Assembly: GCA_002633005.1 (NCBI GenBank)
Contig: NMRA01000006.1
Span: 789,861 to 853,860, forward strand
Direction of reading: 5' to 3'
Length of the DNA: 64,000 nucleotides
Origin: Phoronis australis
Taxonomy: Eukaryota; Animalia; Phoronida
How positions within the stretch are numbered: position 1 is the first letter of the stretch; each line of letters begins with the position of its first letter. A program made the translations under genes and the position numbers. Shown piece after piece: positions 1 to 64,000 of this stretch. The notes under the pieces are model-generated. The model was not told where the DNA came from, made no database searches, and saw only the letters and a list, made by a program, of their open reading frames with translations.

Positions 1-461
1 ACTACCCACAATGCAAGTGACAAGCTCTTAGTTAACTTCCGGTTCGTTAACCCTTGCCCTTGCCAAGATCCTTTCTAGAATCTTCCACGAGATGGCTCTG
101 TCGTACAACTGCTTCTGTACACTGTAGCAAGTCTTTATGCTTCAACTACTATAGCGCATCTGATTATCTTGCTGATTTCAGCCCATAATATAACATTCTA
201 CTTATTTAGTGATTGGCTAATAAAAACCACATGATCATATCCACTCGTATTATTGGCTGTTACAATTTGTCCTCAGAATATTCTAGAATCTAGAGTACTT
301 TGACCCCAAAGCCCAAAGTTGTAAACACCATCTAAAAATAGATTTTGACGTTAAAATACATGTCAACAAGTCTGACCCCATGATTTAAAAGTACATATGC
401 ACAAATTTTGGGCAACTTAAAATGGATCTATTCTTACTAATTACTTAATCAATATTTATTC

Positions 462-3400
462 TGACAGTGATGCCCACTGGGCTGCTGACTGGGTATCTAC
501 CCAATTGCGTATACTCATCCTGCAACATCCGTAAGATACCGGGATAGCAGGTTCAGGCACAAAATGCAGAACGCTAGCTCCTATCTTTGCGAGTCTGTCT
601 GCATTCTCATTGCCATCAATTCCCACATGGGCCCTGACCCAGCGTATATTGACGGTTCTTTCAGTTGCAAGCTTGTTAAGCTCATTTTACTACATTGTCA
701 AGCGTTAACATAACGAGAGTTGACCCTTAGTTTCTTTAGGGCTTTTATTGCTGCCTGGCTATCTGAAAAGATGGTAATTGGCCGATTGCCAAGCTTAGTG
801 TTATAATGTGCCAGTTGAGCAGCTCTATCAATTGCAGTGATCTCTGCCTGAAACACTGTGTCAAGATTGCTTAGTGATACCCAGTTTTCTGCATCTGCAA
901 CAGGAAGGCTTGGAAAGTAGACCCCAGCACCTGCCTGGCCATTTTCCAGTTTAGAGCCGTCCGTATAACAAACCGCCTCATTCTTTTGTTCTGCAGTAGG
1001 CCATCCATCGCCAATTTCTGTGAAGAAATTGTTTGTATGATTTAAAGCTGTGACCTGGACATCACTAGGCATGTTCCATAGTTGCCCAGTCTTGGCCATT
1101 AGCTTATAATTGCAAACATTCCTGTGGCTTCTGTGTGCAACGGAGTGAGGGATGTTAGTTTTCACCCACTGATCATTATATCTGAGACGAAGTGCAGCAC
1201 ATGCAGCTTCACCCTCAAGGTATATGTACAGTGGTGGTAGACCGATAAGCATTTCTAGGGCTGCAGAAGGCGTTCCTGGAAAAGCAGAGGTTATGCGCGT
1301 CAGACAAGCTAGACGTTGCAGCTGCCTAAGTTTGTTGATAATTGTAATCTGTTTTAATGCTGTTACGCAGCATAGGACATTATAGGTCGGATGACAGCAG
1401 TATAAATCCAGAACATATTCTTGGGAGACATTCCCCAAGTTTTACCCACCGCACAACTGCATCTCACCAATGCAGATTTGGCTTTTGAGATTTTTTGTGT
1501 AATATGTGGGGTCCAAGAAAGACGATGGTGTATAATGACACCTAGGTAAGTCGCCTTGTCTACAAGATCAAGGTGTTTACCATTCAGTGTTAAAGACCGC
1601 ATTGACCATTTAAGCTTCCAAGTGTACATAATCACCCTTTGTTTTGCTACCACTAATTTCTAAGCCAACAGACTTAGCCCATGTGGCTGTTGTATTCAGT
1701 GCTCTTTGAGCAAGATAGCGACATGTGTCAGGATCGATGCTAGACACACTGAGAACAAAATCATCTGCATAGGCTTGAACATACAGGCTTGGACCCATGT
1801 CAGTTGATAATTGTCAAAGCAAACCACCTATAACCATGTTAAAGAGGGTGGGTGAGGCAGTGCCACCCTGAGGTGTTCCTCTGGTGATGCAAACCGGCAC
1901 TCTCACATCGTCTAGACAAGCAGTCACTGATTGACTTCCAAGCATGTTAATGATCCACGTGGTAAGACACCTATTCACTTTATACTTAATATTGCTGAAA
2001 GCACCAACAAGATCAATGAAGGCACAGAGGGCAAATTGTGTATTAAAAACAGCCCTTTCCAGTCTAGCAGATGATGTAGAGCGGTCTCCGTAGAGAAGCC
2101 AGGCCTATAAGCATACTGGTTGTTCTGAAGTTTGTTCTGTATTCCTTGTTTATCAAGATGCCACAGAATGAGCCTTTCCAGTCCTTTGAGAAGAAAGGAT
2201 GTTAAGGTTATAGGCCTAAATGATTCAGCCAAAAGGTATGAGTTCTTCCCTGGTGTAGGAATGAAGACTACCCTAGCTTCTGTCCAAGTCTTGGGGATGT
2301 AAGCTAGTTTAAGACTGGCTTTGTAAGTTGCTGTGAGTATTTGCAATAGTGGTATCCCAGCCTCTTGCAACATTATAGGATATATCATGTCTAATCCTTG
2401 GGACTTCCATGGTTTAAAAGACTTTAGAGCTAACTCCATAAGATGTGGTGTGGCTATGTTTTCAACATCAGCATAAGCTAATGGTTCACACTCTTCGGAG
2501 TCCGTCACTTTTGAATATTGGTTCGACAGGTTTACACTATCAGGATAGTGCTTATCCATCATGACTTCGAGTGTTTCCTCGGCGGAGGGTGTGTATGAGC
2601 CATCCTCTTTTTGAATGACCTCGAGTCTGGAGGAGTGATTCTTAAGCAATTGCACCAGCCTTGCAGTTGCAGAGAGGCTGTTAGTTTGCTGGCAGAAATT
2701 CCTCCAGGAATTACGCTTTGCTTTGCGTGTGGCAGACTTAAACATACGATAGGCAAGATGATATGCATCCCAGCACTTGTCAGTGTCAGTCGGAATTGTC
2801 GCTCTGTGAGCTTTACGTGCCTTACCCCGAAGTGCTGCCAGTTCTTTGGTCCACCAAATCTGTTGTTTTGGTTTCCCACTGACCTTAACACAGTGTTTGG
2901 GGCAGGAAATATCTAGTGACGTGGTCAGGGCATTGTTAATGTCATCTGCCAATTTGTTAACATCAGAACGAGTCCTAATATTTGTTGTTTCTAGAGTAGA
3001 AAGGAGTTTGGAAACCTTTGAACAATAGAGTTCCCAGTTCACGTTATTGGTATTCCTATACTCAGTAAATAGTGGAACAACAGAAGTCGCCACTTCAAAC
3101 CTGATGTATCTGTGGTCAGATAAAGAAGGTGCAGAATCCACTCTCCAATTAGTTACCACATCAACAGCAGGCAAATTAACCAGAGTAAGGTCTATAACCT
3201 CCTGCCGGTTTCTGACAACAAATGTGGACTCATGGCCCTTGTTGCATATTAAAAGTTGTGAGCTGACAATAAACTCTAGAAGTGCCTCACCTCTTGGGTT
3301 GGTGTCAGTGCTGTGCCACACCTCGTGATGTGAATTGGCATCACAACACATAACCAAAGGGATATTTTTGGCTCTGCAGTAATTGGTGATTTGTTGCAGT

Positions 3401-3771
3401 TTAGGTAGGGGTGGGTTCTCGGCGGAATCCCCTGGCATATAGGCTGAAACCCACCATACTGTGCATATTAGACCATTTGGTCTTAGTGTATCATAGGACA
3501 CTGCCACAGTGTCCCTGTCACAAAACTCAGAAAGGATTCTTGAGGTTATGTCTTTGGATACTAGAATGACAGCCCTGGGCTTGATGTTGTTACCCAGTGA
3601 AGCAATAGGAGATTTGGCATTCCTAGGAGTGTTCATCATCGTGCTTACCCGACAGCACAGCTCTTGTACGAAGGCCATGAATAGGGTATGACACTCAAGC
3701 ATCCGTTGCAGAAGCACTGATGGGTTGTCGGCCTGGTGCAGATTTATCTGCCAGATTTTAACCTCATACAT
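462..3771 (-). pseudogene. LINE ORF2 (APE endonuclease, reverse transcriptase, RNase H), broken by frameshifts
   Basis: Pieces 1975-3771, 1610-1798, 1363-1653 and 698-1438, plus an RNase H continuation to ~462, join into one pol protein only with several frameshifts. Confidence 0.92.
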
Positions 3772-3802
3772 TTCATCATGTTAAGAATATACTAGTGACT
3801 GT

Positions 3803-4889
3803 CTATCCAGACTCCACATCCCTCGTGAGTGGGGAAACAGCCAGAGAAGAGCTGTCATTGGATGGTACAGGTTCAGAAGCCCCAGCAACATTCCCTACCT
3901 CAGTCGTTTCATCACCCACGTCCTTTTCCACTGACTTTGTGGTGGCTGCACAGTCAGCTTCCATGTCCGAGGTTGACATCCCTTCTGAGGCCTGGACAGA
4001 AGCTTTGGCCCCCTTACTGCTTTTGCCCCTAGCTCTAAAAAGCACACGCCCAGCAAAGCTGCACCAGGGACAAAAATCCATCCCCCGGAGAACCTGCATA
4101 GCGGACTCTTCGAAGGCTAGGACAATGGTAAATCCCTTAGAGGGATATTTTGACGTTGGTTTGATGGCAGTCATTGACACCACACGAACCTTTGTCATAT
4201 CCAGGTCATCGTTGCACTCCTTAAGGACCAACAAGAACTCATCCTTATTTGAGGCAACTTTCTCTGACACGTGACAGAAGGCCTTGAACACAGGAGGTAG
4301 ATCGCCTGGATCCATCACGTGGTACCCTGACAGGTGAGAGTCAGGATCATCAGGAGTAAGTTCCTTACACTCAAGTTTGACCCAGTCAAGGGTAGCTGAG
4401 TTGTCACAGGCAATCGCCAGTTTGCCCTTTTCAAGTCTCACTGACTTAATATGAAGCGGGACACGGGGTCTCTGAGGTTTGACAAATGCCATCTGTAGTC
4501 GGCACTTCAGACGCTTAGCCTCGTCCTCATTTAGTGGTGGCTCACCAGCCTTTGCAGCCACAAAGACACTAAGATCTTTCTTAGCCACACTAGCATAAGG
4601 TAGTTTATCCACTTTAGCCACTTTGGTGGGTGGTTTTGAGGTTGTCAGACTTAGGGTGCTTAACACCCTGCTGAACATCGATTTCTAGGTTTTCAAGGTT
4701 CTGAGCCGTCTGGCAAGCCCACTTTGTCTTCTGCCTAGCAGCAGCAGAGAGACGGTGGGAGCTGCCATCAGGCCCAGTTGAAGTCTTTCTGCGACCATTC
4801 GCTATGTGAGGAGTGTCCGGGGCAGGTTTGGGGTTCCCGTCAGCAGCCACCCTAGCCGCTTTCACAAGCTTGGTAATCTCACTTTCCAC
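3803..4889 (-). pseudogene. LINE ORF1 (DUF4780-like), split by one frameshift near 4680
   Basis: Overlapping ORFs 4614-4889 and 3803-4678 sit just upstream of ORF2. The motif VRLEKGKLAIACDNSATLDWV resembles the DUF4780 ORF1 of LOA-type elements (recognised by eye). Confidence 0.7.
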
Positions 4890-5719
4890 TCAAATAGAAG
4901 AATCCAGTGATTTCCCAGAGCAAGCGTACACAGTAGGGGGTGCTTGCACTTGCCTTATAGAAACTCCTAGGGAGGAGTCTTTGAGGCGGACGTCCGTAGC
5001 CGCGAAGACCACATTCTATTGCCCTGTGCGCTGGTCTCTTGAACACTGACCAGGGTGGGTTATTGGTTTTCGCTGTGGATCCATATAGCAAGTATAGATT
5101 ATGATTCAGGTCTGCAACCACATTCACCCTATCCATAGGGTGGCAACAAGGCCCAGCCAAAGGCTTTCCTGCATATGCAAACCTATAGGATCTGACACTG
5201 GTTTTAACAGCTCCCTCCCCTGGTTCCTCCAAGCGAGCATATGACCCCCAGCGAAAGTGCTTCTGCTGCAAATGGACTACCCAGGTTTGGTATGTCTACC
5301 TCCAAGTGCCAGAACCTCGCAACCTCCCAGGGCTAACCGTTCAGAGGCTTGTCCCGTAGTGCAGCAGGCGCTACTCCGTGTACCGCGGTTTGCCCAAGAT
5401 TACTTGATACGCAATGTTCTGTGTTGTTTACCACCAGCCGCAACTGGCTTAAGACTCTAAGAACCAGCCAGGGTATTAGTTCTCAAGGGTTCTTGTGTCA
5501 CCTGACCGAAGACAAGGGGTATCAATCGGACCCGAAGAGGTCAAAGTCAAGATACTCCTGACCAGGCGCCCCAAAGGGGGATGATTGGGTTAGAGCGGCC
5601 TCCCACTCTAGAGCCACTGATCAATCACCCGAGAACAGAGAATGCTCCTAACAAGGTTTTCGGCATCTCATATCGTTCGAAACAACAGCGGCTGCTAAAG
5701 ACTGAAACCCCCTTCCCCC

Positions 5720-6123
5720 AAGCCGATTTAGTTTGAGTAAACCCAGTCCATGTGTTGCCGCGTGGAGGCACTGCACGAGTCTTGTTGTGGGAGAAGCTAT
5801 GTACTGACAGTCAGAACTGAACAGCGGCGGAAGCTGAAAGCAGAGCACTAAGCAGAGCTAGATACTACTACTAACTACACTACCACACTAGACACTAAGC
5901 AGAGCTAGATACTACTACTAACTACACTACCACACTAGACGCTAAGCAGAGCTAGATACTACTACTACTAACTACACTACCTCACTAGACGCTAAGCAGA
6001 GCTAGATACTACTACTAACTAAACTACCACACTAGACGCTAAGCAGAGCTAGATACTACTACTAACTACACTACCACACTAGACGCTAAGCACCACAACC
6101 TGTGGTCGAAACCACCAACACAC
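5720..6123 (-). ncRNA. Candidate HDV-like self-cleaving ribozyme at the LINE 5' end
   Basis: P1 GUGUGUU (6123-6117) pairs with AACACAU (5757-5751). P3/L3 reads GCC-UCCACGC-GGC (5770-5758), and GG after P1 supplies P1.1. P2 closure was not identified. Confidence 0.45.
5847..6092. repeat. 47-bp tandem repeat, 5 full copies plus a partial, in the LINE 5' leader
   Basis: Unit (A/G)CTAAGCAGAGCTAGATACTACTACTAACTACACTACCACACTAGAC starts at 5847, 5894, 5941, 5991, 6038 and 6085. Confidence 0.95.
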
Positions 6124-6749
6124 ACTTTTTAGATAAAGTACACACCATGAACATGGCGGCAGTCTATGAAACTTACAATGACAACCAGAAGTCAACTTTG
6201 CATTTTATTGTAATGTAATGTTTGTAAAAAGAATTAGGGTTAGTAATATTTACAGCTATAACACTGTTCAATTGTCATTGAATATTTTGTTGCATATACA
6301 TAATTACTTATATTGCTTTGATTGGTAGTGTGGCTCGGTCACATAAGCTCTCATTCAGGTTCAATAACAAAGTATTACAATTGACATTTAAATATTCATG
6401 TGTCTGGGTAAATGCCCAGGATGGTTAATCTGAGGAACTCCAATATGGGTGTGGGCATAGAAGCTGAACATGGGCCTTGGACAATTTTTGAGAAGCTGGG
6501 GGTGGCGGGTGGGAACTTGACTAATGGTCAGTACGTTTAACACCAAGCGGAATACCTTTACGTTAGATTTCACTTGCATGTCAAATAAGATCTCGGCTGA
6601 ATGTCTAGGTAAGCATTATTTTGAGCATTTTGCGAGCTAACTTTGGTGCAAGAAAAACCCTTTTAAAGAAGTCTTAGCTGTATAAGTTGAGGATTAGCCT
6701 TAGATGAGCATGGGTGTTAAAAATTTTGGGGATAGGCATTAAGTCAAAC

Positions 6750-6970
6750 ATGAGCTGGGACCCTTCAGCTCAATAGGCTGGGCCCTTCAGTACAGTGGGC
6801 TGGGCCCCACAGCACAGTGAGCTGGGCCTATCAGCATATTGGGTTGGGGCCCCCAGCACAATGAGCTGGGCCCATCAATACAATGGGCTGGGTCGTCAGC
6901 ACAGTGAGCTGGACCCCTCAGCACAATGGACTGGTCCTCTCAGTACAGTGGGCTGGGCCCCACAGTAATG
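6750..6970. repeat. Degenerate ~22-bp minisatellite
   Basis: About 9-10 repeated GCTGGGCCCCTCAGCACA(G/A)TG(A/G) units. Confidence 0.85.
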
Positions 6971-7078
6971 GTGCAGCACTAAATGCTTTTTTTAAATACA
7001 AAATGGACATTACCCTGAGTTGTCATCAGTCCTGCGACCTGAGGATTCATGTGGGGCATTTTTGTTTCATTTCTCCAG

Positions 7079-7201
7079 CGTTTCAAGATGCCAAGAGTGT
7101 CATGAAGGTCCTGTCTACCACCATGTTCCTGTATTTCGCCTGCCTGCTCCCCTCTATAGCCTTTGGAGTGCTCAACTCATCCAACACCCACATGACTATT
7201 T
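7079..7201 (+). CDS. SLC4A11: SLC4A11-like (bicarbonate transporter family / BTR1) coding exon, first in window
   Basis: ctccag|...|gtaagc. Encodes [36 protein letters not shown] (SLC4 TM1 signature). It starts in phase 1, so upstream exons lie outside the window. Confidence 0.9.
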
Positions 7202-8395
7202 GTAAGCTATTTTAAGAGTATCTTTGATTTTCCTTGGCAGTTTCTGATCAACAGATGTCATTGTAAGACTATGTGACTGTGGGTCTGGCTGCAGATTCAT
7301 GGAGGTAGGACAGATTACACTGTTAGAGGTTATTTTCTGATATAACTTCAATGGCTTGAAGCAACACCAACAGGATTTAATGCATTTAATTGGAAATAAC
7401 AATTTTAAGCCAGATTCCATTTTTGTGGAAACTACAAGGCCCTCGATACCTTGATTTTGGGGCCAAACATCGACCTCATTTCCATGTGAAAAATATTTTA
7501 AAATCGTGAATTCCCCTTCATTTGGCCCAGCCATTTCCCTTCTCAGAAGCCACAGGCACCTTTCCCCTCAGGTGATCAAGGGCCCTGATGAAATAAATCC
7601 ATGATTGTCATAAATTTTCTGCCAAGGTACACAGTAAAGTGAAAAGTTCTCCTGTAATAGAACAAGGCCACGCAGTTCCTTTACTGAACCTTCCATTCGT
7701 TAAGGGGAAATGTTAGCCCTACTTTTTCAAAACATTTATTTTGGTTTTGTTTGGTGTATTGTGTACTGTGAAAGATATTTTTAACCTTTTTGTTGGTTTC
7801 CTTAAAATGAAATAAAAAATATCTTTTACGGGGGGGGGTTGCTAGTCGAAGTGCTAGGGCCGGGCACTCGCGTTTTAACTTCATCTGAATATTTGCCATT
7901 CTTTTAATGTAGTTTACTTTGGTAACATTTCTTACTTCAAATGTGTAGAGTTCAAAATCTGACAAAATGCATTCCACATCATCTCTAATTGGTTGCGAGC
8001 AAGAAAAAGTCTGGAATAAAAAGTTCAAAATTTTCTTTCGTTATAAGGGAAACATCCCCAGTTGACCAAAAATTCCTTTAAAACTGCGATGTTCCCCTTC
8101 AGCTTGGAATTGTAAACACTTAATGAGCACAATGCAATAGTGTATTCTGCTCAAACTAAAAGTTATTTATTTCTTCAACTTCTAACAACCTGGCAGAAGT
8201 GTTGAAAGTTTTACATAATTGTTAACATGGTGTGTAATTGTATAGCTGTCACCATAGATACGGTAACCTTGGCTGTTCTAACAATGAAGTATAAATTATG
8301 GTTTTGGCAATTAGTATTGTTCAATAACAAGGAAAATGCAGTAGACCTTCCTGATTGATTGTGATTTGTTTATCATGAAACATGTTTATTTTCAG

Positions 8396-8509
8396 CTGTG
8401 TTGGATGTTATGTATGCACAGACCTTTGCTGGTATTGTGTTTGCTTTGGCTGGAGGGCAGCCCATGATGATATTACTGACCACAGCACCCATATCAATAT
8501 ACATTAAGA
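8396..8509 (+). CDS. SLC4A11: SLC4A11-like exon
   Basis: ttcag|...|gtaagt. Encodes VLDVMYAQTFAGIVFALAGGQPMMILLTTAPISIYIK, with the GQP...LLTTAP motif typical of SLC4A11. Confidence 0.92.
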
Positions 8510-9026
8510 GTAAGTTATAATGTTGTTATTATTAAACAGAATATTTGCTGTTACCATAATTGATGTGTTCGAATCCATTTCTTGCGTTATGTGAACCGTC
8601 GAGATAAAATACCAGGTTTTAGTACTTCCTGAAACCACTAAGAATACAGTTTCTTCTAACGCGAAGTTCCGTGCAATTTTGGTTTTTAGAAAATTAATGC
8701 ATGTTCAGAACAAAAATGGGAATTTCAGTAAAAGTGGTGGCCACATTTTTATACTGTGCAGTGTTTTGTGGCATGAAGACAAATTCTTCAGCCACTCAGA
8801 TTTAGAAAATTTACTCTTTATGGGTTGAAAATGAACAGTTACTAAGTTATTTGATAAAATGTGATGAAGGTTGACAACTACCCTCGCTGATAACCCTTTG
8901 AAATGAATAGACATTAAGAAATTGGGTTTTTAAGGTTGTCTGTTCCATTGTTCTAACTATTGTGTCAGTTGTTTTCTCAAAACCATTTACACCCCTGTCT
9001 GTTGATTGCATTTACTTATTGTGGCT

Positions 9027-9132
9027 GCAACAACAACGACATCAACAACAATGACATCAACAACAGTGTCATCAACAACAGTGACATCAACAACAGTGAC
9101 ATCAACAACAGTGACATCAACAACAGTGACAA
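9027..9132. repeat. 15-bp tandem repeat (CAACAACAGTGACAT)n
   Basis: About 7 copies, intronic. Confidence 0.9.
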
Positions 9133-10354
9133 TAGTAATGTCCATCGTTTGTGGTGTTTATTACCTTCCAAGTGGTTTATGACTAATTAATCTTTATTAT
9201 TTTTTATCGCGTAACTCTTTTGGCATGAGGGCCTTTTGCATTATGGATTGAAAATGGTGGACTATTCTTTCTCGACCACATTAATTTTAGATCAAATGTG
9301 AAAAGTGATTTAGACTGGTCTAAATTTAGGACAGTGCTAAAATTAGTACATTTGTTTTGGGCCAAAATATGAGTACGAACTACAAAATCAGCGCATATGT
9401 AAACAAAGACATTGATTAATCGACATTTCAGTTTATTGTAACAAAACCATTCTCTAGACAATTGTTCACAATATTCCATTCAGGTAACATAGGTGGAGAA
9501 CAATCTGCACACCTCAGGTACACCTCAAAATGCATTGTGAGGGGAGAGACAAGAAATCAAAAGAGTTGGAGCTCAAATGAACCAAAGAATGTTTCTATTC
9601 AGATAGCGCTCAGCGTGATTCAACCTTATATGAGGAGACTGAGGGTGGCATTATCCTTGTCCAAGATGTGGTCACCAGAGTAATCTATAGTGTGACCAGT
9701 TATCAATGAATGATTAAGAAAACCACTGTGTGTGTCTTACTCTTTATAATGTTCTTTGACTATGATGCTGAGAACATTGAACGTTGAAAAGATGGACTAG
9801 TGAGTGGACCAAAGTTAGTCCAATTATGTAAGTGAAATGCAAATGGTTTGGTCCGTACTATTATTCTCATCTGGCCTAAATTGTTTTGCCACTTCACATG
9901 AGTGCAGAGTTCTTCCCACAATTGGTCCCAAAGTGGTCCCTGATTTGTAGAATCAGTTTCCTCCACTGAATAACAGACCATGTGAGGAAGGTGATAATTC
10001 ATGATGGTAGGTCATGGCACGCTGATCTAAAATATGTTCCGAACTCGAACCAGTCCAGACAAACTGTTAATGCAAAAGCACCTTTACTCTGTAGTACATC
10101 GTACATTGAACATGTATTATGCTGTATAAAATACATTTATCAGGAATTTCCAAAAGAGCCCCCAGGTTCGTTTTACCCATGTGATTTTGTGTCCTTATAA
10201 AGCACCCCACGTTCATTTTATGCAGGCATGTAATTTTGTGTCCACTCATAGCCTCCATGGGAGTCCAGAAAAGTGGTGGAGCTCTGCTGGAAACATGATT
10301 TGTTGTAGCGGCAGCTGTGTGCTTTTGACAAATCTTGCTTTTCCGGTTGCCTGC

Positions 10355-10590
10355 CTTTAAGGTTAATGACTGAGAATTATTCACATCTTTTAGCACTCTT
10401 TTAATTTTAATAATTGGTAATGCATTCACTTCCTTTTGCACTCCTGTTAAAGGTCAATGATTGAGAATAGATTTATGTCTTGTAGCACTCCTTTAAGGTT
10501 AATGATTGAGGATAGATTCATGTCTTTTAGCACTCCTTTAAGGTTAATGATTGAGAATAGACTCACTTCTTTGAGCACTTCTTTAAAGGG
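10355..10590. repeat. ~45-bp degenerate tandem repeat
   Basis: TTTAAGGTTAATGATTGAGAATAGATTCATGTCTTTTAGCACTCC units, about 4-5 copies. Confidence 0.8.
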
Positions 10591-11134
10591 CCATATCTTG
10601 CTTTCCACTTGTATTTGTCATGCAAAACAATTCAGAATGAGCTCCAGGCTTTTTCAAACCTGGTTTCCGAAAGAACGAGGGGAATGTTTTGGAAATTCCC
10701 GTTATGCAGTTCACTGCAATGATTTCTATAGTATAGTCACGTGCAATTTAAAACTGAGCTGATGATGGAAGTATTTAAACCCACGCTCTCTAGATTGGAC
10801 TGTGGACACTATTCTATGAGACCACTGTGCCTTCTCTAGGTATTAATTAATACTAGAGTCTGGTCAAAATACCACCACTTTGATGCATAACATGTTCGAT
10901 AGATGCTTCTTCCATGAGTCCTGACACTCATGTACTCATTCATTGTTTGTTTGCATACCTGTGGAATGTTCAATTACATGTAATGATTGATGTTTTATGT
11001 GCATCTGCTGAGCAAGTCAGTTCACACTAAAGCTTGATGTTGATGGAAACTCATAATGAAACAAGAATTTTTGTGTTCACTTTTTGCAGTATGTGTTTTG
11101 ACTGGACATTTATTGTTGGATGTATCTTTTGCAG

Positions 11135-11273
11135 CCATTTACAACATAACTGATGCTGTTGGAAACACAAACTTGTTTTTGCCAATGTTTGCGTGGACTG
11201 GAATATGGAACTCTGTCTTCCTTATCATTTATGCACTTCTGGGATTAAGTCGCTTCATGCGATACTCCACAAG
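11135..11273 (+). CDS. SLC4A11: SLC4A11-like exon
   Basis: ttgcag|...|gtatgt. Encodes IYNITDAVGNTNLFLPMFAWTGIWNSVFLIIYALLGLSRFMRYSTR. Confidence 0.9.
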
Positions 11274-11626
11274 GTATGTAAAGGAGTTTTGCTTACCCTC
11301 TTAATTCTGGCTGACCAAAAACATAGCAAACAAATTTTGTATTGAAGTAACATTTTTGTACTTCCATGTTCCATGAGTGTTTTACAAAATTCGTTTTGAT
11401 ATGTGTTTTAAGTCCACTTCAAAGCGTAGGCTGGGATAATTCAGTAGGCCAAATCAAAACTGCTAATTTCAAACCAAAAAAAATAAGTTGATGGTGGTGA
11501 ATCTACCCTCAGAAACTTATTGTAAATGAAGTCCACCTGGTCGGTAATATCTGCGTGTAAAATTAGTAATGCCAACTTGATGTCAAAAGACATCTAAGTA
11601 AACTGTATGTCAGACCAAAGTGGAGG

Positions 11627-12486
11627 TTTTTATGTGCCCACTTACTTATATGTGGGCGCATTATGCCATCATCCCTGTCCGTCCGTCCTTCTGGCATACA
11701 TCCGCTGTTTTATCTCCAAAACTTTTCAATGTAATGAAATTTTGCAGATATGTTCCTACCATGGATGGGACGGCATGAGGTAATTTTTTGACGGACCCCA
11801 CTACTGGTTTTCCCCCCTAGTGGCAATTTTGTTTTTTACGTTTACCTCAGTCTGTATCTTCGGAGGTCTTTAACGGATTTTTCATAAAATTTAACAAAGG
11901 GCATCAGTTAGTGAGATGAAGCTACCTTCCTGTATTCAGATAGTATTCATGGTGTTTTGTGCTATCATTTTTACTATTTTCTAGTCTTTCAGGCTGATGT
12001 TAATGTATTTTTATGGTTTCTATTAATTAAAGAGTTTATGACAGGTTCCCGTTTTCGGACATATTTGACATATTGGCTGTTTTTATCATCATGAACTTTT
12101 GTAAATAGGTTTCTATAAAGGAGACAATGCCTTCTCATTTTTGGGCCCAATGGCCATTTAAAAAATTTTTGAGCAATGCTTTTGATGTCACCTTCTCCAT
12201 CCATCAAACCTCTTGAAGGTTCATTTGGGAGATGTGTTCCTGATGACAAGACTTAGGCTGACATTGATTTTTGGATGTTTTGACTACTCTGGTGCCTCCT
12301 AGTGGTATTTTTTGCATCCACAGCTGTATTGGCGTTACCTTCGCAACATCTTTGTGAAATTTAGCAGATGTATTCCTATGAAGATGGCAATAAATGACGA
12401 TGAGCTTCAGACCAATCCAACCAAGGAAGCGCATTATTTGCTGTGCGGTCGTGGGGGCATTTCAACCCTCTGTATTGCTCTTGTTT
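11627..12486 (+). mobile_element. Non-autonomous Helentron/DINE-1-like interspersed repeat
   Basis: Begins TTTTTATGTGCCCAC...ATATGTGGGCGCATTATGCC followed by a (GTCC)n microsatellite, has internal CCCCTAGTGGC repeats and ends TTGCTCTTGTT. A related inverted copy lies at 26496-27292. Confidence 0.55.
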
Positions 12487-12546
12487 GATTGTCAGATGCT
12501 TATTGTGTTTATGAAATATCTATTCAGTTTCCATTTTCCTTTGAAG

Positions 12547-12620
12547 GTCAACTGAAGAAATATTTGCAATCTTTGTTTCAATTGCATTCGTGTATGATGC
12601 AATAAAACACGTCATTTATG
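12547..12620 (+). CDS. SLC4A11: SLC4A11-like exon
   Basis: tgaag|...|gtagtt. Encodes STEEIFAIFVSIAFVYDAIKHVIY (conserved TRSTEEIF). Confidence 0.9.
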
Positions 12621-14808
12621 GTAGTTTTAACAACCCTTGTTCAAAGTTCTTAAATAGATTGCTTGCGAGATAATTAGTGAGGTGTATTGTTGTGCTACTT
12701 CCAATGACAACATGGCACTAACCTGTGGCGTGTGTTGTAATGCAGGCCATCTAAGAGATGTGAGGAGAAATCTTGGCTAATGGAATGGAAATAGTCAGTT
12801 TACACTCAACTTTTCCCAGAATTCATCATTCCAGCATCGCCATGACATCAGCGGAAGTTGGACAAAAATCTACTTGCTACTTATGTTGCTAAAGTTCCAT
12901 TTATTGTTAATATCTTTGAGATGTTTGACGTTGAGTTCACTGTTGGCAAAAACAGCTGTTACAACATCAAAGTTGAGTTGCTGTTGGCTAATAAAAGCAG
13001 TTCAAGTAAGGACTCGTTTAGTGACAGTCTAAGCAATCATAATGAAGGCAGTAATTTTAAATTTTGATGTATTTGAATGGACAACGGAATGAAAAAAGTA
13101 CAGGCCAGCTTCTTATGATCAAAAACAATGAATTGTGGAAAAATATTGAGTTTCTGTTGTCACCTCAACTTTCTAGTTGGCATCTGATTTTGATATTCAA
13201 CCTGAAGCTAAGACTAATTGACTTTAGACGTATTGTGTGATACAGTCAAATCATCTGCTCTGTGTCTAGATAGCCCTTTGCTCACTGAACTAAAACTTGA
13301 CACATTCGTTTACTTAATATTAAAAGCGTTTATTAACCCGCGTTCCATCCCAAAAGCGAACTTTTGATTTAGTCTACTTTCTTCCATTAAATTCGTCTCA
13401 ATTTGTTCCTTACTCAGATGAGAAGTGATTTCATGATTTGCAAAGAATTGACTCACTATTTTTTGAGATCATGCTTGGCACATAAAATGTGATGAGTTAA
13501 TTTGTATTCTGGAATCTATCTTTGGACCAAGTTCTGGAATTCCCTGCTATGTGATTGGTCAGTTTTCGAGTCAAGGCTTGACTAAAGTTTAGTGATTATG
13601 AGCCCAGCTTGAGGAAACAACAATTTGTGGAGAAAAGGTCTTGGTAGGAATTCATGCAGAATGACAGATTAATGAACTGCAAAAGGACTAGTAAGTTAAA
13701 CTGAAGACTGAACATATTGACGCCTTTTGAGATGTTTACTGTGAAATGTATGGTGGATGTGGAAACATGGATTAATCTGTGTGATTCTTTATCTTTAAAT
13801 CATTGGCCAAGTTCTGTCAAAATATGATATGTTTCTGTAACCAGAATCATGATTTGAAAATAAAATTTGACCATGAGCAATTCCAAATTACCTTGTGCTC
13901 ATCATAACTGTCACTGTCCTAACATGAAACTTTGAGAAGGAATAACCAATCCTAACTGATTTTTGGAGATGCGATTTTGGATGTTGTGAGAGCCATGCAA
14001 CTTTACGCTTCTGACAAAATCAGGGTATTTGTTTTATTTTTTTGTTACTTCTGCCTGTTGCTCTAATGTGGTTTTATTGAATATGATGACTGGTTACTGC
14101 TGCATAAATAATGGGTTAATAAGGCCCTATAGCGGTAATTGTCAGCCTTCAGGAAGTCCATTCTCATTAATAGGTTTTTAACTCTCCCTAAATTTTTAGA
14201 TATTTTCTGGAAATTTTCGATCCCTGACATGTGGCGTGTCATTGTGTATAATCACGTGACAACCATTCTTACAAAATTGTCATTTGAACGTGAATTTATG
14301 AAAAGCCTTAACTGCAGGCAATGTTTAATGTCTTAATGTCATTGTGTGGAGCTGTTTCTCAAAGATACGTTTAAGTAGTTTTTAGAAAAATGTACCAAGT
14401 CTTCATTTTAATGTCTGATATCTCCGTTGTTCGAAAGAAAATCAGAAATATGAGACACAAAAGGTGTGGAAAATTTCATTTGAATTGGTACATGCACTTG
14501 AGAGAAATCAATGCTCAAAACTGTTTAAAATGTGTGTGCCTGAAAATGGTGAAAAAAGATTTGGAATATAATTGAAATCAATTGGCTGAATTTTATGCGT
14601 AATGCAAATATTGCATATTTCAAAAAAATTATCTATAATGTTCTTATGTTCGCCTCAATTTGCATTGAAGACTGCTTTGTGTTCAAACTTAGCTTTTTAC
14701 CAAGTTTTGGGCTACAGTGTATATATCTTCTGTGTGACTGCATGTTATTTTTTAAAGGTGCCCTAGAACATTTTATGTATGACTGAAGCTGAGATACCTC
14801 TTTTGCAG

Positions 14809-14974
14809 ATATTACTGATAATTTAATGTGCGAAGGGAGTGTTAACAACAGCCAATGGAATGCCTCTCAGGTTGCTCAAAGTCAGGAGTGTAACATGGCT
14901 ACCAGTCTACTCTATATGATGCTGTGTTCGGGTACTGTCTGGATGTCTGTCTACTTATACAATTTTAAGCAGAC
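14809..14974 (+). CDS. SLC4A11: SLC4A11-like exon (extracellular loop and TM6)
   Basis: ttgcag|...|gtaagt. Encodes ITDNLMCEGSVNNSQWNASQ...SLLYMMLCSGTVWMSVYLYNFKQT. Phase is consistent with neighbouring exons. Confidence 0.88.
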
Positions 14975-15761
14975 GTAAGTATGCAGTTGAGTCAGCAATG
15001 TTTTTAATTTCAAGTCGCCATATAGTTCAAGTTGTCGCCTCTGCTCGGCCATTTTTTGTGCAAAGTTTTAAATTTAAATTTGTCTTGAGGGCATATGGCT
15101 CCCTATCGTTCTGTTGTGTATACCTTAATGTTGTTTTGATGTGTCTAATTATGTTGCATGCATTGTTTTGAAATTTTTTCTGTTGTGTCTAACATTAGCA
15201 AAAAAGCTTATTTTAAAGCTATTGGCCCTCTGAACTGTTTAATTATTTAAGATTTTTTTTGCTTCTTCATTTGATCAGGGTTTTTTATGTGGATGATGAA
15301 CATTTTTGTACTTGGTGTGTAAATTATAAGTTTTGGAGAACTCGCTGATTTTCTCTCAACATTATGCCCCCTACTGGAGAATGGTGACACTATTTACCGC
15401 GAAATTCCATTGCCCTCTGCCAATGTTCCACGGCAATTTCAAGGCTTTGGACCATTGGTAAGACAACTTAAATCTGGCATTTCTTGTCTACTTTCTTTGT
15501 GAGGTAGATGTAGTCTTATCTTTCTCCCACACAGCCTCTGTGACACTCCTCGCAATCTACAAATTTTCCCTGTCCGGCATTTTTAAATCAGTCTTTGTGT
15601 CACTAATGAGATTTGAGAGGCATGTCTAGTCCAGTCAAAAAGCCACGCTGCTCTGCAAAAGAACAGAGTAGAATTTGGGATATGAAAATTGCCATGGTAC
15701 TGCTAATTCATGCAAAATCTATTGAATGTGGATTTCATAACTAATTGTGCTTGTATTACAG

Positions 15762-15868
15762 TCCATTCCTCAGCGCTGGCAAGAGGGAACTTGTGTCTGA
15801 CTATGCCTTACCTGGAGCTTGTCTCTTGTTTGCTTTTCTGGGCTCCTTTTGTTTTGCTAGAGTGCCAT
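15762..15868 (+). CDS. SLC4A11: SLC4A11-like exon
   Basis: ttacag|...|gtgagt. Encodes PFLSAGKRELVSDYALPGACLLFAFLGSFCFARVP. Confidence 0.9.
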
Positions 15869-16059
15869 GTGAGTAACATTTGTTGTAAGTTGTTTGAGTT
15901 TGTTCAGTGTATGGTTACGCTGTGTGTCCTTTCCAATAGTGCTATCTGCTTTTGGAAAATGGCCTTCTGCATGAACAGTAGCAGGGTGAGTGGCTTTCTG
16001 GTCTGCATCTTTAAGGGGAAATAATTGAGGATTCAAAATACGCAAGGAAATGATTGGGT

Positions 16060-16275
16060 TGGTTTGACAAGTTGCTCAGTTGTGAGTGTGGTGGACTCTC
16101 AGTTAAAAGGAGATGGGTTGAATTCCTGTTTTGACCTGAACAAAGGTGCTTATAACCTGGTTTGTTTCAGTTATGGCTTGGAAGTAACTTATGATGGACT
16201 AACGTCTTGTCCAGGATGAGTTGTAAGACTCTCAAAATGTGCTCACTTTTCAGAAACTGAAGTTACAGCACAGGT
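16060..16275 (+). mobile_element. Decayed tRNA-derived SINE with a V-SINE-like central domain
   Basis: Worn A and B boxes (GTTGCTCAGTTG; GGGTTGAATTCC) are followed by GTAACTTATGATGGACTAACGTCTTGTCCAGG...CAGAAACTG, resembling conserved SINE cores (recognised by eye). Confidence 0.45.
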
Positions 16276-17350
16276 CACAAATTTTTTCCCGACTAGTTGG
16301 AGACAGATTGGTTTCCCTTGTTAAACGCTCGAGAAATAGCAGACTGTTCTGCAGATGACATTGCTAACTACCATAATGGTGACTTCATTGCAGACTCTTA
16401 CTGGCAACTGTGTTATTGCTGACTAGCTCTATGTTGAACCAGTTTTAATGCGGTTGTCTGCTGTTATTCATTCAAGATCTTGACCATATTGTTCCGTTTC
16501 AGTTTGAAAGTCTTCATATTTTAAAAAATTTTCCATTCACAGGACTCTGTTTTCATATCGTTTTTGGACTGAAGCGGGTCTCTTTTCAGATGTTTTAGCA
16601 CCATAATTTTGTTACAGGCCCTAGTCAAATTTGGGAAGTGATTAGACGATGGAGCATGGCTTACACTTTGAACTGGCCAAGCTTTGTGTTTACATTTTTC
16701 ATGCATGCAATGTTTAAAAAAAAAAATGGGAAGCTGTGACAGAACACAGTTGATGCCAGGATGAATGAAATTTTTACCAGCCTTCAGTAAAGACAGAAAT
16801 TCACTTATTCGCTTATTTCATTCAAACATCCTAACGAGACAAAACGTGGTAGTCTAATTTTGTTTTCATAGTTACATATTTGATGGTTGACCATACTAAC
16901 ACTTAATAAAATTTTTATCATCTTTTAACCATCAAGAGCTATCGACTTGTTTATTCAAGGTCATTATCAGTGTAGCCACAGGAACGAACAGCACCGACCT
17001 GTTAGGAAGACAAATTCATAAACACGTACAGTGATGTACAATGTACTTGCAAACTGAGGATATGCGTTTGATGTGAATCAGTCGGTGACCAGATATCTGA
17101 CCCAGGTGCTGACTGCAGTGGCAACCTAGCTGACGACTCCTAGCACACGGTTTCTTGTCTGATTGGAATTGGCTAGATTCATTACTGGTTGCTGTCTGCT
17201 TGGTGACTCATTGCCAACCATTCGGAGAAAAGTTCTTGACCTGTGTTGTAACAACTCACGCACTGAGCCTGACGGTTTAGTAAACTTTTATCTGTTAACT
17301 TTTTATTAGTTAAAAGAACCTTTTTGACTGATTCGTGTCTGTCATTTCAG

Positions 17351-17516
17351 TGAAGGTTTGGAACTATTCCAACAACCGGTTTGACTACATGATACATTTC
17401 TGGCAGTTACCTCCGGAATATGTGCTGGCCTGCCTAGGTTTAGGTTTTTCACTCTCAATTCTATTCTTCATGGACCAAAATATTGCCTCTGCTATTGTCA
17501 ACTCGCCGCTGAACAA
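17351..17516 (+). CDS. SLC4A11: SLC4A11-like exon
   Basis: tttcag|...|gtaagt. Encodes ...LGLGFSLSILFFMDQNIASAIVNSPLNK, with the FMDQN motif characteristic of SLC4A11. Confidence 0.92.
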
Positions 17517-17920
17517 GTAAGTTTGTGGCAAACTCCTTGGTTAAATTTTTTCCATCCAAGTCCTGTATTTTAAGATTTTTTTCATCGTCGGAGAATTAAA
17601 CATGTTACAGGAGGCATTTTCCTTCAGTATAAGTTTAGGATTTATGTAAATTCACTGCAATTTATAGTCATCGAGAAGGAAGACTTAATTTGTAGTAAGT
17701 GATATGTTGTCTCTCTAGACTGCACTCTTGAAGTGCTGACCTCTGCCAAAACATCAGAGATTCCTAAATCAATGCCTCCCCATGTGAAATTAAAAAATTA
17801 ATATAAAAATTGGTCAAGGATTGCTCTGTACGTTCACCATTTGTTGGTGTTGTTGTTGTTATATTGTTGTTCTTATCGTTGTTGTCATGATCATTGTTGC
17901 TGTGATTGTTGTTGTTGTAG

Positions 17921-18094
17921 ACTTGTAAAAGGACCGTCACACAACTGGGACCTGTTTATAGTGGCAATCATCAACTTGGTGTTCTCGCTGCTTGGTCTGC
18001 CCTGGGTACATGGGGCATTACCTCACTCACCCTTTCACATCAAGGCTCTGGCTGATGTACAGGAAAGGGTAGACCTCAGTCACGTCACCCAGAT
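17921..18094 (+). CDS. SLC4A11: SLC4A11-like exon (copy 1 of a probably artefactual duplicate)
   Basis: ttgtag|...|gtgagt. Encodes LVKGPSHNWDLFIVAIINLVFSLLGLPWVHGALPHSPFHIKALADVQERVD. Confidence 0.8.
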
Positions 18095-20245
18095 GTGAGT
18101 TGGTAAATAAGAATGTAATTTTTGTTAAACTCCCTTAGAATTGTGAGTGAATAGTGCCATCATCTAGCAGCCTCCTCTGCATCTCATTCATTAGTAAGAA
18201 TTGTTATGAAATTTAACGTGTGAGTTTCCATAAGGTAAATGATGACAGTGTTGATTTTGTCCGTGCTCATACTACTTCTATCCTGTTAGTTTAACACTTG
18301 GGTGATCTTTATGAAATTTACCGGTCTGTGTTCCATGAAGAAGATAACACGCTTGCAAAAACTAGTCTAGAGATTGAAGATAAACCNNNNNNNNNNNNNN
18401 NNNNNNNNNNNNNNNNNNNNNNNNNNNNNNNNNNNNNNNNNNNNNNNNNNNNNNNNNNNNNNNNNNNNNNNNNNNNNNNNNNNNNNNNNNNNNNNNNNNN
18501 NNNNNNNNNNNNNNNNNNNNNNNNNNNNNNNNNNNNNNNNNNNNNNNNNNNNNNNNNNNNNNNNNNNNNNNNNNNNNNNNNNNNNNNNNNNNNNNNNNNN
18601 NNNNNNNNNNNNNNNNNNNNNNNNNNNNNNNNNNNNNNNNNNNNNNNNNNNNNNNNNNNNNNNNNNNNNNNNNNNNNNNNNNNNNNNNNNNNNNNNNNNN
18701 NNNNNNNNNNNNNNNNNNNNNNNNNNNNNNNNNNNNNNNNNNNNNNNNNNNNNNNNNNNNNNNNNNNNNNNNNNNNNNNNNNNNNNNNNNNNATGTCATT
18801 TAAAATCTTATTGTTGAAGAAAAAGAAGAATATCCTACTCTATATGAAACGTGAACCAATCAGATTATCCACTCATAAAAATAAGCCCCTTAAGACAGAG
18901 CCAGAATATTCTCATTAACATCTAACTTGTGCAGTACAACCGTGTAATGTTGTTGTAACTTTTAATGTGTTTGAGTTTGTTTTGGTCCATTGGTCTTCGT
19001 GTCATCACTCTAAAATCCTTGGCCATATGTTGCTGCCATTTTCAAATTAGCGTTGTTGTTACTAAGTTGTTTCTTTATTGAATACTGTCATGAAATCCAT
19101 GTTCATTTTCAAATTACTTTTAAGGTAGCACGTAGCATAGTACTATTTAGCTAACAGATTTCAGACAGTAATTGTCTTTGTTAAATTGTTTTGTTTTATA
19201 CGAGCAAGTCCCTTCCAGTATTCACACCATGTTTTGTTTATTTCTGTAGTAAACATGCTCACCTACGGTTCATTCATATAGAAAGCATTGCAATAGACAA
19301 GATGATCATTAACACATGTGGCAGAAAAAGTGGTAGCTACTTTCTGTATGACTTCGCAGGAGTGATATCGGTTAAAATACAACAGAATGAAAAAATGATG
19401 AGCATTACCTAAACAGGAACATCGGAGCTTACAATCACCAGCTGTGGTGATTGGTGCTGTCCTGTTCCCAGCATATTTCTATGTACTGGCTTTCGGGGAC
19501 CCAAATCAGACTTAAGTAAATATGCGCAGAATTTGACTGCTCGAAGGCAAACACATTTCCTTTATATGTGCGATACTATGGACATTTTGTTTTATTATAT
19601 CGTTGTCAACTTCGTGTGGTTGAAAATATTCTTATACATGTAACTGCTAAAAATTCATTCAATGAATGAATGTGCTTGTTTAGTAAACCAAGTGAAAATT
19701 TATAAATAATTCCGATATTCATGTGGCCTGCTGGCCCTGCTGAACATCCATTGATTGTCCTAAAACTGATATCTGTGAATACACCAGTTTACAAGTGTTT
19801 GTATGTGGTTCCTATTCTAAATCACCTTGTTATGTTGGTTTCTGCACCGCTATACTTCTGTCATCGGTGAATGAATGATTATTGTTCTTCTGGATCCATG
19901 TTGTTTTTAATTATTCTCAGCAGGTCTGCTGGATGTTAAAGTTTGACAATGTGTTCAGTTCAAGCAACTTTGATTCTAATTGTCTCTCATTAAATGTTTG
20001 TCAGTCTTTCTTGAATAAACAGGTTGTGATGAAGAAAAATATTTGTTTTTATGATTTTACATAAGCTTAGTTGGTACTGAGCAGTAGCAGATCTACGTTT
20101 TTAGTAANGTGAAATTAAAAAATTAATATAAAAATTGGTCAAGGATTGCTCTGTACGTTCACCATTTGTTGGTGTTGTTGTTGTTATATTGTTGTTCTTA
20201 TCGTTGTTGTCATGATCATTGTTGCTGTGATTGTTGTTGTTGTAG

Positions 20246-20419
20246 ACTTGTAAAAGGACCGTCACACAACTGGGACCTGTTTATAGTGGCAATCATCAAC
20301 TTGGTGTTCTCGCTGCTTGGTCTGCCCTGGGTACATGGGGCATTACCTCACTCACCCTTTCACATCAAGGCTCTGGCTGATGTACAGGAAAGGGTAGACC
20401 TCAGTCACGTCACCCAGAT
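20246..20419 (+). CDS. SLC4A11: SLC4A11-like exon (identical copy 2)
   Basis: Identical to 17921-18094 within the duplicated block 17784-18386 = 20109-20711. Probably only one copy is real. Confidence 0.75.
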
Positions 20420-20819
20420 GTGAGTTGGTAAATAAGAATGTAATTTTTGTTAAACTCCCTTAGAATTGTGAGTGAATAGTGCCATCATCTAGCAGCCTCC
20501 TCTGCATCTCATTCATTAGTAAGAATTGTTATGAAATTTAACGTGTGAGTTTCCATAAGGTAAATGATGACAGTGTTGATTTTGTCCGTGCTCATACTAC
20601 TTCTATCCTGTTAGTTTAACACTTGGGTGATCTTTATGAAATTTACCGGTCTGTGTTCCATGAAGAAGATAACACGCTTGCAAAAACTAGTCTAGAGATT
20701 GAAGATAAACCTTTCTTTTGCCAATTATGACTCCAAGGCAACCAATATCCACAATTCTACATTTACAATGATCTTTTCTTATGGTGCCTCTTTGTTTACT
20801 TACCAGTATTTGTTTTTAG

Positions 20820-21015
20820 AATTGTGAAAGTGCGTGAGACCCGTGTTCCAAGTTTACTTGCTCACATCTTGATTGGATGTTCCATCTACCTGCTTCCCAC
20901 CCCTCTACAATTCATACCTCGTCCTGTCTTGGATGGACTGTTCATTGCCCTTGGAGTTACTTCCCTTGTTGGCAATCAGTTATTTGAGCGGATTTGTCTC
21001 ATTTTCGTTGAAAGG
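20820..21015 (+). CDS. SLC4A11: SLC4A11-like exon
   Basis: ttttag|...|gtaggt. Encodes IVKVRETRVPSLLAHILIGCSIYLLPTPLQFIPRPVLDGLFIALGVTSLVGNQLFERI. Confidence 0.93.
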
Positions 21016-21900
21016 GTAGGTAGTTCACTTGTTTTTAGAGGTGAGGTTTAGCATAGTTTACCAAACATCCGTGAAGTGTTTTTTGTATTACAAAGTTGGC
21101 CAATTTATAAAATAACGGGCATTATTTTTGATTTAAATAACTGATTTGATAATTTGAAAAATGTTTTTTTTAAGTTGACTTGACATCAAATTTCACATTG
21201 AAGTCATACTGAGGATGTCAATGGGCATGAACACAAATGCAGACATGTGAAAACATTAAATTTATTCTTAAAGAAGAAAATTCTTGTCTTACTTTTTCAC
21301 AACATTGAAAGTTATTTCACCGTTCCAACAACACTGAAATTGCCATGTATTGAAATGCAGGACAGTCATGATCATGTATTTGAGAAGGTCAAGTTTCACA
21401 TTCGTGTGTGATGATGTGTAAGCTATGATTGCCCTATGACCCTATTATTTTTTCTTATTTTGCAATTATTTTGAAGTAGAAAATTAAAGAAAATATTTTA
21501 ACGGTGAACTTTTTGTGTAAAAGATAAAACATCAAAATCATTATTTTTTTCTTACGCCGACGTAACCCGGTAAAACATAGGACAGGAAGGCTATCAATCA
21601 TTAATTTAGGCAGCTATATTAGAAAAAACTAGTTTGGACGCCCCTACTTTGTTTTGTCAGCTATTTTAGCACATGTGACTGTTTCAGTGGTGGCCAGGTG
21701 TATGACCTTTGTTGAAACAATCCCATCTGAAGTTGAAATCTATAAAACCAACTTCATTTACTCAACAATATAAAATCAACATATTTTGTATTGAAACATG
21801 ATCAATGAAGTTGTACCTCAGTGCCACTTTTTGGTGGATTTATGATTCTCATTTTGTGTAGGTGTGACGAAGGTTTCATTTCTGTCTGACTTGTTTGCAG

Positions 21901-22070
21901 ACCGCCTATCCTCCCAACCACTACATCAGGATATGTTCGTGGAATATGCTGAAGCGTTTTACTGCTCTTCAGGTGGTCCAGCTTCTCCTTCTTTGTGTCT
22001 TTGGATTCTCGCCCATTTCCTACATGAAGATGGCATTCCCTGTCTTTATAATGCTGCTCATTCCTATCAG
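21901..22070 (+). CDS. SLC4A11: SLC4A11-like exon
   Basis: ttgcag|...|gtgact. Encodes TAYPPNHYIRICSWNMLKRFTALQVVQLLLLCVFGFSPISYMKMAFPVFIMLLIPIR. Confidence 0.92.
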
Positions 22071-23270
22071 GTGACTTGTACTTTGTGAAATTATAGTATT
22101 ATGCTACGACACAACCACACTTTGAGACTACGTAAGCATTTTGTAGTCATCATATGTAGTTCTAAGTTGACTCAGGTAAAAGAGTTCAAAACTTCACAAG
22201 TACAGTAAAAATTCTCCAATCTGGACAGACTTTGGGACATGTTTCATTTTGTATTTCTACATTGTGTAAAAATGTTGGAATCTGTGCAGTTGATACGAAC
22301 TTAGCTCTGGCAAGCATGGCACTGATGAGCTATGTGCTTAGTATTCAGCTGCCTCTAAAGCTAAGTGCATCAGGTCCATGCTGGTTATCCACAAGCAAAG
22401 GAAAGTTGTCAGTGAAATATTCTATATGGCTAGCTACATGGAAGTGTCGAGGCAACGGAATAAATGCAAAGCTTTTCGCCTGTGCCAGGCCCAAGTCTAG
22501 AAGTCAGGGATGTCATTGTTAACGGATGAAAGAAATAAAACTGAAATCCATAGCACTGTGTACCAATGTGCCAAAACATTGAAAGTTCCTGCTCGACACA
22601 ACTGGAAGTCTGTTTTATGGCAGTTATAGCTTGAAATCAAAAGCTGTATCTGTCACACAGTGTCACTTCACCACTGTTAAAGAATAGTGTTGTTACCATG
22701 ACAACAACCAAATAAAGGTTTAAAGGGAAAGTGTACATTTACTTGTTATTTTCCTTCACTACCAGTTATTTAAGGTATATTTTAAACCTTGTTCTGGTAT
22801 CAAAAACGACTTTCTTCTCAGGCATATTTGCTCCTCCAAATTGATTGCAGTAAAATGTCTTGAAGGCTATGCGGCTGAGGGCAACCCAGCACTGTGGCAA
22901 CCAAACTTCATCAGGCTGGTGTGAGCAGTAATGAACAACTAGTTCTTAATCGTGACATCATTTCTAATATGCGGACTGGGGGAAAAGGTGAGACGGAGGC
23001 AAAAATCAAAATTTGCTTTTTTTAAAGAAGGCGCGGAATTTATTGCCCACTTCAAGGTAAATTGATATTTTTCTGACCATTATCAACTGTGCATGCTACA
23101 TTTTGTCAAGTGGAAAAGGGTACACAACTCTCACTTCTGTTATCCACTATACCAAGCAAACAAAGTGACCAATTTAAGACACTTATCCAAAGTCTAAGTT
23201 CAATCTTTCGATTTGTTGCTCGTTGAAGTAGAACAGTGTTGTATGATTTCTTGGTAATCTTCTCTTGTAG

Positions 23271-23334
23271 GATCAAACTGGTGCCCAAAGTTATCGAGCG
23301 AAAGTACTTGGACTGCCTGGACCATCATTTATAA
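23271..23334 (+). CDS. SLC4A11: SLC4A11-like last coding exon
   Basis: ttgtag| then IKLVPKVIERKYLDCLDHHL* (TAA 23332-23334). Candidate AATAAA at 24578. Confidence 0.88.
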
Positions 23335-26178
23335 GACTACACGCATGTATAAAGACATCAGCTGTGTGATGTGGAAATAGTTTTGTCTAATTTATAATAT
23401 GCCAATTGATACTTTGCCAATGCTTGGATGAGCAGCACACTTGTTTAGAATCTCACTGTTGTCCCCATATAACTGTTGATACATGTGAATGAAGTGGATG
23501 TCACATATTTGATGTGTTATTTGAAAAAAGAGAAGCCATAACAATTGAGTTTATTTTACCAAAACTGCTTGAATGCATTATTTTTTTGCTGTGGTCCTTA
23601 AAACTGTAATGATGCATTTTTTGTCAGACACAGTAAAACTCGCATGTCGAATCCAACCATGAAATTTTATTCTAGTAAGGAAAAACATTCAACTTATGTG
23701 AAGGTTCAAGCACAGACTTGAACAACCGTATGACGGAACTGCATGTACATCCGAGTTCAGTGGTTATCTGACCTATCTTTCTTCAACTTATGCAAGTTTT
23801 GCAATATTTTGTCATGTTTTTTTCAAATCAAGTTCGTTTGTCTTTGAATTTGTTATAGGAGTATTGAATGGGTATTGAATGCTGTCTTAGTTGGTCTAAA
23901 ACTACCTCATTCAAAAAATAGAATTCAAATCAGAAAAATTCTAGTCTTGTCATTCAAAAACTTATACTGAAGCACAAATCTGCCAGCTCTTGTTATTTGT
24001 TACTATGCAAATATTAGCCAATCTCTACAAGGGTTGCCGTCAGCAGTAGAATGAGGAGAAATCGTTCATTTTAAAACATGTCTCAGTAAAATGTATTTTC
24101 TGGAAGTAGAATGTCTGTAGAATTGTGAGTTTCGACTTTATAGCAACCAGTAATTAAACTGGTCATGGGTCCATGTGTTTAGCAAAAAAGAACAGAGTAA
24201 AATGAACCGTATTAGTAACACGTCCAAATCTTCTTTGGTATAAATGAACAGAATAAAATCTCAAAAATGATGGTATGGTTTTATAAATATTTTTACACCA
24301 ACTTCATTTTCTCATTAAAACCCCTCAAGCCAAAGTGGAACATTTGAAAAAACAATTCCTATTAGTGTTTTGGAAAATGGTGCATTAAGCATGGTATCTG
24401 AAAGTAACTAAATAGTCCTATCAGCCAGTTACGAGACGTTACGTTTTAAGGGTAGCCAAATTTGTAATTTTCCTAGGGTCCTGCATAACCTTAATAAATA
24501 TAAACAATTTCTAGTCTATTTGTATAGTATTAGTGCAGATATTTGAATAGTATTTGTATTGTTATTTTTATCATGTAAATAAAAGATCTCTAAGTGCCAC
24601 AATCCCTCTATTGTTGTTGCAAGACCAAATGGAGTGCAGTCTTCACTTATTTAGCTCACGATATGGCTTACAAATGAAAATAAATTTTGTCCTATTGCTT
24701 TAGAAAAATAAATATTACGAAAATTTGTCTTTTTCTTGATGCGTTCATTTCTGAACAATTCATCCAAGTTTCCACTAATAGTTGCTAAATAATTAGCCTT
24801 TCAAACACGTCTGTATTTTTGTGCAAAGGTAAATTACCTTGTACAAGTTTATTTCATCTTTTCTCGAGTGATATTGTAAGAACTGTCCTTCAGCTTCTCA
24901 GACAGCTAAAAACCTAAATCCAGGATTTCATTCTAAATGTAAAATATTAACCTGAATATGGAGTTTTTAAATCTTGTGATGGTGCATAAACAAATGACGA
25001 CTACATTTGAACTGAATTTCAAGTTTTTCCCAAATGGTGCTCATTTTACACGTAACGTAATTAAAATGTTTTCAAAATACCCAGACTCACTTCACTCATT
25101 TTTCCAATACGAGTAACTGCAGTTATACCAAGTTTCAGTGCATTGTATGTATGACTGCATCTGAGTATTGCTCAGTTTGTGTGAATAGATTACACATTAA
25201 TCTTTAAATGGGCTCAAGACTCGATCATGATTATACTGATGTGTGCAACTCAACCCCTAGGGCCCTTTGGCATGTTTGCCAGCAGTTACAAAAGGTCAAT
25301 TGCTAAATATACCAGTTGCTAATGGGTTGACCAAGAATGTCACCATTGTTGCATGAGAAACTAACCAGAACCAGCAGGTGTTAGGGGCCTACTGAATCTA
25401 CACACGTCGAAATCAAAAACGATTTGCATCAAGTTTTCACATTTTATTAACTAAAATTGAAAAACTGCAGCTCCACGCAGCAAGAATCCGTCATCACAAA
25501 ATGTTATGCAGAGGACTATGTTATTTCAACAATATAAACACGCAGAACACTTTTATTGTGCATTTTCACTAATATTCTGGCACCTTAACATCCACAAACA
25601 GTAGAAGCCATAGCCACAGATTTTGCAGTGATTCACCTCGGAGGCACCAAGCTTAACAACACAATGGAAGTCAATATGTTGTACAGATCATATCAACAGG
25701 TAGTTCAAATAATAGCATCGGAAAGACAATCGTCAAATAATAAGACCAAGACGTTAGCCACCAACAAGATCAAAACAAACCATGCTAACTAACATCACCA
25801 GGTTTGATGAACTAAAAGCATTAAACATAGGCAGTGCACGTATTAATAAATAATGCATATTTGTATCAGTGCACAGTTATTTGCCAGGTGTAACCCTAAA
25901 TTCGATCCCTAAGTACCAATTTATATATAAGGCATATTTACACACACAATTAGGCATTAAATTATTCATAGTGACTTGCAAGTGGTATCATTAGCAAATA
26001 ATAGGTAGCACAAGTACAAGTGTTGCCCAAAACATGATTAGTCCTGCTACCTCCTGCCAACAATTTGTGACAGACGGACACCTACTCGTCACAGGTAGAA
26101 CCTTTTTCATATCAGCTGAGAACACACCAACCATCAAGAGTCAGTCTCTTGTAATTGAGCACTAGTCGCTGCTGTGCT

Positions 26179-26304
26179 TTATGCAGAACCCAGACTTGGG
26201 AAATCTGCCTCGTCATCGACACGCGGTGCCTGGTCCACTTTACCGCCTCTTTCACCACGGAAACCCCCACGGCCTCGGTTGCCAAATCCACCACCACCAC
26301 CACG
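26179..26304 (-). CDS. SERBP1: SERBP1/HABP4-family last coding exon (5' part lost in the N-gap)
   Basis: Encodes RGGGGGFGNRGRGGFRGERGGKVDQAPRVDDEADFPSLGSA*: an RGG box plus the C-terminal DFPSL motif. Confidence 0.88.
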   Translation of the reverse strand, partial: RGGGGGFGNRGRGGFRGERGGKVDQAPRVDDEADFPSLGSA

Positions 26305-26495
26305 NNNNNNNNNNNNNNNNNNNNNNNNNNNNNNNNNNNNNNNNNNNNNNNNNNNNNNNNNNNNNNNNNNNNNNNNNNNNNNNNNNNNNNNNNNNNNNNN
26401 NNNNNNNNNNNNNNNNNNNNNNNNNNNNNNNNNNNNNNNNNNNNNNNNNNNNNNNNNNNNNNNNNNNNNNNNNNNNNNNNNNNNNNNNNNNNNNN

Positions 26496-27292
26496 AAAAA
26501 AAAAACAGATTTTAAAACAGCAAAAATGGCCACTAGGTGGTGCAAAATAACTCGATTCCACCCCAAAACAGGAAGATAGCGTCATCACACCAATAGATGC
26601 CTATATTTAAAATTTTATGAAAATCTGTTGAGGAACATAAAAAACTAAAATTGCCACTTGGGGGGCACAGCAGTAGTCAGATCCGTCCGAAAGCCGTCAT
26701 CATTTGTAGTCAACATCATATAAATACACTTGCTAAATTAAGTAAAGATCCTGCCAACTATTTAGGAGATACGGCCATAGGCGCAAAAAAAAACTGCCAC
26801 TAGGAGGCGCCACAGTAGTCGAAATCGTCGGAATATCATAGTCAACCGTCCTCTTTATAGTAAGCGCATTCATGCCAATTTTTACAATCATCCTTTGAGC
26901 GGTTTGGTTGTTAGTTGGGTGGACGCAAAAAAACAGACTCGAAAACAGTAAAAATGGCCACTAGGTGTCGCACACTACGTCGAATCCATCCGAAAACAGG
27001 AGGATAGCGTCATTGCACTAATAGGTGCCTACATAACAATTTTCATGAAAATCCATTCAGGACTTTTGGAGATACAGAGGTTAACTAAAAAAAAATAAAA
27101 TTGCCACTAGGGGACACATTGGCAGTCGGATCCGTCCGAAAGTTCGCTCATGCCGTTCCATTCCATTCATTGCCGTTCCATTCATGAATGGAATATATGT
27201 GCCAAATTTCATGAACGTATGTCAAAGGATTTAGTAGATAGAGCAAAGGACGCCGGATGGACGGAGATGACGGCATAATGCGTCCACATATA
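26496..27292 (-). mobile_element. Helentron/DINE-1-like repeat, same family as 11627-12486, with internal GCCACTAGG repeats
   Basis: Its end GGACGGAGATGACGGCATAATGCGTCCACATATAA is near the reverse complement of the start of the 11.6-kb copy. Internal ~140-bp units with (T/G)GCCACTAGG recur. Confidence 0.55.
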
Positions 27293-27394
27293 ACTAGATC
27301 ACAGCGCATGTCAAAGCATCTAACTGTTCCAACACCAGCACACTCACAGTGCTCGGTATAACTAGATCACAGCGCTCAGTATAACGTCACTAAC

Positions 27395-27611
27395 CTCATC
27401 ACAATCCTCTTCCTCTGGGACTTCATCCTGTTTCTTCCCTGGCAGCTGGTAGCCCTTCTTCCACTGTGACGAGTCACAGCCCTCACCAGCCTTGCGCACG
27501 TTGAATGATGCCTTGGGCTTGATACTGGCCTGTTTCTCCTTCCATTCTTGCAGAGTCATCTCCTTGGCTCCCTCCTCCTCTTTGGCCTCCTCTTCGCCTC
27601 CTTCAACTTCA
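27395..27611 (-). CDS. SERBP1: SERBP1-family exon
   Basis: ttacag|...|gttagt. Encodes EVEGGEEEAKEEEGAKEMTLQEWKEKQASIKPKASFNVRKAGEGCDSSQWKKGY, the EMTLDEWK...FNIRKAGEG signature of the HABP4_PAI-RBP1 domain. Confidence 0.93.
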
Positions 27612-27957
27612 CTGTAACATATAACAAGAGTTCTGGCAATAGCAGGGCTTGCTAGACACACTCGAGAAAGGTCTAGGAGGCCTCCTGTAACTGAAAATCA
27701 CATAAACGCCGCTTGAAAATCGACGCATACATTGGGTGTGACTTATTCAGGGTTACATATGAAACTCATACAAAATTAATATCAACCCATTTCCAACCTC
27801 AGCTTAAAAGATCACTTGTGATTTATTTGATTTAAAGCATGTGGTGTTAAATTCAAATTATAATAGTGTCATGGCAAATAGAATATACGTCAAAGTCCAA
27901 GATTCCTATAACAGGCAAGCTAAGCCTACGAGCCTAAATGCATGCACAAGTCATCTC

Positions 27958-28020
27958 TGGATCAGAATCCGGTAAACATCATCAACTGACATTATGATGT
28001 CATTAGTCTTCATCATGTGA
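27958..28020 (-). ncRNA. Candidate intronic box C/D snoRNA
   Basis: Box C ATGATGA (28016-28010), C' TGATGA, 13-nt guide TGTTTACCGGATT and box D CTGA (27965-27962), on the host sense strand. Confidence 0.4.
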
Positions 28021-28072
28021 ACAAGATGACATAGTTAAAGAAATCGTGACCTCCCAAAACTAAGTCACCTAC

Positions 28073-28156
28073 TTGGGATCCTGGTTTTCTGTGTCCTCGT
28101 TCTGTGCCGTCCATTCAGGGTGCTCTTCCAATGTGTTGGTGACATTCTCAGATGCC
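28073..28156 (-). CDS. SERBP1: SERBP1-family exon (acidic linker)
   Basis: ttacag|...|gtaggt. Encodes ASENVTNTLEEHPEWTAQNEDTENQDP. Phase 2-2 fits both neighbours. Confidence 0.82.
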
Positions 28157-29260
28157 CTGTAAGTATCATCACTTTTTATTACCAAACAGCACTCTTACCA
28201 AGTTTAATAATGTAAGAGGGCTTCTCCTCGCCCAGGCACAGGCACATGTCTCCTGAGGTGAGAAAGGGTCTTGAATAGGGTTACTTAAATTGAGAGGATT
28301 TTGTCTCAATCAATTAAATTGTTAACAATTTCAAACGATTTGGACAAGAACTTCAATTTGAACCAAGTTGCATTACTGGACCGGTTATATCAAAGACCAT
28401 ATGCTCATTTCAGAAAGAACGAGTTCAGAGCTGGTGATTGCAATGCAACACTAACATTAAATACAACCTACATTCACACTTCACCCTCATCTTCACGAAG
28501 CAGCAGCAAAAATGATAGACACTGGTCTAAGTTACAAATGGGGCTACGATACAAAAAATTTGTACTTGGTTTCCGTAACATGGTACCCTTAAAAATGCTT
28601 GGCACAATTAGGGTCAAGTTAATTGAAACACTAAATGCACTTGAAAGTTTCTAAAACTCCCTAACATATTTAATGCACTGAAGGTTTCAATTAAAGCTAC
28701 CATCACATTATTTGCCCTAAGCCAGCATTATGCAAAGCAGCCTATTCTCATGCTCCAAAAGAACCTGCATTCATTTATGCAACAGCATGCAATAGTGTAA
28801 GGGTCAAGGTAGACAGCTACGAGGTGCGAACACTTGAATGAACTAGTGGCTGATTCATTCAGTAGCGAATGTACTTCTACTTAATGTCATGAAATATAAG
28901 GTCAACTAACGTTCACTGAAGGCAGCCAACTGAGTTCATACTTCTCCACCTGTGCCAGCCCTGACAGCAACAAGCACGTTATTTTTTAATTTCAGTTCCA
29001 CAACAACCAATAACATTTTCACAGATGGATATGTAAATTGGATTGTGGTATGCCAGTCATTCCAAGTAGAGTGAAACCAACCAATGAAATCAGAAAACGC
29101 ACACCTACATTTTCAGCCAACAGTAAGCCTGGATGACCGATATTCCACGCATTGCTAACTGTAAAAAAGGTTAATGTCCTGGCAATTGAAAGTAAAATAA
29201 TTTTCTAAGCATTAAAGTCATCAGTTTGTGCAAGGAAGTGGATAATCTGATTTCAGTTTC

Positions 29261-29782
29261 AGTGGCTAGGGTATTCTCCATCTAACAGTGGCAAGGGTAT
29301 TATCTATCTAACAGTGGCTAGGGTATTCTCTATCTAACAGTGGCTAGGGTATTCTCTATCTAAAGAGAGGCTAGGGTATTATCTATCTAACAGTGGCTAG
29401 GGTATTCTCTACCTAATCCCATATTAACGTGGCACAAGTGTGGCTAAAAAAGCTCAAAAAGCCAACCGATGTGGTGGTTGTATTTCGTACTAAAAACTGA
29501 ATTACTTATAAATTGATGAAAGCTAATCCGCCCAGGTAGATTGAGGGCTGTTCCAGCCAAATCTGTATGTGAGGGGAGAAGGTACTTTTATTTCGTACNA
29601 ACAGTCGCTAGGGTATTATCTATCTAACAGTGGCAAGGGTATTCTCTATCTAAGAGTGGCTAGGGTATTCTCTATCTAGGAGTGGCTAGGGTATTCTCTA
29701 TCTAACAGTGGCTAGGGTATTCTCTATATAACAGTGGCAAGGGTATTATCTATCTAAGAGTGGCTAGGGTATTCTCTACCTA
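29261..29782. repeat. 26-bp minisatellite (CTAACAGTGGCTAGGGTATTCTCTAT)n in two blocks
   Basis: Blocks at ~29261-29415 and ~29600-29782. The following unique sequence is duplicated (29401-29598 = 29768-29965) around a single N. Confidence 0.9.
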
Positions 29783-30329
29783 ATCCCATATTAACGTGGC
29801 ACAAGTGTGGCTAAAAAAGCTCAAAAAGCCAACCGATGTGGTGGTTGTATTTCGTACTAAAAACTGAATTACTTATAAATTGATGAAAGCTAATCCGCCC
29901 AGGTAGATTGAGGGCTGTTCCAGCCAAATCTGTATGTGAGGGGAGAAGGTACTTTTATTTCGTACCCACTGCTTATATTTTTCATTTATTTCTCCAACCC
30001 ATGACCCATAATTTTTTAATTAATAGGTTAAAATATAAAATCCAACACTTGCAAACAAATTGCCTCCAGGGTGACCTGTTAGGAACTTAGATGATTGCCA
30101 GACAAGATCTAGTTGTGTTGTCCAATATTGTCAAAAACTAAAGTAGCCAAGAGGGTGGTCGAATCAAAACAAAAATGACTTCTGTCAATGCATCCATCCC
30201 TGCTATATATTTTTGTGCCAAATTTCCAGTTGTGCCTAGACCTTTTTGAGAAAATCAACCTGTCTTGTCAAAAACTAACAGGGTGCCACAGTACTTGAAT
30301 CCAGCGTCCAAAAATTGACTGATGCCAGC

Positions 30330-30452
30330 ACATTCTTGCGATATAATTCTATTTCGACTTTCATTGTCAGTGATCAGTGAATCCGAAAATACGCGGAGGG
30401 AATAAAAGAAAAAAGCGGAAATCCGCGTTTCCGCGGAAAATTCCAAGCCTTG
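30330..30452. mobile_element. Partial end of the CAGGGCTTGGAAT MITE family
   Basis: AAAAGCGGAAATCCGCGTTTCCGCGGAAAATTCCAAGCCTTG closely matches 33037-33078. Confidence 0.75.
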
Positions 30453-30454
30453 TA

Positions 30455-30900
30455 ACCCGGAAAATAGACCGGAGAGTATTGGTTCAGTGGTTATACCATA
30501 TGTCTGTGGCACATCGAAGGCATTATGGCGCATCTTTGCGAAAGCCAGTATTAGAACATTCTTCAAACCAGTGAACACTTTATGTCAATTCCAGGTTTTT
30601 CCAGACTCCACGAGTGTACTGGAGAAATCTGTATTGGTCTACCATATCCTGTGTGGTGAATAGACTGTCGGCTAACTTGATACATCCCGATAAAATGCAA
30701 AGATAGAGTATCAAAGTTTTGACATCAGCGTAGGCCTCCACGGCAATGGCTTCTATGAGAGAACAGGGATTGACCAGTAACCAAACACCTGCGGCCAAAA
30801 AAATGTCGACTGGAGTTTCAGGCTGGCGCGGACAACCGGTTTACAAAAGAACACCACCACTGGCAATTAAGGTACAAACTTTTGAAATTCGACCTCCCGT
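30455..30900 (+). mobile_element. Penelope-like element remnant (region leading into the GIY-YIG endonuclease)
   Basis: One frame (30487-30660) reads VVIPYVCGTSKALWRIFAKASIRTFFKPVNTLCQFQVFPDSTSVLEKSVLVYHILCGE*, matching the PLE pattern IPYV.G.SE.L.RI....I...FKP.NTL...KD...KSGVVY.IPC. Confidence 0.75.
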
Positions 30901-31729
30901 CAAAGGAAATGTGCAAATTAGACTCTCCCTTACAAAAGGTTGACTGCAGGCCTGTGATGTGGTACACGACCCCCGTACCGGGGTCACCGGCCCACCAATG
31001 CATTGATGAAAAATATAACTTCAATATGCCGTCAATCGTTGGTGTGACCATGCAAATCTTAGGAGTAAATGATTCAAGAATAGGGGAGAATGACCCTGAC
31101 TAAATCAGACACTAAGATTTTGGCTGCTCCGCTCCGGCCGACTGACTTTCTTTGATGAGCTGTTTCAAATTTCAAAGATTTCAAGAGGTATTAGCTTAAT
31201 AATTGGCAAATGTATCAAGAAATGGTAGAACATTGTATTGAAATTGAAAAAATGAAACAGTAACAGAGCACTCGGCATTCCACGTTATACTCTTGTAATT
31301 GTAGCGAGAGCCGACGATAACATAGTTGCTAGGGTAGTCGATGCGAATATATGGAGCGCTGAATCAACGCGACTTTTCATGGTTTTGCATTTCACATGAT
31401 AACTGAAGAGTTCCATAGCAACTTGAGTACGATTCTAAGATTTGAATACGTTTCGAGTCTACTCGAAAAGCGACATTAAATTTTGCTTTTGCGAGTACGG
31501 CTCCAATGAGCACGATTTCGAGTATGATATCTCGAGTATGAGTGTGAGCCTGAGTACGAAGATTGCATACCGGGGCCCACGGAGTAACAGTTGATGGAGG
31601 TGGGGTGCGGCAAAACATTTCTATAATAAAATACAGTTGCATGCTACCTGCACTAGTTATTCGGTGAAAATTAATTATTTGATAAGAAATAGAATAAAAT
31701 AATTTCACTGACTGCTTCTGTACTAAACA

Positions 31730-32070
31730 TTCGTTACAACACCCGGCAACACTACACAATTGGTTGTCAAGCGATAGAGGCATACATTTCCCATAATGCA
31801 ACTGTGGCGGCAAATTCAAATATGGCGGATTTGCACATTCGCTATTGATTCGAGAGAGGAAACGAGTCCATACAGATAGCAAGATATGAATCCAACATGA
31901 ACAGAGATGGTGGGCGATGTCAACTTCCCCAGATTTACCACCAACTCTTAAATAAAAACAGAAGACTCGTCTATCCAACGACATTGCCACCTGGAGAGTG
32001 ATCAAGATGGCGGGTTACTGATCGGAATATCTCGCAAATGATTTTCACATAAGTCGGGAGTACAGCCTTA
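31730..32070 (-). mobile_element. Possible Kolobok-like DNA transposon end with the start of a THAP domain
   Basis: The minus strand begins TTAA-GGCTGTACTCCC. Downstream MPLSLDNQLCSVAGCCN resembles a THAP N-terminus (C-x-V-x-G-C-x-N). The other end was not found. Confidence 0.35.
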
Positions 32071-32547
32071 ACTTACTTTATTATCACTTTCATTGATATA
32101 TTTCTATGCCAAAAACTGGTCACCTGGATGCAACTGAACTAACTTTATATCATTGGTTTCATATTTTCCGCTTACTTGCTTGTAATTCAGACAGTGTTCA
32201 ATATCAGCGAAGCGACTGCACTTACTTGTAGCAACAAAACATGGAAAACAGATGCACAAAACAATAGCACACTATGGTAGAGTTGCGTAACTCAAGAAAA
32301 ACACGAAGGAAACATCTCACTAAGTTCTGTGTTTCTGTGAAGTTCTCACATCAACGAAATGAACGCCATGTCACTTTTGTGTCCTTAGCTTGGATGATCA
32401 GCTTGACCCAACATAACATTAACAATAAGAGCATCATAGTTTCAGTAAGAATAGCACTAAATTAGCTAGCTACGGTAGTCTTGCTGAGTCTGGGACAAGG
32501 CAGAGCTGGACATGACAAGACACAACAATCTCCTTGGATGTAATAGA

Positions 32548-33078
32548 CAGGGCTTGGAATGACCAATGACAAAAAACGCGGAAACTTTGAAACTTTTACG
32601 GCCCAAGTCATGCCCGATAAACAGTCTTGAAATGGTCAATGTGAAACTTTCCCCGACAAAAATCGGGAGGACTATAAAAAAAAAATAAAATAAAATGAAA
32701 AAAAAAAACGTTACCACCATCAGTAGCATGCGTCTGCGTCCTTTTAGCTCGCCCGTCCACTCCCAACCCACACATTTTTGGCTGCAGGGCGGTAGTATTT
32801 GCCGCCGCACTTAACAATAACACGAGACGCCATTGAAAATCACACCACGCTGTCCCAGATGCCCCGACAATGTTGACAATTTACGTTCCTCCGAAACATA
32901 AAGAGCAACTTCCGCTTTTCGAGGTGAACGTAGTCTGCAACGCTGCGGTAAGAAAGGAATTTGCCGCGGAAATTTTATATCAAATCCGATTTTTTTACGC
33001 GGAAATATTATAAAAAAAGCGGAAAGCACATTTGAAAAAAGCGGAAATCCGCGTTTCCGCGGAAAATTCCAAGCCCTG
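32548..33078. mobile_element. hAT-like MITE with 13-bp TIR and 6-bp TSD
   Basis: CAGGGCTTGGAAT...ATTCCAAGCCCTG flanked by AATAGA on both sides. An inverted, shorter copy lies at 59571-59884. Confidence 0.88.
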
Positions 33079-33256
33079 AATAGAGGAACCACCTATTACT
33101 GGTTCCATTCCTCCACTAACTGGACAAATATTTCATTCACACCACACCCCATTTTCAAAAGGCATCACTAAACTGTAGTTCCTTCCATGGGAGGAGTTCA
33201 AGTTCATCAACCAATCAAAACAGATGTTGTCAAGTAGACAAGGTCACACAACTTAC

Positions 33257-33328
33257 TCAATCTCATCAGTGGGCGTGCCCCAGTTATAAGATCCTCCGCC
33301 ATCTTTCTTGTCAACAGCCTTGACGCCG
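33257..33328 (-). CDS. SERBP1: SERBP1-family 72-nt exon B (GVKAVDKKDGGGSYNWGTPTDEI)
   Basis: ggtag|...|gtaagt, phase 2-2, conserved K..DK..G.G..NWG motif. Confidence 0.9.
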
Positions 33329-33479
33329 CTACCAGCAAAATAATGCATCAGTGTTAGACAGTGAAGTAAGTAAAGGAAGCTGTGCTAAGGACAAGATAAC
33401 AAGTTTCGCTAAGACAGAGTTGAATTCAGGCACATTCATCACTAAACACATGCCATCCCCTGCCTACAACACAACTTAC

Positions 33480-33551
33480 TCTATCTCCCGTTCCTGACTG
33501 CCCCAGTTGTGCGACCCCCCGCCAGACTTTTTCTCCTCTGCCTTGATACCT
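33480..33551 (-). CDS. SERBP1: SERBP1-family 72-nt paralogous exon A (GIKAEEKKSGGGSHNWGSQEREI), candidate mutually exclusive exon
   Basis: atacag|...|gtaagt. Same length and phase as exon B, open frame, same motif. Confidence 0.8.
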
Positions 33552-34656
33552 CTGTATCACAAATAAGTCTCGCATTACACAAGCCACAAATCTGAAGTAA
33601 TGTAGGACAGTTAGGTGACAGATACTGCTACATGTAAACATACCTGCCTAAGACAATCCTCATTTTGTCTAGCACCATTTTAATTGTTGCTAACACTGAC
33701 TGTTGGCAACAAGACAGTTGGGTGCATGTGTCAAAAATTTAACCACACACCATGTACATTCGAGTTAATGCTCCTGACAACATAAGCAACCAACCATAGT
33801 TATGCTCACAGCTTGTTCAGCTGCCTCCTGTACAGTGGAAAGTTCTGATTGACTGCACACAGCTTGGTTAGCGCCCTCCTGTGTTTTACTTAGTCCATCA
33901 TTTTAAAACGTTGAGAAGTCTTCAAATGTGGAAACCAGATCAGTTTTGAGTGACAATTAAAGCTATTGTATTAAGAAAATCGCATTCTGCAAGTGTCTTC
34001 TGCAGTGCATTACAAAGTCTTGTTTTTTGAAAATGACATTGAGACCATAGCCAGGCAAGTCTCTAGATTTCAACTTAATATCCAAGAGGTTTTGCCCATG
34101 TCATCAACCCGAGACTCGTGTAGGATTCTCTTTCTACTTAAGAAAAAACTCAAGACAAGTGTCTATTATTCCATTGGAAAGTATATTATGGTATACATAG
34201 ATAACTGTCTCATCCTATTTTGCATTTGACATCTCCAGTATTAGCTGTAAGTTCTGCGTTTCTAAGTAAATTCTCGAGATTTTACTTAAAATCTCAAGTT
34301 TGTTGCTTGAATCGGGGGTCATCAGGTGCAAAATTGAACTGCACCTAAGTTTAGTAATCCATAACTCACTGAGGTACTGAACAGATAATTATCTTGAGCT
34401 CGAATTTCAGACGCAGGGCCAAGGTAAGCCTTAGAATTTCCAACAAGCATTTCCTCCATTGCCAAATCGGTTAGACATGTACATGTAAGCACCCACTCCT
34501 TAATTTCAGAATAATGAATTAAAGTGACAGGGCATCAACTCAAAAAGTTACAGTAGCTTGTTTATGCATAAGATACAGTGGCCTGACTACAAGTAATTAG
34601 CTTGTTTATGCATAAGATACAGTGGCCTGACTACAAGTAATTAGAGCCATACTCAC

Positions 34657-34776
34657 GTTTTGTTACTGCCACTCCTTCGTTCAAACTCCCGCCTGCCTCC
34701 AAAGCCGCCGCCTCGCCCCCCACGTGCACCACGACCCCGACCCCCTCGACCACTCTCAGGCCGGTCACTCCTATCC
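34657..34776 (-). CDS. SERBP1: SERBP1-family exon (RGG box and REFERRSGS)
   Basis: tttcag|...|gtgagt. Encodes DRSDRPESGRGGRGRGARGGRGGGFGGRREFERRSGSNKT. Confidence 0.92.
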
Positions 34777-35395
34777 CTGAAAACATGTACGCTACATTAC
34801 AAAGATATGCCCACATTGCCAGGACAGCGTTGATGTGTTCTCTTGATAACTAGGCCAATGAAAATAGCTAATTCGGTTCTACTGTGCGTCACTCATTTTG
34901 AAATCTGCACCTCAGTTTAAAGGGAAAAAGCACGCGCCTGCATCAATTAAATTTTTTTTTAAAAACCCTAATGAACCTACTCAAGTGTCTTGGCAACTTA
35001 GCAACCACCTCTAGGTTTCCAAGGCAAGCGCTGTACTTCTCAATCACAGCAAGACCTCATAATGTAGTCAACCGTCTCACCAGACCGTTGAAGCTGGGGG
35101 AAAACACCCTACATCAATTCAGCCAACTTATTGAAAAACATATTAGCAACCAATTTTACCTTTTTTTGCCAAATAGTAGGTTTTCAAAAAACTGTTTAGT
35201 AAAACCAGTGTTCTATCAACTTAAGACCTGACATGCTAACTGAAACTTATCAAAAGCAAATGCACCAAACTCAATGACGGCCTTGGGGTGGTCTCGCCAT
35301 TCTCCAATGTACTGGCCCTCACTGTAATAAAAGGTTGTAGAAATTTAGCCAATGCTTCATATATTAAGTACACATTGGTGAACTACAAGACTCAC

Positions 35396-35519
35396 CTGTC
35401 TTGAAATCCTTGTCTTCTGGGAGGCACCTCGTTGTCACGTGTATCGCGTGAAAAGTTGACATTCCTGTCACCTCGGTCCGACTTGACCTGCGACCTTGGG
35501 CGTGTCTGCGGCCTTGAGT
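35396..35519 (-). CDS. SERBP1: SERBP1-family exon 2
   Basis: ttgtag|...|gtgagt. Encodes SRPQTRPRSQVKSDRGDRNVNFSRDTRDNEVPPRRQGFQDR. Phase 1-2 fits its neighbours. Confidence 0.82.
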
Positions 35520-37921
35520 CTACAATGAGGCCACTTAGTTAGAAAACCTGAATACATTTCAGTAACTGCTGTAATGGTCAAGTGCACCAATTTACGAAAA
35601 AATTTGCTGGACAAGTGACACCCTTGATGCAAACCACAGATTTTAGCAGCTTGAGTTGTCTGACAGCATCAAAATCGCGTCAGATTTTACTGAATATGGA
35701 CGGAATAAGACTTCTTTCACTGAATTAGAGAGATTTTGAGTGGAATTTCTGTCTTTCAGCAGCAGGTACCATAGCTTTAACATCTTAGGTTTTTATTTGC
35801 CAAAATTAATAATTCACCATATTGTGATCACAAATCAATCGAAAATCATTCTGAAGCAGACACACTCAAGTAATTGTCATTTTTGAAAGAGGCGCTGTTC
35901 ATTTTCCACTATCGATCCTTTACATATTTAACATCACGTACGAGGTATCAGTAAAACAAGAGCTGCGGCATATTTCAGCAGAGAAAAATTTCAGTAAACC
36001 TCAGGTCAATTAAACCACAGAATTTCATGTTCACTGAAATGGAATGTTTTCGAAAATGGATAAGCAAGGTCTCAATCTGTTTACAGAACACATTTATCAA
36101 TAAAACTCTTTATGAGGGTTTTGCACCAGTTTTCAGTGCCAGTTTGAAATTGAACACCAAAACGAAATACCAGCATATATTATTTAACTGAAAAGTACTT
36201 GGCAATAAAATCGAAAGCTTTAACTGAAAGTGGGGGTGATTTAATGGAGTCTTGATTTTATTTTAGGGGAATCTTTATTTACATTTACATTATTCAAATA
36301 ATGATTGTCCGTGTAAAACTTAAGCCGTGATGGTTCTGTGGCCAAAGCGGAACCTGACTTCGAGGTCCCTGACGAGTAAGTAGATTTGCAGTTCCGTGGC
36401 CAATACACCAACATAATCACAAGCACTTTACTTCTTTGGCTCACTAGTATTTCTTGACTGGAAGTTTAGTTTCCAACTTTGGATGGGTTATGTTCGTGAT
36501 GTCTAGTAATCAGCTTCCGAGCAACTGGCCGGGATAATGAGTCAGTCCCGCCGGCCGCGACAGGCCTGATTGGGCTCCGAGCCACTGGCCAGCCTGACGA
36601 TAACAATCGTTTTGTGTGTTTAGAACTAAAAAAATTAAGTCTAAACAACACCGATCTAGGTTCTCCAGGCTGTATCTCACGGAAAAATACTTAGAATTTA
36701 TCTCCGAACAGACCCCAAACTCCTGCTACGAACCTTATTAGCTTGCCGAACTTTGTAGGCTACGGTGTGACCAAACACCAATAAATCCGTAACAGCGAAA
36801 TAAAACAACACGTTTTTATAAGAGTTTTACATCGAAGTTTGATGATTAATTGGTGTTAAACGATAAATTCAAGCAATAAGCTGACACCAGTAACCCATGT
36901 TGTGAACTGCTAAACAGACTGCGTGTGAAACCAATTACGTCACTGGACAATTTCAACACCTCCGTCTGCCGTCAGGAAACGCAACCATACGTGCCCTTAT
37001 GGAGTAGAACTACTCGATCTAACTTGATACAAATTAGGTTGTTTTTTGGGTGGCATGCTCCTTTAAGTACTTAAAAACAATGCAGGTAAGTGCGCACTAT
37101 AGAGAAGGTCGATTGCTGCACGCTTTGCTAGCATGTTGGAGTTTTCAAACCAGCGACCTTGACACGTAGCCCATATTTAGACACGCAGGACAAGGTAGTT
37201 AACCCTTGGAACACAAATTTGTTCACATTTTGCAAATCTTACACCTATGATTGTTACAAAGTCTAAATGACGCAGAATACAGTACCAGCTCCTAACCAAA
37301 CCAGAAAATGTCATTTAATGAATAAAGTCAGCAGTATATGCAGAAATGACATCTTATTGTCAATGCCATTTTATTGCTGAATAACTTTACCGCAAGCTGA
37401 TGTCGTAACTTGTGAAAAGATGCCAAAGGTTAACCATCTGACCTAGTTTTTACTTGAATGCCATTTAAAAATGAGAGCAACTCTCGAGCCATGATTTCGC
37501 AAGTGGTATTTTACTGACAAATTTCATTTATTTGGGATTACAAATTCTTGTTTAGCAAACATGAACAGAACAGAGGATAACTATGATATGAGTCAGGTAT
37601 GGTTCGAAACATTTGTGAAGTAGCACATTCCAAATTTCTTTGAAAACCGCCATTAATACAAGAGACAACACACGCGAGTAGCACCGGTTTGTGATTGGTG
37701 CGACCTATTTAGATTTTCAAACTCTCGCTATTTCCGTCGTGGGTACTCTTGTTACGCGCAACGGCATAAAACATTTTTAAGGATATTTTTGAACACAGAA
37801 GATTCGTAACATACCTATTTATAGGCAACATCTAGCTCCTTATTTGGCTGGTTAGAGGCTACGATACTTCCCATCTCAATGAGAGCACGTGATTTTGGTT
37901 ACAATTTTTTAACGCGCGACA

Positions 37922-38560
37922 CAGGGCTCAACACTAACGGTTGCCCGATTGCCCGTGTACATGTAGATTTTGCGTCGGGCAAATGGAATTTGAAAAGTAC
38001 TTGCCCGATGGGCAAGTTAAAAAGCTAGCCTCATAGGCAAGTAGATCCTAAGATTGTCTGCTCGACATTTGCTCCAAAGTAACGAACCCCGACACAAGCC
38101 TAAAAACCGTCGAAAAAGCCCGTGGCCGTCAAAGAAACTCCCGTCTTCGAATGAGCACCGAAAGGAAAATAGAACGAGTATGATGCAGCGTGCACAGATG
38201 ACGCTCGCGGTCAAATCCTTTCGATTCTCTGAACGTGCCCTGCAGTTTCTGAATAAGTTGTCACGTGATACTACTGATCGTCTGCACTCTGGCAAAACGT
38301 CTAAACATGGAAGCCGTCCAGGCCTCGACGGCATTGGTTTAGTTGCTAACAACGAGTCCAGGAAGAATCAAAGCAATAATATGAAACGAAAAGAGTGCGG
38401 GGATGGGTTCCGTCATGGGGAATTAGGTTTTCTGGCCTGCGAGACAGTGAACAAGGGATGACGTTTGATTTTTGCCGGCGTTTACCCATGTACAGCTGGA
38501 AGCACCGCGTTCGTCTGCGGATGTAAGTCATACAGATAAGCGCGAAACCTAAAAAGTGAA
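37922..38560 (+). mobile_element. hAT transposon 5' remnant with a decayed TTF-type zinc finger (ZNF862-like transposase N-terminus)
   Basis: Starts CAGGGCTCAACACTAAC with subterminal TTGCCCG repeats. 38380-38536 reads YETKRVRGWVPSWGIRFSGL...GMTFDFC, then after a frameshift PCTAGSTAFVCGCKSYR. Confidence 0.55.
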
Positions 38561-39587
38561 TGATTGACGACACATTTTTTACACTACACAGCAGTTAAAA
38601 AGGCCTGGTATTTATTCAGGGGAATTCCAAAGGACATTCTTATGAATTCCCGGCTCCCAGTGGCGACTCCCGAAAGAAGAGGAATACGGTCTTCGGGATT
38701 GCCGCTCTGAAGTCTGAAGGGTGACTTTTTCGCGGTCTATTTATTTTTCAAAAATGTAATTATTTATTGAAAATAAAAGTATATGTGGCATTATTATATG
38801 TTAAAATTTGATTTTAATTTAATACAAGGTACCAATGACCAAAACTGTGCAAGATTTTTACGGATAGCAAAAATTGAAATTCAGGTTAGCAACAACTCAA
38901 GTTTAATGCATGAGGGCGTNNNNNNNNNNNNNNNNNNNNNNNNNNNNNNNNNNNNNNNNNNNNNNNNNNNNNNNNNNNNNNNNNNNNNNNNNNNNNNNNN
39001 NNNNNNNNNNNNNNNNNNNNNNNNNAAATTCGAAAACATCTTCTGAAAACGCACAAAAAAGTGTATTAGTAAAATCTACTGATTTTTAAGTGGTTTTAAA
39101 AAACAATCGGTAAACTCACCGATTTTTGTCTCATTACTTTGATACGTGTCTCTTCCGATAAGTTAGTACCTAACGTGCAGACGAGAACTCCAAATTGGAA
39201 CGCTAAGTCCCGCGTGGTTGCGCTGCACGCGAAACAAGATGGCGGACGAACTTTGGAGCCTGACGAAAATAGGTAACCGGACGATATAACACATGGACAT
39301 TGTAAAAAAAATAAAAACGTTGTCTTCTCTACCTACCTACACGTGCGCACGTTTCATTCGATTTTATTTGCTGAATTTTGAAATGAGTAACTTTTTATGG
39401 GGATGTACTATCGCCCCTGTATGCCTGCGGCAGGGCGATGTAATTTCCTAAAATTGTCCTATATAAACCAACTGGGGGTTGGCAAGATGCTCACGAGGAC
39501 CACCATAACATGCAGCGTTGGTAGACTAGCGTTCATGAACAGTCGAGAAGACTTCGTGGAAAGACAGTGAGGTCTAACAATACCTAC

Positions 39588-39825
39588 CTTCCTTTTTCGA
39601 GTTTATCTGTTCTGGTGCTTTGTTTTTATCTTCATTCACACCAGCATTTTTCTTATTCTTCGCCTTTGCAGATTTCGCCTTCTCGTTCTTGCTGTCCTTT
39701 TTTGATTTAGCCTGCTCTTCTTTAAGCGCAGCTTGCTGATTTAAAAATTCATAGGGATCTAAATCCTCATCATCATCAATTAATATGAATCTGTTGTTAA
39801 CCCCTATGCTGTATTCTGTATCCAT
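39588..39825 (-). CDS. SERBP1: SERBP1-family first coding exon
   Basis: Encodes MDTEYSIGVNNRFILIDDDEDLDPYEFL (conserved Y.IGV.NRF...DP.E.L N-terminus). Donor G|gtaggt. Confidence 0.92.
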
Positions 39826-40399
39826 TGTTCCTCAATTAGCGAGGATGTCAATGGATGTCTCGGCCACAGTACTGTGGACTTCCGAACTTGTCAAAAATGG
39901 CGTGTCTCCTCCAGGGCTGTGATAACAAACATAAATCTGTTAATTTTCAAATCCTAAAGAAAAGCTAATATATACTTTTAGCGTTTCTAATAGTGTAAAG
40001 AAGTATTAAAATTGAATTTTCAAACAATGCAACGTTAAATGACAAAAGTCCTACTACTTTCTTTTATTTCATATAACAAAATACTCTCATTTGATCCACG
40101 TTTTTTGTTACCCCTTCCCGCCATTTATTAACTTTAGCAAAAATATATTGCGCGAAAATAAATAAATGGATTATGTTTTGAAAACAAAATTCACTGCTAG
40201 TTTACTACTTTTTATGGAGTATAGAGCTTTATTAAGGTTGTGTCATTCAATGTTGTATGTGAAATCTTACTTTCTGGTACCGCTTCACATTTGACCTTTT
40301 GACCTAGTATTTAAATTATTTCCCACAAGTCATTGCGCGTTAAAGGCGCGGAAATTCGTTTTTGGAGGGAACCAGAAAACTCATCGGCACAAATCAGCA
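39826..40399. promoter_or_regulatory. Bidirectional promoter region between SERBP1 and ZNF367
   Basis: 574 bp between divergent ATGs. YY1-like AAAATGGCG 39894-39902; E2F-like TTCCCGCC 40115, GCGCGAAA 40150 and GGCGCGGAAA 40345; CHR TTTGAA 40177. Confidence 0.65.
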
Positions 40400-40724
40400 A
40401 TGAATCACAGCAACGTATTTTCTTCGCCAGTGCGCATTTCGAAGTTAGAATCAAACATCGTTGACGTTCCATATAGTCCTCCTATCAAAGACAATCGAAT
40501 GCTACCGTGGAACTGGGGAGAAGGAGCGCAAACAATTCAGTTCAGCCCATCAAGTTACAGTGGTTCGGCTGAAGAGAATGCTCGACGGGGACGCCCGAGA
40601 GCCGATTCAATAACTTCACTTATAAAGGAAGGATCTGTATCTCCCTGTGAGATCAAATGTAAAATCTGCAACAGAGTGTTTCCGCGGGAGAAATCTTTGC
40701 AGGCTCATCTGAGAACTCACACAG
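40400..40724 (+). CDS. ZNF367: Zinc finger protein 367, exon 1
   Basis: Encodes PWNWGE, RRGRPRADSITSLIKEG and IKCKICNRVFPREKSLQAHLRTHT, diagnostic of ZNF367. Donor G|gtacgg. Confidence 0.93.
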
Positions 40725-41515
40725 GTACGGAAATACGGTCAATCAGTCTACTTCAGTAGACAAAAATTTAAAAGGACGTTGACACGAAAGTGAACAGTTG
40801 ATTTGCGTCTTCTACCCATCAGCTCAAATGTGCGCGTAAGCCTAATGTATTTCAGAGAAATTACTCCACAGTAATTTTTTGTTGTTTTTTTTTTGATGTG
40901 CACGTGAAAGACTTATTAATGATAGTAATGAAAATTTCACAAGGTCACCCAGTAAGTTTTCTCGGGAAATTACGCGCGCAAAGTTGCGCCATTTTTAAAC
41001 GGACTGGACGATCCACTAAGGAGCTCACTTGGCACTTTGTCATTTATTCCACAATACCATATGATGACTTTTAAACGCAATTGAAATTATAATTATCCTC
41101 AACTATATATATTTCACTCAGCAGTCATGAGTCACTGACTAACGCTGTTTATGTATTCAACTAGAAAATTATATAGATGCAAAGCTTGCACTCTGTTTGG
41201 ACTGGAGCTCCCAGTCCCACAATATTGGAAACTTTTCCATTTCAATGTTAAATGCTTAGAAGTCTTAGGGAAAGGTTATGGAAAAGGCAGTAAAAGTCTG
41301 TCAAAGAATGTCGGTCTTTGAACACATGCAGTTCTCAATTTTTTTCTATTTGCAGAAAATTAAGTTTGCAAGACATTTTCTCTTTTTGCTCTCTCTTCTA
41401 GAAGGTCTAGCTGAGTAACCCATGACTGTAAAGTTGATAGGTCTGTGTCATGTATGTGGGAAATTAGACTCATAATGAAATTTAGAGCAAGCAAACTATG
41501 CTAAATTGTATTTAA

Positions 41516-41839
<324 letters not shown>

Positions 41840-42333
41840 TGAAGCTGGGAAATTTGGATGCCTAATCTTTAGAGAGTTGATTGCTGATGAAAAGTATCCC
41901 TCTGTTTGGAGCATCCTTGAGAAAGTTACCTTTCCATATAATTTGGTACTTAAGCATCTCAGTCAAGGCTCAACTCGGCTTTAGTAAATGCTCGGAAATA
42001 TGAGTGGAAAATGTAAAATATGAATAATAAGGTGTCTAGAGGACTTCCTACCTTTTGCTGCTTTATACGAGCCCAAAATAATCTGGAAATATGTCGTGGC
42101 AAATATGTCATCGCCTGTGTCGAGTGCAGTCTGTTTGCTAGAAAGTGGTCAAATGAAAACACTGAATTGTAGTGACTAAAATTCAGGTTTAAACAACAGT
42201 ATGTGTGGTCAGCTGTCTTTACTTTTGATTTCATCAACTTACTTTCATGCATACCCATTTACCTATTGCTTCTGCTAGTGTTAAGACACCCCATTTATGC
42301 AATATAATTTAACGTTGTTCCATTTTAATGTAG

Positions 42334-42469
42334 GGTGCACCACACGATTCACGCACGCCAACCGACACTGTCCTGATCACCCCTTTGCCAGTCTAAGGAG
42401 AGAGTCTTCGTTTTTGTCATCACCACACAGTGAGTGCAAGGATGAGAACAGGCCACAAAATAGTCGTCG
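42334..42469 (+). CDS. ZNF367: ZNF367 exon 3
   Basis: atgtag|...|gtaagt. Encodes CTTRFTHANRHCPDHPFASLRRE. Confidence 0.92.
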
Positions 42470-43237
42470 GTAAGTCATGCGCTTTTTTAATTTCATGCTA
42501 AAGTCATGATTAAAAGCAGCAGGTACGATTCCTAATACAATTCTTCAGAAATTTCTACTAGTATAAGAGACTTGTATGTTTGGTTTCTTACACTACAATG
42601 AGACCCATGGTTAAACTACTCTATAAACGAAAGCATACTCCACTATTCATGATGTTAATTCGTTTTCTTTGGCCTCTCAGGCCTTAGGAAACGGAGAAGA
42701 CGACTTTGACATGGTTAAATGCTCTAACTATATGAATGCCCATATTTTCCAAAGTATTCAAAGGTAGCTGTGGTGTAGAGTGTTGTCATGGTAACATTGG
42801 AGATGCTAATTAAACATTAGTTTGGTAACTATACTTGCAAAAAATGAGAATTATAATTTGACTTGTCTGCCATGTGTCCAGCACTACTGTTGAGATACAA
42901 TAACACTTTCTATTACATTAAGACTCGCCAACTCTCTGCAGCTACTGCTCATTTTGTGACTTCAAGCTTCGTTTTTTGGATGTGTAGTAAAGCAATTTAT
43001 AGCACACTATTGGAGAAAAGTAACATGTTATTTTGAGTATTTTCTAAACAAACGGAAGTTCAATTTTTACTGCATTATTTGTTTAGCTTAATTGTTGCAA
43101 AATAAAACATGAAGTTCTGAGTATTTTTAGCTATGTGCCAAGCCAACGAAGAACCACAAGTGTTAAAATTTGGGTAATGGTTTTGTTTGAAGTGTGACGA
43201 AATTTAGTTACAAAGACATTGTCTCTTCTGTGTTTAG

Positions 43238-43457
43238 ACCCTTTGCGGCTGGAAACACACCATCCGGCAAGGCACCTCTGCGACAAAGGCAACTGAAACG
43301 ACATTTTGACCAAGAAGCTAATGAATTCAACAAAACATCTAAAAAAGTACTAAAGATGGACAGTGAAATGCAGACAAAGTTAACAAAAGCACCCTGTAAG
43401 AGAGATGAACTGCTTGGGGCTATGGCCCTCGTGGAGTTGGCTCAAGGACTATTTTGA
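43238..43457 (+). CDS. ZNF367: ZNF367 last coding exon
   Basis: gtttag| then PFAAGNTPSGK...RDELLGAMALVELAQGLF*, with the conserved C-terminal A(L/M)AL(I/V)ELA motif. Confidence 0.85.
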
Positions 43458-46304
43458 GGAGATTTTTAATAAAAACTCTTTGTAATGTGCTTATTATTTA
43501 TTTGTTGTAAGACGCCAAAACTGTTTAATGATGTTGTAAATATATTTTATGTGAATGTTATAAATATTTTGTGAATGACAGTTGAGGAAGTCAAACGTGT
43601 TCAAAGACTGGAAGGAAATAGTTTTAAAAATTCACTGAATTATTTGAATGATTACGTTGCAGTACTAAGCAAGTAATTCGTATTTTATGGTGTTTTTTAA
43701 CATATACTACACAAGAATAGTTTGTATTTAAATTTTATTGTTGTGTGATATAAAACACTTGTTTCAAAGGTAGCCTTTGACCGTGATGGTTATTATATGC
43801 CTCACTGAGGCTTGTTCTCATTTCTGTTTGTTTCCTGTGCTGAGGTGGAACCAATATCGTGGTATTTTATTTTCGCATCTACATGTAACTTTTAACTGAA
43901 AGGAAGGATTATTTGCTATTTTCATCTCAAATATATCATTGAGTACTGAATTTCCCAGCTTTTCATTATTCCTTTGTGGTCATTTAGAATCAATTCACTG
44001 ACCATGGTAGTTCCCTGAAACAGTGATTTCAAGTTACAGTATATTTCCATCTATGAATCGGATGTGTTCATCTGAGAGTAGTGTGAGAAAAGAAAAGAGC
44101 AATACAGGGAGGTGACAATGGTGCTTTGTATTACAATTACAGTCCAAATCTGTATTATAGGAGGGGTGCAGGTGCCCACAAACCACTGGAAATTAAAAAG
44201 CATGATTGTTAGAAATGCCAACATATGAGCGCACATCCCCAACCCTTTCGTCACAACGTGTCTGTGCCACTTGAGCTTCATTATTTACAAGGATACTAGA
44301 TCATATTTTGGGATTTTACCCGAAACTGTTTCTGTCATCTGCTATTTTTTCATTGCCTACTTTCCCCGAGGTATGAAACTGTCAGCTAAAACTCACCTTT
44401 ATCCCAAAATGGATTCGGTGGTTGTAAACACGTGACCATTCCCACAGTCGCACATTTGATGGTTGCCGGAGGACTACAATCAAGGAGTGTAGTACAATTA
44501 TTATTATAGTAAACTTGCTACAATGCAATACTTTAAAGATTTGAGTGTTTAGTCGAAATTAATAGTCAAAATTCGGGTTTCGCATTCGATAGATCCAGCA
44601 TAACGCCAACTCTGAAGGAGAACTGGCAAACACATGATTAAGTTTAAAAGGTAAACAAGACAAGACTACGAATTTTTTTACTTCAAGCTCTGATTTTTTT
44701 TCACAAATACTTTGACGTCATTGACAATTGATTGTCAATGTTTTACTTTTCTGCGGATACCGATTGATTTTTTAGCGATTATTGCTAAACTATGTATGCA
44801 AGGGCACACGGTTTTGAACATATTTGTACGCGGATCATGATTAGCGTCGATGAATAATCAGGGCCGTAGGAAGCGGGAGGGGGACACGGGCCCCCCAAAA
44901 AAAATTTCAGGCGTCAGAGTTCAACCGTGGCAACCGACATACGCGTGGGGCGGGGACAGTCGAGAAAAGAAAGACTGCTACATGCAGATAAGAGAGAAAA
45001 TTCAAGAGAACATTTAACAACTCTGTATAAGTGCATGGTTTACGTTTTGAGGACCCTGGCTAGGACATTGTTTATGGGGTATCCGCTTTCACAACACAGG
45101 TCGTCTAAACGCACTTGGAAACGTGCACCTAATGATTCATGCATATATTTCGAAAAATCGAGAAAATTTGTAAAGCGTATTAATTTACTGGATTTTTAAA
45201 TTCAATAAGTCAATTTTGCGACGGCAAAACCATGTTTTTCCAGAGGCCCCTCTGGCAAGGGATAACGGAGACAACTGTCACTTTTTTCTCGAATTGTATA
45301 TAAGTTGAGAAAAATTGATGGCCTGACAGATATCATCAATTGCTGCACATTTCTTGATTTTTGAAAATATAAATATTTTCTTATTGAGGGGCCTTGAAGG
45401 AGACCATTGATGACATTCAAGTGGCCACAGTTTTATACTTTTAATGACAAATTTTTTGAGGGCCCGCTCACGGAGAGAGGGCCCAATGTTGGACTATTTT
45501 CCTATTTGTTGTGAAATTGTGCAACCGACTTTCATGTTGAAGATGGTCACTTCCTGCATCGTCTTGTGACCACTTGACGATGGAATGAACTCTCACATTT
45601 TTCCAAGCTTAATAATGTTTAGCCTATCATAATTGAGGTGTCTCATTTCAGACGGGACCCTCTCTTGGTGGAGCAGTTCGGAGAAATGTCCCTTTGCCCC
45701 TCTGTACATGTAAATCCGAAACTGCCAAGTATTCACGTGGGAAGTTGTGATTCCAAATTCCATCAAAAACAAAACATTCGTGTACAGCACAACGGTATCA
45801 AGACATTCGACCCGAACAACCAAAAAATGTGAAAAAATACGATAGGATTGACTGCCATCGAAAGTGAGTCAGGAATTTTAAAGAACGTGAAGACCGCTAT
45901 TTGTTAATTACACAAATGGACTTTTTCCGATTGTTAGTTATGGAATATTGTTACTGTTTCTCATAGTTTCACAAAAATAATATCTCCTTTGAAGGTGGTT
46001 ACTATGAGTTATTTGTAAGGAATTCCCACATGTGGAAAACTGCTGTCGAGGCTGCCATTGAGGTGACCGTGTGCATGTGGAACGAGTTTACTCAAATACT
46101 CGCAATAATAAACAAATTAAGCAAATATTTCAGTGTTATTTTTTGAGGTCAAGTTAAACTCGTGAACCGCTATATGTACCTCGGAAATGAGAAAAATACA
46201 CCTTTAGATGAATGCCCAATCTCCTATTTCACCCCGGTTACCCGTCAAAAATCTGCAAGCATGCATGCGGAAATTGCTAATAACATTCTATTTTGATAAA
46301 CAAG

Positions 46305-46980
46305 TTCGTTGGTTTCTGATTTACATGTTTATGTATCTACGAAAACCGACAGGTTAATAGGTGATTTTTGGCAATTAGAAGCTAATCTTTTAAGAAATGA
46401 TGACGATTCAGGGAATTTAGTTGAAGCATGCATATGGAAAAAAAATATTAATCCGATCCCCAAATAGTAAAGTGCATTGGACGCTTTTTGCCTAGTACCT
46501 AAAATAACTCTCAATGACATTGATGAAATTTGGACACTTCCCAAAAATTTTCTCACAATTCAAATGACAATAAATACATTGCTTTTTGACTTCGGTACAA
46601 GTTTTGCTGTTTAATATCACTAACAGCGGATCAAAATGGAGCTAAGTCATTAAATCAAGGTAAATGCATTGCTCATGGATTTGATTGTTGGTTTCTGATT
46701 TACATGTTTATATATCTACGAAAGTGGGTTGATTGAGAGATGATTTTTTGACAATTAGAAGCTTATCTTGTAAGAAATGACAATGCTTCAATGAACTTAA
46801 TTACACGCCGATATTGGGAAAATTTGATCTATCATCAGATCCCCAAATATAAAAGCACACTAAACGATTTTTGTCTATCTGAAATAAATCTCAAGGAAAT
46901 TGATGAATTTCGGACAGCTCAACAATGTGTCCTAAAATGTTCTCACAAATTCAAATGACAATATTTTTATTGGCTTAGGA
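46305..46980. repeat. Degenerate ~380-bp direct duplication
   Basis: GTTGGTTTCTGATTTACATGTTTAT.TATCTACGAAA at ~46308 and ~46687, followed by colinear similarity (CAATTAGAAGCT, TAAGAAATGA, GATCCCCAAATA, TTCTCACAA.TTCAAATGACAATA). Confidence 0.75.
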
Positions 46981-47191
46981 ACTAAATTACTGGGTTTAAG
47001 TTTACAAACTGTACATCGAAAACGAAATTTAAGTACTTTAATAAACAAATCAAACTTATTGGTCATCAACTTGGAAAGGTTCTCTTTAAATTTCGTTAAT
47101 GTTTTTAGTTTCCAGTAGTATTGCACAATGAATTTTTGTTCTTCAAAACTGAATCTTTTGCTTTCAATTCCCGTGCATACTACACACACGG

Positions 47192-47414
47192 CATGAGCAC
47201 ACCCAGCTTAAAATATAGGGGTGCTCGAATTTTTGAAGATGTGGACCTTTTACTAAAGAAAGAAAACCGAATACGGGGTTCGTTCAGGGCTATGAATTGT
47301 GCATACGCCGAATCCTGCCTTTTTAGTGGACTTTTGTCTCGTTTTCTCGGACTTTTTGTTTCTCTGAGGCGGAACTTTTACTCACTTTGCGAAATGGGGG
47401 GGCTCGTGCGCATG
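47192..47414. mobile_element. GC-rich MITE with 5-bp TSD (CACGG)
   Basis: CATGAGCAC...GTGCGCATG imperfect TIRs, with CACGG on both flanks. Confidence 0.65.
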
Positions 47415-48606
47415 CACGGAGCACGTCATCACAGGCACACCCCCTTTAAAAATATGGTGTAACCATGCAGTAGGCCTGTGTAGAATCTCAGTTACCCACG
47501 GGAACTGAATTTTAACTCCAGACGTTGAGGTGTGTACATTTTTGGGACACACTCTGTATCATTTCCCCCAGCAACTAGAAACTGGACTACGGGCTGTGCT
47601 TCATCAAGGGATTCTGAAACGGCCACAAAGGCGCTCATACCAGGCACCTCGGGACCTCACCTTTCCAAAAATTACTTAAAGAATGGCCATAATAAAATGA
47701 AGTTTTCCCGAAACTGGATCATAATAAAACGAACCTTGACCTTCGACCCAGAGCAAAGGTATAGGTACGAATCCACTGCTGGAACCCAGTTCCCAGTGCT
47801 CGTCAGTGCGTTCGGGCCTTAGTCTCATTGTTACTCTCCGTGAAACTTTGTAAGTTCACGTTTACTCAAATCCTGATGGCTGCATCCCCAGTATTTACCC
47901 CCACCTATGGCAGACGTGGGGGGAGTTCGGTACAAACATGATGACATCCAGAGAACGAGGGAGATGGCGATAGCAAGGGGGTAGTTTGGCGAAGTCAAAT
48001 TGGAATGTGCCCCTTTTTCATTCCTGCGGGCCTGGAGTAGCAGAACACATGTGGTCAAAACAACACAATATCCAGTGGAATAACATCCGNGCCTGATAAT
48101 GATATGCAAACATTTCAACCCAGCGCTGAAACGAACCTGTAACCCCGCGGCCACACTCTAACGCTCTGCTGTAGGACTGAGCTAGTCTTATACACCCCAC
48201 TCTGTAAGTACCAGAAATTAAGCGCAGGATTACACTGGCTTGAATTCATCGAATGTGTGGCAGACAGCGGCAACAACTGGCTATTTGTAGTATAATAACC
48301 AAATACATCGTATTTTGTTGTTCTAGTCAAAACCCAGTAAATTTAAACAATTCTAGCTCACCCAATAATAATTCTGAAATTATTTTTTTTTGCAGCCGTA
48401 AAACCGACGATGTCCCTGAAAGGAGGATTTCACCGCGCTGTTATGCAGTCAATAGTGAATTCTTAGCAGAAGCAATTACAGTTTAAAAACAATACCCTGA
48501 TTACATGAAAAGGTGCTACACGATAATCGAATTTGGCCTTTTACTTTCATAAAAACAGGTCTCATAATTTTCCATACCATGAAAGGGTTCTATTTCTGTT
48601 ACTAAC

Positions 48607-48908
48607 CAGGGGCGGATCCAGGATTTTGAGTTGGGGGGCAGGGCACAAGAATAACCAGAATTTCGCCATATGCGCGCACCCAGCCTAAAATGTAGGGATG
48701 CAGGGTCTCGAATTTTTGGGCTTGTGGACCTTATTAATTAAAAAAATACGGTAAACGGGGTTTGTTCAAGGCCTACGCATTGTGCATTCGCCCCCGAGGA
48801 CCCCTGGGTGCGCGCATATGCTAGTCAGCAATTCGCACCCCGAACTGCCAAATGGCATCTGGGAGAATTTTAGGGGGGCATGTCCCCCTTCCCCTAAAAC
48901 CGCCATTG
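48607..48908. mobile_element. MITE with 5-bp TSD (CTAAC) containing a nested MITE (48667-48820)
   Basis: CAGGGGCGGAT...AACCGCCATTG flanked by CTAAC. The inner element has perfect 17-bp TIRs CATATGCGCGCACCCAG / CTGGGTGCGCGCATATG. Confidence 0.65.
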
Positions 48909-49650
48909 CTAACAAGAACACCAAAACCTTCGGGCTGGGGTTGACTAAACCTAACTTTACATGCGCCCACAATTTCAGGTTTGGCCAACTCTCTTGACTT
49001 GCTGGTGGTTTCAGTGATCTTGGAATCGCTACCGAAATCGAATCCTATCACGGTGAAGACTGTTATGAGACCCATTCACGCGCTTCTTTGTTCTTTTTTT
49101 GGCAACTAAATATTGACGAAACGGAAGATTTGTTCGCAATTTTCTTCGTTGAACCCTCCTTTTAAAAATCTCCAAATATTATCAATTTGAATGTCCTCGA
49201 CTGCATATTCTAGGACGTAGTTTATCGCAATTTTGATACACCTTATATAAGTTCTTGTTCTTCAGAACTTTAGCTTTGTCTCCTAGTGTTTGAGGTTTTA
49301 TTGCAATCAATGGATATTGGCAGTGAGAAACTAAGTTCTGTTACGAATGACATACGAAGAGGCACATACACTGCTACTGATATAAAAAAATGCGCTCGAG
49401 CGCCTTTTCGTCTTAATTTTTATAAAACATTTAAGACTCGCTATTATCAGATTCTAAGCATTTACATTGTACGCCTAAAATGCGCACAATATTCAGGACG
49501 AAAGTTATTAACTCAGCCATTTGTAATTTGGCCTACGAATCTGTTTTCAAATGAGGACTCTTAACACACTCCATTTTCGGAGTAAAGATTTCCATAGAAA
49601 CCATGCATAAAATTCCATGACCAAGTGACAAAGCGTGACGTTGACTGAAG

Positions 49651-50373
49651 ATGTCTAGGACAATACAAGATTATACCAAAAAAAGAAGAATGTTCCTTCA
49701 TTTATTGCGGCGCATTACGAATGAAAACGTGATTTCAAGATGGAACGAACTAGGAAATGGGATTGTTATTGACTTACAACAGATTGACATGAGCCTCATT
49801 CAGCGCAAGTGCCCAGAAATCCTGTCTATGAATATAAACAACATAGAAGACTTCTTCCACACGTTGCACAGTTTCGGCTTTAATATTCATGCCAAGCGAA
49901 GCACCTCTGAAATTGAATTTCGACATCCATTTTTTACCCGAAACAGCAGTACCAGATTGTCACCACTGATAGATCATGAAACACTAGGCCTGATGCGGAC
50001 TGAGTCATCAATGATGTGTCAGAACCAACCAGTGACAATGACACACAATGTTCCTGTAACCCTGCAAGACTCTAACCCTTTCCTTTGCCGCGGTGAAGAC
50101 TATCCGACCCAAACTATTGTGCTCCTACCCTGCGTGTTGACACACAGCGACTGCGTTCCACTCCACCCGGACTCGGAAATATTGAAACAACAAACTTGTT
50201 TAAACCTCCGTTCCTATGGCTATGCTGAAGACGCAATGGATCTGACGAATTCGACAACCAAAAGGACCAAAAAGAGTGAATCTGATACTATGCAAACTTC
50301 TTCAAAATCTTCTGACCGGCGACGAAGTAGTCGAAGCAAGAAGCTTATTAATAGTAATATTTACTATTTCTGA
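49651..50373 (+). CDS. Intronless protein with a divergent HSF-type DNA-binding domain (HSF5/HSFY-like architecture)
   Basis: 240-aa open ORF. FLHLL...ISRWNELGNGIVID...FFHTLHSFGF...EFRHPFFTR...L..LI follows the HSF-DBD pattern. Basic, Ser-rich C-terminus. Confidence 0.72.
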   Translation: MSRTIQDYTKKRRMFLHLLRRITNENVISRWNELGNGIVIDLQQIDMSLIQRKCPEILSMNINNIEDFFHTLHSFGFNIHAKRSTSEIEFRHPFFTRNSSTRLSPLIDHETLGLMRTESSMMCQNQPVTMTHNVPVTLQDSNPFLCRGEDYPTQTIVLLPCVLTHSDCVPLHPDSEILKQQTCLNLRSYGYAEDAMDLTNSTTKRTKKSESDTMQTSSKSSDRRRSSRSKKLINSNIYYF

Positions 50374-52177
50374 CCACAACTTCATAAAGACTTTTTTGTA
50401 ATTCAGTCAAAAATTTTAGATTGTGCTTATTGTGCTACAATTTTCGAAATTTTTGATTAATTTATAACAGAAATAAGCCTTATTGAAGTTTGACTTACTG
50501 ATAGCATATTGATATTTTGTTCACAATTCTCATTTTGCTAATCTAATCGATTGATTGCATTCTGAAAAAAAAACAGCTCATTTATTGTCTAATTCATTGA
50601 TTACGTTCTGAAAACAAAATCAGTTGATAAGCTGAATGGTTTTCGGCATTTTTTTACTTTGTCAAAAGGAGGCAAGGCTTTTAAGGTTAAGAAATGATAG
50701 TTAGGTGTCAATTCTTTCTTGTGTTTTTATAGTGAACTCGTCGTGGCGCGGGACGAAAGCGAAGATGAAATGGCAAATGAAAATACTTATGAAAAAACGA
50801 GATCGGCAAAAGTGACGTAACACTACAATGGAAGTTATGAAGTGAATCTATTTGTCACATGGAAGGAGCAAATTACATGAATTTTATTTGTCTTTTCAGA
50901 ATATGAAACATTTTAATTCGATTACTATATTTCAAAATTCAAAGCAATAACACATAAAATGTGTCCGTTTAAAGTGTTTATTTTCTTATTCCTGTTCTTA
51001 AAAGCATAACACGCATACTGTTCAATGTAGAATTCGACAACGTAAATGTTTAGTTGTTTGCTGCTCTAATTTTCCAGATATATCCGATTCGCCAATTGCA
51101 GTGAACGCACGGTGTAATATCTTGGTTACTAGTATTTGAAAATGGATGTATATGAATATACACCCATGAATTATCATGATTTCCATTGTTATTAACACGT
51201 TTTGATTAAAATACATTTAATAAGAAACGTAGAAAAACGTGTAAATAATGACAAAAATTTAGGTGTCACATCACACGGCTAGACCAGTGTTGCGTTCCAT
51301 CGACGCAAGAAAGTTGAGGAAACGCAAGTACGCAAGAGTCTTCGCGAGATACCATTATGCATTACAAGAGAAGCTCGTGATATCATTTGCTGTCCATTTT
51401 TGAGTCTATGGAACCGTTAGCCTAGGGGTGGCTTGGGTGAAACTTACAAAATTTCAGTTGCATTCTTGCGTGACGTCAAAATAGTACTTCAATAATAAGC
51501 AATGTGTGATGGAGCTATGTGAGCGTATTACCCTGCAAACAAGTTTTCTATAATTGGGCTCAGAAACTAGCTCTGACTCAGTATATCTCTCATGATTGGA
51601 AATCCGGGAATTTTGTTTACCTGTTTCGAAGACGAAGGGAGGCGTTAGAATAAAGCGATTTGTTTGTAGTTTCCATAAACAGTAAACGCGCTTCAAAAAT
51701 GATTAAGTGAACTGGGTAGATGTACATGTAATCATACAAGAAAAGCAACAACACATCGAGAACGTCGGGGCACTGCGTATTTTGAGATCGTGAAGTCATG
51801 TGAGAATTGTCTCAGGCACCGCGATTGTCGGTCAACTTAAAACTTACCAAGGTTACGAAGGCGAATCTAGTCGCAGATAATAAAAGTATGGCAGCAATGG
51901 GCAAGTGTCATTCAATTTATAGTACACCCGTATGAAATGTTGGCGCCAAACCACAATGTTAAAAAGCTAAAAAATGTAGCGGCTGCATTCCATAAAGGCT
52001 GAGGTTTCGTGGCTTATATATGGCACCTGGTGTATCAGGACGATCTGGTGAAAGTTCAATGAGGAAACATCGTAGGCCTATACAAGCTGCATAATTATAG
52101 CATCGAAAAATTCCAAGAAGCATATTTAACCACATATATTCCGGGACTCCGGTTACCTTTTCAACAACAGTTAGTTT

Positions 52178-52750
52178 CTAATCGCTTGTAGAGTGTGCTT
52201 TTCGTACACTACTAAGCCATCTTAAGACACGATCATTCCGCTCGCCAGTAGAAGTTGCCGGAGGGGTTCCTCCTGCATTGCTACCAGCGAGTGACGAATT
52301 ACTTCGCCTAGAAGAAATACTACATATAGACCGAGAGTCAAAATTAGTGTCCAACGTGCTTATGCTTTCAAAGAACACACTGTCTCTGCTACGAAGGTCT
52401 TGACAAAATCGAGGTTCCAGAAGCGATGAATTGTCCAGTCCCATTTCATTAAAGAAACGTTCCAAGTCGGTATTTGCTCTTGATAACTTTGAGGCGATTT
52501 CCGAGAAGTCACCACTGTTACGAGCATAACGATGACTGAGATCTGAACGGGATCTTTGCAGCGTACACACGGATCGTGGTCGACGTCGCAATACAGGACT
52601 GGTACTTTGTACACTATCCGGAATCTTGAGGGTCATGTGCTGTCCTCTCTCTGGCACTCGTAGTTTTACTGGTGACGACAAGTCGCGTTGTCTCCTTAAA
52701 ATTCGTGGAGACGGACTTTTTGAGCGACAAGAAGGCGATGGCTTCTGCAT
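52178..52750 (-). CDS. FAM110: FAM110 family protein (C-terminal domain)
   Basis: LQRSRSDLSHRY, DLERFFNEMGLD and ERNDRVLRWL match FAM110 motifs (RSKSDLS, DVERFFNYCGLD, ERNARIIKWL). gccATG context; 5'UTR splice acceptor at 52910. Confidence 0.85.
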   Translation of the reverse strand: MQKPSPSCRSKSPSPRILRRQRDLSSPVKLRVPERGQHMTLKIPDSVQSTSPVLRRRPRSVCTLQRSRSDLSHRYARNSGDFSEIASKLSRANTDLERFFNEMGLDNSSLLEPRFCQDLRSRDSVFFESISTLDTNFDSRSICSISSRRSNSSLAGSNAGGTPPATSTGERNDRVLRWLSSVRKAHSTSD

Positions 52751-55112
52751 GGCAGCTAAAATGTCAATGTTCGTTTTAAAGGGTCTAAAAAGAAAATTCC
52801 TTCAAGCAACACCTGCAGTCATAACAATTCTGCTTTGTTCTTCCATCAGGTGTGGTATGTGCGTAGAGACAAGTGAATTATTGCGTGAAGTTTCCTCAGC
52901 GAATTAAACCTGAAAATCATGAAATGAGACAATTCATCAAAGCTGATACTTCCTTGTCAGGACCAATTTCATACATTGTATGTCCCATAATATGATTCCT
53001 TTGCCTCGATTTTCAAGTTCGGCCGGTGATTGTGCAGACTCGTGCCCGTCTTATTGACAAACCTGAAACTCTCCTCGGGGAATTTTCTATGACTTAGACC
53101 CCGTTTTTACGAGATAAACACGCATGAATAACTACAAGGGTAGTCTTATCTGCCTACTTTTAGGATTACATTCCTTCAATCATATTTTCAACTACTACCA
53201 ATGAAACTATGTATTTTCATCCTTGATAACCATAGGAACATATATTGTGTACACAAAATCAGGTTATTTGCATAGTCTCGTGACCGTCGTTTTGTGATTT
53301 TCAAAGAGATCACGGTAACTTCAATGAACGTAAAATTCTAAATAGCACCAAATATGTAAATTTGGTTTTCTTTTTTATGTTAGTTACGTAAGTGTTGTTA
53401 GGATTTTTCTTTTATGCCCTTTAACTCCGAAATCTTGGCTGTCGATCATAAATGTAGAAAACGCCCACGAAAAGATTTTGAAGCAAATGGAATGCATGGA
53501 TAGAGATAGTAAAATTTCACACGTGGACGTTACTGCAGTCTCCGTAAAAATAGTGACTGTTTTTAAGCAAAACAAGACCACGTTACGCAAATGTCCTGTC
53601 ATTATGATGTGCATTCATATAACATACTTCTTTGGCCCCTAAGGATTTTAATAACTATATCACTCCATGGGATGTATATACACTATCATTCAATGGGACA
53701 TTAGAAGAAATGGAGTACTGTAACGAAGTTGGTAGAAACCTAAATTGAATGACATTAGTGGTGAATCTGACTTAATGAGATACATGTACACATTACCGTG
53801 CATAAGTGCTTCCATTAATAAACATTGAACACAAAGTGCATTGCGTTTACTTTATGGCGCAATGATTGGCGTTAGTCACACCCGGCCATACTGTACCCGA
53901 TTACGAATATGAATAAACTAAGTAGGACAAACGTATCTGCCACAATGGATCGGCGAAGATCCCATCAAAAATTACTTTGAAATATTCTTGATAATTTTCT
54001 TTAAAAATAGCTTATGCCATCGATAAGTCAAGGTTGTAATCTTCGGTACTAAAATCACCGGTGGAAACCATGAGAACAATTAATGGTTAAATCTCGAAAT
54101 TAAATCAACCGTTCGTGAAAATTGTTTAGTGTCTGCAAAAGGGCTTGTGGTAAAACAAAATTACTTTCGTTGGGAAGGTGATGCCTGGAGATAAATTCAG
54201 TTTGGCTGGTTCACCATCACAGGGAAAAGATAATACGATTTCAAGTAGCTACAATGCGCCCTTGGTTTGAATATTGACGGAGACATATAAGTATTCACAT
54301 AAAGAACACATAGCAAAATAACATGAGGCAGTTTCAAACAATTTCACTGAAAACTGTATTCACTGGTATGTCCGTCTGTCATATTTATTGTGAACATTGA
54401 ATATTTCAAGAACAATACTATCGGTAGGTGTGAAATTTCAATCCCGGAGGATTTCAGTCCCTGAACTACCCGAGTTGGCGATAGCGGAGCACCCAGTGAA
54501 CTTGGCGACGAGGCGAAATTGCAACCCAGTAATAGATTCATCTTTCAACGAGACTGATAAATTATCAATTTCAATCTAAACTCTTCAGATCGTCGTTCCA
54601 TGAAATACAATTCTCATTGATACATATTTTCCAAGAAATTTAAAGAGGCATGGAACACCAAAGCTGATCAAAAAATCTTTTAAACAATTCCTGACGAAAG
54701 TACTGTCTCGCAACGTCTAGCACAGAGTAATTCACTTCCCCTTTGAGGAAAATTCTAGAAGAAAATCACAAAATTCATGATTTTTGAAATACGCGCGAAG
54801 GAAAAACTGTGGTTACCACAAACTTTCTAATCTCCCTCCCTCTTATGATAAATGCGCGCATGCGCTTTACTGTCAGTCACAATTTCCATGTAAAAGAAAT
54901 GTGCTACGTCTATGTCTTGCCATACCAAATAAGAGACCTGCTTTGCCTCGTGGGAGAAAAATTAACGAAGAGGCGAGCAACTGACTAATATTTTTTTGAA
55001 ATTTGAAACTAAAAGAAAGTGATGTTAACAGAAATTAAAAATATTTACGAACAAGCCCTAAAAATTCCTGGTGAGCAGGTTGAATTCTGTTTCAGTGACA
55101 TAGACCCACTTT

Positions 55113-55253
55113 CATGGGCGGCGCATCACTGAAAAAAGTGGGGGGCTATAGCCCCCAGACATCCTGTGGTGCACCGCTCATGGACCTTGACGGCGCAGCA
55201 CTTAAAGAAGTGGGGCTATAAACCACCTGCCCCCCTATGGTGCGCCGCCCATG
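55113..55253. mobile_element. GC-rich MITE
   Basis: 13-bp TIR CATGGGCGGCGCA / TGCGCCGCCCATG. Flanks ACTTT / ACTTC form a near 5-bp TSD. Confidence 0.7.
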
Positions 55254-58200
55254 ACTTCCAATATTACAATTTAGTTTATTCATTGCGTTCCAGGCCTCTT
55301 GCAAGTATTGTTTGTATAGGGCGGCAGCTAACAAATTTCCAAGATCAAACAGCTGCAATGCGGAGACTTGTGAAGACCAATAAGAACCGAGTTTTTAATA
55401 GACTTTCGCGTCCTCAAGGAACTACATTCCTAAGTTTCTTTCCATTAATTCAATTTCCTTAGTCAGCGAACATTGAACGTATTACTGTAACACTCATGCT
55501 GTATGATCCAAAAACGATTTCTATGGAAAAATGACACCTGCACACGAATCAGGTAAGAGGTATGTCGACCCAGTTCAGGCTACAGCACCAGTGCCGTATT
55601 GATTTGGAGACATGTTTATTGTCTGCTCGTTATAGATTTTATCTTGTTAGGGACTAGCCCCATGTGTACGATGGAAGTAATGGTGATTTAAAGCCTACGT
55701 AATGTCAGCTCTTAATTAGTGCCTAAACTACGACCGTATTCGTTGTTATTGTATAACACCCGAGGCGTCAAGGACGGACTAAAAGCGGAAACATAATTGG
55801 AATGGAAATTAAAACAAAATTAAAACAGTTAAATTAAAACTCCCTTGTCCACTCCCCTCTCCGCTTCATTTGACCCTTACAACATAAAGCAGGCCTAACG
55901 ATGCACACATTATTCTACTAAGATAACTGACACTAGTGTGTAGTTATGTATATCCAAAGTGTTCCGTTATATGACGATTCACCGTGATCATTGCAAGCAA
56001 AGTGTAACAAAGTGAATGAGGTGGAATTTAGCCTGCAATTGATAGTGTAATTCAAGTTACGTTAGTTAGAGGCGGGCAGGATGACATCGGCGTTATTCAC
56101 AATAAAAACTGAAACATTAGTTTCTCGCATTAATACCAATCTTATTTTTGAACACGAAACACATTAAAACGACGAAAGTCAATGAAACCCAAATATATAG
56201 TTGACAATGCTGAAGCTAATCCACGTATGAAACATTCGTTTTTGTGGTGGTTGCTTAGCGACACAGTTCCCCTAAGAATTGATTCGAAATTAGATTTTGC
56301 ATTATATCGCCGCCTAAATATGTTGCGGCGAAGACCAATTTTAGGTTTGAGCAGGATTGCGAGAAATATGCCCTTCAATGAATTTCTGAAACTTTCATGA
56401 ACACCAAAGACAATGACAATGTTTCTGGTGAAATACCGATAACGAAGTAATCAAATATCAAATCAAACTGTTGTAAATCACATATACTTAATCGTCATTA
56501 CCAGTTGAAAAATTTTATACCGGTGTGGGCACTTACCCCCTCTACACCGAGCGTCTTGCCTTCGTTCTGCATATCAGTTGCTGTAACTTTTGCAGTAGCT
56601 GAACTGAGTTCGTAGTCCTAATAACTCTTTACCGCATATAACAAACTTCAATTATTCATTAAACTAGTGATGAAAGTCGTGCACACAAGCCTTAAGAGCA
56701 ATTACTGTGCAAGCTAACGCGTTGTTAAAATATCATCTTACCATTCAGAAACCCATAATGTATAACTGTAGTTGTCGATCTGTTGGAGGTGTGAGTCACA
56801 CCCAGGCGGCTCTACAGGAACCTATCGGAGAATACTCGTGTTGATTCCTTGTTTTGACTGTTGTAATCTTCACCCGTGATAATGGCTAAGAAGCACAATA
56901 GACATGCAGTCGGTCGATAGCGGATGTGTAGACAGAATTAGATCAGCTAGCAGAAAATCGATGTTCGTTCTGACATGTGTGTATTTATCTAATTTAAAAG
57001 AATGACGTAGTAGTCAGATTTGTTCATCTTCAGCGGAGAAATGAACTCCATGCCGAGTTATATGAAGTCTAGTTTTATCGATTCTCGCAATTAACACAAC
57101 AGAGGGCCACAGCCCGTAACAGAATAGTGACAGTTTTGCACTTGTCTTCCAATTTTTCTTACTAAAGGTACTCCAAGTTCTCGTTTTGCCCCAGTTTGGA
57201 ACATTAGCAACTCAAGAATCCCAATATTTTGTTTAAGTTAAGAACATACCGTAAATTACGGTTAGTTACTGTAATTACTTTACATTTTACAATAGGTCGG
57301 TTGAAGTTCACAAAAGCTTTTGTCTCATTCACAGCTCTAGCAGAGGTGTTCAGAACTGCAATTAAAAGTTCTTTGTTTGGCAATATTTTCATCATTTTGA
57401 AAAAATCTGATACCAGACTAAAAGGCTGTCATTTATCAATAAGTTTTGTCATAACTGGTCTGCATTAAAATAATCTTGTAAACTATAGAAAGGGTGTACT
57501 AAATGGAACAAATACAACTGTCCTTAAACAAATCGGACAATCGCTTTTTTCAGAAAACTTATTCAGTTCCACCAATGGGAATCAGCAATAGTTGTCAAAA
57601 TAAGCTACACAATAAGGTCGCCCTCAAAGCCGAGAAACAACTAAAATAAAACACTGAAAGGGCACTCCAACATGCAAATGCGACAACATTCATGTTCAGG
57701 GCCACCGGGTCGTATGCTTTGGAGCGGGGGTCAACGGACGTTTTTCACTTACAGTTCCGAGAGTGATTCGTCCCCGCAACAGTTTTTTATTAAAGTGCTC
57801 TAAAGCTTTGACAGTGATGTTTGTTTTTTGTTGAAATATCATCGTAACATTTGACAAAGGCCCATTCCGCCACCAGTGACTGGCACACAACTACAGGCCC
57901 GTAGCCAGCATTGCGCTGGGGGTGGTTCGAATTTCTAGTGCGGTGGATCTTTGATATTTTGCAAAAGTCGAGACTGTAGAGTTTTCAGTTAGGCCCTTAA
58001 TTGACGCAGCTTAACTAGGGGGGAGGGAAATCTATATACACTACGACGATTCTCACCTCTATGTTCCCAAGATCAGACAGAGTTCGTAATACCAGAAATG
58101 AGGATTCCCTGACGGTTGCTCACACAGAACGGGACCCAAATTCGATGACGTAGCGATAAGTAGTGTCAAGGTTACTGGTCAGATAATAAATACCAACAAA

Positions 58201-58439
58201 GAAATCATCTTTATATACAGTACATGTACATATAATGTGGTCCAGAAAGAGAATGTTCCCGCGTCACCCCCTGCCAAACTTTCAAACCGGGCGTGCTTAA
58301 ATGAGTGATTACACTTCATTACACACTCAGACAGAAATATTTAGTAGGAGCATGATCGACTTGAATATTTTGATCTGGTTGTATTTTACGTGTTACTTAA
58401 CTTGCTTACATCGCTGGAAATGGGAACAAGTAGTATTCC

Positions 58440-58580
58440 AAAGGTTCACTACTCTGAAGGTTCACTACTGAAAGGTTCACTACTTTGAAGGATCACTACT
58501 TTGAAGGTTCACTACTCTGAAGGTTCACTACTCTGAAGGTTCACTACTCTGAAGGTTCACTACTCTCAAGGTTCACTATT
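58440..58580. repeat. 16-bp tandem repeat (GAAGGTTCACTACTCT)n
   Basis: About 9 copies upstream of RSPH10B. Confidence 0.92.
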
Positions 58581-58729
58581 CCGAGCTTGTTTATCGGCTA
58601 AAATTAGCCCCGGAGGACTGGAGGCCACCTCCGGTCCGTAGTCTGTGACAACTGGGACCGCCGTGCGGGGGCTCTCAACTTACATCTGGTTAACAATATT
58701 AACCCAAAGAGGACGCTGGCTCACGTATC

Positions 58730-58802
58730 AGTAGCCAATAGCATGTGCGGTTTTTGTGTGCTGCGAACTTGCACAACACGGCTTCCAATCAGCCATGGCA
58801 AC
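58730..58802 (+). promoter_or_regulatory. Putative RSPH10B proximal promoter: two CCAAT boxes and an X-box-like site
   Basis: CCAAT at 58735 and 58785. TCAGCCATGGCAAC (58789-58802) overlaps the ATG. Confidence 0.4.
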
Positions 58803-58822
58803 TAAAGAGAAAAAGGGGAAAG
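58795..58822 (+). CDS. RSPH10B: Radial spoke head 10 homolog B, first coding exon
   Basis: gccATG GCA ACT AAA GAG AAA AAG GGG AAA G|gtgaat (MATKEKKGK). Phase 1 matches the next exon. Confidence 0.65.
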
Positions 58823-59177
58823 GTGAATTTTAAGTGTATTTTACCCTATGTTAGGTCGATATTATGTCATCGACGTTTGAGAAAGTTTTTTTCAACACAA
58901 AAAGTTTCACTTTGCCCATTTATCTGTTTTATTGTACTCCTCAAAATGCCAGAGTAAAAAAATTCACTGGCTAGCATGTTCAAGTTCAGCGCTAATTTAA
59001 TAAAACAATTATGATTTAAGGCTATCTTTTGCGCATTTGTCAAAATACAAACATGTTCATTCTGTCACCACCCTCACCCAAAGTGGCTCTATGTGTATAT
59101 ATCTGGCTCAGGTTGCATCGGGAAAAATCATGCACTTTGCTTTTTCCCACAGCCGGTGTTGAACATGACGGGTCTCC

Positions 59178-59420
59178 TGTTGAAAATTTCCGTCTCCTGC
59201 GAGGCTTGCACCCTGGTTGCACAAGCAACGGTCAAGCATCTAAACCATTCGAATGTAGAAAAGTTCCGTCTCCCGCGAGACTTGAACCTGGGTTGCACGA
59301 GCGACGGTCAAGCATCTAAACCATTCAGCCAAGAGGCAATTGCCACTTTGCAAGCGGCTTAAAGAGAGTCTTTATCTGACTTTAGTGACTATACATGTCG
59401 TCACAACCGGAAGGCACTAC
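59178..59420 (-). repeat. tRNA-derived repeat (two tandem tRNA-like heads)
   Basis: Minus strand TGGCTGAATGGTTTAGATGCTTGACCGTCGCTCGTGCAACCCAGGTTCAAGTC has A and B boxes. A related copy lies at 59925-60085. Confidence 0.6.
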
Positions 59421-59570
59421 TCCTTCTTCTGTGGAACAGGCACGCTGCCTGGCTTTTAGATCTTAGCAACACCCTAGCATCCTGGAATTAGACCTGAACA
59501 ATGCTCTCTTTGTGCTCTGAATCTAACACCACCAGGTCACCCACCCTCCATCCACCACTATTCATCTCAC

Positions 59571-59884
59571 CAGGGCTTGGAATTTTCCGCGGAAACGCGG
59601 ATTTCCGCTTTTTTCAAATGTGCTTTCCGCTTTTTTTATAATATTTCCGCGTAAAAAAATCGGATTTGATATAAAATTTCCGCGGCAAATTCCTTTCTTA
59701 CCGCGGCGTTGCAGACGACGCATGCTACTGATGGTGGTAACGTTTTTTTTTTTTTTTTAGTTCTCCCGATTTTTGTCGGGGAAAGGTTCACATTGACCAT
59801 TTCAAGGCAGGTTATCGGGCATGATTTGGGCCGTAAAAGTTTCGAAGTTTCCGCGTTTTTTGTCATTGGTCATTCCAAGCCCTG
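59571..59884. mobile_element. hAT-like MITE with 6-bp TSD (TCTCAC), internally deleted copy
   Basis: CAGGGCTTGGAAT...ATTCCAAGCCCTG flanked by TCTCAC. Homologous to 32548-33078 in inverted orientation. Confidence 0.9.
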
Positions 59885-59924
59885 TCTCACGGTTAATCGT
59901 AGTTTTTCCTTAGTTGGGCGCCAA

Positions 59925-60085
59925 TGTAGAAAATTTCCATCTCCTGCGAGGCTTGAACCCAAGTTGCACGAGTGACAGTCAAGCATCTAAACCATTCGGC
60001 CACTTAGACTGAGGCAATTGCCACTTTGGCAAGCGGCTTAGAGAGGCTTTATCTGATTGACATGTCGTCATAACAGGAAGTCACG
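59925..60085 (-). repeat. tRNA(Asp)-like repeat copy
   Basis: TGGCCGAATGG...TTGA-CTGTCAC-TCG...GGGTTCAAGCC. The anticodon-loop-like CTGTCAC carries GTC. Confidence 0.55.
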
Positions 60086-61487
60086 TTTCACAACACTCTA
60101 GTGTGCTAATTCAGTTGAGTCTCCTAACTGATTGCCAAAGAGAAATTACCCATTTGCAAGCAATTTGGACATGGTTTTATTTGACTGTACGCCACACTCG
60201 GAACTGAAAATTCATAACACATCTTGATTGGATACTTGATCGTGTGCAACTGGGGAGTCGTTCCCTGCAGTTTGGGGGCTGGGCTGGGAGGCTGGGCATG
60301 TCATGTTCATTCTCAAGGTTTCATGTGTGCACCTCTTGCTCTTGGTCTTGGATCTTACCTTAGACATTGGGTGCTGCGATGGAAAAGTCTGCTTTTTCCC
60401 AACGGGACGGCTGTCAAACACAACTGGCGTGCTAGTGTGCAAGCCAAGAATTCAAACTGATTGGCTGATGACAAAATCAATTGGCCATTAGTGAGCAATT
60501 TAGAGAGCTTTTTGTTTGACTGTATGTCACAATCCTTGGCTAAATAATGCATCTCATTCACTAATAAACACAGGAGCATGGTTCACTGGTCTGTAAAGTT
60601 CACTGACTTACAAACTCATGCCCAGCCTAACAAACTGCTCACTGACTCGCATCTACTAACAAGCACATGGATTATAGGAGCATGGAGCCTGTGCACTGTT
60701 TTTAAGTGCCAGGACAATGTTTTTTGGTCTGAAAACCATATTTGTCAGTGAACATGAATTTAAATGCTGCCATACTTCCTTAGAAGATGTACGGGGGACG
60801 TGCCGCTCTGAAGTGTGACTTTTGGATGGCCAGTTTCCGTTGCCTTTTCTGAATGAATTCCCTATGAAAGGATATCTTTTCTGAACAAATTTCCTGCAAA
60901 GGGTTGTCTTTGGGAGTTCAAAACATTTGCCTTTTTCAACTTACAAATCCACAGAAGGATTTCAATATTATCTATATTTTAAAAAGTTTGATTGCAAATG
61001 ATGTGCCTATGTCTGGCAACATGCTATGTCTTTTTACCTTTTTGGGCTTAGTATATTAAAAATATTGTCCAAGAATCTCTATATAAGTTGGATTAAGTTT
61101 AAAGAATTAACCTACAAAAGAGTGGCATTTCTGGAACAAAACCATATAAAAAGGTGACTTTTCCATGGAAGCTACCTTGAATCATATTTGCTTTTTCCAA
61201 TCCACTCTCTGAATTGGTGAATATCCTAATTTGCCAGCTGTACACCCCGTCAAAATATCAAAATATTGTTGTGTACTCCCTTGTGCTGGCATAGTTCCTG
61301 AGTCGGTGAATAGAATGCACAGGTCAGTGAGCCTTCTTCATAAGTTAGGAACTATGTTCATATGTGCATGAGGCGTGTTGTTCCCTGAATATCTACGTTT
61401 TTAAGCTTCTGAAAGTCTTCATCATTCCCCTGTATGACAGGAGTACTCAGTGCGATTTTTAACTGAATTTTTTATACGCACTCACAG

Positions 61488-61680
61488 GGAACAAGGATGA
61501 CAAGAAAGGCAAAAATAAGTTAGAAGAAATGCATATTCCTGAAGAGAAGAAGGATGAGGATGCCCCTGTGGAGACAGAGCCTGTTGTGGAAGAACAAGTT
61601 GAGGAGGAGCTGCCCCCCAAGGAGCCAACACCTGAACCTGTATATGATGAACCCACATTGACAGAGTTGATAGTGGAGAG
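61488..61680 (+). CDS. RSPH10B: RSPH10B exon 2
   Basis: tcacag|...|gtgggt. Encodes NKDDKKGK...PEPVYDEPTLTELIVES, matching the RSPH10B Y(E/D)EP.LT.LIVES motif. Confidence 0.85.
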
Positions 61681-63003
61681 GTGGGTACTTCAAACTTAAT
61701 TCCCTGCTGTTTAGCTGACAGAAATCTAAATTATTTATAGACAACTTACCTGGCTTGTAATGAGCCTAGAATTTTTCCTTGCTGTGATAAATGTTTCTTA
61801 TTTGCAACAAGAAGCATCAATCATAGATGATCGCGCAATTCCAACTGAATGTTGAAAGTGAATATTTTCACTTTCCATTATCATTCACTGTATGACATGG
61901 ACAGCCACAGGCAGTGCAATAAACAAAACTAAAGGCAAAACAAAAATTTTGTGTCCACATTGCAACTCAATGCTAGTCTCAACTGTTGCAATATCCGCAT
62001 AATATATAAATTAAATCTTTATTTTGCATTGATCCCTATAGCATATATGTTGCTGTTTGAAAAGACTTATCAATCACAAATACCACAATGCAGTGCCACA
62101 GTTTGATTCTGGGGTCTTTACCCATAATCCTCTGCTTCAGTTGGGCACTGATATCACTGCTGCCGCATGCTAATCACTATGATACATCAAAACTGATTCA
62201 CCATTTCTTATTTTAATGCAAAATTAATTTGTACTTTAATTTGTATATTGAGTTACAATACTGACTAATGAATTTTGAAGAGTTGAGTGGTGTTTGATTA
62301 ATCGTTTTTCACTTGTCTGACTCAGCTCAGAGGAGAGTTGAATTTGGGTAGTGGGATTTCATCTCAGTTACTTGGCAAATTTTTGTTGGCCATTTTCAGG
62401 CCATGGATCATGGACATTACCAGGTGAAAAGTTTGGGAAGAGAATTGAAAAGCTTCTGCTAAAACTCACTATAATTTCCTCCCAGTTCCTGAGCAATTTT
62501 CCTGAAGTTTTGATTAATGATTTTGTGATTTTTATTGCTTAGATTGTTTAGTCATTTTATTCCCTTGCCATGAGCAGTGATGAGTCACCTATTTTCTTCA
62601 AGATATGTTCTGTTGAATATGATGATACTCCATATTACAATTACGGTACCTCAACAGGCACTCCAGTTGTGCTATTTAACAGAATCCTTCTTAAAGATAA
62701 TTTGCTGTGGCCAAATTCTCTGTCTTCCAGACGCCTATTTTGTGAAGTACTTCATGAAAGTACTGTCTGGCTCTTGTGCTTGTGTCATTTCAATTCAAAG
62801 ATTTTATCTTATTAATAGCCCAAATTAAATGGTTTGTTTTTCACAATAAAGAGTCAGTGTTTGCCAAACAGCACAGTATTCTTTTTTGTAAACATTTGAG
62901 TACTACTGAATGGGCATCATTAAATAAAATCTAAACTAGTGCCTGTTGTGTTCTGTACAAAATGTTACTCTTAAAGAGAGTGTTCATTTATTAACTATTT
63001 CAG

Positions 63004-63148
63004 TTATGAAGGAGAGAAAGAGAAGGGACTATATGCAGGAGAGGGCGTAGCCTACTTCACTGGAAGTCATTTGTATGAAGGGAACTTTACTGATGGAATG
63101 ATGAATGGGCGGGGAAAATATACCTGGGCAGATGGAGTAGTGTATGAG
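63004..63148 (+). CDS. RSPH10B: RSPH10B exon 3 (MORN repeats); the gene continues beyond the window
   Basis: tttcag|...|gtatgg. Encodes YEGEKEKGLYAGEGVAYFTGSHLYEGNFTDGMMNGRGKYTWADGVVYE. Confidence 0.9.
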
Positions 63149-64000
63149 GTATGGCCATTACATTCAGGTGATTGCTCTGTACAGAAATAACCCACTGCTC
63201 AACCTGGAAAATAATGCAGGAGTAATAAAAAGTATTCTCAGGTGTGATCATCTGAAAGTTTTGTTACAATTAAACTATAAGTAACAACATTGTGGTTTGA
63301 TGTTGAGGTTGAGCTTCTTAATGTGAAAAATGCAGCATGACATGAAATTGTCATTTCCATCATTGACTATAGTACATAGGCCACCAACTCCGTATATATT
63401 CAGTGGACGAAATCTGTGATCTTACACATAAGCTGTGACGTCATTACTCACAAATGACACCTAGCAGACAAAGCACGCTTTACTTCCGGCAAGTTTGTCA
63501 TCTGCTGGACATGCATGGTCCTGTTGTTGGGTTTTGGATTGGTGATTTTGCCCAACTCACATCCATGTTTAAATAAATTGAACGCTCGTAAAATGTTAAC
63601 TTCTTAAATAAAGCTCATATTAATACTCCAGAAATAACCGCCTGGCCTACTCAATCCCAAACTTCAGCAGTTTACGTACTCCACGGGACGTTTCATTTTA
63701 AACTCGAAAACACGCTGGTGCCGTTCAAAATTTCTGGACTCTACTATTGTAAGACTTTGAACAGCGTTTTAATGCCAAAATTATTTTTTTTCCTTGTACT
63801 AGATAGTAAGATAGATGCAAGAATTTTCCATCTCAATGCACTAACCCGAACCTGAGTTTGCTCTACGTTTAGAGGGTGGCGCCTCCTCTAGGATATTTTG
63901 CAAGAAAGTTTCGGAGTTGTGAATCTGTTGTCTATAGTCTAGGTTTACATTGAATACTTGCCATTGTCCAGGGAGTTCAGACAGCTCATTTCCATATCCT

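What the first reader, a model, noticed from the sequence alone, without database searches (positions are those of the whole stretch)
33257..33551. Tandem duplicated 72-nt exons give two versions of the conserved ribosome-binding segment of SERBP1
Seen: exon A (33480-33551) encodes GIKAEEKKSGGGSHNWGSQEREI and exon B (33257-33328) encodes GVKAVDKKDGGGSYNWGTPTDEI. Both are exactly 72 nt, phase 2-2, stop-free, with AG acceptors and the same GA|gtaagttgtg donor context, and they are 151 nt apart. They have diverged heavily at the nucleotide level but keep G-x-K-A-x-[DE]-K-K-x-GGGS-x-NWG...EI, which implies selection on both. Known: SERBP1/Vig2/Stm1 proteins normally carry this motif once, directly after R-E-F-[DE]-R-x-S-G-S, in the part that occupies the 40S mRNA channel and helps hold eEF2 on dormant 80S ribosomes. 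Inference: mutually exclusive splicing could give two ribosome-hibernation isoforms from one gene (for example egg versus soma, or stress), a role other lineages may split across paralogues (SERBP1/HABP4, Vig/Vig2). Neither exon appears in frame in the ORF track.
Basis: partly seen in the sequence, partly recalled or inferred. Interest (0 to 1): 0.75.

Follow-up and report, generated by a model that had tools for sequence, protein, structure and literature searches.

The report
Silent twin exon in SERBP1 gene
An invertebrate gene for the ribosome-storage protein SERBP1 carries two old side-by-side copies of its ribosome-binding exon, but the RNA samples examined splice in only the second copy, so the first, which sits just behind a predicted small nucleolar RNA, is likely a rarely used alternative or a recently silenced spare.

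Summary
Exons A and B are both 72 nt, phase 2-2, and match the same Pfam PF04774 segment. They diverged under protein-level constraint (pS 0.75, pN 0.27), and a model with A neutral since duplication fits poorly. RNA does not show the switch. In three raw RNA runs (18-19% of each read) U>B has 117/130/18 reads and B>D 183/262/30; no junction at either end of A and no A>B junction is listed. A is therefore at most about 1-2% included in the two deeper runs, and a constitutive repeat is excluded. Reads over A are unspliced. They start at a predicted H/ACA snoRNA (33727-33598) and run through A to B's branch point, like a 3'-extended snoRNA from the intron that skips A. The same 24-residue module is skipped in octopus, horseshoe crab, bee and ant models and doubled in one tubeworm model. 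Best reading: B is the default exon and A a rare, likely stage- or tissue-restricted mutually exclusive alternative (0.6). Main rival: a recently silenced duplicate (0.28). The egg or stress role is untested.

The parts
39588..39825 (-). First coding exon of the SERBP1/HABP4-family gene (ATG at 39825)
   Evidence: Pfam IHABP4_N E 2.1e-8, below the curated cut-off; joined to exon 2 in RNA loose ends
35396..35519 (-). Exon 2
   Evidence: RNA depth and joint to exon U in 123/99/16 reads
34657..34776 (-). Exon U, ending in the REFERRSGS motif; phase-2 donor
   Evidence: U>B joint
33598..33727 (-). Predicted intronic box H/ACA snoRNA: two hairpins with pockets, H box at 33670-33665, ACA at 33603-33601
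   Evidence: Full-length but weak Rfam matches, SNORA19 21.2 bits (gathering 80, E 1.7) and snoU109; fold z -2.95, 1 of 200 shuffles as good; sense RNA begins at this 5' end
33334..33727 (-). Unspliced sense RNA covering the snoRNA, exon A and the A-B intron; inferred to be a 3'-extended snoRNA from the excised U-B intron
   Evidence: Depth 14>62>2 in X2 and 7>46>0.2 in X3, 0 in X4 and X1; no joints or loose ends within it
33480..33551 (-). Exon A: intact duplicate, not seen spliced
33505..33518 (-). Part of exon A predicted to pair (14 bp, 3 G-U) with the intron just after B's donor
   Evidence: found post hoc
33329..33479 (-). 151-nt A-B intron; branch-point-like CTAAC at 33357-33353, about 125 nt from A's donor
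   Evidence: sequence
33257..33328 (-). Exon B: the copy spliced in all samples examined
   Evidence: U>B 117/130/18 and B>D 183/262/30 reads; X1 contig runs U-B-D
33240..33253 (-). Positions +4..+17 of B's donor, predicted partner of exon A
   Evidence: best of 6298 intronic 15-mers between U and D
28073..28156 (-). Exon D
   Evidence: B>D loose-end consensus equals the start of D
27395..27611 (-). Exon E, C-terminal part of the PF04774 domain
   Evidence: Pfam E 1.7e-6

Best explanation
The gene splices exon B by default and skips exon A in the samples examined; A is an old duplicate kept under protein-level selection and is likely a rare, stage- or tissue-restricted mutually exclusive alternative that would swap about 9 of 23 residues of the ribosome-binding segment. 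Shown: both exons are intact and in frame, B is used alone, A is removed with the U-B intron, and an unspliced RNA runs from a predicted H/ACA snoRNA through A. Inferred: that A is still included somewhere; that snoRNP assembly 46 nt upstream of A's acceptor helps keep A off, by analogy with SNORD2-EIF4A2; and that a predicted 14-bp helix between A and B's donor could mask B when A is chosen. Untested: any difference in ribosome or eEF2 binding, and any egg or stress role.
For: pS 0.75 against pN 0.27, Fisher p 8e-4. With A neutral since duplication, the observed codon-position pattern arose in at most 23 of 4000 simulations at any of six divergences, against up to 628 of 4000 with A constrained. 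The eight near-invariant residues survive neutral drift in 14.6% of runs at d 0.1, 2.5% at d 0.2 and 0.5% at d 0.3 (the NWG columns are invariant by my selection of segments). Flanking introns show no homology beyond the donor: 141, 58 and 66 of 300 shuffles score as well, so the duplication is old. A keeps AG, a consensus GTAAGT donor and its length, and has family-typical residues such as I2, E6, H14 and S18. The module is a separable unit elsewhere: it is missing exactly in 5 and doubled in 1 of 229 proteins. Human tandem duplicated exon substitutions are mostly tissue-specific, 57 of 81 (PMC9741552, passages).
Against: No junction at either end of A is listed in X2, X3, X4 or X1; inclusion is at most about 1.7/1.5% by U>A and 1.1/0.8% by A>D in X2/X3. 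A is a poor family member: only 6 of 103 leave-one-out segments score below it, against 40 for B, and S9, Q19, E20 and R21 occur in 1, 1, 1 and 0 of 103. No pair of near-identical proteins with a swapped segment was found: the largest difference was 2 residues in 171 pairs among 179 proteins (run before the last cluster look-up). No steric or frame-based block on A>B exists, and a docking/selector scan was not significant.
Confidence: 0.6

Rival explanations
1. A was once a used alternative but has recently been silenced; it is now an intact-looking pseudo-exon that is discarded with the snoRNA-bearing intron.
For: No A junctions in four data sets. A has drifted at positions 9 and 19-21 and scores in the lowest 6% of the family. 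Up to about 0.1-0.15 neutral substitutions per site would still leave the core intact in 6-15% of cases.
Against: The window for looking this intact is short compared with saturated synonymous divergence. The three raw runs come from one study, tissues are coded, and only 18-19% of each run was read.
Confidence: 0.28
2. A is now kept mainly as an RNA element: its body pairs with B's donor (or tunes snoRNA release) and so promotes skipping of B, giving a U-D form that lacks the ribosome-binding segment, as in other animals.
For: B's donor +4..+18 is the best partner of exon A among 6298 intronic windows (-22.4 kcal/mol), and exon A is the best partner of B's donor in the pre-mRNA (-19.9, next -16.2). 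23 of 1000 synonymous recodings of A pair as well. Exact skip forms exist in Octopus vulgaris, Tachypleus tridentatus, Heterotrigona itama and Odontomachus brunneus models.
Against: The helix was found post hoc after several structure scans; an unrelated site scores -21.9. Part of the match comes from His-Asn-Trp codons and the donor consensus. There is no covariation data. U>D reads were not seen, but 103 loose-end rows were hidden, so this path is undetermined. The codon pattern points to protein-level selection.
Confidence: 0.1
3. A and B are always included together as an internal repeat.
For: U-A-B-D is in frame. The Ridgeia piscesae model KAK2191517.1 has two copies in a row, though that is a gene prediction.
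Against: No A>B joint in any run, and U joins B directly.
Confidence: 0.02

Closest known systems
SERBP1 / HABP4 / Vig2 / Stm1 family (Pfam PF04774, PF16174; PDB 6MTE, 4V6X, 4V6W, 7OYA)
   Same: The gene is a family member. Both exons align to the segment found in ribosome-bound chains, for example residues 21-43 of the 55-residue 6MTE chain. The family binds the mRNA entry channel together with eEF2 (bioRxiv 10.1101/2021.11.03.467131 and PMC7392345, passages).
   Different: 223 of 229 protein models carry the segment once. Here the genome holds two alternative copies. Vertebrates put the egg role on the paralogue Habp4.
Tandem duplicated, mutually exclusive exons (tandem exon duplication substitutions; PMC9741552)
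   Same: Adjacent homologous exons of equal length and phase, old, under purifying selection, never seen together.
   Different: Only one copy is seen spliced. There is no steric, frame/NMD or significant docking-selector control. SERBP1 and HABP4 do not occur in that paper's main text (supplement not read).
SNORD2-EIF4A2 cis regulation (PMC10324135, passages)
   Same: An intronic snoRNA lies just upstream of a skipped exon, and a 3'-extended snoRNA RNA accumulates in a sample-dependent way (80 and 62 unspliced reads in X2 and X3, 0 in X4 where 7-12 were expected).
   Different: Here the RNA is of the H/ACA type and only predicted. No significant snoRNA-branch-point duplex was found (fold z -0.83), and no regulation is shown.
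Ridgeia piscesae NP493_49g09075 (KAK2191517.1)
   Same: Two tandem copies of the same 24-residue module in an annelid gene model.
   Different: Its more deviant copy is second, not first. Within-species identity (16 and 14 of 23) is about the same as cross-species identity (12-15), so the duplications may be independent. Its DNA could not be fetched, so two separate exons are inferred only.

Membership tests
SERBP1/HABP4 family | HABP4_PAI-RBP1 domain (PF04774) and N-terminal IHABP4_N region | tested here: met
   exons A, B and E above the cut-off; exon 1 E 2.1e-8 but under the cut-off
SERBP1/HABP4 family | Binds the 40S mRNA channel with eEF2 | not testable with these tools
   inferred from alignment to PDB chains and paper passages
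Tandem duplicated mutually exclusive exons | Adjacent homologous exons of the same phase and length | tested here: met
Tandem duplicated mutually exclusive exons | The two exons are not joined to each other | tested here: met
   no A>B joint; weak support, since A is not spliced at all in these data
Tandem duplicated mutually exclusive exons | Each exon is included in some transcripts | tested here: inconclusive
   B yes; A not detected in 4 data sets, at most about 1-2% in the two deepest; tissues and stages unknown
Tandem duplicated mutually exclusive exons | Purifying selection on both copies | tested here: met
   shown for most of A's history, present-day selection not shown
Tandem duplicated mutually exclusive exons | Pair conserved in related genomes | tested here: inconclusive
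   no related genome available; one doubled annelid model, no swapped isoform pairs
Tandem duplicated mutually exclusive exons | Exclusion mechanism (steric, frame/NMD, docking-selector) | tested here: not met
   branch point about 125 nt from A's donor; all paths in frame; 12 selector/docking pairings, best 5 of 60 shuffles. A non-classical exon A-donor B helix is a lead
Box H/ACA snoRNA | Hairpin-hinge-hairpin-tail with ANANNA H box and ACA three bases from the end | tested here: met
Box H/ACA snoRNA | Expressed from the intron with a defined 5' end | tested here: inconclusive
   sense RNA starts in the bin below 33726; a mature 3' end is not resolved
Box H/ACA snoRNA | Pocket complementarity to rRNA or snRNA | not tested
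SNORA19 (RF00413) | Reaches the Rfam gathering score | tested here: not met
   21.2 bits against 80; pocket sequences differ

The most novel reading that the evidence does not exclude
One invertebrate gene makes both a general SERBP1-type and a Habp4-like (egg or dormancy) ribosome-plugging isoform, and the choice is coupled to processing of the H/ACA snoRNA just upstream of exon A and to an exon A-donor B helix. A scores better than B against the zebrafish chain 7OYA Zgc:103482 (19.5 against 13.1 bits; that this chain is Habp4 is my inference), though this rests on a few residues.
Probability: 0.1. Interest if true: 0.72.

Novelty: new member of a known kind. Interest (0 to 1): 0.4.

Why it matters
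If A is used, it gives a natural 9-residue swap in the segment that plugs dormant ribosomes, and so a direct way to test which residues tune ribosome and eEF2 storage. Apart from A, the comparison shows that this module is a 24-residue cassette with conserved borders across protostomes, so forms lacking the ribosome-binding segment may be a general control of SERBP1. If A is dead, this is an ordinary decaying duplicate beside an intronic snoRNA. Practical lesson: read depth over A here comes from an unspliced intronic RNA and must not be counted as exon inclusion.

Tried and rejected
No whole genome is held, so paralogues and relatives could not be searched. Two single-exon homologue searches gave no significant hits. 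The run search listed no holder on record as RNA; three raw RNA runs came by species label. Related-locus searches failed with exon B (too short) and with alignment A1. The one metagenome scan, with P0172, stopped at 18 of 64 parts and returned one locus that covers only the exon E homologue. A candidate 56-nt ATG-bearing exon at 33699-33644 was rejected: no joint or loose end there, and it lies inside the snoRNA fold. A second snoRNA in the A-B intron or after B was rejected: fold z -0.43 and 0.27, no Rfam match. A duplication unit including the snoRNA was rejected: flanks do not align. A helix between A's donor and the A-B intron was not significant, 39 of 500 shuffles. The wider Rfam scan (25000-41000) did not list the snoRNA at E up to 10, so the Rfam match alone is weak. 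The tree (quick method; the careful search did not finish) leaves the gene unplaced, outside the supported mollusc clade and the arthropod groups. No structure or complex prediction was run, because a short disordered segment on a ribosome is outside those tools. Earlier-findings look-ups by sequence, words and place returned nothing for this locus.

Full report
Observation. The minus strand holds a SERBP1/HABP4-family gene (exon 1 from 39825; Pfam hits). Between exon U (34776-34657) and exon D (from 28156) lie two 72-nt, phase 2-2, stop-free exons, A (33551-33480) and B (33328-33257), 151 nt apart, 45 of 72 nt identical, each with AG before and gtaagttgtg after. Each alone passes the PF04774 cut-off at profile positions 15-36 and aligns to human SERBP1 209-231, Vig2 51-73 and the short ribosome-bound chain of 6MTE. 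All four possible paths are in frame.

RNA. Four data sets of the same species label were laid: one contig set (X1, RNA by guess) and three raw RNA-seq runs from one study (X2-X4, 18-19% of each read). On the narrow stretch, where no rows were hidden, loose ends occur only at B: U>B 117, 130 and 18 reads, B>D 183, 262 and 30, and an X1 contig running U-B-D. No joint or loose end is listed at either border of A, and no A>B joint (threshold 3 reads from 2 start places). Allowing 2 unseen reads, A inclusion is at most 1.7 and 1.5% (U>A) or 1.1 and 0.8% (A>D) in X2 and X3; X4 gives only a loose bound of 6-10%. A constitutive repeat is thus excluded and B is the default. The U>D skip is undetermined, because 103 loose-end rows were hidden. 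The tissues are coded, so stage-restricted use of A is not excluded.

What covers A. X2 and X3 have sense-strand, unspliced reads from about 33725 down to about 33335, peaking at 62 and 46-fold near 33600; X4 and X1 have none. The start coincides with a 130-nt element (33727-33598) that Rfam matches weakly but end to end to two H/ACA families (SNORA19 21.2 bits against gathering 80, E 1.7; not listed in the wider scan). It folds as hairpin, H box, hairpin, ACA with z -2.95. The reads fade at B's branch-point-like CTAAC (33357-33353). I infer an intronic H/ACA snoRNA and its 3'-extended form, cut from the U-B intron that contains A. It is not SNORA19 itself, and its target was not tested. The pattern resembles SNORD2 in EIF4A2, where an extended snoRNA accumulates by cell type and correlates with skipping of the next exon (PMC10324135, passages). 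No significant pairing of this snoRNA with A's acceptor region was found (z -0.83).

Is A alive? A and B differ at 15 of 23 third positions but 11 of 46 first and second positions; pS is 0.75 and pN 0.27 (Fisher p 8e-4), while the flanks no longer align. Simulations with A neutral since duplication gave this pattern in at most 23 of 4000 runs, and in 0 of 4000 with the core residues also kept; with A constrained, up to 628 and 27 of 4000. Neutral drift of 0.1, 0.15 and 0.2 leaves the eight core residues in 14.6, 5.9 and 2.5% of runs. So A was constrained for most of its history, but a recent loss is possible. Against A: only 6 of 103 distinct family segments score lower (40 for B), and R21 occurs in none. 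Weighing the short window for an intact-looking dead exon against the missing junctions and the drift, I put a rare live alternative at 0.6 and recent silencing at 0.28. These figures are judgement, not computed.

Other animals. Of 399 stored proteins, 229 had both flanking motifs and 250 or more residues: 223 carry the module once, 5 lack it and 1 has it twice. These include alleles and isoforms, so they are not independent, and protein models cannot reveal an unannotated second exon. The five are Octopus vulgaris CAI9727239.1, Tachypleus tridentatus XP_076308915.1 and XP_076308923.1 (exact 24-residue deletions), Heterotrigona itama CAD1468223.1 and Odontomachus brunneus XP_032679182.1. The double is Ridgeia piscesae KAK2191517.1, probably a predictor chaining two exons, which I could not check. 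No swapped-segment isoform pair was found among 171 near-identical pairs. The exon borders are therefore old and the module is a cassette elsewhere, but conservation of this particular pair is not shown. The tree does not place the organism.

Mechanism. Steric exclusion is unlikely (branch point about 125 nt from A's donor), frame-based control is absent, and a docking/selector scan was not significant. One lead: part of exon A (33518-33505) can pair with positions +4 to +17 of B's donor; this is the best of 6298 intronic windows and the reciprocal best, and 23 of 1000 synonymous recodings match it. It was found post hoc, an unrelated site is nearly as strong, and there is no covariation, so it is a hypothesis. 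Proposed working model (inferred): B is chosen by default while snoRNP assembly next to A's acceptor disfavours A; in some state A is recognised and masks B's donor.

What is known. The family occupies the mRNA entry channel with eEF2 on dormant ribosomes, and Habp4 does so in fish and frog eggs (bioRxiv 10.1101/2021.11.03.467131, passages; PMC7392345, passages; PMC11063288, passages, which notes the SERBP1-eEF2 interface is small). I found no paper on duplicated or mutually exclusive exons of SERBP1 itself: searches (20 papers, 17 listed, judged by title and abstract start; 0 papers), for a snoRNA host role (13 papers, 8 listed), and the main text of PMC9741552. The library lacks most subscription papers, and no supplements were read; exon lists in them could bear on this. 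Unchecked notes from this scan report many other mutually exclusive exon sets in this genome, which makes one more less surprising and is not evidence for A.

Verdict. A real, old duplicate exon pair; one copy is used and the other is silent in the data at hand, next to a predicted snoRNA. New member of a known kind; interest 0.4.

Noticed in passing
window 33598-33727 (-): Predicted intronic H/ACA snoRNA without a confident Rfam family; a 3'-extended RNA is present in two of three raw runs.
   Followed up: partly
window about 40640-41830 (+): A C2H2 zinc-finger gene lies head to head with the SERBP1 gene, about 0.8 kb from its ATG. Its likeness to ZNF367 is recalled, not tested; human ZNF367 and HABP4 are neighbours at 9q22 (PMC8251932, passage).
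   Followed up: partly
proteins P0277, P0307, P0310, P0382, P0387: Isoform models in octopus, horseshoe crab, stingless bee and ant lack exactly the 24-residue ribosome-associated module.
   Followed up: partly
proteins P0284, P0287, P0292, P0311, P0161, P0167: One-residue or short insertions recur at both borders of this exon in mollusc, amphioxus and nemertean isoforms, suggesting alternative splice sites at the same introns.
   Followed up: no
protein P0172 (Ridgeia piscesae): Gene model with two tandem copies of the module.
   Followed up: partly
window 33426: All RNA reads (10 of 10, 8 of 8) differ from the assembly at this A-B intron position; probably an allele.
   Followed up: no
window 29208-29965: 26-nt minisatellite with a duplicated block of about 367 nt around a single N; possibly an assembly overlap.
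   Followed up: no
window 26305-26495: An N gap hides part of the gene's 3' coding region just before the last exon.
   Followed up: no
window 700-4900 (-): Non-LTR retrotransposon with endonuclease and reverse transcriptase matches, fragmented.
   Followed up: no
window about 6900-21050 (+), 49645-50370 (+), 52181-52801 (-): Bicarbonate-transporter (SLC4-type) gene with an apparently duplicated stretch near 17800 and 20130; an HSF-domain ORF; a FAM110 C-terminal ORF.
   Followed up: no
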